Source of the DNA: an uncultured bacterium
GTDB lineage: Bacteria; Armatimonadota; UBA5829
Reading direction: 5' to 3'
Assembly (NCBI GenBank): GCA_964494345.1
Contig: CAZBSI010000003.1
Coordinates: forward strand, 165,888-229,887
DNA length: 64,000 nt
The translations under genes and the position numbers were made by a program. This document shows, in pieces, positions 1-64,000 of the stretch. The notes below the pieces were generated by a model, which was not told the DNA's origin, did no database searches, and saw only the letters and a list, made by a program, of their open reading frames with translations. The stretch's first letter is position 1, and every line of letters begins with the position of its first letter.

Positions 1-744
1 TAATCGTAAAACTCGCTTTTGGGGAGGATTTCAATTACAGGCAGCGCGAATGGCTCGCCGTTACCCAGCACGCTTACTGTCAGTTCAGGCCCCGATATAA
101 ACTGCTCGACGAGGATTTGATTATCGTATTCTGAGGCCAGTTCGATGGCGGCATCGAGGTCGGCGGCTGTGTTGATTTTGCTCATTCCTAGAGTAGAACC
201 CTGGCGACTGGGCTTTACCATTACGGGATAGCCAATTTGTGCGACCTCGGATGTGACTTTTGGACGATCCCAATCCCCTTTTATGACTGTGAAATCAACT
301 GATTTCGGCACCGGGATGTCATCGGCTGCGAGGACTTTTTTGGCCATTGATTTATCCATAGCCAAAGCGCTTGCCAGCACTCCGGAACCTGTGTATGGGA
401 TGCCAAGCAGTTCCAAAGCGCCTTGAATTGTGCCGTCCTCGCCGTATTTGCCGTGCAGCGCGATAAAGACCACGTCGGAGCGTGGGTGTGATTTCGAGCC
501 TATTATGCTGCGCACCGATGCTAAAGTTCGGGCGCCGAAAACGCTGCGCACCTCAGTTATGCTGGAAATCTCGACGTCGGCGCCTTTGAGAACGCCACGG
601 CTGCTGCCGGTGAGCAACGCCGCATCGACACCGTAGGCATCGTATTTGTCCGAATCCAGAGCTTCCAATATCTGTTTGCCCGTGGATAGTGAGATGTCCC
701 TTTCAGATGATATGCCGCCCATAAGGACCGCGACTCGCTTTTTC
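1..744 (-). CDS. ddl: D-alanine--D-alanine ligase (N-terminal portion; the gene continues past the window start)
   Basis: Minus-strand translation reads VKKRVAVLMGGISSERDISLSTG..., a typical ATP-grasp Ddl N-terminus. An in-frame GTG at 744-742 overlaps the stop of the upstream murC-murB gene. It is the last gene of the dcw cluster. Confidence 0.75.
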
Positions 745-3004
745 ACCACTCGCCTACCAATCTGACTTCGTATTCTAATTCGATGCCGTGTTTTTGGATC
801 ACCATTTCTCGAACCCGCTCCGCCAGAGCATACAGGTCTGATGCGGATGCGCTTCGGGCGTTAAGAATAAAGTTTGCGTGTATGCCTGAGACCTCTGCGC
901 CACCTTCGCGTAGCCCCTTGCCGCCAGCGGCTTCGATGAGCTTACCGGCGCTCATATTCGGCGGATTTTTGAAGAAACAGCCGGCGCTTTTGCCTTTGGG
1001 CTGGGTTTCAGCTCTGTGCTGCCGGACCGTTGCCAGGTGGCTGCGAATGGCCTCGCTGTCTCCTGGCGCGAGGGCAAATGTAGCCGAGGTGATAATAATG
1101 GAATGATCTGTCTGGAAACGGCTGTTTCTGTAGCTGAACCCGCATTCCTCTTTGGATAGAGTGCGAATGTCCCCTGTCTCGGTGACGACTCGGACGCTGG
1201 TCGTGACGGCGTCGATGTAGCCGCGATGGGTGCCTGCGTTCATTACTATGGCCCCGCCAACGCTGCCCGGCACCGTGCCGACCCCTTCGAGGCCGGTAAG
1301 GGAATGCTCTGCCGCGACATCCGCTACTTTGGATATCGCGGCTGCGGAACCGGCTGTGATGGTGTTTCCTTTCACCTCAATGGCCTCAAGCTGATCGCCC
1401 AGCCGAATAACAACACCCCGAATGCCTTTGTCTGAGACCAGAAGATTGGCTCCGTCGCCGAGGATCATCCACGGGAGATTGTTTGCGTATATGTGCTTCA
1501 TCAGGTCGGCGAGTTCGTTCTCGTCGTTGACCAGCACGAAATAATCAGCCGGGCCGCCGACACCGAGCGTGGTATGTTTAGACATTGGCTCGTTTTCGAT
1601 TATCCTGCCCTTAAACGGCAACGGGCGTTTGGATATTAACAATTCCGCAAGCCGTTCACTGACTTGTCGAATGTCCCCTGCTCCGAGGACGATTACCATA
1701 TCATTTTGATCAATCGAGGCGGCGAGTTGGTCGACAATGGCGTCCTTATCTGCCACATGGCGAACGTCTGCGAAACCGCTTTGTTTCATAAGAGCGACGA
1801 TAATTTCCGAGTTGACACCTTCGAGCGGCTCCTCTCGCGCACCATAAATCGGGGCCACGACGACTTCATCCGCCATAGAAAGCGCGTCTGCGATCTCATT
1901 TTGGAAAGCCTGGGTGCGGGAGTAGAGATGCGGCTGGTAGACGGCAATTATTCGCCGGTCGTATGCTGCTTTGGCGGCGGTAAGGGTGGCTTTGATCTCG
2001 GATGGATGATGCGCATAGTCGTCGACTACCATAGCGTCGCCGTAGTATAGCACCTCGAAACGTCGTCCGGTGCCTCGGAAACTCCTAAGCCCCTCGGCGA
2101 TGGCGTCGAAGCTGGCTCCCATCTCGTGGGCGACCGCGGCGGCGGCAAGGGAGTTTGCGATGTTGTGCATCCCCGGCACTCGTATTTGAACCCTGCCGAG
2201 CGGATTGCCTTGATGAATTAGAGTAAAGGACGGCTCCGGGGTGGAGATATCGATATCAATTGCCTGCCAATCGACTTGATCTTGAAAGCCGAAACGGACT
2301 ATCCTGCGATCATGACCCTCGCAGACCCTGCGTACCGTCGGGTCGTCCCAGTTGGCGATCACGCACCCGTCCGCGTCTACCTGTTCGATAAATTGCCTGA
2401 ACGCCTTCTCGACATTTTCGGCTGTGGCGTAGTAGTCGAGATGTTCGGGTTCTATGTTGGTTACGACTGCAATCGAAGAGTAAAGCTGAAGAAAAGAGGC
2501 GAAGGCCTCGCAGGCTTCAGTTAGGATAACTGAATTGCCTCCGAGCCGGGCATTGCCGCCCAGACTCGCGAGATTGCCGCCGATCAACGTGGTCGCATCC
2601 AACCCGCTTGACTCAAATATCGAGTCAATCATAGAGGTGGTCGTAGTCTTGCCGTGGGTGCCTGATACTGAGATGCGATGCCTGTAAGGCTCCATCAGGC
2701 GGCCGAGCATAATCGAACGCTCTATGGTTGGTATTTCCAATCGGCGGGCTTCGACGATCTCCGGGTTGTCCTGGGATATGGCGGCTGAGTAGACTACCAC
2801 ATCCGCACCGTGGACGCTGGCGGCTTCGTGGCCGACGGTTACTTTTATCCCTTCGGCTCGCAGCTTGTCGAGGGCGGCGCTGTCCTGCCTGTCGGAGCCG
2901 GTTACGACATCACCACGGCCGTGTAGTATGTGTGCGATGCCGCTCATACCGATGCCGCCGATGCCTATTAGATGATATTTAAGTCTTTGATTATTGCTCA
3001 TCAA
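743..3004 (-). CDS. murC-murB: Fused UDP-N-acetylmuramate--L-alanine ligase (MurC, N-terminal ~460 aa) and UDP-N-acetylenolpyruvoylglucosamine reductase (MurB, C-terminal ~290 aa)
   Basis: A single 753-aa ORF. The N-terminus has the MurC motifs HLIGIGGIGMSGIA and GTHGKTTTTSMI. The C-terminal half (EPMSKHTTLGVGGPADYFV ... AGCFFKNP ... GGAEVSGIHANFI) is MurB-like. Confidence 0.85.
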   Translation of the reverse strand: MMSNNQRLKYHLIGIGGIGMSGIAHILHGRGDVVTGSDRQDSAALDKLRAEGIKVTVGHEAASVHGADVVVYSAAISQDNPEIVEARRLEIPTIERSIMLGRLMEPYRHRISVSGTHGKTTTTSMIDSIFESSGLDATTLIGGNLASLGGNARLGGNSVILTEACEAFASFLQLYSSIAVVTNIEPEHLDYYATAENVEKAFRQFIEQVDADGCVIANWDDPTVRRVCEGHDRRIVRFGFQDQVDWQAIDIDISTPEPSFTLIHQGNPLGRVQIRVPGMHNIANSLAAAAVAHEMGASFDAIAEGLRSFRGTGRRFEVLYYGDAMVVDDYAHHPSEIKATLTAAKAAYDRRIIAVYQPHLYSRTQAFQNEIADALSMADEVVVAPIYGAREEPLEGVNSEIIVALMKQSGFADVRHVADKDAIVDQLAASIDQNDMVIVLGAGDIRQVSERLAELLISKRPLPFKGRIIENEPMSKHTTLGVGGPADYFVLVNDENELADLMKHIYANNLPWMILGDGANLLVSDKGIRGVVIRLGDQLEAIEVKGNTITAGSAAAISKVADVAAEHSLTGLEGVGTVPGSVGGAIVMNAGTHRGYIDAVTTSVRVVTETGDIRTLSKEECGFSYRNSRFQTDHSIIITSATFALAPGDSEAIRSHLATVRQHRAETQPKGKSAGCFFKNPPNMSAGKLIEAAGGKGLREGGAEVSGIHANFILNARSASASDLYALAERVREMVIQKHGIELEYEVRLVGEW

Positions 3005-4138
3005 TCAGTTGTCCAAACCTGTTTTTGCAACTTGCAGAACTATACGGGCGACCCTATCTGCTGCGTCGGGTTTTCCGAGCGATTTGCTCGCCTCAGCCAT
3101 CTTTGAAAGCTCATTAGGCGATTTTCGCAGGCGGGCGATGATTTCGGCAAGCTGCTCGGAAGTTGTCGATAGATCCTCGCACATTATAGCAGCGCCGTGC
3201 TCGACAAGATGCTCGGCGTTGCGTTTCTGGTGTTGATCTTTATGATATGGATACGGAAATAGAATGCTCGGCTTGCCTGCGGCGGTGATTTCGGCTACTG
3301 TTCCGCCGCTGCGGCTTATTATTAAGTCCGCGCTAGCCAGGGCCAAAGGCATATCTATATATGCTTCAACGTGATAGTGCGGGTGTTCCTCCGGCTTGCC
3401 GAGATACGCGCGCATATTATCTATATTGCGCTGGCCGACCTGGTGAAGGAGTTGGGTGGAGCCGTCATCTATCAGAGGCCACGCACCCGCGATGATCTCG
3501 TTTGGTTTCTGTGCGCCCTGGCTTCCTCCGACTGCCGCGATAGTGAATAAATCCTCATCAAGGCCCAACTGTCGCCGCGCATCTGTTTTATCGGGCAATT
3601 GGCGAAGCTGGGAGCGAATCGGAAGGCCGGTGACCTCGGTTTTCGACTTGGGCAGATATGCGGTCGATGAGTCGAATGTGACACAGACTTTGTCGGCAAT
3701 TTTGCTTAGCAAAGTGTTAGTGCGGCCTGGTTTGGCGTTTTGTTCGTGTATGACGATTTTGCCGCCGAGGGTTCGCTGTGCGAGTAGAATCGCTGCAGTC
3801 ACATATCCGCCGGTTCCGACCACGACATCTGGTTTGAACTGCTTTAGCACTCTGCGTGCCCTGAAAACACCTGTCATCAGTTTAGCCAGAGATCGCATAT
3901 TGCGAAGAGATAAAGATTTTGAGATCGGGCCGCTGGGGATTGGTATGAACTCAAGCCCCGCGTCTCGTGCGATATCTCCCTCCGGGCCGTGTGAGCTGCC
4001 GATGTAGAGAATCTCGACATTCGGATGCAACTGCGCAAGCGCCTGGGCTATGCTTATAGCCGGGTATACGTGTCCGCCCGTGCCCCCGCCTGTAAGCGCG
4101 ACTTTAATGGCGTTATTATGTGATTTTTGAGAGTTCAT
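3005..4138 (-). CDS. murG: UDP-N-acetylglucosamine--N-acetylmuramyl-(pentapeptide) pyrophosphoryl-undecaprenol N-acetylglucosamine transferase
   Basis: Contains the GT28 motif ALTGGGTGGHVYPAISIA and has a MurG-like length. It sits at the expected dcw position. Confidence 0.9.
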   Translation of the reverse strand: MNSQKSHNNAIKVALTGGGTGGHVYPAISIAQALAQLHPNVEILYIGSSHGPEGDIARDAGLEFIPIPSGPISKSLSLRNMRSLAKLMTGVFRARRVLKQFKPDVVVGTGGYVTAAILLAQRTLGGKIVIHEQNAKPGRTNTLLSKIADKVCVTFDSSTAYLPKSKTEVTGLPIRSQLRQLPDKTDARRQLGLDEDLFTIAAVGGSQGAQKPNEIIAGAWPLIDDGSTQLLHQVGQRNIDNMRAYLGKPEEHPHYHVEAYIDMPLALASADLIISRSGGTVAEITAAGKPSILFPYPYHKDQHQKRNAEHLVEHGAAIMCEDLSTTSEQLAEIIARLRKSPNELSKMAEASKSLGKPDAADRVARIVLQVAKTGLDN

Positions 4139-5259
4139 TTACGCGATTCCGATGCGGTTCTGGAAACAGACAGGAGCACCCCTACCCCTGCCAGAGTGAT
4201 AATTAACGACGATCCTCCGTAGCTGACGAATGGCAAAGTGACACCTGTGGCGGGGATTAGCGCGCTTACAACCGCGACATTTATACACGCCTGTATGCCG
4301 ATCATCGACGTAATTCCGACCGCAAGCAGGCTGGAGTAGGTGTTTTTTGCTCTCTTTGCGACCCGAAGCCCGGCATACATAAAAAATATAAATAGCGCCA
4401 ACACGATCAGACTTCCGATCAGTCCGGTTTCCTCGCCGACTGTCGAGAAAATAAAGTCGGTGGAGGTGGCGGGGAGATAGAGTTTTTCAAGGCCCTCGCA
4501 AAGCCCGCTGCCGACCACCCCACCCCTGCCTAATGCTATGAGAGAATGGACGACCTGATATCCGTCGTCGTAACGATATTGCCACGGATCAAGCCAGACC
4601 TGCACTCGATCGAAGCGGTACGGAGCCGCCTTTATGCCGACTACAACTATCATAATCAGCATCAGGCTCACAAATATGATATGACGCTTTCGGCCACCTG
4701 CAGCGATCCACATAGCCATACAGGTTGCAATCATAGCCAACGCGGTGCCCATATCCGGCTGTTTGAAGACCAATCCGATAATGAGCAACACCGCAATAAC
4801 GGGCCACATCCACTGAGAGTCGATCTTTTTGAGTATTTTTTTGCCTTGCGAGAAGAACCCGGCGAGGTATATCACAATCGCCAGTTTGGCGATTTCGCTT
4901 GGCTGTAAGGTAATAGGGCCGAATTTATACCACCGCAAAGCGCCGTTCACTTTAGTGCCGAAAGCGTATAACAGAATAAGTGACGCTATGGATAGCAGGA
5001 GAAGCGGAGTCGATATCTTTTGCAGAGCGCTGACAGGTATCCTTGACGCGATAAGCATAGCCAAAATCCCGATTACCGCGAAGACGATCTGCTTTTTGGC
5101 GTAGAACCAGGAGTCGTTGTTGGTCCATTCGGCCTCGACTGTTTTGGCAAAGCTCGAATCGTAAACCAGCCATACCCCCATCAATACGAGCAGTATCACC
5201 GGTATAAAAACGTTAATATCCATAAGCCCCGGATGGGTTCGTGTCGCTGACTTTTTCAT
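4135..5259 (-). CDS. ftsW: Cell division / peptidoglycan glycosyltransferase of the FtsW/RodA (SEDS) family
   Basis: A polytopic 374-aa membrane protein with SEDS-like sequence, located between murD and murG. Confidence 0.85.
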   Translation of the reverse strand: MKKSATRTHPGLMDINVFIPVILLVLMGVWLVYDSSFAKTVEAEWTNNDSWFYAKKQIVFAVIGILAMLIASRIPVSALQKISTPLLLLSIASLILLYAFGTKVNGALRWYKFGPITLQPSEIAKLAIVIYLAGFFSQGKKILKKIDSQWMWPVIAVLLIIGLVFKQPDMGTALAMIATCMAMWIAAGGRKRHIIFVSLMLIMIVVVGIKAAPYRFDRVQVWLDPWQYRYDDGYQVVHSLIALGRGGVVGSGLCEGLEKLYLPATSTDFIFSTVGEETGLIGSLIVLALFIFFMYAGLRVAKRAKNTYSSLLAVGITSMIGIQACINVAVVSALIPATGVTLPFVSYGGSSLIITLAGVGVLLSVSRTASESRK

Positions 5260-6644
5260 GTCTGCTCACGCTCCAATTCTCGCACGGCCTGCTCGAACTC
5301 TTTTCCTCTGTGCTGAAAGTCCCTGAACATATCGAAACTCGCCATACCCGGGCTGAGCACCACCGCATCGCCTGGCTCCGCCATTCGACTTGCGACCCTC
5401 ACCGCGTCGGACATAGACGCCGCCATTGTAATCGCATCGAAACCGGCGTTATGAGCGGCTTGTCGCAGGGCTTCGGCGTCCGCACCTATCAATATGACGT
5501 GTTTGGCCTTGCGCTTGTAGGCGTCGCCTATCGGGGAGAAATCGTCTGCTTTGCCCTTGAGTTTACCGCCGGATATGATGATCTGAGGCCGCTGGGTCGC
5601 CTCAATTGAGCGCACTACCGCCACGACGTTGGTACACATAGAATTGTTGATGTAGAGAACATCGTTAATAGTGGCAACCGGCTCCATTCGATGCGGGATC
5701 GGCTCGAATGCGCGTATGGCGTCTCGCATTTTATCGAAATCTGAATCTAAAAATACGGCTGCTGCACACACGGCGGCGAGGGTGTTTTCTATGTTGTGAG
5801 CGCCGGGCAAGGGAATATCCGACGCCTGACAAATCGTGGTCTGATTGCCCTGAAATCTGAGAACCAACTTATCGTCCTGCAGAAACGCACCCTCTTCTAC
5901 CTCGGATTTGATAGAAAATTGCAGCACATGGGCTTTTAATGAGGGGGCGAAAGCTGCGGTAATTGGATTGTCTGCGTTTATTACTGCGAAGTCGTCGATT
6001 GTCTGATTTTCGAACATTCGAACTTTTGCCGCGATGTAGTTATCCATAGTCACGTGGCGATCCATATGATCTTTGGATACATTCAACAGCATCGCCACTT
6101 TAGGTCGGAAATCTTTGATTAACTCGAGCTGGAAGCTGCTTAACTCGGCGACGATTACGCTTTTGGCGGCCGCCTGGTGAGCGGCGCGCACCAGTGGCAT
6201 TTCGATATCATTGGCTGCGATGTTGCCTGCGATGTATGTATCGTAGCCGGTCGCGTTAAGTATTCGCTCGGTCATTACTGTTGTGGTGGTCTTGCCGTTG
6301 GTGCCGGTTATGGCGACTATGGGCGCTTTTGATATGCGGTAGGCAAGCTCAATTTCACTGATTATCTCGATGCCGCGCCTGTTGGCTTCCTGTAATGCGG
6401 GTAGGTCTGCAGGCACACCGGGGCTTGGGACGAGCAGATGGACTCCGTTTAGGTCGATTTTGTCGGCTGAAGCAGTTACGCGGACTCCCAGCGAATCAGC
6501 GGTTGCGATGGCCTCGGTCAACTCTTCGGCTGGTTTATTGTCGAAGATGTGGACATTAGCGCCGAGATTAGTCATAACCTCGGCCACTGCCAGGCCCGTG
6601 CGCGCCGCTCCTATTACTGTGATATTCTTTCCCGCGTAGTCCAT
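5256..6644 (-). CDS. murD: UDP-N-acetylmuramoylalanine--D-glutamate ligase
   Basis: Contains the Mur ligase P-loop ITGTNGKTTTT. It is 462 aa and sits at the dcw position. Confidence 0.9.
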   Translation of the reverse strand: MDYAGKNITVIGAARTGLAVAEVMTNLGANVHIFDNKPAEELTEAIATADSLGVRVTASADKIDLNGVHLLVPSPGVPADLPALQEANRRGIEIISEIELAYRISKAPIVAITGTNGKTTTTVMTERILNATGYDTYIAGNIAANDIEMPLVRAAHQAAAKSVIVAELSSFQLELIKDFRPKVAMLLNVSKDHMDRHVTMDNYIAAKVRMFENQTIDDFAVINADNPITAAFAPSLKAHVLQFSIKSEVEEGAFLQDDKLVLRFQGNQTTICQASDIPLPGAHNIENTLAAVCAAAVFLDSDFDKMRDAIRAFEPIPHRMEPVATINDVLYINNSMCTNVVAVVRSIEATQRPQIIISGGKLKGKADDFSPIGDAYKRKAKHVILIGADAEALRQAAHNAGFDAITMAASMSDAVRVASRMAEPGDAVVLSPGMASFDMFRDFQHRGKEFEQAVRELEREQT

Positions 6645-6650
6645 TTCAGC

Positions 6651-7706
6651 CTACCACCAGTTGAATCCCGCGCCGATAAATGCGATCAGCACGGCTAATA
6701 CTGCGCATATCCAAAATCGGACGACCACGGTTTGTTCTGAGAATCCCGACAGCTCAAAGTGATGATGGATCGGGCTTTTTTTGAAGACCCTGCGCCCGGT
6801 GCCGGTGGTGATGCGGGTGAACTTGAATACCGCCCATTGAAGCGCGCTCGATAGCCCGTCGATAATAAACACCGACCCCAGGACCATCATTACTATCTCG
6901 GTGTGGGTGATAATCGCAACGGCCGGCAGCGCGACGCCGATGGCAAGCGCGCCGGTGTCGCCCATAAATATCCGGGCAGGGTTGGTGTTGTGCCACAAAA
7001 ACGCGAGACAAGCGCCGGCTATTGCGGGCATGATCAGAACCACTTCGCGAGATTCAGTGGCGTGGCGCAGGGGGACGAATATCAGCAGCAAAGTGAACGC
7101 CATTGTGGCTATCGCTGTGAGACCGGCCACTAATCCATCTAACCCGTCGGTGATGTTAACGAAATTCGCCATTCCCACCAAAAACACCAGCGCGAACGCC
7201 CAGTAGAGCCAGCCGCCGAGCACCTGGACTCCGCCTATAATTAACACCGGCGCGAAGGTGTTCTTATGTGCGATTGCCAGCCACGCTAGAAACCCCGCAG
7301 CGAGCAGGACTTGCAATATGAACTTAGGTTTAGAGGATATGCCGCGAACGGAGCCTATGGGGTTAATGGTGAGATAGTCGTCGATAAATCCCAGCAGGCA
7401 ATAGCCCAGTATCAGCATCAAAACAGCGGTCAGGGTGGGAATCCACGATGTTATACTGCCCTGCGGACTGGTCATCGGCCGGAAACACCACGTGCTGGCC
7501 AAAGCTCCGCCGAATATGCCAGCCACTATGATGAACCCGCCCATAGTAGGGGTTCCGGCCTTGGATTTGTGCGAATCAGGCCCGTCCTCGCTGATCCTCT
7601 GGCCCGCACCCCGCCTCTTGAGAGCAGCTATCACGCCAGGAGCAAATATCATAGATGTAATAAACGCAGCCGCAAACGGCAGCGCGATGAACATAACGTT
7701 AGGCAA
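6651..7706 (-). CDS. mraY: Phospho-N-acetylmuramoyl-pentapeptide transferase
   Basis: A 351-aa polytopic membrane protein with MraY-like sequence, located between murF and murD. Confidence 0.9.
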   Translation of the reverse strand: MPNVMFIALPFAAAFITSMIFAPGVIAALKRRGAGQRISEDGPDSHKSKAGTPTMGGFIIVAGIFGGALASTWCFRPMTSPQGSITSWIPTLTAVLMLILGYCLLGFIDDYLTINPIGSVRGISSKPKFILQVLLAAGFLAWLAIAHKNTFAPVLIIGGVQVLGGWLYWAFALVFLVGMANFVNITDGLDGLVAGLTAIATMAFTLLLIFVPLRHATESREVVLIMPAIAGACLAFLWHNTNPARIFMGDTGALAIGVALPAVAIITHTEIVMMVLGSVFIIDGLSSALQWAVFKFTRITTGTGRRVFKKSPIHHHFELSGFSEQTVVVRFWICAVLAVLIAFIGAGFNWW

Positions 7707-9066
7707 TCAAATCCTCCACAATTCGCTCCATTTTTAGGGCACGCGACCCCTTCACGAGCACGACATCTCCCTCGCGAACCATCCCGGCGACCTCTGCGGC
7801 AGCTTCTGCACTGTCGTTAAATTCGATTATCGCGTCTACGGACATTCCCTCGTCGATGGCTCCGCGGGCGATGAGTTTGGCGTATTCTCCGACCACAACG
7901 AGCAAATCGACGCCGCATCTTTGGGCCGTTCTGCCGATTTCCAAGTGGGCCTCGGAGGCATAGCCCCCAAGCTCCAGCATATCTCCGAGAGTAGCGATTC
8001 TGCGGCCGCCCTCCATCATAGACAGGGTTTTCAGCGCGCTCTTGACCGATGCGGGACTGGCGTTATAAGTGTCGTCTATGACCACGCAGCCTTTTCGGCT
8101 CGGCACAATTTTGGACCGTTTCTCCGGCGCCTTGAAGTTGGTGAGAGCGGATTGTATAGACTTATGGTCGATGCCCAACACCTCGCCGACAGCGACAGCG
8201 GCCAGAGCGTCTTTTATGTTGTGCTCTCCGGGGACCGGAATATATACATCGAAGTCGCCGTTTTCAGTCGTCACGTTGAAACTGCAACAGCCGTCGGAGT
8301 CTATCACCGAAGAGTGCGCCCGAACCTGAGCGTTTGCTCCTTCTCCGAATGTGATAATTCGACAATTCGCCCGCCTGCGAAGATATTCGAAGTAGCGGTC
8401 GTCGGCGTTGAGAATCGCCGTGCCATCTGAAGGTAGATGGTCGAGTAGCTCGCCTTTAGCGTCGGCGATGGCGTCTAGTGAGCCGAGCAGTTCGATATGG
8501 GACATATGGATATTTGTTATCACGCCGATAGACGGCCTGGCTATTTTCGCGAGATAGTCAATTTGACCCGCCCCGCGCATCGCCAGTTCGACTACCGCGG
8601 TTTTATGACGCCCAGAAAGATTGAAAAGAGTCAGTGGCAGGCCGATCTCGTTGTTGAAATTGCCCTCGTTTTTGAGCACAGGTCCACGCGCCGCAGCGAC
8701 CGCCGCTATCATCTCCTTCGTGGTGGTCTTTCCTACACTGCCGGTTACGCCGATCATAACAGGAGAAAATTTAGAGCGATAGTGCGCGGCGAGGTCTCCA
8801 AGGGCCAGTAACGTATCCGGCACACGAACAGTAAGACACTGCGCCTCGACCTTGCGGGAGACCATCACCCCAACTGCGCCCCTGGCAAGCGCATCTGCCA
8901 GAAACTTATGGCCATCGGAGTTCTCACCCGTAAGGGCTACGAACATGTCCCCACGGGTAATCGTGCGTGTATCCGTGCTGATTCCAGTGATCGGCGTATT
9001 GGAGTCGCCGACCATCAGCGTGCCGTTGGTCGCCTCGACTATTTCTCCGGCCGTGATTTGCTGCAT
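7699..9066 (-). CDS. murF: UDP-N-acetylmuramoyl-tripeptide--D-alanyl-D-alanine ligase
   Basis: Contains the Mur ligase motif GVTGSVGKTTTKEM. It is 455 aa and overlaps mraY by 8 nt. Confidence 0.85.
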   Translation of the reverse strand: MQQITAGEIVEATNGTLMVGDSNTPITGISTDTRTITRGDMFVALTGENSDGHKFLADALARGAVGVMVSRKVEAQCLTVRVPDTLLALGDLAAHYRSKFSPVMIGVTGSVGKTTTKEMIAAVAAARGPVLKNEGNFNNEIGLPLTLFNLSGRHKTAVVELAMRGAGQIDYLAKIARPSIGVITNIHMSHIELLGSLDAIADAKGELLDHLPSDGTAILNADDRYFEYLRRRANCRIITFGEGANAQVRAHSSVIDSDGCCSFNVTTENGDFDVYIPVPGEHNIKDALAAVAVGEVLGIDHKSIQSALTNFKAPEKRSKIVPSRKGCVVIDDTYNASPASVKSALKTLSMMEGGRRIATLGDMLELGGYASEAHLEIGRTAQRCGVDLLVVVGEYAKLIARGAIDEGMSVDAIIEFNDSAEAAAEVAGMVREGDVVLVKGSRALKMERIVEDLIA

Positions 9067-10520
9067 TCCAGCACCTCCCGTGCCACCTGTCTATCATCGA
9101 AGTGAATGATGCGATCTGCGAAAATCTGGTAGTCCTCGTGCCCTTTGCCAGCGATTACAACCACATCACCAGAATTGGCCATTAAAATAGCCTCTTTAAT
9201 AGCCCCGCCGCGATCGGGCTGGATGGTGACCCGGCTTCGGTCGTTATCTGCTATGCCGGTCAATATTTCCGTGATAATCGACACCGGCTCTTCGGTGCGC
9301 GGATTATCTGAAGTGACCACAAGCAGATCGGCGAGTTCGGCGGCAATGGAGCCCATAATCGGACGCTTGCCCCTGTCGCGATCCCCGCCGCAGCCGAAAA
9401 CGACAATCAGATTATTTGAGGTTATGTTTCGCGCCGTGCGAAGAACGTTTTCAAGCTCGTCGGGTGTGTGAGCGTAGTCCACAATCACGCCGAAATCCTG
9501 GCCGCAGTCGACCGATTCAAACCGACCGGGCACCTGATGAGCCGATGCGAGACCTTTAGCAATAGAGTCCATATCCAGCCCCATCGCAAGAGCCGCAGTG
9601 GCCGATGCCAGGGCATTATATACATTAAAATATCCCCCTATTCCGAGCTTGATCGGGACACTTTCACCGGAATAGGTAAGATCAAATTTGACGGAGCGAT
9701 CAGTAACCTCGATGTTCGACGCTCTTACATCGGCAGAAGAATCAATGGCGAAGGTCATCGACTTCGGGCTGGCGTCGATTACCTGCCCCGCCGCGGGGTC
9801 GTCCGCATTGACTACTGCCACAAATGGCTTGTCCGACTTTGCGGGATAGTCCCGGAATAGAATTAGCTTGGCGTCGAGGTAGTTCTCTACGGTGCCGTGG
9901 AAGTCGAGGTGGTCGCGGGCTATGTTGGTGAATACGCCGCAGTCAAACTCGCAGCCCATAGTGCGACCTTGATATAACCCGTGCGAACTGGTCTCTATTG
10001 CGACCGTATCGACCCCATCTTCGACCATCTGCGCGAACAGCCTCTGCAAATCGACTGATTGCGGGGTGGTGTGGTGAGTCTCGATATAATGGTCGTCTAC
10101 TCGTGCGCCCATGGTGCCTATTAAGCCAGCAGTGTGACCTGCTGAGTTAAAAATTGCCTGAATAAGATGGGTGACAGTGGTTTTGCCGCTGGTGCCGGTG
10201 ACCCCGATCAGTTTAATTTTCCTGGTCGGGTTACCGAAAAATGGGGCAGATATCACACCCATCGCCAGCTTGCCGTCCGGGACTATCGCGCAAGGAACGT
10301 CGATACCTCCCGGGTCGCGTTCTGCAATGATGGCAGAGGCGCCGGATGATATGGCGGAGTCGATGAAATTATGCCCGTCGAATGAGCCGCCCTGTATGGC
10401 GATAAACAGCCAGCCGGGCTGCACATTGCGGCTGTCGTAGGTTATGCCTGTGATCTCAGCCTCACTAGGTCTAACCACGCGGACATCTGATAAATATTTG
10501 ACCAGGTCTGTAAACTGCAT
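9039..10520 (-). CDS. murE: UDP-N-acetylmuramoyl-L-alanyl-D-glutamate--2,6-diaminopimelate ligase
   Basis: Contains GVTGTSGKTTVTHLI and is 493 aa. It sits at the dcw position upstream of murF. Confidence 0.85.
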   Translation of the reverse strand: MQFTDLVKYLSDVRVVRPSEAEITGITYDSRNVQPGWLFIAIQGGSFDGHNFIDSAISSGASAIIAERDPGGIDVPCAIVPDGKLAMGVISAPFFGNPTRKIKLIGVTGTSGKTTVTHLIQAIFNSAGHTAGLIGTMGARVDDHYIETHHTTPQSVDLQRLFAQMVEDGVDTVAIETSSHGLYQGRTMGCEFDCGVFTNIARDHLDFHGTVENYLDAKLILFRDYPAKSDKPFVAVVNADDPAAGQVIDASPKSMTFAIDSSADVRASNIEVTDRSVKFDLTYSGESVPIKLGIGGYFNVYNALASATAALAMGLDMDSIAKGLASAHQVPGRFESVDCGQDFGVIVDYAHTPDELENVLRTARNITSNNLIVVFGCGGDRDRGKRPIMGSIAAELADLLVVTSDNPRTEEPVSIITEILTGIADNDRSRVTIQPDRGGAIKEAILMANSGDVVVIAGKGHEDYQIFADRIIHFDDRQVAREVLECSKSRPEK

Positions 10521-10912
10521 AGCTTATATTATAACGCCCCTGATGCGTAATCGGTTACGACCAAACGCAAACAAAAAAAGGGGGTTGCGCCCGCTGTCAA
10601 GATTCGCCCAAGTATCTTGCCCACCAGAGACACAACCCCAATATCGAACGACCGCCAATCGGCTGGCTGGCCGCCGGCTCTTCGCCCAGCAAGCGAAGAG
10701 CGTACGAAAATGGGACTGCGGCAAGAGTTGAAGGTTCGCCCAAGTTCCCACGACCCCTGTCTGCCCGCCGCCCCAAAGCTAGCTTATGACTCACACAAGC
10801 TATAAATTAACGCGCCCTGGCGCTGGTTTGTTGATTCGATTCGACCGAGGCGATTTAAAGCCCGGCTTTTGTGGCCTTCGGCCACGCTTCGGCTGCGTGC
10901 AACCGGAGCAAC

Positions 10913-12790
10913 TTAACTGTAAGCTGAGATTGATATTGCCAAATCCTTTTTTTCACCGGCTGGTTTCGGCGCGATTTTGGGAGCAGTCGGTGCGTCCGGC
11001 GGCACCTTCATATACCACAACGCCTTCTCGCCGATTTCCTTAAACACAGGCGCCGCGACCGTTGCCCCCCAGTGCGAACCTCTCGGCCGGGTTACTACCA
11101 CGGCTATCACCAGCTTCGGTTTAGTGGCAGGCGCAAAACCTATGAACGAGGCGATAAACTCACCTGCTATGTAGCCGCCTTTAGGCTTGGCTATCTGCGC
11201 ACTTCCGGTCTTTCCGGCCACCGTTCTGCCTTTAATCTGAGCGGGCTTGCCGGTGCCTTCCTCCGCGCAGAGCACGAGCATTTTTGTCACCTCTGCGGCG
11301 GCCTCTTTGCTTATTACCTGTCTCGGCTCACTGCTGCTTCCGCACTCGCAGATCGTGCCATCCGGGTTTCGTATCTCTTTAATCACATAAGGCTCATGAT
11401 ATAGCCCGCCGTTGGCAATCACCCCATACGCAGCCGCCATCTGCAGCGGCGTCACCGCTATGCCCTGGCCGAAACCGATATTCGCCAACCTGATCGGTCG
11501 CCAGTCTTCCGGCGGAAGCATATATCCCACAGCCTCGCAGCCGAACCCCGCATGCGTTTTATCTATCAGACCGAAGGCCTTCTCGTAACCGTGAAGTTTC
11601 TTCGAATCCATCCTGAATGCCAGGTGCGCTGAGCCGATGTTGCAGGAATGCTGGATAATTTTATACATATCCACAGGCCCGTGACCGCTCATATAGGGCG
11701 GATGCACGCTGCAACTGATCCTGCCACCGGCGATACTCTCCCTGCGGGCGCAGTTGGTAATAATAGCTCTCGGGCTGATGCCTTCGTTGACCGCTGCCGC
11801 CACAGTTATAGCTTTCAATGTGCTGCCGGGTTCGTATAAATCCGCCACCGCGCGATTACGCCATCGCGCAGGCTCAGTCCTGGAAGTCGAGTTCGGGTCG
11901 AATCCCGGATAATTCGCCAACGCCAGAATCTCCCCGGTCGCCGGGTCCAACACAACCGCCGCTGCGCTTTCCGGCTGATAGGTCTGCGCCATACTAGACA
12001 AGGCTTCCTCAGCGATCTGCTGGATAGTCAGATCGAGCGTCAGCACGATATCCTTGCCATTAACCGGATTTTTGACCGTGCGATGAGCCTCCGGGATAGC
12101 CCTGCGCCGCGCATCGACCTCGGTGGTCATACTCCCATCGACGCCGACCAACAGATCGTTGGCGGTAAGTTCCAGCCCTTCGGCTCCTATATTATCCGCA
12201 TTTACAAAACCAAGCGCCTGTGAAGCGGCAAACCCAGCCGGGTAGATACGCTTGGATTCGTATAAAACCCCTATCCCCGGCAAACTCTCGCGAACTTCTA
12301 CTTTTTTTGTAGTTCCGCCGACTTCGCGCTCGACTACCTTTTTATAGCCCAGCCGTATTTCTCTGCCGATGCGCGGGTCCACCCGTTTTGCAATCCACAG
12401 CGTGTTTTTGTTCCCTCGCAGCTTTTTTTCGACAGACTTCGGATCCTCGCCAAGCATTTCCGCGAGCATCCGGGCCGTTTTCGGGATATCTTTAAGCTCT
12501 TTTTTGGCAGCGTATATGGTGGCCGCTTCGATGCTCACCGCAAGCACACGTTTGTCACGGTCGTAAATGGATCCTCTAAGAGCACGCAGCGGGATCGTCC
12601 TCGACGATATCCTCGCGCCCCAGTCCAGATACTGCGCCCTGTTGACCACCTGCACATAGACCAATCGCCCGATTACAGCCACATATCCGAGCGCCATCAG
12701 CCAGAAAAGACACGTTATTCGACTTATGCCAGATCCTCTGTGCCGAGAAGCCACTTCTACACCTGCTTTACTTTTAAGCAGTAAACGCAC
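10913..12790 (-). CDS. ftsI: Peptidoglycan D,D-transpeptidase (class B penicillin-binding protein)
   Basis: Has an N-terminal TM helix, a PBP dimerisation region and a transpeptidase domain with an SxxK-type motif (GSTLK) and KTG. It is 625 aa. Confidence 0.8.
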   Translation of the reverse strand: MRLLLKSKAGVEVASRHRGSGISRITCLFWLMALGYVAVIGRLVYVQVVNRAQYLDWGARISSRTIPLRALRGSIYDRDKRVLAVSIEAATIYAAKKELKDIPKTARMLAEMLGEDPKSVEKKLRGNKNTLWIAKRVDPRIGREIRLGYKKVVEREVGGTTKKVEVRESLPGIGVLYESKRIYPAGFAASQALGFVNADNIGAEGLELTANDLLVGVDGSMTTEVDARRRAIPEAHRTVKNPVNGKDIVLTLDLTIQQIAEEALSSMAQTYQPESAAAVVLDPATGEILALANYPGFDPNSTSRTEPARWRNRAVADLYEPGSTLKAITVAAAVNEGISPRAIITNCARRESIAGGRISCSVHPPYMSGHGPVDMYKIIQHSCNIGSAHLAFRMDSKKLHGYEKAFGLIDKTHAGFGCEAVGYMLPPEDWRPIRLANIGFGQGIAVTPLQMAAAYGVIANGGLYHEPYVIKEIRNPDGTICECGSSSEPRQVISKEAAAEVTKMLVLCAEEGTGKPAQIKGRTVAGKTGSAQIAKPKGGYIAGEFIASFIGFAPATKPKLVIAVVVTRPRGSHWGATVAAPVFKEIGEKALWYMKVPPDAPTAPKIAPKPAGEKKDLAISISAYS

Positions 12791-12801
12791 TTGCCGGCCG
12801 A

Positions 12802-13218
12802 TTATCTGCTCGCCACCACTTGCCGTGAAGCCAGGAAATCGTAATCAGCAGCCGGCACCATCCCCATGTTCAGCGCGTCATCTTTGAGGCGGCTGTAGCT
12901 GGATTGCTCGTCTATGAGCAGTTTCAGTCGTTCGTTTTCTTTCTGCGCCTGCCAGCGTTTCGTTTCATATTCGCTTTTTGAATAGCTCACCCGTTTTACT
13001 TTGGCGTAGAAGCCGGCATAGATAAACGGCGACGCCAGCAGACCCAACCCCAGCATAATAAAAAAGACCACACAGACTAGGCGATGAATTTTTCGCAAGG
13101 TTCGACTACGCGCACTTTTCTTTGGCTTGCGATATGCGACCGTAGTTTTTTCGACTTTAACAGCTTTTGCAGCGACAGCAGCAGCCATTCTCGTTCCCTC
13201 TCTTCTGCAATTTAGCAA
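12802..13218 (-). CDS. ftsL: FtsL-like cell division protein (single TM helix plus coiled coil)
   Basis: A small protein with one hydrophobic helix (LVCVVFFIMLGLGLLASPFIYAGF) followed by a charged coiled coil. It lies between rsmH and ftsI. The start is uncertain and is possibly M at the MAAAVAA position. Confidence 0.5.
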   Translation of the reverse strand: MLNCRREGTRMAAAVAAKAVKVEKTTVAYRKPKKSARSRTLRKIHRLVCVVFFIMLGLGLLASPFIYAGFYAKVKRVSYSKSEYETKRWQAQKENERLKLLIDEQSSYSRLKDDALNMGMVPAADYDFLASRQVVASR

Positions 13219-13242
13219 ACCACACCGTGACCCGATGCCGAA

Positions 13243-14175
13243 CTAATCCAGTTTTCTTACAGCGCGGAGTTTGGCGCTGCGACTGCGCGGGTTCTCCGCG
13301 ATCTCCTCGTCACTTGCACTCACCGGCTTACGAGTGAGTATCTCGACGCTCTTCCTGGCTCCGCATACGCACGCCGGCAGCCGCCGATCACAATCACAAA
13401 CGCCGGACAATCTTCTGAAAATCGTCTTAACAAGCCTGTCTTCCAATGAATGGAAGCTGATCGCCGCCACAACTCCGCCGCTTTTGAGAGCATCCACCGC
13501 CTCGGGAATGGCTTTCTTTATGGCGGAAAGCTCGTCATTTGCTTCAATTCTGATCCCCTGAAAGGTGCGAGTCGCAGGGTGAATATCCTGCCATCGCCCT
13601 CCGCCCGGTATCGCCGAAACGATCAAATCGGCGAGTTGTCTGGTCGTAGAAATCTTTTTTTCCTGACGCCGCGTGACAATGGCTTTCGCTATTCGGCGGG
13701 CATAGCGCTCCTCGCCGTAGTCCTTAATCACCCTTGTCAAATCGGCTTCCGAATATCCGTTTACGATATCCGCCGCGCTGAGTTCGCTTCGCCCCATCCG
13801 CATATCCAGCGGCTCATCTCTTTGAAAACTGAAGCCTCTCGGTGAATCCAACTGGTGCGATGAGACCCCAAAATCGAAAAGCGCCCCGTCGGCTTTCGAC
13901 ACTCCGCTGCGCTGCAGGATAGAAGCCAAGTCTGCAAAATTGCCCTCAAACAGCAAAAGTCGGCCTTCCATGGCCAGCAAACGCTTCCCTGCATACTCCA
14001 AGGCTTCCGGGTCTCTGTCGATACCGATCAGAGTGCCGGTCGGGCCTATTTTCTTGAGCAGTTCTTCGGCGTGTCCTCCGCCGCCGAGAGTTGCATCAAC
14101 AAAAACGCCGCCCTCTCTTGGAGCGAGCAGCGCCAGGGTTTCTTTAACCAGGACCGGTCGATGATACTCCGACAT
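13243..14175 (-). CDS. rsmH: 16S rRNA (cytosine1402-N4)-methyltransferase
   Basis: The N-terminal MSEYHRPVLVKETLALL and the motif FVDATLGGGGH are typical of RsmH/MraW. Confidence 0.85.
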   Translation of the reverse strand: MSEYHRPVLVKETLALLAPREGGVFVDATLGGGGHAEELLKKIGPTGTLIGIDRDPEALEYAGKRLLAMEGRLLLFEGNFADLASILQRSGVSKADGALFDFGVSSHQLDSPRGFSFQRDEPLDMRMGRSELSAADIVNGYSEADLTRVIKDYGEERYARRIAKAIVTRRQEKKISTTRQLADLIVSAIPGGGRWQDIHPATRTFQGIRIEANDELSAIKKAIPEAVDALKSGGVVAAISFHSLEDRLVKTIFRRLSGVCDCDRRLPACVCGARKSVEILTRKPVSASDEEIAENPRSRSAKLRAVRKLD

Positions 14176-14638
14176 CGCCCTCTCCCGGCGGAGAGATCTG
14201 CCCCAGCAGCGTCTCTCCTGAGCGGATCAGGTCTTCGACCCGTCCGTTATTTTTTTCATATTCATCAAAGGCTTCCGGCGACCACAATTCTATATATTCG
14301 CCGCAGCCGCAAATCACCACGTCTTCGACTATGCCTGCATATCGCCGGTGTTCCGGAGTCAGTTGCACTCTGTTTTGCTTATCGGTGCTGGCTTCGTTCA
14401 TACCGCTGAAAAAGTGCCGTTGCAGCCTGGCCACTTCCGGGTTCAGCAGTTGAGCGAGCGGGCTGGCGAGTTTGGTGAGTTCGTCTTCGAGTTTTCTGGC
14501 CCATTCCTGGGTGAATACGCACAGGCATCCGAGGCCTTTGGTCACATAAAATCGTGATCCGAGGTTGTTGCGCATATCCATCGGCATCACGAACCTGCCC
14601 GCCGAATCCAGATTATGCCTGTAGGTTCCTCCGAACAT
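14144..14638 (-). CDS. mraZ: Transcriptional regulator MraZ
   Basis: The N-terminus MFGGTYRHNLDSAGRFVMP and a duplicated MraZ-type repeat identify it. It is the first gene of the dcw cluster. An alternative upstream start lies at 14653. Confidence 0.8.
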   Translation of the reverse strand: MFGGTYRHNLDSAGRFVMPMDMRNNLGSRFYVTKGLGCLCVFTQEWARKLEDELTKLASPLAQLLNPEVARLQRHFFSGMNEASTDKQNRVQLTPEHRRYAGIVEDVVICGCGEYIELWSPEAFDEYEKNNGRVEDLIRSGETLLGQISPPGEGDVGVSSTGPG

Positions 14639-14716
14639 CCCCAGCCTCGTCAATTCCAGTAGATTGCCAGCTTCTAACCATCAAAATCCAAATGATCAGC
14701 TAATTAGGGTATAATC

Positions 14717-14745
14717 ACCAACAAAGTTACCAATCAGCCACCAAT
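14717..14745 (-). promoter_or_regulatory. Three direct (A)TTGGT repeats at about 11-12 bp spacing in the mraZ leader (candidate MraZ operator boxes)
   Basis: The minus-sense sequence is ATTGGTggctgATTGGTaactttgTTGGT, between the candidate promoter and mraZ. This architecture resembles the direct-repeat MraZ operators known from E. coli. Confidence 0.3.
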
Positions 14746-14760
14746 CAACTTCGTATCAAG

Positions 14761-14789
14761 AGTGTAGCAGCAGATTTCCCCTCTGTCAA
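14761..14789 (-). promoter_or_regulatory. Candidate sigma70-type promoter for mraZ/dcw (TTGACA-N17-TACACT on the minus strand)
   Basis: On the minus strand, TTGACA (14789..14784), a 17-nt spacer and TACACT (14766..14761) lie about 110 nt upstream of the mraZ start. Confidence 0.4.
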
Positions 14790-14927
14790 TGATTACGGAA
14801 AACTTTTTTCAGAATTATTATTTGTAAGGTACGGAAGTGTCGGACGTGACGAACATGCGTTCGGTTTTGCGCAGGTCCGCGCTTTGTCGCGGGAATACGG
14901 TGGGAATAATTGCGGGGTCTATACAGT

Positions 14928-14959
14928 GTAGCGGCGGGATCGACTGACCCCGCCGCTAC
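14928..14959 (-). terminator. Strong GC-rich hairpin (11-bp stem) about 20 nt downstream of the small zinc-ribbon gene; it has no clear U tract
   Basis: The hairpin is gtagcggcggg-atcgactgac-cccgccgctac, a perfect 11-bp inverted repeat. It may terminate the upstream gene or insulate the mraZ promoter. Confidence 0.3.
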
Positions 14960-14980
14960 GAGATTGCTGCAAAAGCTATC

Positions 14981-15121
14981 TTAAGCCTTGCCGATCTTGA
15001 ACATCGTTGTGCCGCACGTCGGGCAGGTACCTTTGGTCGCCGGCTTGCCGTTCTTCATGGTAACGGCCTGTGGATCTTTGATCTCCTTCTTAGCCTTGCA
15101 CTTAACGCAATATCCTTCCAT
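14981..15121 (-). CDS. Small zinc-ribbon protein (CxxC...CxxC; resembles DUF5679-type proteins)
   Basis: The 46-aa product is MEGYCVKCKAKKEIKDPQAVTMKNGKPATKGTCPTCGTTMFKIGKA. A GGAAAGGA ribosome-binding site (RBS) lies about 14 nt upstream. Confidence 0.5.
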   Translation of the reverse strand: MEGYCVKCKAKKEIKDPQAVTMKNGKPATKGTCPTCGTTMFKIGKA

Positions 15122-15356
15122 CTTTGACTCACCGTCCTTTCCTCTCGTTGTGAATCGATTATCTGTTTCGTCTACTGCACGATCGCTCGGCAAAGTTTTC
15201 CACAACCTCAAGGGTATTTCCTTCTCAACTGAGCACGTTACGAAAAAAAAGTACAGGAAAATCGCGTTTTTTGGGCATTTTGCGCCTCTCAGGCGCTAAT
15301 TGGAGCTTAAAAGACTTCAAAAAAAGAGGTTGACAAGCCCGGCTTTGTGGTATAAG

Positions 15357-15665
15357 ATGATTGCAGATACTATACCCCCCAGGGTAGTACACAGGAGGAA
15401 CAGGACAACGGATACGCAAAACGATGTCACAATCAGGCTCAAAAAAATAGAAGGCCAGGTAAGAGGTATCCGGCGAATGATAGAGGAAAACAGCCCCTGT
15501 GTCGATGTCCTGCGCCAGGTGCGAGCGGCCAGAAAAGCCTTCGATAAAGTAGGGTTTGTTATTCTCGCCGGCAAGATGAAAGAGTGTGTGACCGCAAAAG
15601 GAGATTCTGCGGAAACCGATGCGGCGATGGAAGATTATATGGAGCTATTCCTCACGTTGACTTAA
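15357..15665 (+). CDS. CsoR/RcnR/FrmR-family (DUF156) metal/thiol-responsive repressor with a Cys-x(28)-Cys fingerprint and no His at the CsoR His61 position (CstR-like)
   Basis: The sequence KKIEGQVRGIRRMIEENSPCVDVL...KMKECV aligns to the alpha1-alpha2 core of CsoR/FrmR. The ORF track's TTG at 15300 is less likely than the ATG at 15357. Confidence 0.6.
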   Translation: MIADTIPPRVVHRRNRTTDTQNDVTIRLKKIEGQVRGIRRMIEENSPCVDVLRQVRAARKAFDKVGFVILAGKMKECVTAKGDSAETDAAMEDYMELFLTLT

Positions 15666-15688
15666 TTTACTGAAAGAAGGTGTGTAGA

Positions 15689-15868
15689 ATGCCAACTTAC
15701 GAGTACAAGTGCAAAGATTGTGACGAGAAGTTTACGGTGGTGCAGCCGATTTTGTCACGGGGTAAGCGGGTTGAATGCCCGACGTGCGGCAGCGAAAACA
15801 CAGAGCGGGAAATATCGAGCTTTAACCCCGCCGGCAACTCCTGCAGTATCGACAGGAGGTTTGGTTGA
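15689..15868 (+). CDS. FmdB-family zinc-ribbon regulatory protein
   Basis: The sequence MPTYEYKCKDCDEKFTVVQPI...ECPTCGS is the FmdB signature. A GAAAGAAGG RBS lies 8 nt upstream. Confidence 0.7.
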   Translation: MPTYEYKCKDCDEKFTVVQPILSRGKRVECPTCGSENTEREISSFNPAGNSCSIDRRFG

Positions 15869-16000
15869 AGGTAAAATAGGCGCCAGTTGGCGCTTAGACC
15901 TATGATCGTGGCGGAGAAATCCGCCTCTTTTTGTGGAATGCAATATACCCCCGGAGGTATGCGAAGATTTTGAAGAGGCGATTAGGAAAGGACGGATAAC

Positions 16001-16330
16001 ATGAGTAAGGCACAGGCAGTTAATCAGGATAATTTCGATGCGGAGGTAATTAACTCCCCAATTCCGGTTTTGATCGACTTTTGGGCGGGCTGGTGTATGC
16101 CGTGTAAGATGCTGGCTCCGACAGTCGATGAGCTTGCCGCTGACTTTGAAGGCAAAATCAAGGTTGTGAAGATCGATATAGACGCTAACCCGCCGTTGGC
16201 CAGCAGATATAATGTTCGCGGTATCCCTACCCTGCTCGTGCTCAACAACGGCACCGAGATCGACAGGATAGTCGGAGTGCAGCCGAAGTCCGCGATTGCG
16301 ACGAAGTTGAACGACTTGCTTGGAGCGTGA
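16001..16330 (+). CDS. trxA: Thioredoxin
   Basis: A 109-aa protein with the WCMPCK active site (WCxPC) and a good RBS. Its stop overlaps the start of the next gene. Confidence 0.85.
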   Translation: MSKAQAVNQDNFDAEVINSPIPVLIDFWAGWCMPCKMLAPTVDELAADFEGKIKVVKIDIDANPPLASRYNVRGIPTLLVLNNGTEIDRIVGVQPKSAIATKLNDLLGA

Positions 16331-16332
16331 GT

Positions 16333-17610
16333 ATGCTCAGATTTGCGATATTGATGTTGAGTGCGAGTTTAGTGTTGGTCTCGGCAGTTGACGCCGAGAC
16401 CAACTACACTGCTCTTGATTTGAGATCAGCCACGCAGCTTGCCTTAAAACACAACCCGATGATATCGAGCGCAGGGGCCGCGGCTGATATGAACAAGGCA
16501 GGGGTTGATAAGGCGACAAGCGCCCTGCGCCCCACCCTCGACGCCGAGGCAAACTACAGTTACCTGTCCAAGGAGACGCTTTTCGGCAACACACCGATTA
16601 TGGAGCACGATACTCAGGCGAACAGGATCGTCGCTGGGCAGTTAATCTACTCCGGCGGGGCGGTACAAGCCGGGATAAAGCAGGCAAAGCAGGGTTATGC
16701 TGCGTCGAATTACGGCGCGGAGGCGGTTCGGGCCGATGTACTGACAAACGTCTCAGTAGCCTATTTCCGCGCCAGGCAGGCGGCAGAAGCAATTGACGTG
16801 GCTCAGGCGAGTGAGAAAGCATTGGCGTCGGGTTATGATGCAGCTGTGAAACTGCACGAGTCTGGTGTGGTGACTAACTCCGACGTGTTGCGTGCAAAAG
16901 TGGCATTGACGTCGGCTGAGGCTGGGGTTATCGCTGCCAAGAATAATTATGAGGTAGCCAAAGCGGCGCTGCGAACGGCGATAGGACTAGATCAAAATCA
17001 ACAGATAGATATCAACCCTGGCGCTACTGATGCGGAACTGAATATCGCTCAAGAGAAGGTCATCAGGCCGGAAGTAGCGGCAGGGGAAGCGGCAGTGCAG
17101 GCGGCAGATGCAGGGAAAGCAGCGGCAAAGGCGGCCCGGCAGCCGAATGTGACGCTGTTTGCAGATTTTTATAATCAACCGGTCGGTGCGCAATTTCCGA
17201 GGCTGACCAATACGGTTATGGCCGGGGTCATGATGAAGCTGAACGTATTTGACGGCGGGTTGACCCGTGCGAAAATTGCTGAGGCAGATGCGGCGTCTCG
17301 GAAAGCCCGTGAGGATCTGGAGGCTCAGAAGCGGCAAGTCGAATTGGAACAGCAAACCGCCGAGTTTAATCTAAACTCTGCCAAAGCCCGAGTGGAGACT
17401 ACGGCCACGCAGGTGCAGTCTGCTGAGGAAAGCCTGAGGTCACTGGAAATAGGATACAGAGAAGGCATATCATCACTGACTGACGTTTTATCCGCAGAGG
17501 CCGCGCTGACATCGGCAAGGGTGACCCGGCTGGCGGCTCTATATGATGTTAAAATTGCCCAGATTAGCCTGTTGCGGGCGTTTGGACATACCGATGAATT
17601 GACGAAGTAA
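16333..17610 (+). CDS. TolC-family outer-membrane efflux protein
   Basis: Has a signal peptide MLRFAILMLSASLVLVSAVDA and two OEP repeats rich in A/Q/L/T typical of TolC. An alternative start is the GTG at 16327. Confidence 0.8.
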   Translation: MLRFAILMLSASLVLVSAVDAETNYTALDLRSATQLALKHNPMISSAGAAADMNKAGVDKATSALRPTLDAEANYSYLSKETLFGNTPIMEHDTQANRIVAGQLIYSGGAVQAGIKQAKQGYAASNYGAEAVRADVLTNVSVAYFRARQAAEAIDVAQASEKALASGYDAAVKLHESGVVTNSDVLRAKVALTSAEAGVIAAKNNYEVAKAALRTAIGLDQNQQIDINPGATDAELNIAQEKVIRPEVAAGEAAVQAADAGKAAAKAARQPNVTLFADFYNQPVGAQFPRLTNTVMAGVMMKLNVFDGGLTRAKIAEADAASRKAREDLEAQKRQVELEQQTAEFNLNSAKARVETTATQVQSAEESLRSLEIGYREGISSLTDVLSAEAALTSARVTRLAALYDVKIAQISLLRAFGHTDELTK

Positions 17611-17632
17611 AACGGCTGTAGAGGATATTAAA

Positions 17633-17818
17633 ATGACCATAGAGAGAACGCTGCGTCTAATCGCGGGTGTATTTATATTGATCAGCGTTGGCCTGGGATA
17701 TTATGTAAGCCCATATTGGTTTCTGTTCACAGCATTTATTGGAGTAAACCTGCTTCAGTCCGGGATAACTGACTGGTGCCCAATGATGAATATATTGCGC
17801 AAGTTGGGGCTTAGATAG
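17633..17818 (+). CDS. Small two-helix membrane protein (DUF2892/YgaP-TM-like)
   Basis: The 61-aa product LIAGVFILISVGLGYYVSPYWFLFTAFIGVNLLQSGITDWCPMMNIL matches the DUF2892 pattern. Confidence 0.5.
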   Translation: MTIERTLRLIAGVFILISVGLGYYVSPYWFLFTAFIGVNLLQSGITDWCPMMNILRKLGLR

Positions 17819-17846
17819 CCGATCGCACGTCGAGTTGGAGGGAATT

Positions 17847-19334
17847 ATGGCCGGAGAAAACGGTAGACCAGCGAAGAAAAGCAAGAAGATTTTCTGGTTT
17901 GCAGGGCTGGGTATTTTAATAGTCATCATTGCAATGATGGCGAGGGGAAAGCACGCTCCTGAAGAGCCGGTTGCGGAGGCTGCGGGGATGATCGAGGCGG
18001 AGACGGTGGTGGTGAGCGCATCGAGCTTGCCGAATAACGTGTCTGCTTCGGGTACCGTGCGGCCGAACATCGAGTCCAAAATCGCGCCGAAGATTATGAG
18101 TAGCGTGGCCGCAGTTTTGGTTCGCGAAGGTGACCATGTCCGCCAGGGGCAGGTGTTAATCCGGCTTGAATCGAGGGATCTCCAGGCTCAAGTGGCGCAG
18201 GCGGAGGCCAGCGTTGCAGCGGCGATGGCGGGGTCTAACAGAGCTCAAACCGGCGCTGGTTTGCAAAAAGTGCAGACCAGCACGAGTATAGCCAACGCAG
18301 AGGCGGCATTGAAAGCGGCACAGGAACAGTTGTCCATTGTTAAAGAAGGACCAAGAAAGCAACAGCGCGCACAAGCCCAACTCGCCGTGGCACAGGCCGA
18401 GGCGCAATTCAAAAACGCGGAGCTGGAGCTTAACAGATATAAAAGATTATATGAGCAGGACGTAGTGCCGAAGCAGAGGCTGGACAGTATGCAGACTGCC
18501 TATGACATCGCGAAGGCCCAGTACGCATCTGCTAAAGAGCAATCAAGCCTGACTGAGGAAGGCTCTCGTGAGCAGGAAATAAGAGCGGCGCAGCAGCAGG
18601 TGTTGCAGGCTGAGCAGGCGCTGCGGCTGGCGAAGGCGTCCTCTGCGCAGGATTCTATGAGCGCACGCGAGGCGCAGGTCGCCGCTTCGCAGACTAAACA
18701 GGCTCGCGCAGCGCTGGAGTTCGCCAGGACTCAGTTGAGTTATGCAACTATTACGTCCCCTATTTCGGGCGTTGTGTCGGCGCGAATGGTCGACCCCGGT
18801 GACACGGTATCCCCTGGGATGCCAATTATCACGGTTCAATCTGCATCACGGCACCGGCTCGAGGCGACGGTTCCTGAAAGCGGCGTAGACGACCTGTTCG
18901 TGGGAAAGCTGGTCTCTGTGGAGTTGGGAGCGGAGAAGAGGACAGCATCGGGCAAGGTGGCGGTGATATCGCCGGCCGGGGATTCGAGCAGCCATAAGTT
19001 TCTGGTAAAAGTCGATTTGCCGGATTCGTTGAACGCGCGCACGGGGGAGTTCGGAATGATTTATTATCCTGTCGGGTTCAGCAAAGGCGTGACTATCCCT
19101 GTCGTGGCGCTTAGGGATCAGGGCGGATTGCCGGTGGTGTTTGTGATCGACAAGCAGGGGCTGGCAAGGATGCAGGCGGTTAAAGTCGGGCGAACTACCG
19201 AAAGCGGCGTTGAGATACTGTCCGGATTGCATGCAGATGATCAGGTCATCGTTAAAAACAGCGGGGTGCTGATTGATGGCGCTAGAGTCAAATTGAAGAG
19301 ATCGAGTTCGGCAGGAGATGGAGTGCAGCAATGA
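17847..19334 (+). CDS. RND efflux periplasmic adaptor (membrane fusion protein, HlyD family)
   Basis: Has an N-terminal TM anchor, a long coiled-coil hairpin and a beta-barrel region with the motif [20 protein letters not shown] precedes the ATG at 17847. Confidence 0.8.
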
Positions 19335-22300
19335 ACAAACACTTCGGAATCGCCGGGCGAATAGCTCATTATTTTATAGATTCAAAATTAACGGCGTTGA
19401 TTGTAGTAGCGTCGGTGCTGTTGGGGGTATTCGCGGTGGTGGTCCTGCCGCGCGAGGAAGAGCCTCAGATTATAGTGCCGATGATCGATATATTCGTCGA
19501 GATGCCGGGGGCAAGTTCCAAGGAAGTCGAGACGCGGGTGTCGACGCCGATGGAGAAGCTGCTTTGGGAGATTCCGGGCGTGGAGTATGTCTACACGACG
19601 AGCAGCCCAGGGCAGTCTATGGCGATTGTGCGGTTCTATGTCGGGGAAAATATCGAGGACAGCATAGCTAAACTGTATAACAAAATGCAGGCAAACTTCG
19701 ACATAATTCCACCCGGAGCCAGCCGTCCGATTATCAAACCCCGCTCCATAGACGACGTTCCGATTCTGGCGTTGACATTCTGGGGCAATGGATATAACGG
19801 CTATGACCTGCGCAGGCTGGTGGCTAAGGTCGACGATCAAATCAAGTCTGTAAATGATGTATCCGAGACGATGGTTATCGGCGGACTGCGCAGACAGGTT
19901 AAAGTGACCCTTGATGCCGCGAAGATGTCGGGCTATGGACTCTCGCCGGTAGCCATTCAGCAGGCGATTCAGGGGGCGAATGTCCAATATCCTGCGGGGC
20001 ATTTTGCGAACAATAATTATAGTTTTGCCCTGCAGACCGGTCAGTTTTTGCAAAGCCCGGAGGATGTCGGGCAGGTCGTGGTCAGCGCTCCCAACGGCAG
20101 GCCCGTATTTCTTAGAGATGTCGCCATTATCGAGGACGGCCCTGAGGAGCCGAACAGCTACGTGAGCATCGCCTTTGGGCCGGCGGCGAGAGAGTCACAC
20201 GAGGCCGAGACTGATTCCATTCACTCGGCGGTGACTTTATCTGTAGCAAAGCGGCAGGGCAAAAACGCGATCAAAGTGGCCGATGCTGTGCTGGAGAAGG
20301 TCAAAACCCTCGAAGGCAAGATGATCCCGCCGGATGTGCATTATACGATCACTCGAAACTACGGCGAGACGGCGACTGAGAAGTCAAACGAGCTTCTGCT
20401 GCACATGCTGATCGCGATTATATCGGTGATCCTGCTGATAGCGTTCGCGTTGGGGAAGAGGGAATCGCTGGTGGTGGCGATAGCGGTGCCTGTTACTCTG
20501 GCGATGACGCTGTTGGTCTTTTACTTATTTGGATATACGCTGAATCGTATCACACTTTTCGCGTTAATCTTTAGCATAGGTATACTCGTAGACGACGCGA
20601 TTGTGGTGGTTGAGAACATTGTCCGCCACTTCCGAATGGAATCCAACGCTAATCGAAGCCTGATTGAGGTTGCGACTGAGGCGGTGGATGAAGTCGGAAA
20701 CCCGACTATATTGGCTACTTTCGCTGTCGTGGCGGCGATTCTGCCGCTGGCGTTTGTGGGCGGGTTAATGGGGCCGTATATGCGCCCGATCCCGGTCGGG
20801 GCGACTGCCGCCATGATATTCTCACTGCTGACCGCTTTTATCATATCGCCGTGGGCTGCTCTCAGGATTCTGCACCGGCAAACAGATGGGACAAACTCTC
20901 ACGACGAACATCACCACGACTCAGAAGGCTGGACCACCCGGCTGTATCGTCGAATGATGAATCCGTTGATCGCAAATTCGGCCAGGCGACACCAGTTTTT
21001 GGGGCTTGTTGTGGTGCTGCTTATAGCAGCGGTGGCGATGCTGCCTGCTAAGTGGGTCACGGTTAAGATGCTGCCGTTTGATAATAAGAGCGAGTTCCAG
21101 GTGGTGGTGGATATGCCGCTGGGCGCGACTCTGGAACAGACCGCTGCGGCTACAAACGCGATGGCGGCGTACCTGCGCACAGTGCCGGAGGTGACCGACG
21201 TCGAAAGTTATGTCGGCACCGCCAGCCCTTATAACTTTAATGGGCTTGTGCGACACTATTTCCTGAGGCGCGGCTGTAACGTGGCTGATCTTCAGGTGAA
21301 CCTGGTAAATAAGCACGAAAGAAAGCGGCAGAGTCACGCTATAGCGAAATCCGTGCGGGATACAATACACGAGATCGGGCGTAAGTATGGGGCCAACGCT
21401 AAGGTGGCGGAGGTGCCGCCAGGGCCGCCTGTTCTGCAGACGCTGGTGGCGGAAATATATGGGCCAGACGATAACACACGCTGGGCGATCGCCGATCAGG
21501 TTAAAGACGTATTCAGCGATACCGAAGGTGTTACCGACGTGGACTGGTATGTTGAGGCAGATCAGACCAAGTTCGAGCTGATACCGGATAAGGAGAAGGC
21601 TGCGCTTAGCGGTATCCCGACCGAACAACTCTCGCAGACTATCGCTCTTGCCGTGGCTGGAAGCGGAATAGAACTGGCTCATATTCCAGAAGCGGCGGAG
21701 GATGTGCCGATCTACCTGCAACTACCATTGGTGCAGAGATCAAGCGTTGAGGAGATCAAAAATATACAGATCCAAAGCACTAAAGGGAACCTTGTTCCGC
21801 TTGGAGAACTGGTGACGGTGCGGCCGACTGTTCAGGATCGAAGCATATATCATAAGAATCTGAAGCCCGTGGTCTATGTGATTGGGGATATGGCGGGGGC
21901 GCATGAGAGTCCCGTTTATGCAATATTGAAGATGAACAAGACTATCAGCGAGATGAAGACGCCGTTGGGCTATGAACTGAAGCATTTCACGACTGCATCT
22001 CCATTCGACACGACCAAATATGCGATGAAATGGGACGGGGAATGGCACATCACCTACGAAGTGTTCAGGGACATGGGCATAGCGTTTGCGGCTGTGCTGG
22101 TGTTGATCTATATACTGGTGGTAGGCTGGTTCAAGTCGTTTAAGACGCCACTGGTGATTATGGCTCCCATCCCGCTGACGCTGGTCGGAATATTGCCTGC
22201 GCACGCGTTGTTGGGGGCGTTTTTTACGGCGACCTCGATGATCGGATTCATCGCCGGGGCGGGGATTATCGTGCGCAACTCGATTATATTGGTGGACTTC

Positions 22301-22543
22301 ATTGAGCTTCGTCGCAGACAGGGAATGCCCTTGGAGGATGCTGTGGTCGACGCCGGCGCAGTGAGGTTCCGGCCGATGTTGTTGACGGCTGCCGCAGTTA
22401 TGGTGGGTGCATCGGTTATTCTCATGGACCCGATATTTCAGGGGCTGGCGATTGCTTTGATGGCTGGTGAAGTGGCGTCCACTTTGCTATCGCGAATGGC
22501 GGTGCCGGTGCTGTATTATATTAGCGAAAGCGGCAAACTATAA
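19331..22543 (+). CDS. RND efflux transporter permease (AcrB/HAE-1-like)
   Basis: A 1070-aa protein with 12 TM helices. TM4 has [13 protein letters not shown], the AcrB-type proton-relay DD motif. Its start overlaps the MFP stop. Confidence 0.9.
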
Positions 22544-22551
22544 GCACGCGT

Positions 22552-22587
22552 GGGGCACGGATGTGATGTATCATTGTGTCGTGCCCC
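22552..22587 (+). terminator. Hairpin after the RND gene (8-bp GC stem, 20-nt loop) followed by an A/T-rich stretch
   Basis: The hairpin is ggggcacg...cgtgcccc, followed by tatataat. Confidence 0.3.
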
Positions 22588-22640
22588 TATATAATAGAGA
22601 CTGGGAACCGCGTGAAGGACTCCGGGCGTAGTCGGAGTAA

Positions 22641-24173
22641 GTGGTGACCGACTACTGTTTATTTCTCGGAGGAGTCTTGGATAACGAAAAAACGCATAGC
22701 AAAGCAAAACTGGCGCTGGCGATAATAACCTCGCCGGGCGCGGCATTTGAAGAAATCCACCGGCGAAGGCTGCTCGGTACCGCACTGGTGATCTCACTGA
22801 TCGCTGGTGCGCTTTCTGCTGTACCGGTAATTATTACGGCGCTGAGCGGGGAACGGGTGCAGGCGCTGATGCTGGGTAAGTCGAACCCGGTGACCTGGTT
22901 AGGGCTGACGCTGCTGTTTGCGTTCGTGATGCAGAAGCTGCTCAAATGGATCGGGACGGAAGTGGAGTATGTTGGGCTGCTGACGCTGATGGGCTGGTCG
23001 CAGGTGACGCTTATTATCGCTCAGCTTGCGATGGCGGTGTTGTCTTATAGCCAGTCTTTGGCGAACACCCCTACGTTTTCGGTCAACTTCGCGTTCGCGA
23101 TACTGGCTACTGCCTCGCTGGGTTATGTATTTCTTATGGGCCTGGTCGTCCACACACTGACGGGCGCACCGAAAGCCCGGGGTGTGATGGCGTATGTGGT
23201 GGTATTATTTGCGGCTGCGATTGGGTTTTCTCAGACCTATGTGACGGCTAAAATCAGCCCGTTTGCGGATGCGCTGCCTGGAGTGGCCAGTACAGCAAGG
23301 TTGATCGCAGGAGCGGACCAGACCCCGTGGACTTTTGCTGCTGTGGTCGGATTGGCGCTGGGAGCAATTTTTATAAGCAAAGCGATGCAGTGGCCGGCTG
23401 AAAAGGTGCGCATGAACGCGATTGCTGCTGGGCTTATCGGAGTCGCGATGGTGGGTATCTACCTTAATGTGGTCTATAAAACGGACTATTATGGCAAGCT
23501 GAGAAGAGCACACGAGTCATATATACATGAAAAATACAAAACCGCTGCCGCGCAGATGGAGGCTTTGCTGCCTGTTATCAAGGACAATTATTCGCTGATG
23601 CTGGATGCGGCTGATGTGAATATGCTTGCTAATCAAGATAAGAAGGCGATGAGGCTTTTCGAGAAGGCTGTCGAGCCTATAAAACACGGCAACGTGCCGG
23701 ACAAAAAGCAGTGGTTGGCCAGGCTATATGTGGGAGAGGGCTCTGCGCTGTATGCCCTGGGCGACTACGAGGCGGCTCTCGGTAAATTCAAGAAAGCAAA
23801 GAAGCAGTGGCCTGAGTTTAGAGAACCGTGGGTGCGTATGGCTGTTACCTACGACAGGATGGGTAAGTATGATAAGGCCGTAAGCGCAGGTAACTATGCC
23901 GTTCAAAACCTTGGATCGAAGGCGACGGTAGCATGGGTGGCGCTTGCCGAGGCTTTCGCGAACAAAAACGACGAAGTGCAGGCGGCGACCGCGATTACTA
24001 TGGTGAAAAGTTCCGACGAGAAACTGGCAGATCGGATCGGCAAAAACCCAGAGGACTGGAAAGATGCTTTGAGCAAGCTGAACAGAGTGGAGCTGGGGTT
24101 CCCTCTGGAGAAACAACTGGCTGACGAGCCTGAAAAAGCGGAAAAGAGTAAGGATAAGAAAAAGAAGTCGTAA
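22641..24173 (+). CDS. Polytopic membrane protein (Yip1-like N-terminal domain) with C-terminal TPR repeats
   Basis: Has about 5-7 hydrophobic helices in the first ~300 aa. The C-terminus carries TPR-like repeats (LYALGDYEAALGKFKKA, AVTYDRMGKYDKAVSAG). It has a GTG start. Confidence 0.45.
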   Translation: MVTDYCLFLGGVLDNEKTHSKAKLALAIITSPGAAFEEIHRRRLLGTALVISLIAGALSAVPVIITALSGERVQALMLGKSNPVTWLGLTLLFAFVMQKLLKWIGTEVEYVGLLTLMGWSQVTLIIAQLAMAVLSYSQSLANTPTFSVNFAFAILATASLGYVFLMGLVVHTLTGAPKARGVMAYVVVLFAAAIGFSQTYVTAKISPFADALPGVASTARLIAGADQTPWTFAAVVGLALGAIFISKAMQWPAEKVRMNAIAAGLIGVAMVGIYLNVVYKTDYYGKLRRAHESYIHEKYKTAAAQMEALLPVIKDNYSLMLDAADVNMLANQDKKAMRLFEKAVEPIKHGNVPDKKQWLARLYVGEGSALYALGDYEAALGKFKKAKKQWPEFREPWVRMAVTYDRMGKYDKAVSAGNYAVQNLGSKATVAWVALAEAFANKNDEVQAATAITMVKSSDEKLADRIGKNPEDWKDALSKLNRVELGFPLEKQLADEPEKAEKSKDKKKKS

Positions 24174-24185
24174 TCTGTTTTGGGG

Positions 24186-25796
24186 ATGGTGAAAATGGTA
24201 AGCAAACGGCTCTTGTTTTTTGTGATTACGATCGTTATTACGGGATTGGTCGCTCAGGTAGCCGAGGCGGTTTCTCTGGCTGAGGAGATAGACCTCGGTA
24301 ATAAGATCGACTTGCAGATAATGAAAGACAACGTGCTCTACTCCGACGAGCAGGCCCAGAAGGAAATTGATGAGTATGGGCAGGCTCTGGCGAAGTTCGT
24401 GAAGCGCACGGATATTAAATATCATTTCAAAGTCCTCCAGGACGACAGCTTTAACGCGTTCTCGGTGCCGGGAGGCTATGTCTACTTTACGAGCCGGCTG
24501 TGGAACGTTCTACGCACGGATGAGCGGATCGGGGTTATCAGTCACGAGATAGTTCACATCGACAATCGCCACGCAATCGATGCGATATCGAAGCAACAGA
24601 AGCGACAGACGATACTTGCCGTGTTGCTGGCAGCGACTCGCGCAAGCAGGCTGGTCGGAGACATCGCAAGCATCGCCGAACAGCTTTATTCACTAAAATA
24701 CTCCCGTAGCGACGAGGAAGAAGCGGATTTTGGAGCGGTAGACTTCTGCCAGAAGGCGGAGTACAATCCCGCCGGGATTCTGCTTTCGATGTATAAGATC
24801 AGGCGATTTGAGGACGAGGCCGGCGGCGCCCCGCCTAAGATATTCTCCGATCACCCGCCGACCAAGGAGCGCTTGGATTACCTGGTGAAGCTGCTGACCG
24901 ATAAGGGCATACCCGTGCCACCGGAAAATGCCGGGACAGTCGAGATGGCGGGCAAAGTGGGCGAGGTGACGGCCAGTAAGTCTGAGACTATCACATTCAC
25001 CTCCGACCAGCCTTTGAAAAACGGCGACGTGGTATGGGTGATGCGCAATGGCTGGGATTCCTATTATGAAAAGCACACATCCGTGCCGATCGGCCGGGGA
25101 ATCGTTGACTCGACGGGTTCGAGCTACACTGCGAAGATGACTATGATCACCCTGCCTAAAGCCTGGCCGCTCGCAAATGGCATGGGGGTCTTTGTGCCCG
25201 AATCGCCTAAACTGGAAAAAGGCGTCGGCTCATTGATGCCGATTTCTTCTACTTCGCCGGTGGCAAAGCTGCAATTGGATAGCAAACCCAGCCAGTATGA
25301 ACGATTGGTGGCGGTTCAGGCGGTTTGGAATAAAGAGAACACCAAATTGATCGCCGACAGTGTCGGATATCTGGTTGTGACCGACCCGGCTAATCCAAGC
25401 GGATATATCGGATTGCAGAGGCCGAAATACTCTTATGCGCCGATGGTGTCCGGGGCAAGCCTTATCAAGGTTAATGATCCGGATGCAGGCAGGTGGATCG
25501 GGCCGATTCTCTCTATCGGAACCAGCCGTGCGACAATCGAGGTTCCAGGCACGGTGGCGCTTGATCCGAACAAGACTTACGATGTGTTGTATCCTGCGTG
25601 GAACTCAAAGGATAAGTATAAGGACCGGATCGTGGGCACAGCGAAACCTGAACCTAAAAGCGGCGCAAAAGTGGTTCTCAGGATGTCGAGTTTTAGCGGC
25701 GGATGGGATGTCTCGCAACTGCGCAACGGGTTTGATGTATATGAGCAAAAGCCGGAGAAGGCGGAGGAAGTAGAAACAAAGAGCCAGAGAGAGTAG
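24186..25796 (+). CDS. Secreted M48-family zinc metallopeptidase with a ~280-aa C-terminal extension
   Basis: Has a signal peptide, the HExxH motif (SHEIVHIDNRH) and a downstream EEEADFGAVDF third ligand. The start is 24186 or 24195. Confidence 0.7.
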   Translation: MVKMVSKRLLFFVITIVITGLVAQVAEAVSLAEEIDLGNKIDLQIMKDNVLYSDEQAQKEIDEYGQALAKFVKRTDIKYHFKVLQDDSFNAFSVPGGYVYFTSRLWNVLRTDERIGVISHEIVHIDNRHAIDAISKQQKRQTILAVLLAATRASRLVGDIASIAEQLYSLKYSRSDEEEADFGAVDFCQKAEYNPAGILLSMYKIRRFEDEAGGAPPKIFSDHPPTKERLDYLVKLLTDKGIPVPPENAGTVEMAGKVGEVTASKSETITFTSDQPLKNGDVVWVMRNGWDSYYEKHTSVPIGRGIVDSTGSSYTAKMTMITLPKAWPLANGMGVFVPESPKLEKGVGSLMPISSTSPVAKLQLDSKPSQYERLVAVQAVWNKENTKLIADSVGYLVVTDPANPSGYIGLQRPKYSYAPMVSGASLIKVNDPDAGRWIGPILSIGTSRATIEVPGTVALDPNKTYDVLYPAWNSKDKYKDRIVGTAKPEPKSGAKVVLRMSSFSGGWDVSQLRNGFDVYEQKPEKAEEVETKSQRE

Positions 25797-25894
25797 ATTG
25801 AGTTTCTTGCGGCTGTCAATTGCAGATCGCTGCCTGTTGGTGAAGATTGTATAAGATTATTGGGAATACTGATGCAGGGTATGGTGTTTTGGAC

Positions 25895-26956
25895 TTGAGG
25901 CGAGCGATAGCGATTGTCTGTATATCTGTCGTGCTGATGGCTTATCCGGGTATTTGCCATGCAGTGTCGGTCGCCCAGGAGATAAAGATCGGCGAGGAGA
26001 CCTCAAAGCTAATTCTCAAAGAGATGCCCCTGTCTACAAATCAGAAGTATCAAGACGACATCACCGCCCTCGGATCAAAGCTGGCTGGGTTTGTGAACAG
26101 GCCGGAAATAGCGTATCACTTTCATGTGGTCAAAGATGAGAAAAATACCATAAACGCGTTTGCCCTGCCGGGCGGTTATGTGTATTTTACGGAGCGGATG
26201 TGGAGTATTCTGACCCCGGATGAGCGAGCGGCGGTGCTTGCACACGAGATAACGCACTGTGATTTGCGGCACGGGATAGATGCGAATATCAAGCAACAGC
26301 AGCGGATGCTATGGACGCTGCCGCTCATAGTATTCGGAGGAGCCGCCGGCGCGGATGTCTGGACATGGGGAAATATGATCGTCAGTGCGCGGTATTCCCG
26401 TAAAATGGAGCGGGAAGCCGATGAGAAAGGTATACGGCTGACGACCAAGGCCGGGTTTCAGCCATCGGGCGCGGTCACTTCGATGAAAAAACTCCTTAGT
26501 ATTGAGAGCAATCAGAACCGGTACGAGGTGTCCTCATTATTCGCCGACCACCCTGATACGCAAAGACGCATTGACTATTTGACCGAGGCTGCGTTGTCGC
26601 TGGGGGCGATTAAGCCGGAGCTTGAACTACCAGCCGTCGACGACCCTGCCCGACTGGGTAATATAACGAGTAAGGTGCCTGATATGTCCGTGCTGTATGC
26701 GAGGGTGTCCGAACCTTTGGCTTATGGCACAAAAGTGGTAATTAAGAAAATGCTGTGGGACGAGGACAAGCAATCGCTGTGGCCAAAGAAAATTGCGGAC
26801 GCTACTGTGTTGACTCCCGGCAAATTCCCAGCACTGGCGTTGAGTGACGATAAGAGCGAGGACGCTTGGGGCGTTACGGCTGGCGACGGGGTTTATGCCG
26901 CTCCCCCTGATGCAAAAGAAGAGGCTCCGGAACCGGACAGCTCCGAAGCCTCTTGA
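25895..26956 (+). CDS. Secreted M48-family zinc metallopeptidase, a paralog of the preceding gene
   Basis: Contains AHEITHCDLRH and EREADEKGIRL. A signal peptide RRAIAIVCISVVLMAYPGICHA follows a TTG start; the ORF track extends it to 25847. Confidence 0.65.
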   Translation: MRRAIAIVCISVVLMAYPGICHAVSVAQEIKIGEETSKLILKEMPLSTNQKYQDDITALGSKLAGFVNRPEIAYHFHVVKDEKNTINAFALPGGYVYFTERMWSILTPDERAAVLAHEITHCDLRHGIDANIKQQQRMLWTLPLIVFGGAAGADVWTWGNMIVSARYSRKMEREADEKGIRLTTKAGFQPSGAVTSMKKLLSIESNQNRYEVSSLFADHPDTQRRIDYLTEAALSLGAIKPELELPAVDDPARLGNITSKVPDMSVLYARVSEPLAYGTKVVIKKMLWDEDKQSLWPKKIADATVLTPGKFPALALSDDKSEDAWGVTAGDGVYAAPPDAKEEAPEPDSSEAS

Positions 26957-26962
26957 GAGATT

Positions 26963-30303
<3,341 letters not shown>

Positions 30304-30304
<1 letters not shown>

Positions 30305-30340
30305 GGAAAAAGCAGATTCCTCGCTTCGCTCGGAATGACA
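30304..30340 (-). terminator. Intrinsic terminator of pck (hairpin with tandem G.A, followed by a U tract on the minus strand)
   Basis: The minus-sense sequence is ugucauuccgagcgaagcgaggaaucugc-UUUUCCCUUCUU, starting 9 nt after the pck stop. A near-identical copy follows xth. Confidence 0.5.
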
Positions 30341-30348
30341 GGGGTTGA

Positions 30349-31962
30349 TTAGAACTCCGCTGATCTCTTGATTTCGAGTTTTAAGCCGGGGATTGCTTCT
30401 ATGTATTCGGCGCGTTCCAGGCGGGCGGCGGCTATGAGGTAGTCTATTCTCGCCTGCGAATAATGCCGGTTCAGTTGATACTTTTCCAAATCAAGATCCG
30501 GGATTGATTCCGGCGTCTCAACCATCCAGTTTGGGTCCTCTCGCCAGTTGATTGACCCACGCGAGATAGCTCGAATAATCGCCGACATCTCATCTATTTC
30601 CACACGAGTGACCTTTTTTCTGACCCTGCGCGCACCATCTAAGCCCAGTTCGACGAGTTCCCCCACCCCGCCGGTATTCAGCATATAACATTCGACCTTA
30701 TCCTGATAGGACTTTATCAGCTCATAAAAAGCGTTCGCCTCGTCGGCTGGTTCGGCGATTAGCAGCGGGTTGCCGGCGATATCCCTGGCGTCCGGGCCGG
30801 TCGAATCAAAGGTTTCTGAAAGTAGAAACGCTACAGCAGCCTGTTCCGGGGTGAGTCTGCTTGCGATGGGAATTACCGTGTATTTGCGCACCATAAAAGC
30901 CACAATCAGCCCATCAAGTTCGTCAATCGAAGGCAGATCAATTGTGGACGCGGCGATATCGCCGAGATCTTCTCTCTGTATGGTCGCCCGGCCGTTGGCC
31001 GTAAGGGTTCGATCGTCAAAATAGACGTTGCCTTCGTAGTCTACTACAACATTGTCGAGAAGCGCCAATTGTGACGTGGCGGCGCGATACAGAGCAGGGT
31101 GCACTTTCGAACCGAGGCCTTCTGTTTTTATATAGAATCCTCGCTCCGAGCCCAACGCAGCGCCGTTGTCGCCCCAAAATACCACATCGTCCTGAGACAC
31201 CTCGACGCCCTCGCCGGGCAAATCCAAGCCGTGGTCTGAACATATATGAGTGGTCTTGCCTGAGGCTGACATACCGAACAGCAGCATTCCTAACTTGCGG
31301 ATGTCGCCATCCGGTCCGGCTGCTCGGATAATCTTCGTGCCTGCATGCAGCCCTAAAAGCCCTTGCTGCCTGGCTTTCCACATAGCCATTCGCAGAAATG
31401 CGTTCTTGGCCTCTCCATAATAATCCGTGCCGAGAACATAGGTTACGCCGAGTTCCGGAAAGACAAGTATCTGCCGATCCCTTTCCTGCCATTCCGGAAT
31501 AAAGACCGTTATAAGACGATCCCCGCCCTGGTGTCTGCTTGGAAACAGGGTCTGCATTACCTGATGAGCCAACCGCGCCGATTCTTTTCTGTAGGTGGAT
31601 AGATATAACGTACACTCAGGGGCAAAGCTGTCGTTGTCCCCCACCCTGCAATCGACTTTTAGCAGCGGCGTCTTTTTGAGATACCGATGAAGCGCACGCA
31701 CGGTCTCGGCTGCGTGTTTGGTTATGTCACGTTTTTTTGATGTCGACAGATCCGGCAGCACTCGCCTGCTGCCGAGGTTAACTGTCAACGCCGCGCTTTG
31801 ATTTTTGACCGTGGAGACATAATTTACGTTGCCAAACACCGTCGCTCTGCCGAATTCTTTGGCCCGTCGACAGATTTCGTCGGAAGTAAGCGAATATACA
31901 TTCGGCTGCTCCGATAACTCCAGAATAGTACGCTCGACGCCATCCAGCAGGGGTTGGGGCAC
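30349..31962 (-). CDS. pckA: Phosphoenolpyruvate carboxykinase-like protein (ATP-type kinase-1a motif)
   Basis: A 537-aa protein with the P-loop LFGMSASGKTTH followed by GEGVEVSQDDVVFW. This arrangement resembles ATP-dependent PEPCK. Confidence 0.6.
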   Translation of the reverse strand: MPQPLLDGVERTILELSEQPNVYSLTSDEICRRAKEFGRATVFGNVNYVSTVKNQSAALTVNLGSRRVLPDLSTSKKRDITKHAAETVRALHRYLKKTPLLKVDCRVGDNDSFAPECTLYLSTYRKESARLAHQVMQTLFPSRHQGGDRLITVFIPEWQERDRQILVFPELGVTYVLGTDYYGEAKNAFLRMAMWKARQQGLLGLHAGTKIIRAAGPDGDIRKLGMLLFGMSASGKTTHICSDHGLDLPGEGVEVSQDDVVFWGDNGAALGSERGFYIKTEGLGSKVHPALYRAATSQLALLDNVVVDYEGNVYFDDRTLTANGRATIQREDLGDIAASTIDLPSIDELDGLIVAFMVRKYTVIPIASRLTPEQAAVAFLLSETFDSTGPDARDIAGNPLLIAEPADEANAFYELIKSYQDKVECYMLNTGGVGELVELGLDGARRVRKKVTRVEIDEMSAIIRAISRGSINWREDPNWMVETPESIPDLDLEKYQLNRHYSQARIDYLIAAARLERAEYIEAIPGLKLEIKRSAEF

Positions 31963-32056
31963 GGATAATCACCTCAGACAATAGATACTTCGAGAATTAT
32001 AGCCATAGACCGGGGGTTGGTCAAACCCACAGCCCAAATCCCGGTAATGTTACCGC

Positions 32057-32085
32057 TTGACCTGTTGCTGGTAATCGTGCATACT
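32057..32085 (+). promoter_or_regulatory. Candidate promoter of giant gene 1 (TTGACC-N17-CATACT)
   Basis: The sequence is ttgacc-tgttgctggtaatcgtg-catact, about 260 nt upstream of the ATG. The same motif recurs upstream of giant gene 2. Confidence 0.45.
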
Positions 32086-32344
32086 GTCTATAGCTGAGCA
32101 TAGAGCAGGCTGGCAGTACTGTGGCGCTTATCGGGCGTGCCCAACAGGATGCAGAGACATCCGCGGATAAGCTTAGCGGCGGGATGGGTTTATCCACCTA
32201 AGCACGAATCCTCAACATTATTACCACCCGAAGCGCTTCATCACGCCTGCAATTTCTATCTCTGTTAGGCCGGAAACATAATTTACCCGCTTGCATTCTA
32301 CTATTAATTCACTATCAAAACAAAAGTATAAAGGAGGGTATGGA

Positions 32345-35300
32345 ATGCATCTTAAAACGTGCAATCGTTTTCTGATAATGTGCATTTGTTTATGCGCATT
32401 ATCAGTGCTTGTGGCTGCACCTGCGTTTGCCTATTGGGCGAACTCAGGCGAGAAAAACCCGACCAGCTTTTACAACGGCACCGGTTCCTGGGGAAGTGGC
32501 ACAAGCTGCAGCAGGGACTATTGGTACTGCTGGGCGATCAATGACACCAACGTCAAATTGGGCCAAACGGTAACGTGGAATCACGGCTGGACGTGGGCCG
32601 GACGTGGTTGGTTCCAGGAGGAGTTCTGGCGGCCGGGATACTTTAGCGGCAGCGTAGCCTATTCTAAGGCAAAGAGCATAAACACCGGCGGCGCCGTTAG
32701 CGATGCTTCGAAGCAGACTTATACTACCTGCTCTCAAGGCTGCGACTGGATAACTCTATGGACGGGCGCTGTTGCTAATGTTGCCAACCGTAACGGCGTT
32801 TTTATCGACACCAAAGAGAACATTGACTCTTGTAAGCCGGCCGGAAGCTCCATTACGATGGTTGGCCAGGTAAAAGGCTTTGGTGACAGATGGTCATATC
32901 TTAATAAGTGGGTTGTCTTGGGCCCGTTTAGTTCGACTTCTCTTGCCAATGCAAACGGCCTTGACGAAGCGAACCTGTATTTCTATCCATATATCGAGAC
33001 CAATAAAGGGACAGCTATTGTAGATGGTCTGTTTGGCGGAAAGAAGCCTGTGGCTCACGACGCCGGAGACTGCAACAACGCAAACACCCTAAATTTTGGC
33101 ACCCTATGGAATAAAAATGCAGACCAGGCTGGCTATGCTATGGCGTGGGTATATGCGCCTGGCGGAGCAGGGCCAAAGTTTGCAATCGGTTCTGACGACG
33201 GCTGCAAAATCTGGCTGAACGGCACCGTCATCCATACAAATGATAAAGCACGTGGCTTAATCCGAGATGAGGACGTAACTGCTTCTAAGAGCATGCCTTC
33301 TGGATGGAGCAGAGTGCTCTTTAAGATACAGCAGGGGCCTGGCGGCGGAAGTTGGGAAGGTACGATGAGCCTTCGCAACGGTGGTGATGTTAATCAGGAA
33401 GAAGGCAGCGTCGACTTCCAGACACACCGCTACGATGGCTATAGTATCTTCAACGAGCAGGACGGCTGGTTCCCTAAGATGACGCTGTCCAACTTCAACG
33501 GCGTCGCCAATCCTGCGCACGGTCTTACCATATATACGAACAATACCACAGTCACAGCGAGTGGTACTGTTACTGCGCAGTTCATTCCTTTCTGGAAGAC
33601 CGGATACTATCAGTGGGGCCGAGGGCTTTCCGGCGCCGATACGTACTATAAATTCACCACCAATAGTACCGCTACCTGGTCTCATACCGAGACTAATGTA
33701 ACCGGCTATAGACGACTCCACTTCTTCGGAATCAGCAAATCTGGTCGAACATCCGGCCAGGCGAGTGGTTCCAGTGGTGGATGGACCTATAACGGCACTG
33801 GTAACTGTGCCTGGGGTGCGGTTTTCGTAGATAACGTTGCTCCTAACAACCCGAGCTTCTCCAGCGTGAACGCAGTCAGCCCGACTCAGATCAACCTGGC
33901 CTGGGCTATTCCTCTGGACAAGGGCGTTGGCGTAGCTGATGGCGCTGCTGAGGACTCAGACAGCACCAATGGCGGAAGTTGCCACTATCGCCGAGGCGAT
34001 GTCGGCGTTAACGTTCGCCGTGGCGGCACATCGGTCTACGGCTGGGGTACTGGAACATCGTTTAACAACACCGGACTTACCCCGAATACTCAATATACTT
34101 TTGATATTGCCGCTCGCGACAACACCAGCCAGTCGAGGGGTGCGTGGGCAAATACGACCAACTATGTTGGCTCCACTTCTGTTTATACGCTTTCTCCGGC
34201 TCCTGTCGCCAACAGCGTTACCCCGAGCACAACTACTCCGTGCCAGGGCGCCAGCGTTGTATGGACAAACAACCTCGGTTGGGGCGCAGGCGGAGTTGAG
34301 TATTTCAGATATGCATGGGACAAGAGCGCCACACACACCTGGACCGACACCGAAACCAAGTGGAGCAGCGGTACTCTTTCCCTGGTTCCGACTTCCGGCG
34401 GAACGTGGTATCTGCACGTAAAGAGCTACAATGCCGGCGATGTTGCTAACGGAAGCTATGATTATTCCGTGGCTGCGAATGCGACCTTCTCTGTTGGAAC
34501 CATAACTGGCGGCGGCGGATCTGCCTGCGGAAGCATCGACCCGTCTGCAATGACCTACAGCGGCGGTTCCGGCGGCGGAGCGCTGACTTATCAGTGGTAC
34601 TCTGTGGAGGGCGCTGGTTCCCCGACTATCAACGACACCGAGATCACTGGTGCGACGGGTGCGTCTTATGATCCGCCTGCGGGTCTGACCACTACGACGA
34701 CATATAACGTGCTGGTTACTCCGACTTGTGGCACGGCTGCATTTACAGCAACGCCGGTAACAGTTACTGTCACCCCGGCGCCGGCCGTACCGACGAACGC
34801 TTCGACTAATGCTCGATGCGGCTCGGGTAACGTCGACTTCTCCGCAACGCCTGACACGGGTTGCACAATCAAGTGGTATTCTGCCGCTACAGGCGGAGTG
34901 GTTGTCAGCACGGCTAATCCGTATACTGAAAACCTCAGCGCCACCCAGACCTACTACGCGGCAAGCGTGAATGGGGAAGGCTGCGAGAGCACGACGAGAT
35001 TGGCTGTAACAGGCACAATCAATGACGCGCCTGCGGCTCCGACTAATGCTTCAAGCAACTCTCGATGCGGCGCTGGCGATGTCGTCTTCTCGGTGACTGC
35101 TGCCCAGGACAGCAGCGTGAAGTGGTATGACGCAGCTACCGGCGGCAACGTCGTGAGCACTGCTAATCCATACACTGCCAGCCTCAGCAGCACGACCACT
35201 TACTACGCTGCAAGCGTAGGCGACGATTGCGAGAGCGCGACTCGAACGGCGGTTACAGGAACTGTCTTTGCGATTCCTGCCGCACCGACCAACGCTTCGA

Positions 35301-38260
35301 CTAACGTCCGCTGCGGATCCGGCGAGATAGAGTTCTCCGTGGAAGTGGAGAGCGGCTGCTCCGTGAAGTGGTATGACGCTGCTACTGGTGGCAATGTGAT
35401 AAGCACTGCCAACCCGTATGCTGAGGACATAGAAGCTACGACAACATATTACGCAGCAAGCGTAAGTGCGGATGGCTGCGAGAGCGATACTCGAACCGCC
35501 GTCACCAGCACTATCAACGAGGTCCCTGATGCACCGACCAATCCTTCTGCAAACGCGATTTGCGGCGGAGGTGAGATCGACTTCAGCGTAACCCCGGCTG
35601 ATGGTTGCACGGTGAAGTGGTATGATGCAGAGACCGGCGGAAATGTGGCAAGCACCGCTAACCCGTATTCTGCTGAACTCTCTGAGACTACTACTCTGTA
35701 TGCTGTCAACGTTACAACCAATGGCTGCGAGAGCGCTGAGCGCACCGCAGTCACGGGCACTGTCAACGCCATACCTGCCGAGCCGACCAATGCTTCGGAA
35801 AACTCTCGGTGTGGTGAAGGTCTCGTCGACTTTGAAGTAAGTGTCGATGAAGGCTGCACGGTCAGATGGTATGACGCTGAGACGGATGGCAATGTGGTAA
35901 GCACTGCCAACCCGTACGCTGCGGAACTCTCTGAGACTACTACTCTCTATGCCGCCAGCGTAAGCGCAGACGGTTGCGAGAGCGAGCTCAAGACTGCCGT
36001 CACCAGCACCATATTCGACATCCCGGCTGCTCCGACTAACCCGTCCAGCAACTCCAGTTGTGGGTCAGGCGCAGTCGCATTTGCAGTCGCCGTGGATGAT
36101 GGATGCTCTGTCAAGTGGTATGACGCCGCTACCGGTGGGAACATGGTGAGCACTGCTAACCCGTATTCTACTAACCTGATGGCTACCACAACAATCTACG
36201 CTGCCAGCATTAGTGCAAACGGCTGCGAGAGTGCGACAAGGACTGCCGTTACAGGCACGGTAAACGCCATTCCCGCTGCTCCGGTCGATGCTTCTATGAA
36301 CGACCGCTGCGGCGCTGGTGAAGTTGACTTCGAGGTCAGCGTCGACGATGGCTGCTCTGTCCGGTGGTATGATGCCGCTACTGGTGGTAACGTGGTAAGC
36401 ACCGCTAATCCGTATACTGCGGATATATCTGCTACCACAACCCTGTTCGCCGCCACGGTAAGCGCGGCCGGATGTGAGAGCGCTGCGCGCACGGCGTGTA
36501 CCAGCGTTATCAATCCTCTGCCCGCAGCTCCGAGCGATGCGTCTAACAACGCTCGCTGTGGCGCCGGTACGGTTGCGTTTGAGGTTACTCCGGATACTGG
36601 TTGCACAGTGAGATGGTATGCTGCTGCCAGCGGCGGCGTTCCTGTAAGCATTGCCAACCCGTATTCGGCAAACCTGTCTGAGACTACTACTCTCTACGCC
36701 ACCAGCGTAAGCGCTGCCGGTTGTGAGAGCGAGACAAGGACGGCTGTAACCGGTGCTATTAATATCGTGCCGGGCGCGCCGACCAATGCTTCTGATAACT
36801 CTATCTGCGGCGCCGGCGAAGTTGACTTCGAGGTAACCGCTGCTGATAACTGCACGGTCAAGTGGTATGATGCGGCTACCGGTGGCAATGTAGTGAGCAC
36901 TGCCAACCCGTATACTGCTGAACTGACCGAGACTACTACTCTGTATGCTGCCAGCGTGAGCGTTGATGGCTGCGAGAGTGAGTCTAGATTGGCTGTCACG
37001 AGCACCGTCAATGATCTGCCCGCGGCTCCGGCTGACCCGTCTGCAAATGCAATTTGCGGCGAGGGTTCGGTTGCCTTTGGTGTGAGCGTTGGTGAGGGCT
37101 GCTCGGTTAAGTGGTATGACGCTGCTACAGGCGGCAACCTGGTGAGCACAGCCAACCCGTATACTGCTGAACTGGCCGAGACTACTACTCTGTATGCTGC
37201 CAGCGTAAACGCTGATGGCTGCGAGAGTGCGACAAGGACTGCTGTAACCGGCACCGTCAACGAGATACCTGAGGCTCCGGCCGATGCTTCCGAGAACGCC
37301 ATCTGTGGCGCGGGCGAGGTCGACTTCGAGGTGAGCGTTGATGAGGGTTGCACGGTTAAGTGGTATGATGCTGCAACTGGTGGCAATGTAGTGAGCACTG
37401 CCAACCCGTATACTGCTGAATTGGCCGAGACTACTACTCTGTATGCTGCCAGCGTGAGCGCTGATGGCTGCGAGAGTGAGTCGAGGACAGCCGTAACAAG
37501 CACGATTAACGAGGCTCCTGACGCTCCGACGAACGCTTCTGCTAATGTTCGCTGCGGCGTTGGTGATCTTGACTTCTCCGCGACAGCCGGCGATGGTTGC
37601 ACCATTGCGTGGTATGACGCGGCGACCGGTGGTAATCTGGTCAGCACGGCTAATCCTTACGCGGCCAGCCTGTCTGAGACTACTACTCTCTACGCTGCCA
37701 ACGTCAGCGCTGCTGGCTGCGAGAGCGAGAGACTGGCGGTTACGGGAACCGTGTTCTTTGACGAGGGTTCTATCCTTGCCGCAAAGCAGGCTGAAGTGGG
37801 CGCGCCGATTGAGCTCGGCAATAAGGCGCTCTACTTCAAGGGTGATGGCTTCGGTTACATCGAAGAAGCCAACCGCATCCACGGTATTCGAATCGAGGGT
37901 GCGATAGCTGCTGGTGAGGATTCTATCGTCAGCTTGATAGGTACACGAGGCGTCACGTCTGAAGGCGAGCCGTGCATAACGGTAAGCCAGATGACGGCGG
38001 CAGGTGCGGGTACGATTGCTCCCTGGGGAACCAATGGCAAATCGTTCCAGTTTAACCTGCTCGACGGCCTTTGCGCTAAGACCTGGGGTCAGGTAAAGTG
38101 GGGTTCGATTGATGGCAATTCTTATGTTGTCACGACCGGCTCTGCGGATACTGAGATCAAGGTCATAACCAAATCCGCCCCGACCGTGAGCGAAGGCGAC
38201 TTCGTGATCGTGACGGGAGCTGTCGGATTCGGCAACATTCGGGTGATCTACGCTAAGTAA
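32345..38260 (+). CDS. Giant secreted repeat protein (~1970 aa): signal peptide, PA14-like domain, 12 tandem ~82-aa Cys-containing Ig-like repeats, conserved ~165-aa C-terminal domain
   Basis: An AAGGAGGG RBS lies 7 nt upstream of the ATG at 32345. The signal peptide is MHLKTCNRFLIMCICLCALSVLVAAPAFA. A PA14-like stretch reads GSDDGCKIWLNGTVI. The repeat consensus is PTNAS.N.RCG.G.V.F.V....GC.VKWYDAATGGNVVSTANPYTA.LSETTTLYAASVS..GCES..RTAVTGTVN. Confidence 0.8.
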   Translation: MHLKTCNRFLIMCICLCALSVLVAAPAFAYWANSGEKNPTSFYNGTGSWGSGTSCSRDYWYCWAINDTNVKLGQTVTWNHGWTWAGRGWFQEEFWRPGYFSGSVAYSKAKSINTGGAVSDASKQTYTTCSQGCDWITLWTGAVANVANRNGVFIDTKENIDSCKPAGSSITMVGQVKGFGDRWSYLNKWVVLGPFSSTSLANANGLDEANLYFYPYIETNKGTAIVDGLFGGKKPVAHDAGDCNNANTLNFGTLWNKNADQAGYAMAWVYAPGGAGPKFAIGSDDGCKIWLNGTVIHTNDKARGLIRDEDVTASKSMPSGWSRVLFKIQQGPGGGSWEGTMSLRNGGDVNQEEGSVDFQTHRYDGYSIFNEQDGWFPKMTLSNFNGVANPAHGLTIYTNNTTVTASGTVTAQFIPFWKTGYYQWGRGLSGADTYYKFTTNSTATWSHTETNVTGYRRLHFFGISKSGRTSGQASGSSGGWTYNGTGNCAWGAVFVDNVAPNNPSFSSVNAVSPTQINLAWAIPLDKGVGVADGAAEDSDSTNGGSCHYRRGDVGVNVRRGGTSVYGWGTGTSFNNTGLTPNTQYTFDIAARDNTSQSRGAWANTTNYVGSTSVYTLSPAPVANSVTPSTTTPCQGASVVWTNNLGWGAGGVEYFRYAWDKSATHTWTDTETKWSSGTLSLVPTSGGTWYLHVKSYNAGDVANGSYDYSVAANATFSVGTITGGGGSACGSIDPSAMTYSGGSGGGALTYQWYSVEGAGSPTINDTEITGATGASYDPPAGLTTTTTYNVLVTPTCGTAAFTATPVTVTVTPAPAVPTNASTNARCGSGNVDFSATPDTGCTIKWYSAATGGVVVSTANPYTENLSATQTYYAASVNGEGCESTTRLAVTGTINDAPAAPTNASSNSRCGAGDVVFSVTAAQDSSVKWYDAATGGNVVSTANPYTASLSSTTTYYAASVGDDCESATRTAVTGTVFAIPAAPTNASTNVRCGSGEIEFSVEVESGCSVKWYDAATGGNVISTANPYAEDIEATTTYYAASVSADGCESDTRTAVTSTINEVPDAPTNPSANAICGGGEIDFSVTPADGCTVKWYDAETGGNVASTANPYSAELSETTTLYAVNVTTNGCESAERTAVTGTVNAIPAEPTNASENSRCGEGLVDFEVSVDEGCTVRWYDAETDGNVVSTANPYAAELSETTTLYAASVSADGCESELKTAVTSTIFDIPAAPTNPSSNSSCGSGAVAFAVAVDDGCSVKWYDAATGGNMVSTANPYSTNLMATTTIYAASISANGCESATRTAVTGTVNAIPAAPVDASMNDRCGAGEVDFEVSVDDGCSVRWYDAATGGNVVSTANPYTADISATTTLFAATVSAAGCESAARTACTSVINPLPAAPSDASNNARCGAGTVAFEVTPDTGCTVRWYAAASGGVPVSIANPYSANLSETTTLYATSVSAAGCESETRTAVTGAINIVPGAPTNASDNSICGAGEVDFEVTAADNCTVKWYDAATGGNVVSTANPYTAELTETTTLYAASVSVDGCESESRLAVTSTVNDLPAAPADPSANAICGEGSVAFGVSVGEGCSVKWYDAATGGNLVSTANPYTAELAETTTLYAASVNADGCESATRTAVTGTVNEIPEAPADASENAICGAGEVDFEVSVDEGCTVKWYDAATGGNVVSTANPYTAELAETTTLYAASVSADGCESESRTAVTSTINEAPDAPTNASANVRCGVGDLDFSATAGDGCTIAWYDAATGGNLVSTANPYAASLSETTTLYAANVSAAGCESERLAVTGTVFFDEGSILAAKQAEVGAPIELGNKALYFKGDGFGYIEEANRIHGIRIEGAIAAGEDSIVSLIGTRGVTSEGEPCITVSQMTAAGAGTIAPWGTNGKSFQFNLLDGLCAKTWGQVKWGSIDGNSYVVTTGSADTEIKVITKSAPTVSEGDFVIVTGAVGFGNIRVIYAK
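34775..37750 (+). repeat. Array of 12 tandem ~246-nt (82-aa) coding repeats inside giant gene 1
   Basis: The 12 (K/R/A)WY(D/S/A)A..GG motifs are spaced about 82 aa apart. Confidence 0.75.
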
Positions 38261-38284
38261 CGCCCGAAGCCGACGACAAACCAA

Positions 38285-38318
38285 CCGGCCTGCTCAATTT
38301 AGAGCGGGCCGGTTTTTT
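38285..38318 (+). terminator. Rho-independent terminator of giant gene 1
   Basis: The hairpin is ccggcctgctc-aattta-gagcgggccgg, followed by TTTTTT. Confidence 0.75.
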
Positions 38319-38497
38319 ATGAGACTTGGCGCCTGTAACATTTTTGGCGAAATTACCGATTGCGGTGTCATATATAATGGAAGTTGAGTTGTGATACTGC
38401 CGGGCTTGTTCAGTAATATCAACTAAATGTAAGTCGATTATGCGCCGGCGCAAGCTTGTGATTCACAACTACGTAATAGTACCAGGTTGACTCCACT

Positions 38498-38526
38498 GTA
38501 AAAACCACGCATACTGAGATTGCGTG
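38498..38526 (+). promoter_or_regulatory. Candidate promoter of giant gene 2 (TTGACT-N17-CATACT)
   Basis: The sequence is ttgact-ccactgtaaaaaccacg-catact, about 90 nt upstream of the ATG. It has the same -10 and nearly the same -35 as giant gene 1. Confidence 0.45.
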
Positions 38527-38616
38527 TAATTTTAAAGAGGGGCAAAGCTCAGTCGACCTTTGTCTCCGTCGAGTCGATCATATATTCTTTCGATAGGATT
38601 ACGCGGAGGTGTGTGG

Positions 38617-41600
38617 ATGAAAAGGATTGCTATGATTTGCTTGTTGGCGCTGTGTGCGTCAACTGTGTGTGCAGGAGGTTTCTGGGCAAACTGTGTCCGA
38701 ACCTCTACCGCAGGAGGTTGGGCGGAATATTCTGCACCTGAAGGATGCAGTACTATCTGGGTTGGCTGGGGTAGCAACGGAGCTGACCGCTGCAGGTGGT
38801 ATAACGCCAGCGAAATACCGCATCGTGACCAGTATTTAACCTACCGGCACGGATTCAATCTACGGGCCAATGGCGACACCAACGCTTTGCACTGGTCTTA
38901 TGCCGAAGGCTCTTATAGCGGTAATCAGACATTTAACCAGAAAGGCGCCGGCGGTTGGACCGAACCCACTATCAATGCGAGAGCCTCATACAACTGGGAC
39001 GATTGGATGGAAGTCGGATCGGACTGGGGCGGCGGAATGGACACAGTATGCAACGTCGCCCGATTATATCCAGAGTTAGATGCCATCTACAAGGCCAAAT
39101 CTGTAGAGCCTAACATGTATATGGGTAACGTCTACAAGTGGATATACGACATGGAGAACCCGTGGTATGCCTGGTGGACGTGGAATACCGCAGCCGATCA
39201 GTTCTACCACATCGGAGGAGTTGTATCGGGTCCAGGCTGGTATTCTTCTGGGGCGGTCGTCAGCGCGCCCGGCACTGCTCCTGAGGGGGTTATGTACTGC
39301 CATTTCAATATGCGCCCTACGCAGACGGGCACATCTAACGAAGACTTCCAGATGATCCGCAATGGCACCTCGTGGTTTGGCGACAAACCCGCCAGCAACA
39401 GCGATATGCGCACCGCAGTTACCGTAACCCGAAAGAACCCGTCGGCAACTGCCGGCTGGGATAGTGGCGCCAAGAAAAAGGGCGAGACTGTACGGTTCAG
39501 CGTCTACGGCGCGGATAGCTGGGGCGCTGGAGACAACTATAGCTGGGATTTCGACCATAACACCACACAGGGTTGGTATGCTGGAAACAACACTACTATT
39601 ACAAAAGAGTCCGGCCAAATTAAGATCGGAATAACCGGCGCCGACCCGTTTGTCTACAGTTTCGGCGGCTTGGCTATTAATACTAACCAGTGCAAATATG
39701 TCTCAATCAGAATGAATGCCAACGGAGGCTCCACCGCGCAGTTCTTCTGGAAGGGCACAGCCGGCGATTGGTCATCGGCCCGCCAGGTCGATTTCGACAT
39801 ATATTCCGATAGTAAATGGCACATTTACACCATTCCGCTGCCTGCATCGTGGACCGGAACGGTCACTCAGTTCCGTTTCGACCCGGTTCAGACCGGTGCA
39901 GCAAACGGCCAAACGGTCTATGTAGACTGGATCCGCATCCACAACGTCAACGCCGGAATGTCGGCGAAAGCGTGGCTGGGCAAAGCGAACAACTCGTGGA
40001 CTATATGGAGCGAGCAAGCAGCCACCTGGGATGGGACTAACGTCTGCTGGTATAAAGACTATATAATCCCGGACGGCTATCCGCAGACGTACTATCACGT
40101 GATGCACGTTTATAACAACGCCAATCAGACTGAGGGTGAGGACCCGGATCGTCGCTATGCTCAGTATCAGCGTGCGTATAAGGTGCTGAACACTGCGCCG
40201 AGTGCGACGAACAACTCGTATCCTTCAAACGGCTGGTGCACTACCAAGACACCTGCTCTGGGCTGGAACTACACTGATACCGACTCTAACGCTCAGAGCC
40301 GATATCAGGTGCAGGTTTCTACTGCGGCGAACTTCAGCAATATCGTTGCTGACACCGACCTTGTTGCTTCGAACGCAAACTCCTGCACCGCACCGTCTCT
40401 GCCGGAAGGGCAGTTGTATTATCGAACCAGGGTCATGGACGGCGCGTATGCCAATGTGAACGCCACTTATCAGGGCGGTTGTTTACTGAACCAGAACGGG
40501 GCGCTTTCTGGTGACCCGAACAGCAAGTCCGTGGATTTTAACGGCACAAACGGTTATGTCAATCTGCCGTCCGGCTTTGACAGCTTCGGCAGCGGGTTCA
40601 CTTGTGAGTTCTGGGCATATCCGACTGCTGCAAATAGTTGGGCAAGGTTCCTGGATATGGGAAACGGCGCACCGATGGATAATATCATCATCGCACGCCG
40701 TTCGACCAGTGACGACCTGATATTCTCCGTTCGGCGAGGGGACGCTGTTGAGATGTCCGTTAAGGCTGAGAATGTCATCAGCCTGAACACCTGGCAGCAC
40801 TTCGTGTTGACTTTGGATACGAGCGGCTACGGACGAATCTACAAAAACGGCTCTTTGGTTGCACAGGGGCCGATGCAAATGCCGGAAGTGGTTAATCTTA
40901 CCAAATGTTACATCGGCAAAAGCAACTGGGACGCGGACGCCTATTACAAAGGCCGGCTGGGCGAGTTTGCCATCTACGACAGATGCCTGCCTGCTGCTGA
41001 GGTTTCAAGCCACTACTCCAAGGCTTCGCAGTCCGACTCTGCGTACAGGGATGCCGTCTGTGCCAACAGCCCGTGGGTATACTATCGCTTCGACGAGGTC
41101 TCCGGCACTACAGCCTCTGCCTATACGGGTATGCTCTCTAACTGGTCTGCCGGAACCAACTTCAGGGTGGACAGCATAGCTCCGACTCAGCCGAGCATCA
41201 CAGGCATTGATTTAAGCAGTTGCACAACTGCTTCGGTGTCGTTCGGAGGCTCCGTTGATGATAATGCCGTCACTTATGAAGTGAAGCTGGATAACGGCGC
41301 TTTTGAAGCTAAGACCAGCCCGGCGGTGTTTTCTTCGTTGGCTAATGGGCCTCACATGGTTTATGTGAGGGCGATCGACGAGGCTGGAAATATCAGCGAG
41401 GTCGCCAGCCAGCCATTCGACAACTCCGCACCTGCCGCCCCGACTAACGCTTCGGCTAATGCCCGGTGTGGCTCGGGTATTGTTGAGTTCTCCGTGACTT
41501 CTGATTCGGGCTGCACGGTTAAATGGTATGACGCGGCGACCGGTGGCAATGTGGTTAGCACAGCTAATCCGTATTCGGAGAGCCTTACCGCGACTACGAC

Positions 41601-44600
41601 CTACTACGCTGCGAGCGTAAGCCCTTCGGGTTGCGAGAGTGCGACTAGACTGGCTGTAACCGGCACGATCAGTGATCTGCCTGCCGCACCGACTAATGCT
41701 TCCAACAACTCTCGATGCGGTGCGGGTGACGTTGAATTCTCCGTGACCCCTGCTGAGGGCTTTGATGTGAAGTGGTATGATGCTCCTACCGGCGGCAACG
41801 TCGTGAGCACTGCCAATCCGTTCACTGAAACGCTCAGCGCCACGACCACTTATTATGCCGCGAGCGTCAGTGACGAATGCGAAAGCGCGACTCGGACTGC
41901 GGTTACAGGAACTGTCTTTGTGATTCCTGCCGCACCGACCAACGCTTCGGCTAACGTTCGCTGCGGATCCGGAGAAATAGAGTTCTCCGTGGCAGTAGAG
42001 AGCGGTTGCTCTGTGAAGTGGTATGACGCAGAGGTCGGCGGCAATGCGATAAGCACTGCCAACCCATACTCTGAAGAGATCGATGCCACAACAACCTACT
42101 ACGCATCGACGGTGAGCGCGGATGGCTGCGAGAGTGAGGAAAGGCTGGCTGTTACGGGAACTGTTAATGAGATCCCGGCCGCCCCGACCAACGCATCCGC
42201 TAACGCCATCTGCGGATTGGGAATCGTTGGCTTCTCCGTTACGCCTGCCGCAGGCTGTAGCGTGATATGGTATGATGCAGCTATCGGTGGAAATGTGGTT
42301 AGCACCGCTAATCCGTATAACCCGACCCTGAGCATCACGACTACTTACTATGCTGCAAGCGTCAGCGATAAAGGTTGCGAGAGCACCGCGAGATTGGCTG
42401 TAACGGGCACTGTCAATGCTATCCCGGCGGCTCCGACGAACGCTTCAGCTAATGCCCGGTGCGGGTCTGGTGATGTTGACTTCTCAGTAACCCCTGCCGC
42501 AAACTGCACAGTTAAATGGTATGATGCGGCTACTGGCGGAACTGTTGTCAGCACAGCCAATCCATACACCGAAGACCTGTCAGCCGCCAAGACCTACTAC
42601 GCCGCCAGCGTAAGCGCTGCCGGTTGTGAAAGTGCGACGAGGCTGGCTGTTACAGGCACAGTCAACGAGATTCCGGCCACTCCGACGAACGCCTCGAGTA
42701 ACTCTCGCTGCGGCGCCGGACAGGTGGCGTTCTCAGTAGATGCCGCTTCCGGATGCACTGTGAAATGGTATTCGGCTGCGACTGGCGGAACATTGCTCAG
42801 CACGGCCAATCCATACACGGTATCTCTAAGCAACACAACCACCTATTACGCGACAAGCGTGAGCGCTGCCGGCTGCGAGAGCGCGACGAGGACTGCCGTT
42901 ACCGGCACGGTAAATGCCATTCCCGCTGCCCCGGCAGACGCTTCTTCGAATGATCGCTGTGGCTCTGGAGCAATCGACTTCGAGGTCAGCGTAGACAATG
43001 GCTGCTCTGTCCGCTGGTATGATGCAGCTTCGGGCGGCAATGTGATTAGCACTGCCAACCCGTATACTGCTGAATTGACAGAGACGACAACTCTCTACGC
43101 CGCCGCCGTAAGCGCTGCCGGTTGTGAGAGTACGACCAGATTGGCGGTAACAAGCACTGTCAATCCTCTGCCCGCAGCTCCGAGCGATGCGTCTAACAAC
43201 GCTCGCTGTGGCACCGGTGCGGTTGCGTTTGAGGTTACTGCGGACACTGGTTGCACAGTGAGATGGTATGCTGCTGCCACCGGCGGTGTTCCTGTAAGCA
43301 TTGCCAACCCGTATTCGGCGAACCTGTCTGAGACCACTACTCTCTACGCCGCCAGCGTAAGCCCCGCCGGTTGTGAGAGCGCGACAAGGACGGCTGTAAC
43401 CGGCGCTATTAATATCGTGCCGGGCGCACCGACTAATGCTTCAAGCAACGAGCGATATGGGGAGGGCAATGTAGACTTCTCCGTGACCGCCGCCGGTAAT
43501 TGCACAATCGCGTGGTATGACGCACAGACCGGTGGAAACCTGGTCAGCACGGCTAATCCTTACACGGCTGAATTGACCGAGACCACTACTCTGTATGCCG
43601 CTAACGTGAGCGCAGAGGGTTGTGAGAGCGCAAGGACCGCGGTTACGGGCACAGTCAATGAGATGCCTGATCCGCCTACCATCTCTATCGGTTCTCCGTC
43701 GGCTTCGCTGACCAAGAGTGGCCCGATTACATTCGAGATCACCTACGGCGACGCGACCGATGTTACCCTCTCTGAGGATGACATCACGCTGAACACCACC
43801 GGAACCGCGACTGGAGCCATCCAGGTCAGCGGCGACGGTCTGACAACTCGAACGGTCACCATTTCCGATATCACCGGGGATGGAACCATCGGAATATCGA
43901 TTGCCGAGGGAACTGCTGTTGGACTGGCTGATCTTGAAGCCCCGCCTGCAGGCCCAAGCGATACGTTCATGGTCGACAACACCGCACCGACCACGGAAGC
44001 CGCCCCTGTCGGCGGAGTCTACAGCGCAGCGCAGAACGTGACGTTGACTGCCGACGATGCCTCGGCGATCTACTATACGGTCGACGGTTCTTTACCGACT
44101 ACCGAATCGACTCTCTATACCGGCGCTGTTTCGATAAGCGCTGACGCGACACTTAAGTTCTTCGCGGTCGACGAGGCTGGTAATGCTGAATCGATCAAGC
44201 AGGAGATCTATGCTATTCTCGACGACGAGGGTTCTATCCTTGCTGCGAGGCAGGCAGAAGTGGGCGCGCCGATTAAGCTCGGCAACAAGACGCTCTACTT
44301 CAAGGGTGATGGCTTCGGTTACATCGAGGAAGCCAACCGCATCCAGGGTATTCGAATCGAGGGTGCGATAGCTGCTGGTGAGGATTCCATCGTCAGCTTG
44401 ACAGGTACACGAGGCGTCACGTCCGAAGGCGAGCCGTGCATAACGGTAAGCCAGTTGACGGCGGCAGGCGAAGGTACGGTTGCTCCCTGGGGAACCAATG
44501 GCAAGTCGTTCCAGTTTGACCTGCTTGATGGCCTGTGTGTTAAGACCTGGGGTCAGGTGAAGTGGGGTTCGATTGATGGCAATTCTTACGTTGTCACGAC

Positions 44601-44724
44601 CGGCTCTGCTGATACTGAGATCAAAGTCATAACTAAATCCGCTCCGACCGTGAGCGAAGGCGACTTCGTGATCGTGACAGGCGCAGTCGGATTCGGCAAC
44701 ATTCGGGTGATCTACGCTAAGTAA
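38617..44724 (+). CDS. Giant secreted repeat protein (~2035 aa): signal peptide, beta-rich N-terminal region, LamG/concanavalin-like domain, Fn3-like modules, 9 tandem ~82-aa Cys-containing repeats, chitobiase/hexosaminidase-C-like module, conserved ~165-aa C-terminal domain
   Basis: A GGAGG RBS precedes the ATG at 38617. The signal peptide is MKRIAMICLLALCASTVCAGG. A LamG_3-like stretch reads FTCEFWAYP...WQHFVLTLDTSGYGRIYKNGSLVAQG...RLGEFAIYDRCLPAAEV. The repeats are the same family as in giant gene 1. TLKFFAVDEAGNAES matches a chitobiase-C-type module. Confidence 0.8.
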   Translation: MKRIAMICLLALCASTVCAGGFWANCVRTSTAGGWAEYSAPEGCSTIWVGWGSNGADRCRWYNASEIPHRDQYLTYRHGFNLRANGDTNALHWSYAEGSYSGNQTFNQKGAGGWTEPTINARASYNWDDWMEVGSDWGGGMDTVCNVARLYPELDAIYKAKSVEPNMYMGNVYKWIYDMENPWYAWWTWNTAADQFYHIGGVVSGPGWYSSGAVVSAPGTAPEGVMYCHFNMRPTQTGTSNEDFQMIRNGTSWFGDKPASNSDMRTAVTVTRKNPSATAGWDSGAKKKGETVRFSVYGADSWGAGDNYSWDFDHNTTQGWYAGNNTTITKESGQIKIGITGADPFVYSFGGLAINTNQCKYVSIRMNANGGSTAQFFWKGTAGDWSSARQVDFDIYSDSKWHIYTIPLPASWTGTVTQFRFDPVQTGAANGQTVYVDWIRIHNVNAGMSAKAWLGKANNSWTIWSEQAATWDGTNVCWYKDYIIPDGYPQTYYHVMHVYNNANQTEGEDPDRRYAQYQRAYKVLNTAPSATNNSYPSNGWCTTKTPALGWNYTDTDSNAQSRYQVQVSTAANFSNIVADTDLVASNANSCTAPSLPEGQLYYRTRVMDGAYANVNATYQGGCLLNQNGALSGDPNSKSVDFNGTNGYVNLPSGFDSFGSGFTCEFWAYPTAANSWARFLDMGNGAPMDNIIIARRSTSDDLIFSVRRGDAVEMSVKAENVISLNTWQHFVLTLDTSGYGRIYKNGSLVAQGPMQMPEVVNLTKCYIGKSNWDADAYYKGRLGEFAIYDRCLPAAEVSSHYSKASQSDSAYRDAVCANSPWVYYRFDEVSGTTASAYTGMLSNWSAGTNFRVDSIAPTQPSITGIDLSSCTTASVSFGGSVDDNAVTYEVKLDNGAFEAKTSPAVFSSLANGPHMVYVRAIDEAGNISEVASQPFDNSAPAAPTNASANARCGSGIVEFSVTSDSGCTVKWYDAATGGNVVSTANPYSESLTATTTYYAASVSPSGCESATRLAVTGTISDLPAAPTNASNNSRCGAGDVEFSVTPAEGFDVKWYDAPTGGNVVSTANPFTETLSATTTYYAASVSDECESATRTAVTGTVFVIPAAPTNASANVRCGSGEIEFSVAVESGCSVKWYDAEVGGNAISTANPYSEEIDATTTYYASTVSADGCESEERLAVTGTVNEIPAAPTNASANAICGLGIVGFSVTPAAGCSVIWYDAAIGGNVVSTANPYNPTLSITTTYYAASVSDKGCESTARLAVTGTVNAIPAAPTNASANARCGSGDVDFSVTPAANCTVKWYDAATGGTVVSTANPYTEDLSAAKTYYAASVSAAGCESATRLAVTGTVNEIPATPTNASSNSRCGAGQVAFSVDAASGCTVKWYSAATGGTLLSTANPYTVSLSNTTTYYATSVSAAGCESATRTAVTGTVNAIPAAPADASSNDRCGSGAIDFEVSVDNGCSVRWYDAASGGNVISTANPYTAELTETTTLYAAAVSAAGCESTTRLAVTSTVNPLPAAPSDASNNARCGTGAVAFEVTADTGCTVRWYAAATGGVPVSIANPYSANLSETTTLYAASVSPAGCESATRTAVTGAINIVPGAPTNASSNERYGEGNVDFSVTAAGNCTIAWYDAQTGGNLVSTANPYTAELTETTTLYAANVSAEGCESARTAVTGTVNEMPDPPTISIGSPSASLTKSGPITFEITYGDATDVTLSEDDITLNTTGTATGAIQVSGDGLTTRTVTISDITGDGTIGISIAEGTAVGLADLEAPPAGPSDTFMVDNTAPTTEAAPVGGVYSAAQNVTLTADDASAIYYTVDGSLPTTESTLYTGAVSISADATLKFFAVDEAGNAESIKQEIYAILDDEGSILAARQAEVGAPIKLGNKTLYFKGDGFGYIEEANRIQGIRIEGAIAAGEDSIVSLTGTRGVTSEGEPCITVSQLTAAGEGTVAPWGTNGKSFQFDLLDGLCVKTWGQVKWGSIDGNSYVVTTGSADTEIKVITKSAPTVSEGDFVIVTGAVGFGNIRVIYAK
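41428..43660 (+). repeat. Array of 9 tandem ~82-aa coding repeats inside giant gene 2
   Basis: The 9 WYDA..GG motifs have regular spacing. Several repeats are more than 90% identical at nucleotide level to repeats of giant gene 1. Confidence 0.75.
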
Positions 44725-44748
44725 CGCCCGAAGCCGACGACAAACCAA

Positions 44749-44783
44749 CCGGCCCGTTCTAAATTGAACGGGCCGGTTTTTTT
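44749..44783 (+). terminator. Rho-independent terminator of giant gene 2
   Basis: The hairpin is ccggcccgttc-taaatt-gaacgggccgg, followed by TTTTTTT. It is a compensatory-mutated copy of the giant gene 1 terminator. Confidence 0.75.
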
Positions 44784-44926
44784 ATTAGGCTAATGCCTGA
44801 GATTTGTCGTAAGATTCATTGAGTTGCAACAGCTCACGAATGATGAGCGCTCCTGCCAGTAGTGTCCGATCTCCTTCTCGGACAAGGCTGTAACAGAGGT
44901 CAGCTACTAAACTCGGATACATCAAG

Positions 44927-44966
44927 TATCGGAAAAAGCAGATTTCTCACTTCGTTCGAAATGACA
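44927..44966 (-). terminator. Intrinsic terminator of xth; a second copy of the pck terminator hairpin
   Basis: The minus-sense sequence is ugucauuucgaacgaagugagaaaucugc-UUUUUCCGAUAC, 42 nt after the xth stop. Confidence 0.5.
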
Positions 44967-45007
44967 TAGCTTGTGTGACCGCAACGAAAGCCAGCCGCAA
45001 CAATCAC

Positions 45008-45817
45008 TCACAAAGAGTGAGCTGTTACATCGAGTTGAAAATCCGCGACGACGAATGTGTGGTCGGAGGGTTTCTCCATTGATCTTGGTTCGAGGTCGAT
45101 CCAGGAGTCCGAAGACTTATCTGCAAGAGGCGCCGTGGCCCAAATGTGGTCGATTCTCCAGCCCAATTTACGCTTGAGCGCGTTGGGGATGCGGTAGTCG
45201 TAGAAGGAGTATTGCTTGGGCTCGCCGGGATGGTGCTTGCGAAAGACATCGACGAAACCCCATTGCTTCACCTGCGCTAAGGCTTCATGCTCTCTCGGGT
45301 GGAAGCATACACTGCCTAACAATCGCTCCGGATCATATACATCTATGGACTCCGGCGCGACGTTGAAATCCCCCACCCATACCACCGGAGTTGACGGAGT
45401 AAAATTGCGATCAAAATAGTCCTTAAGCGCGGATATCCAGTTGAGTTTGTATTCAAATCGTGGAGATTCGACCGCTGTTCCCTGTGGTATGTAGGTGTTT
45501 ACGACCTCGACACCGCGAACCTTAGCCCGGATGATACGAGCCTCATTGTCGAGACCCTCGACTCCAAGCCCGGTGGTAACGTTCTCAGGCTCTGTGTGAC
45601 AGAGGATAGCTACCCCATTAAAGGATTTCTGGCCCAGAAAAACGGCGTGATAGCCGATTTCCTCGAATGCGGCGACCGGAAACGCGTCGTCCATTACACG
45701 AGTTTCCTGAATGCAAAGCGCGTCAGGCTCGTGCTTGCGCAGCCAGCCAGTGGTAATCTCGAGCCGGCTGCGCAGCGAATTAGCGTTGAACGTAGCAATC
45801 CTGAATCTGTTTTCCAT
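45008..45817 (-). CDS. xth: Exodeoxyribonuclease III (AP endonuclease, ExoIII/APE1 family)
   Basis: A 269-aa protein starting MENRFRIATFNANSLRSR and containing the WRIDHIW motif. Confidence 0.85.
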   Translation of the reverse strand: MENRFRIATFNANSLRSRLEITTGWLRKHEPDALCIQETRVMDDAFPVAAFEEIGYHAVFLGQKSFNGVAILCHTEPENVTTGLGVEGLDNEARIIRAKVRGVEVVNTYIPQGTAVESPRFEYKLNWISALKDYFDRNFTPSTPVVWVGDFNVAPESIDVYDPERLLGSVCFHPREHEALAQVKQWGFVDVFRKHHPGEPKQYSFYDYRIPNALKRKLGWRIDHIWATAPLADKSSDSWIDLEPRSMEKPSDHTFVVADFQLDVTAHSL

Positions 45818-45844
45818 TACAGATCTGCCTTGTCCGTTTTAATG

Positions 45845-47038
45845 TTAAGCCTGCGCTTTGATCATCGATCCGACCTTGCGACCAAGCTGAACACAGTCAG
45901 CGAGGTTTTCATCTGTCGGAACGTAGTTTACTCGCAGGCACTCTCCAGCGGACTCATATTTCATTTCCGCAAGAAACGTATCCAGGAGGCGGGGAGCTTC
46001 CCCACCCCACCCGTAAGAACCAAATGCCGCGCCGATCTTTCCGAGCGGGCGTAGGCCTTTCATATAGGTGATCATATCCGCCATTCGGGGCAGCATTCCA
46101 TTATTGAGCGTCGCCGAACCGAGCACGACCGCCTTGCAATCGAGTAGTTCGGTCATCACATCGCTGCGATGATACTCAGAAAGCGGCATAAGCATAACTT
46201 CAGCGCCGGATTCTCTAATTCCATCGACGATAGCGTTCGCCATCATCTCAGTCGAATGCCACATAGTGTCGTAGACTACCACGGCTTTATCAATGGTAAT
46301 CTGCTTGCTCCATTGATCCCACAAATCGAAGATGACCTGTGGTTTGGTGCGCCAAATCGGGCCGTGATCCGGAGCGATCATATCGATTTTTAGCTCCATC
46401 TGCCTGACATTGTGCAGCGCCCTTTGTATCAAGGTGGAGTATAGCAGCAGGATGTTTGCGTAGTATTTCTTCGCCTGCCGCATCAGCTCGTCCTGATCGA
46501 CCTCGTCGTCGAATCTCTCGTCGGTCGCCCAGTGCAAGCCGAAGCCGTCCTGCGATATCAGAAGAGCATCCTCTTCGATATAAGAGAACATACTGTCCGG
46601 CCAATGGATCATCTTCGTCTCAATGAACTTGATGTTCTTTTTGCCGGTGTTTATGCTCTGCCCGGTGGCGACGACCTCGTAAGGCCAGTCTGCGTTGTGG
46701 AAATGAGCCAGCAGGGCCTTTTTTCCGTTGGCCGAGCAGATGATCTTCTCCGGCTTCACCGCATCGATGATCTCCGGCAGTGAACCGCTGTGATCCAGTT
46801 CGACGTGATTGACCACAATGTAGTCGATTTTTGAGGGCTCTATAATCTCGCTGATGCGCGCGAGCATCTCCGACGCGAATCCTTTGGCCACTGTATCGAA
46901 CAACACGATTTTGTCATCGACAAGAAGATACGCGTTGTATGTCGTGCCAAAGGGCGTCGAATAACCGTGGAAGTCGCGAACCGATTTGTCGATCGCGCCG
47001 ACCCAATATATGCCCTTCTTCAGTTCAGTTGGCTGCAT
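45845..47038 (-). CDS. Class A flavodiiron protein (metallo-beta-lactamase-like diiron domain plus flavodoxin domain)
   Basis: Carries the FDP diiron ligand motif HVELDHSG. It is 397 aa with a C-terminal flavodoxin-like region. Confidence 0.85.
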   Translation of the reverse strand: MQPTELKKGIYWVGAIDKSVRDFHGYSTPFGTTYNAYLLVDDKIVLFDTVAKGFASEMLARISEIIEPSKIDYIVVNHVELDHSGSLPEIIDAVKPEKIICSANGKKALLAHFHNADWPYEVVATGQSINTGKKNIKFIETKMIHWPDSMFSYIEEDALLISQDGFGLHWATDERFDDEVDQDELMRQAKKYYANILLLYSTLIQRALHNVRQMELKIDMIAPDHGPIWRTKPQVIFDLWDQWSKQITIDKAVVVYDTMWHSTEMMANAIVDGIRESGAEVMLMPLSEYHRSDVMTELLDCKAVVLGSATLNNGMLPRMADMITYMKGLRPLGKIGAAFGSYGWGGEAPRLLDTFLAEMKYESAGECLRVNYVPTDENLADCVQLGRKVGSMIKAQA

Positions 47039-47040
47039 TT

Positions 47041-47616
47041 TTACCAGTTCTCGCCGAGCAGTTCAAAGTGGGCCTGCGGATGCGCGCACGCCGGGCAGGC
47101 TTTGAGGGCTGCTTTACCCGTGTGAATATAGCCGCAGTTTCTGCATCTCCAGGTGACCTCAGTGTCGCGCTCGAAGACCTTGCCCGCCTCGATATTGCTG
47201 GCAAATGCGAGGAATCTCGACTCGTGCTGCTTCTCGGCAACAGCGATCGACTCGAATACCGCAGCGATTCCGGAGAGTCCCTCTTCGCGTGCGATTGCCG
47301 CGAAACCGGGGTACATTGAGGTATGCTCGTAGTTCTCGCCACCTGCAGCGGCTTTCAGGTTCTCGACTGTGGAGCCGATAACACCCGCCGGGTATTTGTC
47401 GGTGATCTCGACTTCCCCGCCTTCGAGGAGCTTAAAGAGCCGCTTTGCGTGCTCTTTTTCCTGATTTGCGGTCTCTTCGAATGCGTCAGCTATCTGTACA
47501 TAGCCGTCTTTTTTGGCCTGACTCGCGAAGAAAGTGTAGCGATTTCGGGCCTGCGATTCGCCTGCAAAGGCGGCCAGGATGTTTTTTTCCGTGCGTGTTC
47601 CTTTGATACTAGCCAT
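47041..47616 (-). CDS. rbr: Rubrerythrin
   Basis: Has a ferritin-like four-helix domain with ExxH pairs and a C-terminal rubredoxin-like CRNCGY...CPACAH. Confidence 0.9.
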   Translation of the reverse strand: MASIKGTRTEKNILAAFAGESQARNRYTFFASQAKKDGYVQIADAFEETANQEKEHAKRLFKLLEGGEVEITDKYPAGVIGSTVENLKAAAGGENYEHTSMYPGFAAIAREEGLSGIAAVFESIAVAEKQHESRFLAFASNIEAGKVFERDTEVTWRCRNCGYIHTGKAALKACPACAHPQAHFELLGENW

Positions 47617-47619
47617 AGT

Positions 47620-48720
47620 CTACCTCCAATTGAATCCTTCCGGATGTATTATGTATACGGTTCCCCATGAACCGTTAGGTCCCAGCCAGGCAGCCTCAAG
47701 ATCCTGGCGGGGGAAAATCTTGCGCAGTTTCTCCCCGTTTTCGACCCTCGCCCATGGATCGTTAAATATCGGGTCTCCATAGGGGGTAAACCCGCGTATG
47801 ACCATCAAGTGGCCGGATTCGTGCTCCGTAACAATATTGCGCAGCCTGCTATAATGCAGGCTGACGATCACCGGCACGCCTTTTTCGATCCAGCGTTCTA
47901 TTTGTCCTATCCCCGCGAAACGGGTGACATAGGAGCGCATGCCGGCGAATTCTCCCGCGTAAGCGGTGTTAAAAGTCCAGTTACCGGTGCCTCGCCACGC
48001 TTCATCGTGCACCGCCTGAGCGGTCTCAGTGACGCCGAGCTTCATTTCCGGTCGATTGAGCTTTTGCCCCCAGTAACCAAGCAGCATAGCTGTCGAGGTT
48101 GGACTGCACCAGCCGTCCCCGCCCTCTACAGATATTTGACACAGTTCAGGTACTGTTAGTTCCGTTCCCCAAACCTCTTTATGCGGTGGCATATCAACGA
48201 TCCACGCCTTGGAATCGATAACGTTCACCGAAATAAAGCGCAGGCTGGGATAGTGCATTTTGTCTGCGCTGGACAGTTCGACCTTGATTTTGAACGCCGA
48301 AGCCATGCTCTTGAGCTTCAGAATGTCGCAGTCTACCGTGCCGATCTCATCGGACTGATCTGTGCAACTGGTGCGATGCTGCGGACAGCCGCCCTGGTTC
48401 CATATCGCCATTCGATACCACTTAGTCCAATAGCCATCAACCAGAGCCTGGACAAAAAGTGTAAGATAACTGCCAACCGGAGTAGTCGCGTTCCATGAAA
48501 CGACCAGATGATCGAAGCCGTTGTTTACGCTAACCTCCGAAGATTCTACGGTTCCGATGTCGCCGGTTTGATCCGCCTTATACGTCAGTCCGCCAGCTTC
48601 CGCATCCCAGGCCGCGGAATTGAGCGTAAAATCGCTGAAATCTGCCTCGGATTCAAACCTTACAAGAGCGCCATCCAAGTTGCTCGCACCATTGCGAGTA
48701 AACGTGACCTCCATACCCAC
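47620..48720 (-). CDS. Protein with a C-terminal papain-like C39-like peptidase domain and no signal peptide
   Basis: Has a Cys motif GWCSPTSTAMLLGYWG, a His motif SGHLMVIRGF and NDPW, as in C39-like peptidases. The N-terminal ~190 aa are unassigned. Confidence 0.5.
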   Translation of the reverse strand: MGMEVTFTRNGASNLDGALVRFESEADFSDFTLNSAAWDAEAGGLTYKADQTGDIGTVESSEVSVNNGFDHLVVSWNATTPVGSYLTLFVQALVDGYWTKWYRMAIWNQGGCPQHRTSCTDQSDEIGTVDCDILKLKSMASAFKIKVELSSADKMHYPSLRFISVNVIDSKAWIVDMPPHKEVWGTELTVPELCQISVEGGDGWCSPTSTAMLLGYWGQKLNRPEMKLGVTETAQAVHDEAWRGTGNWTFNTAYAGEFAGMRSYVTRFAGIGQIERWIEKGVPVIVSLHYSRLRNIVTEHESGHLMVIRGFTPYGDPIFNDPWARVENGEKLRKIFPRQDLEAAWLGPNGSWGTVYIIHPEGFNWR

Positions 48721-48820
48721 CTCCGAAAATCACTATAAGTTTGGATTAGATAATTCAGTGCGGTCTTCCTTCAGATGACAATGTAATTATTTTAGGGTAA
48801 GATGCTGTGGAGGTGATTAT

Positions 48821-49654
48821 ATGGTGCTTGAAGACGAATTTGGGGACATAATTGCTAAGGCAAGGGCCGGATTTAGTCTGAGTAAAACGGAATTGGCTGA
48901 TCGGGTCGAGCTGGCCGAGGCTGACATCTCAAAAATTGAGGCTTACGATTGGGTTCCAGTTAGTGGCGTCATCAGTCGGTTGGCGGTGGCGCTGGGGTTG
49001 GATGCCGATAAGCTTGACGCGATCGCTAATAACGCGTGGGCGCCTGAAGCTCCAGATTTGTCTGCTGCGCCATTTTCTGTTCACACGGTGCAGGTTCCTA
49101 TCGGACAATATTCGGAGAACGCTTATGTAGTTGCGTGCAATCAAACGAAGCAGGCAGCGATAGTAGACCCAGGCGGTGCGGCAGGAGAGATATTAAAGAT
49201 TATTCAAGATAATACATTTATTCTTATACAGGTTTTGATAACGCACACGCACAGCGACCATATAGGGGGGCTGGCGGATATTTGCAGAGCTGTGCCGGAT
49301 GCTATGGTGGTGTCGACTCAAATCGACCGCCAGGAAGTCACTCGTCACTGCACAAAGTGGCAGGCCGCAGAAGATGGCCATTCGTTTGAGATGGGGAATT
49401 TGACAATCACGCCTCTAACTACGCCGGGGCATACTGCGGGGTCGGTGTGTTATAAGGTGGACAGCGCCTGCTTTGTGGGTGATACGTTGTTCGCCGGATC
49501 AATTGGAAGGCCAGCGGTTAAAGGCGGTTACAGTGGGATGCTTGAGGCGATAAAGGATAAAATACTAGCCCTGCCGCCTGACACTGCTCTGCTGCCAGGT
49601 CACGGCCCAATCACAACCGTTGCGCAGGAGAGACGGCAGAATCCGTTTTTTTGA
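48821..49654 (+). CDS. Fusion of an XRE-family helix-turn-helix domain and an MBL-fold metallo-hydrolase (glyoxalase-II-like)
   Basis: The N-terminus FSLSKTELADRVELAEADISKIE is an HTH_XRE. Then come the metal-binding motif THTHSDHIGG and the downstream ligands TPGHTAG and GDTLF. A GGAGGTG RBS precedes it. Confidence 0.7.
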   Translation: MVLEDEFGDIIAKARAGFSLSKTELADRVELAEADISKIEAYDWVPVSGVISRLAVALGLDADKLDAIANNAWAPEAPDLSAAPFSVHTVQVPIGQYSENAYVVACNQTKQAAIVDPGGAAGEILKIIQDNTFILIQVLITHTHSDHIGGLADICRAVPDAMVVSTQIDRQEVTRHCTKWQAAEDGHSFEMGNLTITPLTTPGHTAGSVCYKVDSACFVGDTLFAGSIGRPAVKGGYSGMLEAIKDKILALPPDTALLPGHGPITTVAQERRQNPFF

Positions 49655-49718
49655 GTGTTTGGAAAATATTAGCGAAGACAAGGAGGGGATAAGGTGTTCG
49701 ATGCGCCCTTTTCATCTC

Positions 49719-49804
49719 TGGTGGGGATGAGAGGAGTTGAACCTCCACCCAGTAACCTGGACTTGGCCCTCAACCAAGCGCGTCTGCCATTCCGCCACAT
49801 CCCC
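49719..49804 (-). tRNA. tRNA-Leu (anticodon GAG)
   Basis: The reverse complement folds as a cloverleaf with a GGGGATG/CATCCCC acceptor stem, an anticodon stem-loop CTTGG-TTGAGGG-CCAAG, a long variable arm, a GTTCAACTC T-loop and an encoded CCA. Confidence 0.8.
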
Positions 49805-49876
49805 GGACGCAATATATTCTACACCTCACCTTGCCCCATGTCAACACATTAGCGGAGATTTTAAGCTCAACCGTGT

Positions 49877-50203
49877 TTATTCAACTTTGGGTTTGCCCTC
49901 TGTTGAATCGGGGCCGGAGGTTGAAGCAGGGCCGCTCGCCACGAAGTATAAATGCAGACCACGGGCTGCCACCAAAGAACCTGCAACGCATAGGACTATT
50001 AAGAGCAAAATCTGGTATATAAACCGCACCACCGACGCACCCAGCGATGCAGCCGCACCATCACCGCCCGGCTTTAACTGCACCGCAGACGTGCTCGCCG
50101 AGAACAAATTGTAGGCCAATACCGCGACAATAACTAAAATCGCGATCCCTACAAGAAAAACCAAAATACCAAGCAGCCGTCCGGCGAGGCTGTCCTTACG
50201 CAT
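49877..50203 (-). CDS. Hypothetical small membrane protein (2 TM helices)
   Basis: An AGGAGG RBS lies 7 nt upstream of the ATG. It has two hydrophobic helices and is 108 aa. Confidence 0.45.
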   Translation of the reverse strand: MRKDSLAGRLLGILVFLVGIAILVIVAVLAYNLFSASTSAVQLKPGGDGAAASLGASVVRFIYQILLLIVLCVAGSLVAARGLHLYFVASGPASTSGPDSTEGKPKVE

Positions 50204-50389
50204 TGATACCTCCTGGCTTTAACAGCACACTCACAACTCTTATACCCCGCAGCGCAACCTTCCTTCCATACCCGCCGCCAAAGGCAGACAAAGCCTCGAA
50301 GTTTCTTATCCACGTTCGCAAAATCCGGCATTACACCCAGCAAATTAACCCCGTCAACGATGGAACAACTGAATGGAGGAGTTATCGCT

Positions 50390-50638
50390 ATGCTGCTCAC
50401 AATAGTTGAAGTAGTGTGTTGTGAAAACCCAAAATGCAGGGATTTCGGACGGGTCGCCCCAAACCCACACAGGCTGCGATCCTATTATTGCCCTATTTGC
50501 AGCAAGATAAGCTCTGTGAGAGTGGTCGACGTCAACGTGGCCGAATCTGTCGAAAGATTCAGAGAGTATCTGCTGCAGCGAGTAGAAACTACCGATGACT
50601 TTGCAGCTAAACCCATTTCTTCGGAGGTGTGTTCTTAG
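50390..50638 (+). CDS. Hypothetical small Cys-rich (zinc-ribbon-like) protein
   Basis: Cysteine pairs are VVCCENPKC and CPIC. A GGAGGA RBS precedes the ATG at 50390. An alternative start lies at 50360. Confidence 0.35.
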   Translation: MLLTIVEVVCCENPKCRDFGRVAPNPHRLRSYYCPICSKISSVRVVDVNVAESVERFREYLLQRVETTDDFAAKPISSEVCS

Positions 50639-50690
50639 CTATTAATCTAAACAGGTGGCCGACAGATAGGCGGCCACCAATTCTCTTATC

Positions 50691-51317
50691 CTATTGATCG
50701 TTCTTCATTTTTTTAGGAGGCTCTTTAGCTATTTGCTGCAGAAACCCCTCCTCAGCGGTTAATATCTCGATGGATGCCTGCTTCAGAGTTTTGTTCTGGT
50801 TTCGGCATTTTTGTTTGATGTGGGCAAAGGCTTCCACTTCGCTTAGAGCCAGGCGACTCATAAGCACATGTTTGGCGCGCTCGGATAATTTCCTGACCTC
50901 AAGCGCGCCTTTCATATCCTCTGCTTCCTGGCGCAGAAGCATGAGTTCGTTTGACCTGGCGGCGGCTACTTCGAGGTTTGCGCAGAGTGCCTCTTTTGTA
51001 ACGGGTTTCAGCAGATAGGAGCACGCACCAGCCTGAGCCGCGCCCTGAACGAACTCCGGATCCGCATAGGCAGTCACTATCATAACGGCGAGATTGTGCC
51101 TCTCCACCAACTGCCTGGCCGTCTCAATGCCGTCCATCCCAGGCAGTCTGATATCCACAATGGCTACATCCGGACAGAGTTCTTCGGCAATCGCCAGCGC
51201 CTCTTCTCCGCTGGATGCATTACCAACTACCTCGTAGCCGGCACCTTCAATTATGGACCTCACCGCAAGGCTTGCGGTAGCATCATCCTCAACAATCAGA
51301 ACACGATATCCCAACAA
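50691..51317 (-). CDS. Response regulator with a REC domain and a C-terminal ANTAR RNA-binding antitermination domain
   Basis: The REC domain has an acidic pocket and the phospho-acceptor (VIVEDD..., IVDIRLPGMDG). The ANTAR region reads KLSERAKHVLMSRLALSEVEAFAHIKQKCRNQNKTLKQASIEIL. Confidence 0.8.
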   Translation of the reverse strand: MLGYRVLIVEDDATASLAVRSIIEGAGYEVVGNASSGEEALAIAEELCPDVAIVDIRLPGMDGIETARQLVERHNLAVMIVTAYADPEFVQGAAQAGACSYLLKPVTKEALCANLEVAAARSNELMLLRQEAEDMKGALEVRKLSERAKHVLMSRLALSEVEAFAHIKQKCRNQNKTLKQASIEILTAEEGFLQQIAKEPPKKMKNDQ

Positions 51318-51486
51318 CAGGTTTCCTCCATTTTTTATGCAGGCACCTGAACAACAAAGGTATCCTGTTTATAATTCAATGAGTTGACAAGAAGATGCGA
51401 CCGCCCAAGCTCTCTACCCTGAAAGCAATCCGGCCAACCAGTAAGATTATAATTCATAGTTCTTCACAAGGCAATACCGGGCGTAA

Positions 51487-51521
51487 GAAGGGAGATCGCG
51501 AAAACCAGAAAAACGCGAAAT
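51487..51521. repeat. Isolated fragment homologous to the 5' part of the 98-bp tandem repeat unit
   Basis: Compare gaagggagatcgcgaaaaccagaaaaacgcgaaat with gaagggagtaacgcgaaagccagaaaggggcgaaat at 30109-30144. Confidence 0.5.
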
Positions 51522-51598
51522 GGGTTTGTGTTAAGATTGCTTGCTCGGGCTGCGCCAGGTCGCGATTAGTCCTGAAGCATCTGGGGAATATTGCTGAA

Positions 51599-52264
51599 GT
51601 GAGCACTTCGAGACTTCCATTTTTAGACAGGCGGCAGGCCGGACAGGAATTGGCCGCATCTTTGGGACATCATCGTAACACGGATGCGGTGGCGCTTGCA
51701 GTTCCGCGTGGCGGCGTGGTGGTGGCTTATGAGGTGGCTGTCGCCCTTAATTTGCCACTGGATATCATCGTGGCACGAAAGATCGGCGCTCCCAATCAGC
51801 CGGAGCTTGCGATTGGCGCGGTGGCTAGCTGGGGTGATCACGACATAATAATTGACCAGGATTCTGTCAAATACCTGCACGTACCTGAACATTATATTGA
51901 ATCCGAAGCTGAGAAGCAATTGATCGAAGTGCAGAGGCGACTGGAAGCTTACAGGGGCAGCGCGGAGCCGCCGGATGTCGGAGGTCGCAGGGTGATTTTG
52001 ATCGATGACGGAATCGCGACGGGGTATACGATCAAGGCCGCAGCAGTGTCGCTTCGAAACCTGAATGTGTCATATCTCTGCCTGGCGGTGCCGGTTGCCC
52101 CGTCGGATTCGTTGGCTGCAATGGAGCAGTATGTGGACGAACTGGTCTGCCTGGGCACCCCTGATCCGTTTTTGGCGGTTGGTTATTGGTATGTCGATTT
52201 TTCACAAACCTCTGATGAGGAGGTAGTCGATATACTAAGCAAGGCCAGAAAACGACAGCTTTAA
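51599..52264 (+). CDS. Type I phosphoribosyltransferase-fold protein
   Basis: Contains the PRPP-binding motif VILIDDGIATGYT and the upstream AVPRGGVVVAYEVA. Its probable start is the GTG at 51599; the ORF track extends it to 51395. Confidence 0.6.
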   Translation: MSTSRLPFLDRRQAGQELAASLGHHRNTDAVALAVPRGGVVVAYEVAVALNLPLDIIVARKIGAPNQPELAIGAVASWGDHDIIIDQDSVKYLHVPEHYIESEAEKQLIEVQRRLEAYRGSAEPPDVGGRRVILIDDGIATGYTIKAAAVSLRNLNVSYLCLAVPVAPSDSLAAMEQYVDELVCLGTPDPFLAVGYWYVDFSQTSDEEVVDILSKARKRQL

Positions 52265-52282
52265 TTGCCAGGAAGGTTCGCC

Positions 52283-52924
52283 GTGCTATCACCATTTGAG
52301 AGTAGAGCGAAAGCGGGAAGGCGATTGGCGGAATTGCTGGTCGCGTATCAAGACAGCGATGCAGTTGTAATCGGTATCGCCAAGGCGGGCATACTCGTAG
52401 CGGCAGAGGCGGCAAAGGAGTTGCGATTGCCCTGGGGGTTTATCGTTACTCGCAGATTGCCTGTGCCGAGCAGCCCTAAAACAGACTTCGGAGCAATCGC
52501 ATCAGACGGGACAATAGCCCTGAACCACGAGATACTGCGTGGAATGGGCGGGCTGAGCAAAGCGCAAATAGAGTCTATAGCAAAAGAAACCGGCGCGAAA
52601 GCTGCGAAACAGGCCGATGCATACTCCCAGGTGCGACATACTCCTGAAATGCTGAACAGACCCGTGATCGTGGTCGATGATGGGTTGGCGAGCGGATACA
52701 CCATGCTGGCGGCCATAAAGTCCCTGCATCTTCACAATCCATCCCGCGTTATCGCTGCCGCCCCCGTATCATCCCGATCCGCAGCAGCGATGATCGAAGA
52801 AGCGGCGGATGAGCGCATATTCGCGATTATAAGCCCAGCCGTGCCTTTCGCGATTGCGGACTTTTATGTGCTATATCGCGTATTAACAGATGAGGATATA
52901 CTGCCAACTCTGAAATCAGGTTGA
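52283..52924 (+). CDS. Type I phosphoribosyltransferase-fold protein, a tandem paralog
   Basis: Contains VIVVDDGLASGYT and IGIAKAGILVAAEAA. An AGGAAGG RBS precedes the GTG at 52283. Confidence 0.6.
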   Translation: MLSPFESRAKAGRRLAELLVAYQDSDAVVIGIAKAGILVAAEAAKELRLPWGFIVTRRLPVPSSPKTDFGAIASDGTIALNHEILRGMGGLSKAQIESIAKETGAKAAKQADAYSQVRHTPEMLNRPVIVVDDGLASGYTMLAAIKSLHLHNPSRVIAAAPVSSRSAAAMIEEAADERIFAIISPAVPFAIADFYVLYRVLTDEDILPTLKSG

Positions 52925-52954
52925 CACCAGAACCTTCGCCGCCAGCAGGGTTAT

Positions 52955-55351
52955 TTATTTCTTCGGTTCGAGAGCTATTGCCAGCACCTGGCTGACGTCT
53001 TCGACGTATTCTATACGCATAGAGTCGCGAATGTCCTGCGGCACTTCCTCCTCGACATCCTTACGGTTCTCTTTTGGCACTATTATAGTCTCGACCCCTG
53101 CTCGACGCGCAGCCAGTATCTTCTCTTTCAGGCCGCCAACCGGCAGAACCTTGCCTCTGAGGGTGATCTCTCCGGTCATGGCCGTTCGCGGCTTGACCTT
53201 TCTGCCGCTAAGCAGCGAGGCTAAAGCTGTGAGCATCGTGACACCAGCGCTTGGCCCGTCTTTCGGTATCGCGCCGGCGGGCACGTGCAGGTGAATATCC
53301 GAATCTTTATAGAAATCCGGGTCTATGCCCAGCGCGTCGCTGTGGCTGCGCACGTAGCTTAGAGCAGCCTGGGCGGATTCTTTCATAACGTCGCCGAGCT
53401 GACCGGTGGTTAGAAGCTGTTTGCCGCCCTGCATTTTCGTCGCCTCCACGAACAGCACGCTGCCGCCAGTCGGAGTCCAGGCCAGGCCCACCGCAACTCC
53501 AGGCTCATCGGTTCGATCCGTGAGCTCCTCCTGTGAATATCTTGGCACACCGAGGTAGACGCCCACCTGTTTCGCCGACACTCTGACCGTGTCGGTTCTG
53601 CCTTCGGCCCACTCCCTGGCCACTTTTCTGCATATAGTTGCGATCTGCCGCTCAAGGTTGCGCACACCGGCCTCGCGGGTGTATCCTCGGATAATCCCAG
53701 CCAGCCCCGTCGCCAGAAATGTGATGTGTTTGCCTTTTTGCAGGCCGTGTTCGGTGAGCTGCTTCGGGACGAGGTGCCGTTTGGCTATTTCCAGCTTTTC
53801 CTCTTCGGTGTAGCCCGCGATCTCGAGAATCTCCATTCTGTCGCGCAGAGGCGGCAGGATGGTGTCGAGCACGTTCGCCGTAGTGATGAAAAGCACCTTG
53901 GAAAGGTCGAATGTAACCTCAAGATAGTGGTCTCTGAATGTGGAGTTCTGCTCCGGGTCCAGGACCTCAAGCAGCGCCGAGGACGGATCGCCGCGGAAAT
54001 CCGCGCCCACCTTGTCTATTTCATCCATCATAAAGACCGGATTATGCGACTCCGAACGCTTGATTCCCTGAATAATCTGACCGGGCAGCGCACCGATGTA
54101 AGTGCGCCGGTGGCCGCGTATCTCGGCCTCATCACGGACCCCGCCGAGGCTCATCCTGACGAATTTTCTGCCCAACGCGCGGGCTATCGACTTGCCGAGG
54201 GATGTCTTACCGACACCCGGAGGCCCGGCGAAGCATAGTATAGGATGCCGCATCTGGCCGGCTTCGCGGAACTTGCGCACGGACAAATATTCGAGGATCC
54301 TCTCCTTGACCTTATCCAAACCATAGTGGTCTTCGTTGAGGATCTTATGCACCTCGGGGATATCGAGGTTGTCCTCAGTGTAGGCGTTCCATGGCAGAGA
54401 TATGAGCGAGTCGATAAAGGTCCTTACGACCGTGTATTCCGGTGCGCCCGGAGACATGTGCCTGAGCCGATCAAGCTCGCGCATAGCCTCTTTTTCGGCT
54501 TCTTCGGTCATTTTCGCATCGACAATTTTCTGTCGCAGTTCCTCGACTTCCGCCGTGCGTTCGTCACCTTCGCCTAATTCGCGCTGGATCGCCTTTAATT
54601 GCTCGCGCAGATAGTAGTCTCTTTGGGTTTTGCCCATTTCCGAATGGACCTGTGACTGTATTTTGCTGCCGAGTTCGAGGACTTCGACCTCACGGACGAG
54701 AATAGACAGCAGCGCCCGGAGTCGTTCTCTTATGCCCGGCATCTCCAACAACGCCTGTTTTTCGGGAATGGATATCGGTAAATGCAGGGCGACCGTGTCG
54801 GCGAGCACCCCCGGTTTCATTATCGAGGTTGCGATGCTCTGCAGCTCATCGGGCAGCCCGGAGGACAGACTGACCACCTTCTGAAAGTGCTCCGCCACAT
54901 TGCGACGCAGGGCTTCGATCTCTACCTTTTCTTCCTCAGTCCAATCGGCGACCTCCGGAATCTCCTCGATCTTAACCCTCAGATAAGGTTCAGTCTGGAT
55001 GCACTCCTTAATGCGAATTCGCTTCAGCCCCTGTATAATCAGCCTCTGGTGTTCCGGCAGCCTCAGCATAGTATGTATAGCGGCCGCCACGCCGATGGGG
55101 TACACGTCGTCGATACCGGGAGCTTCGATATTGGGGTCCTTTAACGTAGACAAGGCGATAATGCGCGAATCGCTGACCACCGCATCGTCCACGAGCTTCA
55201 TCGAGCTTTCCCTCGACACGATAAGCGGCATCACCACCATCGGGAAAAGCACCGTATCCTTGATCGGCAACAGACTCAATTCCTCAGGTATGACCACATT
55301 GCGATCTACCGTTGTGAAATCCGTCTTTTCCGCTCCGACTTCTATATCCAT
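52955..55351 (-). CDS. lon: ATP-dependent protease Lon
   Basis: Has Walker A GPPGVGKTSLGKSIA, a Lon N-terminal domain and the proteolytic serine motif PKDGPSAG. It is 798 aa. Confidence 0.9.
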   Translation of the reverse strand: MDIEVGAEKTDFTTVDRNVVIPEELSLLPIKDTVLFPMVVMPLIVSRESSMKLVDDAVVSDSRIIALSTLKDPNIEAPGIDDVYPIGVAAAIHTMLRLPEHQRLIIQGLKRIRIKECIQTEPYLRVKIEEIPEVADWTEEEKVEIEALRRNVAEHFQKVVSLSSGLPDELQSIATSIMKPGVLADTVALHLPISIPEKQALLEMPGIRERLRALLSILVREVEVLELGSKIQSQVHSEMGKTQRDYYLREQLKAIQRELGEGDERTAEVEELRQKIVDAKMTEEAEKEAMRELDRLRHMSPGAPEYTVVRTFIDSLISLPWNAYTEDNLDIPEVHKILNEDHYGLDKVKERILEYLSVRKFREAGQMRHPILCFAGPPGVGKTSLGKSIARALGRKFVRMSLGGVRDEAEIRGHRRTYIGALPGQIIQGIKRSESHNPVFMMDEIDKVGADFRGDPSSALLEVLDPEQNSTFRDHYLEVTFDLSKVLFITTANVLDTILPPLRDRMEILEIAGYTEEEKLEIAKRHLVPKQLTEHGLQKGKHITFLATGLAGIIRGYTREAGVRNLERQIATICRKVAREWAEGRTDTVRVSAKQVGVYLGVPRYSQEELTDRTDEPGVAVGLAWTPTGGSVLFVEATKMQGGKQLLTTGQLGDVMKESAQAALSYVRSHSDALGIDPDFYKDSDIHLHVPAGAIPKDGPSAGVTMLTALASLLSGRKVKPRTAMTGEITLRGKVLPVGGLKEKILAARRAGVETIIVPKENRKDVEEEVPQDIRDSMRIEYVEDVSQVLAIALEPKK

Positions 55352-55367
55352 TCGTCTCCTCTAGCGT

Positions 55368-55820
55368 CTATTCTATATCTATAGACCGCGCTTCCCGCGC
55401 AGGCTGTCTCTTAGGCAGCACCACCTTCAGGAATCCATCTTTATAAGTGGCGCTGAGATTGTCTCTTTGCAACGGGATGTCCGGCGGCAGTGCGATGACG
55501 CGCTCGAATGGGCCATAATAGACTTCCAGTTGATAATAGCGTATGCGTTCCGCCCTGTCTTCATCTTGTTCGATGCGCAGCCCCCGCATTGTCAGAAACC
55601 TGTTATCGGCAGAAATTGTCAGCTCAATCTGATCCGGCGCCAGCCCTGCGGCGCAGACTTTTACGATAACGTCATCTGCCGTCTCATAGACATCGACACG
55701 CGGAGTCCAGAGTTCCCCCGCCATCCCGGAGACCCGGAACACCTGCAAAAGCACGTCGTCTGAGACTCGCCGCATTTCCCTTTCGAGTTCTTCGAGCATT
55801 TCATCATAAGATTTGAACAT
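55368..55820 (-). CDS. Hsp20/alpha-crystallin family small heat-shock protein
   Basis: Has an alpha-crystallin domain (LTISADNRFLTMRGLR...YGPFERVIALPPDI...ATYKDGFLKVVLPK). The start is M of MFKSYDE. Confidence 0.8.
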   Translation of the reverse strand: MFKSYDEMLEELEREMRRVSDDVLLQVFRVSGMAGELWTPRVDVYETADDVIVKVCAAGLAPDQIELTISADNRFLTMRGLRIEQDEDRAERIRYYQLEVYYGPFERVIALPPDIPLQRDNLSATYKDGFLKVVLPKRQPAREARSIDIE

Positions 55821-55942
55821 CCAGGCCACCACCTCGCCGGAACAATCAGCGGTACTACCCCGCTTGCTTCGGCGATATTGTAACATTCTGACAAGCATCA
55901 GTCTAGCTGGAAGCAAGAATTTGAAAGCAGATGGGCAGCGGT

Positions 55943-58384
55943 CTATTCAGCCTCTGCGTGCGCAGCTACAAGCTGATCGTCCTCTGTAAATTCCCCGGTT
56001 CCGATCGGCTTTCCCATCACCACTTTTACCTGGTGCGTCGTAGCCGCCGGGAATACAGGCAGCAAATGTGAAGGCTGCCGCTCGCCATCGACCCATACCT
56101 CGCGTATCCCCTGCGAAACGTGGTCGGGATTATGGACCTCAATCTCATAGGTCGCCTTGCGGAAACGGCGGGTGACAGTAAACGAGTCCCACTCAGGAGG
56201 AATACACGGATCGACGAGCAATCCCCGAATCTCCGCTCTAACCCCTAATATCCAGTCCATACAGACCTTCCACATCCAACTCGCCGTACCCGTCGTCCAA
56301 CTGAACTCACCCTGGCCGAAGTAGTGGGAATCAGGGCCGTGGACATATTCCGAATATACATAAGGCTCGACTTTGTAGACTTCCGGCTCCATACCCCTGT
56401 GGATAAACGAGACCTTTTTCCAATACTCATAAGCCTCAGCGCCCCTGCCCAGCACGCACTCGGCCATAATCACCCAGCACGTCGGGTGGCAAAAGATGGT
56501 GCCATTCTCCTTTGTGCCAGGCGCAAAACGGGATATAATGCCGATTTTAGGATCTGGCTCGTGATAAGCGGGCAAGAACAGCGCAGGGCCGTAGTCGGTG
56601 TCGAGGTATTTTTTGACCGCATCCATGCACTTGATGGCTCGTTTTCTTGGGGCCGCGCTCCCCATCACCAGCCACGATTGGGCGTTTATATATATGCGAC
56701 CCTCTATGTTGCGGGAAGACCCGAACGCCTCGCCGTCGTCACGAGTGCCGCGAATATACCAGTCACCATCCCACAGGTTTTGATTGATACTGCGGATCAG
56801 CTTGTCACGCTCCTCTATATAACGATCCGCAAGGGAATCGCTGCCGATGAACCACATCAGCGCGGCCGTCTCTTTAAGCATCCACGCCAGTTGCGCCGCG
56901 ACCATAGTGCTCTCTCCCCTGCCCTGCCGACCGACGTAATCCAGCCCGTCGTTCCAGTCGGCCGCCATTATAAGGGGGATGCCGCGATCGCTCATATGCG
57001 CCAGCGTGTAGTCTAAAGCCCTGACCAGATGCTGCCGCACCGTCTCGGAGCCACTGTCGTAGTAGCGCACGGATTCATCGAGAAAGACTAAATCCCCAGT
57101 CTCTTTGAAGTATTCGATCACGCCCTGCACCAGCCACATTGGGTCGTCGGAATGGCCTGTTTTCACCCCGATGTCCGTAAGCGGGTCCCAGTTGTGCAGG
57201 GTGCTGCCGTCCTGGAACTGGTGTTCGAGCAAATATCGCACGCGCTCGCGCGCCCAATCGGTGTCGTTTGGGAGAATGGCGAGCATATCCTGCCAACTGT
57301 CGCGCCATCCGATGATCGACCCCCCGCCGATGTAGTATGAGTCCATTCTGCTCCATCGCGAAGTGACCCAGGCCTGGTATTTATTCCAGATATTTACAGA
57401 CAGATTGAACTCGTTGCCTGGAGTGTCGACCAGCGTCCGATCGAGATAATACTCCCAGTAGTTGTGCACCTCATCAAGGCCGCGCTGAGCCTCTTCCCAA
57501 CTGTCGTATCTGCGCTTTAGGGATAACGCCTCTTCCGTTCTATGGACAACGCCCACCAGGACAATGAATTGCACTTCTTCGCCTGCGGGAATCTCGAAAC
57601 TATGCTGCAATGCGGCCATGATATCTCTACCGCAGCCCTGTGTATTACGAAGTTTGCCGTCCTCAATAGCCTGAGGCTTATGCAGGCCGCGATACATCCC
57701 CATAAACTCCTCGTCGAAACAGTCGAAGCCCTCGACCGGAGCGCTGGAGGTCATAAAGGCCCATTTATCCCATCTCGCGTTTGGGTTGCCCGTCACCGAA
57801 CCGCTGGTGATGTTCCAGAACCGGGTGGTGGCGAATATGGTATCCTGTTCAACCGACGCCTCGTTGAACAGCACGGAGAAATTTGCTTCGACGGCGTTGT
57901 AGGCGTAGTTGGCAAGGTCCCACTTGACGTAAGGGAACGCCTGGATGCGACGGGGCTTATCCGACGCATTTTTTAGCGTGACCATCCAGACTTCGCAATC
58001 ATCCCTGGGCGGCACGTAATATGTGATAGAGCTATCTATCCCATGAGAAGAGTAGCTGACTTTGGTGTATCCCATGCCGTGGCGCGCTTCGAAGTTGGAG
58101 ATATCCTCGCACATCGGCTGCCAATTAGCGCTCCAGTATTCCCCGGTGTCCGCGTCCCGCAGGAAAATATAGCGCCCTGGCCTGTCTTGCAGCAGCACCA
58201 GGGGGGCGTATTCGCGGGTTATGCGGTTGTAGCCGGAGGTCTCGAAAAACGAGTGCCCCCCACCCGTCTGCGAACAAATCGCACAGTAGCGGCCATTGGT
58301 GAGATAGTTGACCCACGGCCGAGGCGTATCCGGACGGGTAATGATATATTCTCGCCCATCACTGGAAAACTGACCGTAGCTCAT
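55943..58384 (-). CDS. GH94 glycoside phosphorylase (cellobiose/chitobiose phosphorylase-like)
   Basis: The N-terminus REYIITRPDTPRPWVNYLTNG and the C-terminal KKYLDTDYGP, KENGTIFCHP and HNPDHVSQGI blocks match GH94 enzymes. It is 813 aa. Confidence 0.8.
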   Translation of the reverse strand: MSYGQFSSDGREYIITRPDTPRPWVNYLTNGRYCAICSQTGGGHSFFETSGYNRITREYAPLVLLQDRPGRYIFLRDADTGEYWSANWQPMCEDISNFEARHGMGYTKVSYSSHGIDSSITYYVPPRDDCEVWMVTLKNASDKPRRIQAFPYVKWDLANYAYNAVEANFSVLFNEASVEQDTIFATTRFWNITSGSVTGNPNARWDKWAFMTSSAPVEGFDCFDEEFMGMYRGLHKPQAIEDGKLRNTQGCGRDIMAALQHSFEIPAGEEVQFIVLVGVVHRTEEALSLKRRYDSWEEAQRGLDEVHNYWEYYLDRTLVDTPGNEFNLSVNIWNKYQAWVTSRWSRMDSYYIGGGSIIGWRDSWQDMLAILPNDTDWARERVRYLLEHQFQDGSTLHNWDPLTDIGVKTGHSDDPMWLVQGVIEYFKETGDLVFLDESVRYYDSGSETVRQHLVRALDYTLAHMSDRGIPLIMAADWNDGLDYVGRQGRGESTMVAAQLAWMLKETAALMWFIGSDSLADRYIEERDKLIRSINQNLWDGDWYIRGTRDDGEAFGSSRNIEGRIYINAQSWLVMGSAAPRKRAIKCMDAVKKYLDTDYGPALFLPAYHEPDPKIGIISRFAPGTKENGTIFCHPTCWVIMAECVLGRGAEAYEYWKKVSFIHRGMEPEVYKVEPYVYSEYVHGPDSHYFGQGEFSWTTGTASWMWKVCMDWILGVRAEIRGLLVDPCIPPEWDSFTVTRRFRKATYEIEVHNPDHVSQGIREVWVDGERQPSHLLPVFPAATTHQVKVVMGKPIGTGEFTEDDQLVAAHAEAE

Positions 58385-58611
58385 TTGGGGGCCTCTTTTA
58401 CCTGTAGTTCGTCTGCGACGACGTGGCGTACGCCAGGCGTGCCGCGTGCTACAAGAATGGCCATCTCCCGCTGGTCATCTTTGTCGACAATACCCTTTAA
58501 AAATACTTCGCCCTTAGCTACGCGGACCACAATCGCCTGGCCTGAAATGCGCCTGTCTGCGGCTATCGCGTTTTGGACCATTAATGTGATGGCTTCGTCC
58601 TGCACGCTCAC
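58381..58611 (-). CDS. BON-domain protein
   Basis: A 76-aa protein with the pattern LKGIVDKDDQREMAILVARGTPGVRHVVADELQV. Its stop overlaps the GH94 start. Confidence 0.5.
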   Translation of the reverse strand: MSVQDEAITLMVQNAIAADRRISGQAIVVRVAKGEVFLKGIVDKDDQREMAILVARGTPGVRHVVADELQVKEAPK

Positions 58612-58700
58612 TCGTCGCCTCCGCTGGCTTTGTTGACCATTATTTACCCGTCACACTAAGACCCAAACAGTAAATATGAGGTCGATTGGCGCAAGGTGAT

Positions 58701-59102
58701 TCAGGGGCAGATGTTTGCGGAGGATTGCTGGACGACAATAGTTCGCCCGCCCGGTCGATCCCAGCGCTTCCAGCCGACGATTTGATTGTTGGTTTGGTCG
58801 ACCCAAACCGCTATCCAGGGATAGCGTCGATTTGAAGGCTTGAGGCGGATGGCCCAGGTAAGGCTATTGTTGACTCTCGACTGTCCTGCCAAAACCGGAG
58901 TGCAGCCATTGCGCAGTTGGTCTCCGATAAGGTCAGGCGGAATATCGGGGTTATCCCGGCTCAATTCATTTGCTTTTTCGAGGATGTCCCGCACTGGTAT
59001 GTTTGTGGCAGGACGAGGGGCGAACACCATACCCAGTATGAGCAAGACAAGTACTGCTAATGCTCCGCAATACTTATATTTGGATGTGGTGTTATTTTGC
59101 AT
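58701..59102 (-). CDS. Hypothetical secreted protein
   Basis: An ATG at 59102 is followed by a hydrophobic signal-like segment YCGALAVLVLLILGMVFA. It has no recognisable domain. The ORF track's longer version overlaps the upstream gene. Confidence 0.35.
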   Translation of the reverse strand: MQNNTTSKYKYCGALAVLVLLILGMVFAPRPATNIPVRDILEKANELSRDNPDIPPDLIGDQLRNGCTPVLAGQSRVNNSLTWAIRLKPSNRRYPWIAVWVDQTNNQIVGWKRWDRPGGRTIVVQQSSANICP

Positions 59103-59113
59103 TAAGACATTTT

Positions 59114-59971
59114 TTACAGATATGGGAATATGGCTTCGATTACCATCGCGGCAGGCACTCTCTCGAAGATAGCCAGGTGCGGTTTCAGGGTGAGCACTTC
59201 CTGAGTCGGTCTCGGCTCCGATATTCGGCGCACATTGAAACCGCGAGCGCTCAAAGCATTGACATAAGTCGACAAGGTGCGATGCTTGACCCTGTTTCTC
59301 TCCTTTACCGGCCCAGCAAGGTCGGAAAGCCACCAGCGCTCGGCGTAGTAGTTGTCGACTGCCTCATAGAGCATCCTGCCGTCAGGGTCCTTTATCCAAC
59401 AGGCATCCGGCATGCTGAAACACGGATGGGCTATCGAGAAGATAAACCTTCCGCCCAGCTTGACCAGCCTCGCCAGCGCCGCTACGGTACCGGCCAGATC
59501 GCGAGTGTTGGTGAGACTCATATTGCAGACGATATCGTCGAACATGCTGTCTTCTATTACGGATAAATCGTTGGCTTCGGCGACCGCGTATTGTATGGTG
59601 CAGCGTTCTCTGGAGTTGATCTCCCTTGCGATGCCAACCAATCTGTCGGAGTTGTCGACTGCGGTTACATTAGCGCCAAGCGCTGCGAGGCGGCGCGAGA
59701 AATAACCGGCTCCGCAATATAGATCGAGAATCTCCTTGCCGGTAGCGGCCCCTATCATTTCGAGCATCGCGGGAGCCACTATGTAACGCTGTACATCCCC
59801 GCCGCTCTCGCCGGCGTACGAGGCTATGCCGTCCGCGATCTGTTCGTACGTAGACGCTTCGTGACTCATTGAGGTATTCTGCTTTCCCATTTGTGGGATC
59901 AACCGAGGAGGCTGATCCGTTTGTATTGCTTTGACGCGATTGTTGGACGCATTGTTCCGGTAATGGCGCAA
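59114..59971 (-). CDS. Class I SAM-dependent methyltransferase
   Basis: Motif I reads ILDLYCGAGYFSRRL. A later acidic residue follows (VTAVDNS). The start is ambiguous, with candidate M residues at 59971, 59890 and 59869. Confidence 0.6.
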   Translation of the reverse strand: MRHYRNNASNNRVKAIQTDQPPRLIPQMGKQNTSMSHEASTYEQIADGIASYAGESGGDVQRYIVAPAMLEMIGAATGKEILDLYCGAGYFSRRLAALGANVTAVDNSDRLVGIAREINSRERCTIQYAVAEANDLSVIEDSMFDDIVCNMSLTNTRDLAGTVAALARLVKLGGRFIFSIAHPCFSMPDACWIKDPDGRMLYEAVDNYYAERWWLSDLAGPVKERNRVKHRTLSTYVNALSARGFNVRRISEPRPTQEVLTLKPHLAIFERVPAAMVIEAIFPYL

Positions 59972-60035
59972 TGGCCCAACAGGTATGTTATTCCGTAAAA
60001 TCCATCATGTCAACTGATGAGTGTTAAATCCGTTG

Positions 60036-60593
60036 TCAGGATCCCATATCTGGTAAGTTGAATCTGGACAAAAGTTCCCTCCACGCTTCAGGGCAGGTCG
60101 GGTGCATAAAATAGGGCTTGAAGCCGAAGTCCAGATATAATTTGACGGCCTTCCACCTGAAGGTCTGGGTGCCCAGAACTGCGCAGTCGTGGGATTCCGC
60201 CATTCTATTGAGTACTGCAGTGATGAGCGGTTTTGCGAGGCCTTTGCCCTGATACTCGGGGATAATCGCCACCCAGTGAACTCTGCCGCAGAGCTCTCCG
60301 TTAAAATCCGGGTCGAACCAGGCCATTGCTGTGCCGACTGCGTGAGACGTGGTGTCGTCGATGATGAAGAAACACCTGCTCTCCATCTCGTCTATCTGGA
60401 AGGCGAACTCAGCGTCGAACCTCGCCATTCCCTCATCAAAGGAGCCAAACCCACCCGCGTCAGCTCCGATTTGCGCCCATAGTTCCCCTTCGCCACGCCT
60501 GAAATTGCGTATCGAGAATCCCGCAGGCAATTGGTGCTGGGGGATAAGGTCCAGGTTGTCGCGGAACATAGTTATGGGAATAATGTTGTGCAT
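60036..60593 (-). CDS. GNAT-family N-acetyltransferase
   Basis: The acetyl-CoA binding region reads VHWVAIIPEYQGKGLAKPLITAV. The start is probably M of MHNIIP. Confidence 0.6.
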   Translation of the reverse strand: MHNIIPITMFRDNLDLIPQHQLPAGFSIRNFRRGEGELWAQIGADAGGFGSFDEGMARFDAEFAFQIDEMESRCFFIIDDTTSHAVGTAMAWFDPDFNGELCGRVHWVAIIPEYQGKGLAKPLITAVLNRMAESHDCAVLGTQTFRWKAVKLYLDFGFKPYFMHPTCPEAWRELLSRFNLPDMGS

Positions 60594-60648
60594 GGTTATA
60601 TGATAGCATATTGCGCATCTCGCGCTGACCATGTTTGGCGATTTGTTA

Positions 60649-62022
60649 TTAATTCTGCAGAGGTTGTCCGATGGCGTGAGCCAGGGCAGCTCTGGCCTGG
60701 TCTACTGAGAACCTGGCGTTTACTCTGTTGCTGTCCGCTTTGATGAATGCAGTCTGGGCGTCGAGCACATCCAGAAACGTCCCTAACCCGGCTTTGTAGC
60801 GACCCTCAACCAACCTTAACGCCTCTAAAGCATTAGCCACTTCGGCTTCTGATGTGGTCACCCGCTGCTCCGCTGTTTTGAGGTTCAGGTAGGCTTGTGA
60901 GACGTCGGAGGTTACTGACAGTTTTGTGGATTCCAAATCGGCCTGCGCGGCCAGCAATGCGCCACGCGCCTCTTCTATACGTCCCGCTGTTAAACCAGAA
61001 TCGAACGGCGTCCACTGCATGGCAATTCCATAAGTGACGGTATCGTTGCCTGGTGGAAAACCCGCGCCTCTTTGCAGCCAGCCGGTGTTGGCGGAAATAG
61101 CGGGGGAGTTGGATGTCCTGGCCGCGCTCACGGAGTAGCCGGCTGCTGACAGGTTGGCCTGAGCCTGAGCCATTTCAGGTCGAGCCTTCAGCGCCTGTTG
61201 AGTCAAAGCCGCAGGGTCGTCGCTGGAGATTTCAGGCTCGTTGGCATCCTGTGGGATTATAGGGGTGCGAGGGTCTATTCCCATTAGTTCAGCAAGAGAT
61301 ACCCCCGCGACCGAAGCCGCATTGCGGGCAAGATTCAGACTGAATATGGCGTCCGCAACGGCCGTTTGAGCGCGAACTACATCTGCAGGCAAGCCAACAC
61401 CCGCATCAAGCCGAGCCTGTGCTAACGCGAGATGGCTCTGTGCGTTCTGCACATTTGCTTCGTTCACCTTGACCAACTGCAGGCTCTGGGCATAAATATA
61501 AAACGCCTGTTTTACTCGCAGCACGGTGTCGGATTCTACCCTGGTCATATTCGCATTAGCAGCGCACAGTCTCTGAGATGCCTGCCTGGCCAGGTCTCGG
61601 GTGTGATTAAAGTCGAAGATAAGCTGCCTGATGTTGGCGGTCAATTGATATCCCGAAGCGGTGCCGCTGCCCGGCACGATTCCTACCGGAGATAGCGCAA
61701 CACTGGTGTAGCTGCCGGAGGCCGCAAGGCTCGGCAGGAGCGCGGATTTAGCACGACTCTTGCCACCTTCCGCTATCATAACCCCTGCCCTGGCTGACGT
61801 CACACTCGGTTGGTGATTGAGGGCGATGCGGGCTGCCTCATCGGCTGTCAGCGGCCGATTCGGCACATCCGACGGTATTTGCTCCGGCTCAGGCAGAGTA
61901 ATCTGGGGCGGAAGCGGAGTCGGCTGGATTTTGGGCTGAACCGGCGGAGTCTGCTGCGCAAAGGCGCCCGTTGAATATATAATCACTACGATTGCTGCAA
62001 ATAGAAGTCGAAATCGCACCAT
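60649..62022 (-). CDS. TolC-family outer-membrane efflux protein
   Basis: Has a signal peptide MVRFRLLFAAIVVIIYSTGAFAQQ and OEP repeats. It lies downstream of the marR and RND genes. Confidence 0.75.
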   Translation of the reverse strand: MVRFRLLFAAIVVIIYSTGAFAQQTPPVQPKIQPTPLPPQITLPEPEQIPSDVPNRPLTADEAARIALNHQPSVTSARAGVMIAEGGKSRAKSALLPSLAASGSYTSVALSPVGIVPGSGTASGYQLTANIRQLIFDFNHTRDLARQASQRLCAANANMTRVESDTVLRVKQAFYIYAQSLQLVKVNEANVQNAQSHLALAQARLDAGVGLPADVVRAQTAVADAIFSLNLARNAASVAGVSLAELMGIDPRTPIIPQDANEPEISSDDPAALTQQALKARPEMAQAQANLSAAGYSVSAARTSNSPAISANTGWLQRGAGFPPGNDTVTYGIAMQWTPFDSGLTAGRIEEARGALLAAQADLESTKLSVTSDVSQAYLNLKTAEQRVTTSEAEVANALEALRLVEGRYKAGLGTFLDVLDAQTAFIKADSNRVNARFSVDQARAALAHAIGQPLQN

Positions 62023-62065
62023 TTCTTCCTTTCAGATAACCTGCGATTGGCTGTTGGCATTTCTA

Positions 62066-62521
62066 TTATGATATTTTCGTGCTGGCATCGAGAATAGCGT
62101 TAAGAGAGTCTACGATAGAGTCCCGTTGCTGTCCGCTCAAAAGATTCATAGCTTCCATTGTGCGCAATATTCTGCGTTCGCGCCGACCCTCCAGCACCGC
62201 AAGTCCTTTTGCAGTAAGCGCGAGTCTCTTGCACCGTCTGTCGTCCGCTTCCGGGACACGTTCCACCATTTCCGCGCGTTCGAGCCTGTCAGCGATCTGA
62301 GTAATGGCGCTGTGGGTGATTCCCAGTTCCTCGGCCAGAGTCGACATCGTCTTCGGCCCATCCCAGAGCAGCCCGCAGACACGCAGTTGCGCCCCCGGCA
62401 GTTCCATCGCTATGTCGTCGGCGGTCAACGCAAACAGATGTCGCATCAAAGCCGACAGCGCAGAAACTACCTCTTCGCTTTTTTCACGCAGAGTCGAATT
62501 GATGCGAGAGTTATCGTCCAT
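62066..62521 (-). CDS. MarR-family transcriptional regulator
   Basis: A 151-aa protein with a winged HTH (TMSTLAEELGITHSAITQIADRLERAEMVER). Its start overlaps the RND stop. Confidence 0.75.
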   Translation of the reverse strand: MDDNSRINSTLREKSEEVVSALSALMRHLFALTADDIAMELPGAQLRVCGLLWDGPKTMSTLAEELGITHSAITQIADRLERAEMVERVPEADDRRCKRLALTAKGLAVLEGRRERRILRTMEAMNLLSGQQRDSIVDSLNAILDASTKIS

Positions 62522-64000
62522 TATTTCGGCTCCTTGCGTTTTCGTTGAAAAAGCATAGCGATGTCGTCGAATACCGTATATACCGCCGGCACCACGAACA
62601 GTGTCAGGAACGTGGATGAGATAAGCCCACCGATAACAGCAGTCGCCATCGGCGCCTGGATCTCCGAACCTTTACCAAGAGCCAAAGCCAACGGCAGCAT
62701 ACCGAACACCGCAGCCGAGGCTGTCATTAAAATCGGCCTCAATCGGGTCGGCCCAGCGGTCAACAGCGCTTCGTTTCTCTGCAACCCGCGACGTCTGAGC
62801 TGGTTTGTGTAATCTACGAGCAGAATTCCGTTTTTAACGACGATTCCGACTAGCATCAAGACCCCAATAAAGGCAGTTAGCCCAAATGTCCTCCCCGTCA
62901 GGAACAGACCTAAAATCACGCCCGTAGCAGCCAAAGGCACGGAAAATAAGATCGTCAGGGGGTGAATCAACGACTCAAACTGGCTTGCCAGCAGCATATA
63001 AATCAGAGCGATAGCCAACAGAACCGCGACGCCCATGCCGCCGAATTCCTCAGCCTGGCGTTTCTGGGTGGCGCCCCAGTCCCAATAGAAACCGGACGGC
63101 ATTTTGATGCTATCCATCACTTTTTGCACATCGGCCTGAATCTCGCTGGCGGCTCTGCCCTGCGGCATACCCATAATAGCGACGTATCTTCTGCGATCCA
63201 TCCGGTCGATCTGGCTCGGGCCGTATCCGTAGGTCGGCTGTGCGACCTGGTTCAAAAGCACGTCTTTATATCCATTTTCCGGAGTGCCTGTGCGCACAAC
63301 GAGGTTCCCCATCGCGTTGACTGTCTTACGCTGCGATTCCGGCATCTGGACGATAATGGGATATTGGAAACCGTGCTCCTGATAGTAAGTGGAGATGGAG
63401 CCGTTGGTGGCAGTGCCTATCACACTCGCCACATCCGAGAAGCTGATGCCCAACTGCTGCGCTTTCTCTCGATCCACAACCCACTGCACCTCAGGCATAG
63501 CCTCCTCCCAGCCGACGTCGACGTTCTCAAGTCCGGGGATGCCTCGCAGGTTCATCATAACTTCTTTTGACAGCCTGGAGAGCTCGGTCAGGTCATCGCC
63601 GAATATATCAACTTCCATGTTCGTGCCGCCACCGGTCATCATCTGAGAGACGATGTCGCGCTGTGTCGGCCTTGCGTTGACACCCGGCAGAGACATCAAC
63701 TGCCGCCGCAGGTCGTTCATAACCTCCTGCGTGGATTGATCTCTTTTCTCTTTCAATTTGACAGTCAGAGAGCCTTGATATGGCGTGCGGGAGAACTGCC
63801 CCCTGCCCGTTCCAGCGGAGGAAAATACCGTCATAACGTTTGGGTTTAACAGAACGATCTTCTCGATTTTGCTGATGGCTTCGTTGGTATTAGAGAGCGC
63901 AGTGCCGACAGGGAGTTTGACACTGACATTGAAGTCGCCACTGTCCGACTGCGGCATCATCTCTTTGCCGATAAGCGGGAAGAGTATGAAACTGCCGGCG
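62521..64000 (-). CDS. RND efflux transporter permease, C-terminal portion (the gene continues beyond the window end)
   Basis: Shows a C-terminal AcrB-like periplasmic subdomain and TM7-12 (FGGMGVAVLLAIALIYMLLASQFES, VPLAATGVILGLF). No start codon lies inside the window. Confidence 0.8.
   Translation of the reverse strand, partial: AGSFILFPLIGKEMMPQSDSGDFNVSVKLPVGTALSNTNEAISKIEKIVLLNPNVMTVFSSAGTGRGQFSRTPYQGSLTVKLKEKRDQSTQEVMNDLRRQLMSLPGVNARPTQRDIVSQMMTGGGTNMEVDIFGDDLTELSRLSKEVMMNLRGIPGLENVDVGWEEAMPEVQWVVDREKAQQLGISFSDVASVIGTATNGSISTYYQEHGFQYPIIVQMPESQRKTVNAMGNLVVRTGTPENGYKDVLLNQVAQPTYGYGPSQIDRMDRRRYVAIMGMPQGRAASEIQADVQKVMDSIKMPSGFYWDWGATQKRQAEEFGGMGVAVLLAIALIYMLLASQFESLIHPLTILFSVPLAATGVILGLFLTGRTFGLTAFIGVLMLVGIVVKNGILLVDYTNQLRRRGLQRNEALLTAGPTRLRPILMTASAAVFGMLPLALALGKGSEIQAPMATAVIGGLISSTFLTLFVVPAVYTVFDDIAMLFQRKRKEPK

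Follow-up and report, generated by a model that had tools for sequence, protein, structure and literature searches.

The gene cluster at positions 15357 to 22543 of the 64,000-nt stretch of uncultured Armatimonadota DNA analysed here (the window) probably encodes a regulon for detoxification under thiol stress whose controlling repressor, of the CsoR family, acts as a two-cysteine chemical switch and not as a copper sensor (probability roughly 0.58). The evidence supports a thiol-stress detoxification module over a metal pump, and the inducers are most likely thiol-damaging chemicals and not metals, a class that we read from the gene neighbours only. An earlier note on this DNA had proposed induction by thiol stress rather than by metals. 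The lack of a Cys-His-Cys Cu(I) site, a pump outside the HME type and the redox neighbours support this, but the assignment of the regulator to the CstR type is not supported.

Two probable operator-controlled units

All seven genes previously described at the locus are present on the plus strand and were correctly named, as judged with Pfam and NCBIfam profiles: a DUF156/CsoR-like regulator, an FmdB zinc ribbon, a thioredoxin, a TolC-like channel, a DUF2892 peptide, an adaptor and an RND pump, in that order. The repressor gene (15408..15665; PF02583, 84.8 bits) had been given a start at 15357, which we reject, as the ATG there overlaps the promoter -10 element and lies upstream of the operator, and the reading frame is interrupted by stop codons in the equivalent region of two relatives (L010 and L002). 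Translation probably begins at a non-canonical ACG at about 15408. All five of the closest lineages keep the Shine-Dalgarno sequence AGGAGG (15393..15398), in every case with an ACG in frame 2-9 nt after it, and the regulator homologues (77-90 aa) have N-termini at or close to this position. The FmdB-family gene (15689..15868; Zn_ribbon_8, 57 bits; TIGR02605, 60 bits) encodes a 59-aa Cys4 zinc-ribbon protein, begins 23 nt downstream of the regulator gene and is predicted to be co-transcribed with it. A zinc ribbon also lies between the regulator and trx in L002, L007, L010 and L012.

A consensus scan (10/12 matches) located a putative sigma-70-type promoter, P1 (TTGACA, 17 nt, TAAGAT; 15330..15358, plus strand), with an alternative extended -10 element, TGnTATAAG, at 15348-15356. 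The P1 block (GGTTGACAAGCC..TGTGGTATAAGAT) is nearly identical base for base in L001, L002, L007 and L010. Just downstream of the -10 element lies a predicted operator, O1 (ATACCCCCCAGGGTA; 15372..15386; exact pattern match), a G/C-tract palindrome of the CsoR type. A second predicted operator, O2 (ATACCCCCGGAGGTAT; 15945..15960), matches exactly on the plus strand and with one mismatch on the minus strand, and is 41 nt from the trx start. The pattern, ATACCCCC-NN-GGGGTAT, precedes each of two units and is conserved among relatives; the window contains two exact copies, where 0.5 would be expected even with one mismatch allowed. The Armatimonadota set comprised 22 locus rows from about 14 species, and the other 66 loci served as the comparison set. 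Of the 14 Armatimonadota loci, 11 have the operator ahead of the regulator gene by regular expression and the other three have degenerate copies, and operators stand at equivalent places in 8/8 of the first-fetched loci. An O2-equivalent site precedes trx in L002-L008, L012 and L014 and, in L022, the pump operon, which is divergently oriented. In L010, O2 is missing and another palindrome takes its place. The two conserved predicted operators support a tie of the regulator to its own gene as well as to the trx-pump genes.

The locus had been described as one translationally coupled seven-gene operon, but the 132-nt gap between the zinc ribbon and trx genes holds two conserved hairpins (15877-15896 and 15910-25, within 15877..15933 of the plus strand; terminator scan) as well as O2. 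The second hairpin is followed by TCTTTTTGTG, a T-run. The region has a folding energy of -27.6 kcal/mol (z = -3.4), and the hairpins are kept in six loci, with compensatory changes. The second hairpin is terminator-like and would divide the regulator and zinc ribbon from the trx and pump genes; the locus is probably two operator-controlled units rather than one operon. The promoter scan defined no sigma-70-type promoter ahead of trx, so the trx-pump unit may be transcribed by read-through from P1. The other junctions are short or overlapping, as had been stated, with 22 nt between the channel and DUF2892 genes, 16-28 nt between the DUF2892 and adaptor (MFP) genes, and an ATGA overlap of the MFP stop with the RND start. 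The overlap previously reported between the trx stop and the TolC start requires GTG 16327 as the channel start. The other candidate, ATG 16333, lies 2 nt past the trx stop, a spacing shared with relatives, and has a GGAG Shine-Dalgarno sequence 7 nt upstream.

The regulator fingerprint

The X, Y and Z codons of the regulator specify Cys (15498-15500), Lys (15573-15575) and Cys (15585-15587), which are Cys48, Lys73 and Cys77 in the numbering of the earlier note. That note had rightly placed the two cysteines 29 residues apart and a lysine at the histidine position of Cu sensors. HMMER alignments to five solved family members confirmed the latter, the Y residue being His in InrS and in three CsoR-type proteins and Asn in CstR (7mq1). 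The residue before the first Cys is Pro, which replaces the second-shell Tyr. From its probable start to its end, the protein has no histidine. Because it has Lys at Y, no His, and Pro for the second-shell Tyr, the regulator is predicted to be unable to form a Cys-His-Cys Cu(I) site. The Cys-[Lys/Arg]-Cys fingerprint occurs in 21/22 Armatimonadota locus rows (L017, the exception, has Leu at Y) and in 0/66 of the other loci, and both cysteines are invariant across this clade.

A genuine persulfide sensor of the CstR type, which would be a special case within the thiol-stress explanation, is rather unlikely. In this case, per- or polysulfides would bridge both cysteines via di-, tri- or tetrasulfide links, and the pump and DUF2892 would export sulfur species such as organic polysulfides, sulfane sulfur or thiocyanate-like anions. 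The record names of several relatives resemble those of anaerobic-digester MAGs, presumably from a sulfide-rich habitat, which would suit such a sensor. The x-C-x-C fingerprint does match CstR clusters (PMC8643695). This pattern is the sole basis of the label "CstR-like" given previously, which appears overstated: by HMMER the regulator scores 41 bits against solved CstR, below InrS (54 bits) and CsoR (46-48 bits), and Y is Lys/Arg and not the Asn of CstR. Non-metal specificity in the CsoR family is set by cysteine nucleophilicity and not by the Cys pair alone (PMC8643695). Further points in favour of persulfide sensing are that DUF2892 is, by its Pfam name, the membrane domain of the rhodanese YgaP, that rhodanese and redoxin genes adjoin the module in two Acidobacteriota pump loci, and that H2S induces a DUF2892 gene (about 10-fold) and an RND/SQR operon in Azospira (PMC5358917). 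Against it, the sulfide-detoxification genes that define CstR regulons (SQR, persulfide dioxygenase, rhodanese/TusA, TauE) stand beside the regulator in 0/14 Armatimonadota loci, and none of SQR, persulfide dioxygenase, rhodanese and TauE occurs in the operon of the window.

The efflux system and its partners

The thioredoxin (16001..16330; 109 aa; TIGR01068, 120.8 bits, cut-off 96.8) is of the cytoplasmic type, with the active site W-C-M-P-C at 16091-16105. The TolC-like outer-membrane channel (16333..17610, alternative GTG start 16327; PF02321 (OEP), 198 bits) carries a signal peptide (N-terminus MLRFAILMLSASLVLVSAVDA). The periplasmic adaptor (17847..19334, alternative TTG start 17835; TIGR01730, 212.5 bits) has a long alpha-hairpin, and a GGAGG Shine-Dalgarno sequence lies ahead of ATG 17847. 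Between them is a 61-aa DUF2892/YgaP-like two-helix membrane peptide (17633..17818; PF11127 (YgaP-like_TM), 52 bits) with an invariant W-C-P-M (Cys codon 17777-17779). The CP of this motif is reminiscent of the CPx motif in metal ATPases, a resemblance that counts against the thiol-stress reading. DUF2892 is found in 8/8 pump-bearing Armatimonadota loci and adjoins the orthologous RND gene in nearly all of the best 80 metagenome loci; on this gene-neighbourhood evidence, the peptide constantly accompanies pumps of this subfamily.

The RND inner-membrane pump (19331..22543; 1070 aa; PF00873 (ACR_tran), 534 bits) has DD in its TM4 motif (20588-20617), in agreement with the earlier view that it is AcrB-type and not of the CzcA/CusA HME type. 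Metal-pump HMMs score far under their cut-offs (249.7 bits against 701 for the CusA/CzcA model TIGR00914). Among solved pumps, MexK and TriC come nearest (222 bits), and ZneA scores 187 bits. Overall, the solved RND pumps all lie at about the same distance from the pump, and its substrate cannot be read from sequence.

The ranking of multidrug transporters (MexK, TriC, MexB, AcrB) as the nearest solved pumps would also fit an ordinary multidrug efflux operon, whose local repressor would bind a small organic ligand or stay on the DNA permanently, with cysteines of structural importance and thioredoxin as a mere housekeeping neighbour. DUF156 genes do adjoin housekeeping trxA in Firmicutes, and several Actinobacterial regulator homologues stand alone. 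We consider this explanation very unlikely given the invariance of both cysteines across the clade, the trx-channel junction of 2 nt or overlap, the position of O2 in front of trx and the recurrence of redox partner genes with two unrelated sensor types. Moreover, the all-helical CsoR family has, to our knowledge, no known ligand pocket.

A soft-metal sensor and exporter is a minor but real possibility. Cu(I), Ag(I), Au(I), Hg(II) or a metalloid would occupy a linear bis-thiolate site with its charge neutralised by Lys/Arg, the metal would leave through the pump, and disulfides formed by metal catalysis would be repaired by thioredoxin. As in CueR, two cysteines near a positive charge could bind Cu(I), Ag(I) or Au(I); most characterised CsoR-family members sense metals, and the operator follows the classical CsoR pattern. 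In some bacteria, thioredoxin-like and DsbA-like proteins aid copper tolerance, as in the Scs system. The W-C-P-M of DUF2892 and a His/acidic loop of the pump (HDEHHHD) could be metal-related, and L022 has a nearby ORF with a P-type-ATPase-like motif, though no Pfam match. However, the regulator has neither His nor the second-shell Tyr, no copA/copZ/cusF-type gene lies in the operon, TM4 is DD-type with the low CusA/CzcA score given above, the His-rich loop is not conserved among pump orthologues, and the adaptor has no N-terminal Met/His clusters. Cu(I) insensitivity of S. aureus CstR in cells has been reported, and OsmC is paired with the orthologous pump in Acidobacteriota.

The gene arrangement had been called non-standard, but at least five other lineages of Armatimonadota share the gene order in differing flanking contexts, which is far beyond chance. 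Members of the Armatimonadota Cys-[Lys/Arg]-Cys clade adjoin redox genes (thioredoxin in most, DsbA-like in L021, OsmC in L016 and L018), and about half have the pump. An exported or anchored thioredoxin is beside the regulator in L015, L016, L018, L020 and L022. The gene for a Thermoleophilia Cys-Lys-Cys homologue overlaps that of a 319-aa pyridine-nucleotide disulfide oxidoreductase, the size of a thioredoxin reductase. In Actinobacteria, the neighbours of the wider Cys-[Lys/Arg]-Cys homologues are heterogeneous or uninformative, which counts against our reading. Soil contigs of Acidobacteriota widely carry the pump and DUF2892 pair, behind genes for an ECF sigma/zinc-finger anti-sigma and an OsmC peroxidase: in 18 informative metagenome loci with the pair, OsmC is directly upstream in 15 and an ECF sigma with zf-HC2 is present in 14, and independent gene calls on a Terriglobales contig agree with this context. 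As the most frequent partners, OsmC and ECF sigma/ZAS point to stress by peroxides or disulfides, which argues against a CstR-type sensor. Because of the thioredoxin, DsbA-like and OsmC neighbours and the Acidobacteriota ECF sigma/zf-HC2/OsmC context, comparative gene context points to thiol/oxidative stress.

Proposed mechanism and comparison with known systems

Under the thiol-stress reading, the reduced repressor tetramer would occupy both operators. A thiol-reactive inducer, for which oxidants, organic peroxide products, electrophiles and reactive sulfur species are candidates, would modify or cross-link Cys48 and Cys77' across the subunit interface, the neighbouring Lys/Arg probably holding a thiolate reactive. 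The modified repressor would leave the DNA and both units would be derepressed. Thioredoxin would mend oxidised thiols and probably re-reduce the repressor, giving negative feedback, and the tripartite pump with the cysteine-bearing DUF2892 micro-subunit would expel the offending amphiphilic compound or damage products.

The regulator shares with CstR (S. aureus, Enterococcus faecalis and Streptococcus pneumoniae; PDB 7MQ1-3) the PF02583 fold family, x-C-x-C without the Cu-binding His, a palindromic operator upstream of regulated genes and, presumably, an inter-subunit dithiol switch. It differs in having Lys/Arg and not Asn at Y, in a regulon of thioredoxin and an RND pump and not sulfide-detoxification enzymes, in its diderm phylum, and in a sequence no nearer CstR than InrS or CsoR. 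Likewise, it resembles the Cu(I)-sensing CsoR of Mycobacterium tuberculosis, Bacillus subtilis, Streptomyces lividans and Geobacillus in family, size, two cysteines 29 residues apart, a G/C-tract palindromic operator with TA-rich arms and autoregulation, but lacks His at Y, Tyr before the first Cys and copA/copZ neighbours. As CsoR's His and Tyr are missing, it is predicted to form neither the S2N Cu(I) site nor the allosteric hydrogen-bond network.

In SoxR-MexGHI-OpmD of Pseudomonas aeruginosa, a redox-responsive factor induces a tripartite RND pump operon with a small membrane protein, MexG. The likeness is one of logic and by analogy only: SoxR is a MerR-type [2Fe-2S] activator, the DoxX-type MexG is unrelated to DUF2892 and there is no thioredoxin. 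Azospira suillum PS offers an experimental precedent in its sulfide-induced RND efflux operon and stand-alone DUF2892 gene, although the RND/SQR operon and DUF2892 are at separate loci and deletions had little phenotype (PMC5358917). The sensor of the window is a CsoR-family repressor, unlike the sigma/anti-sigma pair of SigR-RsrA-trxBA in Streptomyces coelicolor. In that system, however, a thiol-based sensor induces the thioredoxin that re-reduces it, and an ECF sigma with a zf-HC2 (ZAS-type) domain, of putative redox activity, precedes the Acidobacteriota pump module.

Gene content, start codon and transcription units

Seven co-directional genes occupy 15.3 to 22.5 kb of the window, and the identities that the earlier note had assigned to them were upheld by curated profile libraries. 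The regulator matches PF02583 (DUF156, CsoR/RcnR) with 84.8 bits against a cut-off of 22.8. A gene for an FmdB-type Cys4 zinc ribbon lies between it and trx, which encodes a TrxA-type thioredoxin (TIGR01068, 120.8 bits, above the cut-off of 96.8). Profile matches were also obtained for a TolC-like outer-membrane channel, a 61-aa YgaP-like_TM/DUF2892 peptide and an RND adaptor (MFP), and the 1070-aa RND pump matches PF00873 with 534 bits. The thioredoxin active site (16091-16105) reads W-C-M-P-C, the canonical form being W-C-G-P-C; this variant is common to L002, L010, L014 and L020 (numbered homologous loci from other genomes) and to a Thermoanaerobacter thioredoxin, and sister lineages keep CGPC. 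Upstream, on the opposite strand, a DUF5679 Cys4 zinc-ribbon gene (14981-15211, minus strand) is divergent from the regulator and also adjoins it in L002-L006, L010, L011 and L018. On that strand there is also a cell-division cluster, whose genes were assigned by eye as mraZ, rsmH, an ftsL-like gene and one for a penicillin-binding protein. A Yip1/TPR protein gene and two genes whose L002 counterparts have Peptidase_M48 domains lie 3' of the pump operon. The closest public genome is the Armatimonadota MAG JBMNES010000001.1.

The regulator start had been placed at ATG 15357. This codon overlaps the -10 element of a conserved promoter, P1 (TTGACA, 17 nt, TAAGAT), and lies upstream of the predicted operator; it and TTG 15300 fall in or upstream of the promoter, where L010 and L002 have in-frame stops, and both were rejected as starts. 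A frameshift from the out-of-frame ATG 15424 on an A7 run was dropped because L002 and L010 have no slippery run. Outgroup species share a layout of operator, Shine-Dalgarno and ATG-GCx, encoding M-A-x-x-T-Q-x-D-V...RLKKIEGQ. No ATG, GTG or TTG was found at or near the homologous start in the window, L010 or L002 (three lineages). All five closest lineages keep an AGGAGG followed 2-9 nt on by an in-frame ACG (15393-15432 in the window, with equivalents in L010, L002, L007 and L012), and the downstream residues T-D-T-Q-N-D-V are conserved, with synonymous codon changes between lineages. From these conserved features, the lack of usual start codons and the length of the regulator homologues (77-90 aa), we infer that the regulator probably starts at about 15408 (ACG), which would make it an 85-aa protein. 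The products of public gene callers are truncated (62-72 aa) or over-extended (121 aa). Weak initiation from ACG has been demonstrated in E. coli (bioRxiv 10.1101/063800). If real, the apparent ACG start would add a rare example in which an autoregulated repressor keeps a non-canonical initiation codon across lineages.

A classical CsoR-type palindrome, ATACCCCC-NN-GGGGTAT, is present in two copies in the window and is kept in relatives, suggesting a pair of operators. The first predicted operator, O1 (ATACCCCCCAGGGTA, 15372-15386), lies just 3' of the P1 -10 element, and the second, O2 (ATACCCCCGGAGGTAT, 15945-15960), lies 41 nt ahead of the trx start. The window has two exact matches, with about 0.5 expected even with one mismatch allowed (background of about 0.1 per 10 kb). 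The motif was found at equivalent positions in 8/8 first-fetched loci and across the Armatimonadota clade, and in L022 it stands directly before the pump operon, which there runs divergent from the regulator and trx. A third operator-like site (56391-56405), which departs from the pattern at one position and is contained in a minus-strand ORF of 813 aa, was treated as a chance occurrence. The O2 position before trx in the close relative L010 (2385-2410) holds another perfect palindrome, GGAGATAT-ATA-ATATCTCC. A variant site, ATACC.TACCGGGTA..GTAT, in which the G/C tract is shorter than that of the main operator, precedes exported thioredoxin genes in L015 (~10350-10375) and L020 (~10525-10550).

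Two conserved hairpins, both backed by compensatory changes and the second, at 15910-15933, followed by a T-run, lie between the zinc-ribbon gene and O2. Because of these hairpins and the two operator sites, the seven genes look like two operator-controlled units, one comprising the regulator and zinc ribbon and the other trx, the channel, DUF2892, MFP and RND genes, in place of the single coupled operon described earlier. No convincing or conserved sigma-70-type promoter was found before trx, and attenuated read-through with a roadblock at O2 is a possible mode of expression for the second unit. A search of the leader and intergenic regions against Rfam gave no match to a known RNA element. 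Two translational overlaps had been reported within the second unit. The ATGA overlap at the MFP/RND junction was confirmed, but the trx and channel genes overlap (by 4 nt) only if the channel starts at GTG 16327; from ATG 16333, which has a GGAG Shine-Dalgarno, they are 2 nt apart. Directly 3' of the RND stop, an 8-bp G/C-rich hairpin (GGGGCACG..CGTGCCCC, 20-nt loop, 22552-22587) without a T-run may mark the end of this unit.

A histidine-free regulator of the CsoR/RcnR superfamily

CsoR-family proteins are textbook metal sensors and, to our knowledge, only a few non-metal members (CstR, FrmR) are understood. Superfamily membership was judged by a family-model score above the curated threshold, a length of about 80-100 aa and significant similarity to solved members; the regulator belongs here by its profile score and its similarity to solved structures (E-values of 1e-13 for InrS and 1e-11 for CsoR). 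A further family trait, a G/C-tract palindrome at regulated promoters, is matched by the predicted sites O1 and O2. HMMER alignments to these structures bore out the residue-level fingerprint proposed in the earlier note. The X and Z positions are two Cys, 29 residues apart, and Lys73 aligns with the metal-binding His of InrS, Geobacillus CsoR, Streptomyces CsoR and 6AHX. The solved CstR (7mq1) carries Asn at this position.

Cu(I)-sensing CsoR proteins are recognised by an x-C-H-C fingerprint, with the His four residues ahead of the second Cys, by a Tyr directly ahead of the first Cys and by copA/copZ nearby. The x-C-H-C fingerprint was not found in the regulator, whose first Cys is preceded by Pro (S-P-C, against R-Y-C with its second-shell Tyr in Cu(I)-sensing CsoR), and no P-type ATPase or CopZ was found in the window operon or the syntenic loci. 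An intact Cu(I) site, for example with His supplied from elsewhere, had been named as one outcome that would count against a thiol sensor; counted from its probable start, the regulator contains no His. A Cu(I) S2N site is therefore excluded by the Lys at the His position, the lack of any His, and the Pro in place of Tyr before the first Cys. The RcnR/InrS (H-C-H-H or H-C-H-C with an N-terminal His) and FrmR (Pro2-Cys-His) fingerprints are likewise absent from this His-free protein, and the outgroup regulator N-termini (M-A-x-x-T-Q) have neither Pro2 nor His3.

The regulator has the x-C-x-C fingerprint of CstR (Cys48, Lys73, Cys77, no N-terminal ligand). Its similarity to CstR (41 bits) is not above that to InrS (54 bits) or CsoR (46-48 bits), and it is therefore CstR-like only at the level of this pattern. 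Persulfide-sensor clusters (3, 4 and 10) of the PF02583 similarity network have been described by the x-C-x-C pattern together with a neighbourhood of sulfide/sulfite detoxification genes (SQR, persulfide dioxygenase, sulfurtransferases, TauE), and clusters 6-9 are stated to be uncharacterised (PMC8643695). None of these detoxification genes was found in the window operon or beside the regulator in 14 Armatimonadota species loci. The original observation is largely right, and the direction of its interpretation, towards thiol stress and away from copper or another metal, held up, but the assignment to CstR was over-specific.

All Armatimonadota loci but one, which carries Leu, have Cys-[Lys/Arg]-Cys at X-Y-Z; the pattern occurs in 0/66 of the other loci returned, which have Cys-His-Cys, Cys-Tyr-Cys or Cys-Asn-Cys. 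When 1.84 billion representative proteins were searched by profile, 7572 DUF156 proteins were found; among the best 150 of these, 28 are Cys-Arg-Cys or Cys-Lys-Cys, many of them from Thermoleophilia and other Actinobacteria. These Actinobacterial relatives might fall in cluster 3 of PMC8643695. No common neighbourhood was found for the Actinobacterial homologues, whose contexts are heterogeneous and include a single thioredoxin-reductase-like partner: a Thermoleophilia DUF156 gene of the Cys-Lys-Cys type (L089, 6001-7247) overlaps the beginning of a gene for a 319-aa pyridine-nucleotide disulfide oxidoreductase (Pyr_redox_2) of thioredoxin-reductase size. Two other homologues lie ahead of genes for a methyltransferase and a DUF362 Fe-S protein, and three stand alone. 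These wider-family contexts leave the redox reading neither confirmed nor contradicted. Directly 5' of the housekeeping trxA, several Firmicutes have a DUF156 gene of the Cys-His-Cys or Cys-Tyr-Cys type (L036, L040, L066, L079 and L086, from Desulfosporosinus, Formimonas, Thermoanaerobacter, Clostridia and Dehalobacterium); by eye, three or four of these loci read hisS-aspS-reg-trxA-rarA-iscR/iscS-mnmA. The pairing of DUF156 with thioredoxin is therefore broader than the Armatimonadota clade, and this suggests that it is widespread and unstudied in Firmicutes.

Conservation of the locus and an RND-DUF2892 module

The survey of related genomes showed the trx-channel order repeated in L002-L006, L007/L008, L010 and L014. 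The full order of regulator, zinc ribbon, trx, channel, DUF2892, MFP and RND recurs in L002-L006, L007/L008 and L010, and in L014 with the zinc ribbon moved upstream of the regulator; the flanking genes vary among these loci. L019 lacks trx and the zinc ribbon. The pump of L012 is fragmented: on this long contig (L001/L012, 11000-16100) the adaptor and pump genes are in many fragments and the channel gene is missing, reflecting either pseudogenisation or long-read frameshift errors. In L015, L016, L018 and L020 the regulator is accompanied only by a thioredoxin, which, as in L022, carries an N-terminal signal or anchor. An additional OsmC-like protein is present in L016 and L018, and a DsbA-like protein adjoins the regulator in L021. 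Judged by gene neighbourhood, thiol-disulfide oxidoreductases are the regulator's constant companions and the pump is a frequent add-on.

The HME-RND (CusA/CzcA) family is defined by its curated model and a TM4 motif of the DFG-DGA-VEN type. In agreement with the earlier note, the window pump falls outside it (TIGR00914, 249.7 bits, below the cut-off of 701.45), with an Asp-Asp motif in TM4. Against the HAE1-type multidrug pumps (AcrB/MexB), which are recognised by curated models and a TM4 Asp-Asp proton relay, it has the Asp-Asp motif but scores below the model cut-offs (NF033617, 459 against 1250; TIGR00915, 313 against 940). Solved RND pumps are about equally distant from it (MexK and TriC, 222 bits; ZneA, 187 bits) and were uninformative about its substrate. 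By these scores the pump is placed as a deep-branching RND subfamily. A His-rich/acidic loop was considered as a metal site and rejected, since it is not conserved among orthologues. The alternative that the system senses and exports a soft metal, as the metal-sensing members of the regulator's family might suggest, is weakened but keeps some probability.

DUF2892 is a domain of unknown function. Every pump-bearing Armatimonadota locus has it, and its W-C-P-M motif is invariant there. Scanning metagenomes with the DUF2892 alignment gave at least 579 relatives, and in nearly all of the best 80 of these loci a DUF2892 gene (peptide 64-78% identical) comes directly after an orthologous RND gene (~1400-1480 bits), the gene order being channel, MFP, RND, DUF2892. 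By source names, these relatives are Terriglobales/Acidobacteriia (Acidobacteriota). Upstream context was counted in the 18 loci with enough upstream sequence: an OsmC-like gene is directly ahead of the channel gene in 15/18, and an ECF sigma factor with, or adjoining, a zf-HC2 (ZAS-type) anti-sigma domain is present in 14/18. Redoxin and rhodanese genes occur additionally in 2/18 and an ArsR-type regulator in 3/18. The Terriglobales module is exemplified by L179 (1636-9192; also L114, L134, L151, L163 and others), which reads ECF sigma (zf-HC2), OsmC, OEP, MFP, RND, DUF2892 (YgaP_TM); independent gene calls give the same order, with a 4-nt RND/DUF2892 overlap. The Acidobacteriota and Armatimonadota contexts therefore suggest that one module of pump and micro-protein is tied to thiol/oxidative-stress machinery in two phyla under unrelated regulators. 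Literature searches on CsoR with RND and thioredoxin, on DUF2892, and on ECF sigma/OsmC/RND found no description of this module.

Proposed response and relation to known systems

Functional statements about the module are drawn from sequence and gene context. In the mechanism that we propose, the reduced repressor would sit on O1 and O2, and a thiol-reactive inducer would modify Cys48 and Cys77' (of the other subunit) or bridge them, with the reactive thiolate plausibly stabilised by the adjacent Lys/Arg. This last proposal fits the finding that non-metal specificity is set by cysteine nucleophilicity and not by the Cys pair itself (PMC8643695). The modified repressor would let go of the DNA, and thioredoxin and the pump would then be made; thioredoxin would mend its targets and probably reset the repressor, and the pump with DUF2892 would clear the toxic compound. 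Among candidate inducer classes, peroxide, disulfide or electrophile stress is suggested by the OsmC and ECF sigma/ZAS partners. The rhodanese ancestry of DUF2892 and the DUF2892 and RND genes that are H2S-induced in Azospira (PMC5358917) point to reactive sulfur species.

We give roughly a one-in-three chance to the broadest reading, in which the pump belongs to an undescribed cross-phylum RND subfamily that has an obligatory Cys-bearing DUF2892 micro-subunit, is a dedicated exporter of thiol/oxidative-stress products and is plugged into at least two unrelated thiol-based sensors, namely, in Armatimonadota, a His-free CsoR-family repressor of the Cys-Lys-Cys type and, in Acidobacteriota, an ECF sigma/zinc-finger anti-sigma system. 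If this is true, control of an RND pump and a thioredoxin by a CsoR-family member would be known for the first time in the Armatimonadota repressor, whose translation would, moreover, begin at a conserved non-canonical ACG. A His-free Cys-[Lys/Arg]-Cys clade with a defined operator and a regulon of trx and RND genes would extend the chemistry and the outputs known for the family and provide, from a little-studied phylum, a thiol switch that is compact and testable. Furthermore, the RND-DUF2892 link, which recurs hundreds of times in soil metagenomes beside OsmC and redox-type sigma systems, is a functional lead for DUF2892 and for what such pumps naturally export beyond antibiotics and metals. 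Thiol switches of the CsoR family and RND pumps under stress control are both known kinds, which the system appears to combine; two of its features are of wider interest, the apparent ACG start and an RND-DUF2892 module that recurs.

Follow-up and report, generated by a model that had tools for sequence, protein, structure and literature searches.

The window (the whole 64-kb stretch of Armatimonadota DNA analysed here) encodes two adjacent giant proteins that end in the same 166-residue C-terminal domain (CTD), and the coding sequence of this domain lies, together with the terminator behind it, on a direct repeat. The genes, repeat copies and terminators are located as follows:

32345..38260, + strand: gene 1, secreted giant protein of 1971 aa (ORF list, translation, Pfam, hydropathy)
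38617..44724, + strand: gene 2, secreted giant protein of 2035 aa (ORF list, translation, Pfam)
37760..38318, + strand: direct repeat copy 1 (CTD coding 37760-38257, stop codon 38258-38260, spacer, terminator)
44224..44782, + strand: direct repeat copy 2 (CTD coding 44224-44721, stop codon 44722-44724, spacer, terminator)
38283..38320, + strand: intrinsic terminator 1 (13-bp stem, 6-nt loop, T-run)
44747..44785, + strand: intrinsic terminator 2 (hairpin as in terminator 1, except for one compensatory pair and one change from G.U to G-C)

The reading frame of gene 1 opens with a TTG at 32291, its first ATG being at 32345, and the product comprises a signal peptide (predicted cleavage between AFA and YWAN), an N-terminal region of ~800 aa without assignment, 13 Ig_7 repeats and the CTD. 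The gene 2 product, which is identical to database protein P0003, consists of a signal peptide, Laminin_G_3, 9 Ig_7 repeats, CHB_HEX_C_1 (about nt 44005-44199) and the CTD. Other genes in the window include a dcw cluster and genes for RND efflux, GH2, PEPCK and M48 peptidases. Co-occurring secretion or sorting genes, which an earlier note on this DNA had proposed looking for, were absent nearby: no such machinery or candidate CTD partner was found among the genes of the window, and T9SS families had no match among the genes scanned there or within up to 20 kb around related loci.

The repeat spans 559 nt at 92.8% identity (MAFFT, BLASTN). Its onset is sharp, at DEGSILAA (position 37760, not 37751 as the earlier note had it), and it ends just 3' of the terminator common to both copies, similarity dying out just past the T-run. 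The sequences flanking the two copies are unrelated on either side, with an Ig_7 repeat directly 5' in gene 1 and the CHB_HEX_C_1 domain in gene 2; the description of the genes as otherwise diverged paralogs thus holds for the flanks but not for the Ig_7 arrays, which are related (75% nt). Sharing of the C-terminal domain is real, albeit at a lower identity than the ~96% first given: the coding part differs at 33 of 501 nt (93.4% identical) and the proteins at 10 of 166 residues (94%). The bias towards synonymous change among the 32 differing codons (22 synonymous, 10 non-synonymous) implies purifying selection on the coding repeat since the copies parted. As the earlier note had observed, the identity does not stop with the coding sequence: it extends past the stop codon into the terminator, and the 33 nt from stop codon to stem show no difference. 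Each copy then has a strongly folding hairpin (-26.4 and -29.4 kcal/mol; z about -4.8 and -4.9, respectively), with T6-7 behind it. The claim that the stem differs by compensatory changes alone was roughly right, as one pair is compensatory (C-G to U-A) and one change is G.U to G-C; the loops differ at 4 positions.

A related Armatimonadota genome (L003) has one giant gene only, with one CTD copy, and there the flank 5' of copy 1 meets the flank 3' of copy 2 via this single CTD. BLASTN matched L003 1-6577 to window 31750-38326 and L003 6010-11525 to window 44224-49706, which delimits the following unit:

38319..44782, + strand: 6,464-bp unit of intergenic spacer, gene 2 body and one CTD/terminator copy, absent in L003 (BLASTN, alignment)

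This unit, bounded by the repeat, was either gained or lost by recombination, and the DNA repeat exists because genes 1 and 2 have module and terminator in common via duplication or recombination. Near-identity extends into non-coding DNA, and what L003 lacks is precisely gene 2 between the repeats; the similarity of the copies is therefore owed to this history no less than to selection. The copies are nonetheless no closer to each other than to the L003 orthologue (91-92% identity over the CTD), indicating that they are old and conserved rather than freshly converted. That the CTD exceeds the 83.5% identity of the whole gene-1 alignment with L003 is a further sign of selection on it. Recent gene conversion as the sole cause of their similarity was rejected on these star-like identities and the synonymous bias. 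The comparison also shows that shared terminal modules are recombination sites where whole passenger genes come or go.

The same C-terminus occurs well beyond these two genes. An exhaustive HMMER profile search returned 332 representatives (protein clusters at 50% identity) at E ≤ 1e-3, with 107 at ≤ 1e-10 and 54 at ≤ 1e-30. Exhaustive searching was needed, as a word-indexed homologue search yielded 2 proteins with the single CTD and 13 with a 51-member profile, mostly fragmentary. Against this profile the window copies scored 215-219 bits, with a ~165-aa match carrying the family motifs (FGYIEE-DR-GIR, WG-V, DGSD-GI-V-T and GAAG-RVIY) at the C-terminus. The 107 full-length matches fell in 107 separate proteins, and two per protein were never seen. 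The CTD ended at the exact C-terminus in 43 of these proteins and within 15 residues of it in 98, while 116-904 residues followed it in the other nine. A signal-peptide-like N-terminus was present in 69 of the 82 proteins that are complete and no shorter than 400 aa. Carriers range from 170 to 2035 aa with unrelated architectures, compact enzymes included, and their passenger domains comprise Peptidase_C10 with I69, GH99, GH9, GH16, Metallophos, CBM6, CBM9, LVIVD, Ig_7, Big_5 and TIG; matches to CBM6, CBM9 and CBM35 lie in the passenger region. CHB_HEX_C_1 directly adjoins the CTD, with no linker, in 12 of 25 scanned proteins. Many of the passengers are carbohydrate-active enzymes, which would also fit a substrate-binding module.

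Genomes can hold several CTD genes: there are two in the window, two full and a weak partial third within 11 kb in L005, and a second, partial copy in L012 (in MAG AS10tlH2TH_383 the contig breaks within the CTD). Related loci were retrieved via one narrow peptide pattern (15 overall, seven from a genome scan and eight from a metagenome scan), and clustering of neighbouring ORFs across these 15 revealed no partner gene kept beyond orthologous loci. All seven GTDB loci belong to Armatimonadota, as do both NCBI proteins with a named source. Neither Pfam nor NCBIfam matched the CTD, two profiles found nothing significant among PDB sequences, and literature searches turned up nothing relevant on an Armatimonadota sorting domain or CTD. 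By sequence comparison, the CTD is therefore an unannotated domain family, so far seen in Armatimonadota only, which bears out the earlier note's suggestion that it may be uncharacterised; it is neither confined to two genes nor matched, in the Pfam and NCBIfam scans, by a known CBM or T9SS CTD family, the two outcomes named there as refuting.

We assessed the fold of the CTD with AF2, whose model depended on alignment depth (pLDDT 94 with 51 sequences, 32 with four). The model (pLDDT 94.1, pTM 0.89) contains two five-strand units and predicts with high confidence that a short helix leads into a tandem of OB-type beta-barrels with five strands each, placed in copy 1 as follows:

37772-37789, + strand: short helix before the N-terminal barrel (AF2 model)
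37805..38008, + strand: N-terminal OB barrel, model residues 19-86 (AF2, conservation, sub-threshold HMM matches)
38072..38254, + strand: C-terminal OB barrel, model residues 108-168 (AF2, sub-threshold RMI2 match, hhalign of N-half against C-half)

The N-terminal barrel holds the most conserved motif of the family (FGYIEE-DR-GIR-EG), and the C-terminal barrel ends with its terminal motif, R-V-I-Y-x-[KR] in the tail logo. Sub-threshold HMM matches were to OB families only, namely BOF (4 of 51 members), tRNA_anti-codon (10/51) and YgiW/YdeI (8/51) in the N-terminal barrel and RMI2 (17/51) in the C-terminal barrel, with CcmE in 3/51. Foldseek searches of the PDB gave weak matches (TM 0.3-0.4, E about 1e-3), all of them OB folds: tandem-OB HIN-200 domains, Lys/AspRS anticodon OB domains and Cdc13/Stn1/Ten1. 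The modelled closed five-stranded barrels with OB topology place the CTD in the OB-fold superfamily, an assignment based on topology and consistent weak matches, not on a close structural relative. Conservation peaks on strands 2 and 3 of both barrels, the face with which OB folds canonically bind their ligands; this argues for one common ligand. Nucleic-acid binding, an idea raised by the HIN-200 and aminoacyl-tRNA synthetase matches, was rejected as a lead because the CTD is acidic on average (net charge -3.8) and extracytoplasmic.

The reading we favour, to which we give an even chance, is that the CTD is a phylum-specific terminal address or anchor module by which secreted proteins dock to a conserved partner in the envelope, both role and partner being inferred. 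The CTD occurs once, at the end, in multi-domain extracellular proteins of many kinds that are exported by Sec, among them proteases, glycoside hydrolases, phosphoesterases, proteins with CBMs and Ig-repeat adhesins. After export, the conserved beta2-loop-beta3 faces of both barrels would bind one conserved envelope partner, which could be an outer-membrane protein or a surface glycan, and docking would either hold the passenger at the cell surface or pass it to an outer-membrane translocon. The combination of single-copy occurrence, extreme C-terminal position, signal peptides, diverse passengers and, so far, one phylum is a typical signature of sorting or anchoring. The earlier note had likewise suggested a secretion, sorting or attachment signal; this stands as the leading hypothesis on the position and passengers of the family, while the original argument, conservation between the two copies, is weakened by the run of the repeat into non-coding DNA and by the L003 comparison.

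Other explanations account for parts of these data. The tandem OB domain might act like a CBM, binding a polysaccharide or biofilm-matrix polymer and so gathering enzymes and adhesins on a substrate instead of the producing cell. Glycoside hydrolases and carriers of CBM6, CBM9 or CBM35 are numerous in the family, the OB fold is an established sugar-binding scaffold (as in AB5 toxin B subunits and the OB-like CBM10), and the acidic charge that speaks against nucleic acids is compatible with glycans. However, CBMs usually vary in position and number, whereas the CTD is terminal and never duplicated; it also occurs on C10 proteases, phosphoesterases and giant Ig-repeat proteins with CBMs or lectin domains of their own, matches no CBM family in Pfam or NCBIfam, and has all its labelled matches in one phylum. 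We consider substrate targeting unlikely, if still a serious contender.

Absence of a linker to the preceding Ig-like or CHB_HEX_C_1 domain, and the stability of compact OB barrels, would suit a structural module with no external partner, such as a C-terminal cap, an intramolecular chaperone or a stalk base for long beta-rich extracellular proteins. Such a role sits poorly with the range of carriers in both size and architecture, compact enzymes among them, and a pure cap should show mainly core conservation, not conserved ligand faces and an invariant terminal RVIY motif; we regard it as improbable. Finally, the C-terminus could lack any distinct function and merely record a recent segmental duplication or gene conversion of adjacent genes, as might be read from the identical non-coding spacer beyond the stop codon and from the lack of exactly one repeat unit in L003, which shows recombination at the repeat. 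The family search largely refutes this, as the domain recurs in the 332 clusters behind differing N-terminal parts, and neither the synonymous bias nor the finding that the copies are no closer to each other (92.8%) than to the L003 orthologue (91-92%) agrees with it, leaving it very improbable indeed.

The phylum Armatimonadota is widespread, diderm and poorly represented in culture. Its members secrete a wealth of polymer-degrading enzymes, and we know of no account of how they export and display these. If the docking role is correct, a CTD on hundreds of secreted proteases, glycosidases and giant adhesins would offer a handle for finding the machinery or surface receptor, a simple marker for predicting the surface proteome of Armatimonadota from MAGs, and a candidate display tag. 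The CTD would also extend the known uses of the OB fold to an extracellular, terminal and tandem arrangement, and it merits a family entry in Pfam or NCBIfam.

We compared the CTD with known terminal signals and OB-fold proteins. Cell-wall and membrane sorting signals were absent, as the earlier note had also judged by eye: neither an LPXTG nor a PEP motif occurs, nothing in the last 200 aa resembles a TM segment (maximum 19-mer hydropathy of 1.31), and PF07589 and PF00746 had no match in either full protein (Pfam/NCBIfam). The autotransporter beta-domain (PF03797) likewise had no Pfam match, and is a 12-stranded barrel of about 250-300 aa, unlike the two small soluble barrels modelled for the 166-aa CTD. 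No CBM family in Pfam matched any of the 51 CTDs. SLH domains and dockerins provide a functional analogy only, in that one conserved module on many secreted enzymes meets a common surface partner; they have neither sequence nor fold kinship with the CTD, for which no cohesin-like or SCWP-synthesis partner was found.

Among OB-fold proteins, the HIN-200 domains of AIM2, IFI16 and p202 were the best full-length Foldseek matches in the PDB (4jbj, 5z7d, 2oq0) and similarly consist of two consecutive OB barrels over about 170-200 residues. Identity is 7-12%, and the TM of 0.35-0.41 and rmsd of 7-15 A imply that their barrel arrangement differs; moreover, HIN-200 domains are eukaryotic, intracellular, basic DNA binders, whereas the CTD is bacterial, extracytoplasmic and acidic. 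The OB domains of YhcR/ExeM type in extracellular nucleases (CDD cd04486) have what we take to be a similar strand pattern (V-x-L-x-G-x-V ... GFYIQD ... GI-V ... GD-V-V-G), and PF01336 was a weak Pfam match in 10 of 51 family members; YhcR/ExeM-type domains are found with nucleases across many phyla, mostly in N-terminal or internal positions. The BOF group of periplasmic OB-fold proteins (YgiW, YdeI, SipA) has outer-membrane proteins as binding partners (PMC6370654), which sets a precedent for the docking proposed for the CTD. This group (PF04076, NF033674, TIGR00156) resembles the N-terminal barrel with its leading helix and gave the only recurrent HMM matches to envelope proteins, all below the curated cut-offs, with a best BOF score of 18.3 bits against 25.8 and a best YgiW/YdeI E-value of 2.3e-4 (NCBIfam). 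On these scores, the CTD may at most be a distant relative of the BOF / YgiW-YdeI family, whose members are small, single-OB, stand-alone periplasmic proteins, whereas the CTD places two barrels at the tail of large proteins.

The T9SS CTD models (type A, TIGR04183/PF18962; type B CHU_C, PF13585/TIGR04131) had no match at E ≤ 1 in either full protein, the CTD alone or the 51 family members. While the T9SS CTD is a single Ig-like beta-sandwich of about 80-100 aa, the Armatimonadota CTD is about 166 aa and predicted to form a tandem OB barrel. In other respects the two are alike: each is a folded all-beta domain that forms the very end of many otherwise unrelated enzymes and adhesins exported by Sec within a single phylum, and the passengers of T9SS CTDs in Bacteroidota are of kinds that the Armatimonadota CTD also has (Peptidase_C10, Ig_7 'CHU_C-associated' repeats and GHs). 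We tentatively raise the possibility, itself rather doubtful, that the tandem-OB CTD is the recognition tag of a hitherto undescribed, Armatimonadota-specific pathway by which large proteins, folded or semi-folded, would cross the outer membrane or become attached to it, a functional counterpart of the T9SS CTD system built on another fold.

The CTD, a 166-residue C-terminal domain common to two adjacent giant secreted proteins (the products of gene 1 and gene 2), is a real, selected, single-copy terminal module that is carried by many unrelated proteins bearing signal peptides. The genes and their internal repeats are laid out as follows.

32291-38260, same strand as gene 2: gene 1 ORF, first ATG at 32345, 1971 aa
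38560-44724, same strand as gene 1: gene 2 ORF, first ATG at 38617, 2035 aa
34778-37750 and 41428-43670: Ig_7 arrays (PF19081, 'CHU_C associated'), 13 and 9 copies, respectively

The 3' ends of both genes form a 559-nt direct repeat (copy 1, 37760-38318; copy 2, 44224-44782; 92.8% identity in the BLASTN alignment). An earlier note had described it correctly overall, except that identity is 93-94% rather than ~96% and that the start was misplaced by 9 nt. The 5' edge is sharp, falling at the DEGSILAA codons, and is preceded by the end of an Ig_7 repeat in gene 1 and by a CHB_HEX_C_1 domain (Pfam) in gene 2. Copies differ at 33 of 501 coding nucleotides and at 10 of 166 residues (94% protein identity), with 22 of the 32 differing codons synonymous. 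As the note had claimed, identity extends past the stop codon into the terminator, the 33 nt from stop to hairpin (38258-38290 and 44722-44754) being 100% identical. The 13-bp terminator stem, said to differ by compensatory changes only, carries one such pair (C-G to U-A) together with a G.U to G-C change, and four loop positions also differ. Folding energies of -26.4 and -29.4 kcal/mol (z about -4.8 and -4.9) mark the two hairpins as strong, and a T-run follows each. The identity of the 33-nt stretch contrasts with the adjacent coding sequence, where 22 of 166 codons differ synonymously; three of its positions differ between the window copies and a related Armatimonadota genome (L003). The identity may reflect a conserved 3'-UTR element or coincidence.

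Outside the repeat, the N-terminal 800-900 residues of the two proteins are unrelated, while their Ig_7 arrays share 65-75% DNA identity (BLASTN). The predicted mature N-termini begin with an aromatic residue followed by W-A-N (YWAN, FWAN), right after the predicted signal-peptidase site (32345-32440; 38617-38700). Long Ig_7 arrays occur here in Armatimonadota proteins lacking a CHU_C/T9SS type B CTD, with a predicted tandem-OB domain at the end instead. A PF22338 (Pyruv_OxRed_insertion) match above the cut-off (48.8 bits), on an 18-residue Ig_7 piece of gene 1 (residues 1055-1072, TTG-start numbering), is almost certainly spurious and repeat-driven. A 739-aa ORF antisense to the Ig_7 array and CTD (36065-38284, minus strand) is most likely no gene but a shadow ORF, the opposite coding strand being GC-rich and repetitive.

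The CTD, alone or inside the full proteins, matched nothing in Pfam-A or NCBIfam, and comparison with PDB sequences gave no significant match. A word-indexed search returned two relatives only; when 1.84 billion cluster representatives were searched exhaustively with an HMMER profile, 332 matched at E ≤ 1e-3 (107 at ≤ 1e-10 and 54 at ≤ 1e-30), extending the domain well beyond the two window genes. Among the best 150 of these 332 matches, 107 full-length CTDs lay in 107 different proteins, never two per protein, ending at the exact C-terminus in 43 and within 15 residues of it in 98. Proteins in this set were 170 to 2035 aa long (median 904), 69 of the 82 complete ones of at least 400 aa had a hydrophobic, signal-peptide-like N-terminus, and none of the 107 full-length domains contained a TM-like segment. 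The family consensus reads GSIA-AK ... K-LY-K ... FGYIEE-DR--GIR-EG ... LV-L-GT ... GGERYI ... PLG-NN ... DGLYV--WG-VK-GS ... SYVI-DGSD--GI-V-T-G-P-V--G-FV-VTGAAG-DG-RVIY, with the tail G-x-R-V-I-Y-x-[KR], and net charge is acidic on average (-3.8).

The seven loci that a peptide-pattern scan of GTDB retrieved all belonged to Armatimonadota MAGs, and the two NCBI-named members are Armatimonadota proteins named solely for their CHB_HEX_C_1 domain; among 25 proteins scanned, this domain directly adjoined the CTD, with no linker, in 12. Passengers, the parts upstream of the CTD, were diverse: Peptidase_C10 with an I69 inhibitor domain, carboxypeptidase-regulatory-like domains, GH99 with CBM6 and fn3, GH9, GH16, a GH130-like domain, calcineurin-like phosphoesterase, CBM9, LVIVD, Ig_7, Ig_3, Big_5 and TIG. 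CTD genes were also clustered, with two in the window and, in an 11-kb locus elsewhere (L005, JAUSGG010000114.1, 1-10978), two full CTD genes (one encoding GH99+CBM6+fn3+CHB_HEX_C_1+CTD), a weak partial CTD at the locus start and a GH123/BNR gene, all head-to-tail; tandem CTD genes are therefore not peculiar to the window. A further locus (L012) held a second, partial copy. A 65%-identical CTD (L001/L004, CAVQDB010000005.1, about 6600-10513) was called as a stand-alone 170-aa protein; upstream of it lie Amidase_3 and fn3 repeats, in a region broken by frameshifts of the kind common in long-read MAGs, and this CTD is therefore probably the tail of a single large gene.

Comparison with L003 (JBMNES010000001.1, a MAG contig from the GTDB scan) bears on the history of the repeat. 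Its positions 1-6577 align with window 31750-38326 (83.5%; PEPCK-gene 1 intergenic region, gene 1, CTD and terminator), and 6010-11525 with 44224-49706 (89.3%; CTD, terminator and all sequence downstream of gene 2). As there is only one CTD, L003 has a single giant gene, the gene 1 orthologue, and one CTD/terminator joins the copy 1 upstream flank to the copy 2 downstream flank. The 6,464-bp unit absent from L003 (38319-44782) comprises gene 2 and a single copy of the repeat. Two histories account for the difference: insertion of gene 2 through recombination at the module that both genes share, or its loss from L003 when the direct repeats recombined. Because this unit is bounded exactly by CTD/terminator repeats, the shared module acts as a site at which recombination adds or removes a whole passenger gene. 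Pairwise identities are star-like (copy 1-copy 2, 92.8%; copy 1-L003, 91.2%; copy 2-L003, 92.1%), which dates the copies to roughly the time when the species separated, and CTD conservation exceeds that of the gene 1 alignment as a whole (83.5%). In MAG AS10tlH2TH_383, one contig (L002) stops exactly at the terminator and two (L008, L009) start inside a CTD and continue into PEPCK and GH2, as is usual where an assembly breaks at a repeat present in several copies.

AlphaFold2, run on a 51-sequence alignment, gave a high-confidence tandem-OB model (pLDDT 94.1, pTM 0.89) with a short helix (residues 8-13) and two five-stranded beta units (19-86, 108-168). Foldseek against PDB matched the model to OB folds only (E about 1e-3, TM-scores 0.3-0.4). 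Full-length matches were to tandem-OB HIN-200 domains; one-barrel matches were to Lys/Asp-tRNA synthetase anticodon-binding domains, Cdc13/Stn1 and Ten1. BFVD matches were generic OB proteins only. Scanned singly, the 51 members gave only sub-threshold matches, the recurrent ones all to OB families: RMI2 (17; second barrel), tRNA_anti-codon (10) and BOF (4; both first barrel), YgiW/YdeI stress OB fold (8) and CcmE (3). The halves are weakly alike (hhalign E 6.6e-5, probability 64%), consistent with internal duplication. In OB folds, strands 2-3 and their connecting loop are the usual ligand face; the best-conserved motifs (FGYIEE-DR-GIR and SYVI-DGSD-GI-V, one per barrel) map to these elements in the model and would thus sit on that face.

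No gene was conserved beside CTD genes beyond orthologous loci when neighbours were compared across 15 loci, and the other window genes give no pointer to dedicated machinery: a dcw cluster, RND efflux with OEP, Yip1/TPR, two M48 peptidases, GH2, PEPCK, flavodiiron protein, rubrerythrin, C39-like peptidase, Lon and GH94. The OEP and RND genes indicate a diderm envelope. The dcw cell-wall/division cluster is complete (743-14175, minus strand; mraW, ftsI, murE, murF, mraY, murD, ftsW, murG) and ends with a single 753-aa ORF fusing MurC and MurB domains. In one lineage only (L006, DATKXU010000126.1, 18-6492), a Tad-like set (T2SSE ATPase, two T2SSF) and a PEP-CTERM protein lie just upstream of a TIG/Big_5-CTD protein.

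A terminal single-copy module on unrelated passengers, with a predicted tandem-OB fold and a place in no curated sorting, anchoring or CBM family, suggests one common property acquired via one common partner, whose binding by the CTD would give every passenger that property. Our preferred reading, held with roughly even confidence, is that the CTD docks to some conserved part of the envelope, be it an outer-membrane protein or a surface glycan. This would hold enzymes and adhesins to the cell or offer the passengers to an outer-membrane translocon. Periplasmic BOF-type OB proteins bind outer-membrane proteins (YgiW-OmpF, YdeI-OmpD, SipA-OmpA; PMC6370654); since the BOF resemblance is sub-threshold, this precedent is only a lead. 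The main rival, a CBM-like module targeting passengers to substrate, would suit the many CAZymes among them, but it sits poorly with a position that is strictly terminal and single-copy, with passengers that are not CAZymes and with the restriction to one phylum; it is a doubtful second. A purely structural cap seems unlikely, and that the similarity is just a recent duplication is very improbable given the family size and the synonymous bias between copies.

The closest functional analogy to envelope docking by the CTD is the T9SS CTD of Bacteroidota, in which C10 proteases, Ig_7 'CHU_C-associated' repeats and GHs, the same passenger types as here, end in that domain; the Armatimonadota CTD, however, matches neither its defining HMMs nor its fold. 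It belongs instead to the OB-fold class, which to our knowledge has no earlier link to a C-terminal sorting or anchoring role. Its arrangement is closest to tandem-OB domains such as HIN-200, although similarity is low and cellular context and charge are opposite. The description that suits the CTD best is a new domain family, and a new version of a known theme, that of phylum-specific C-terminal sorting/anchoring domains.
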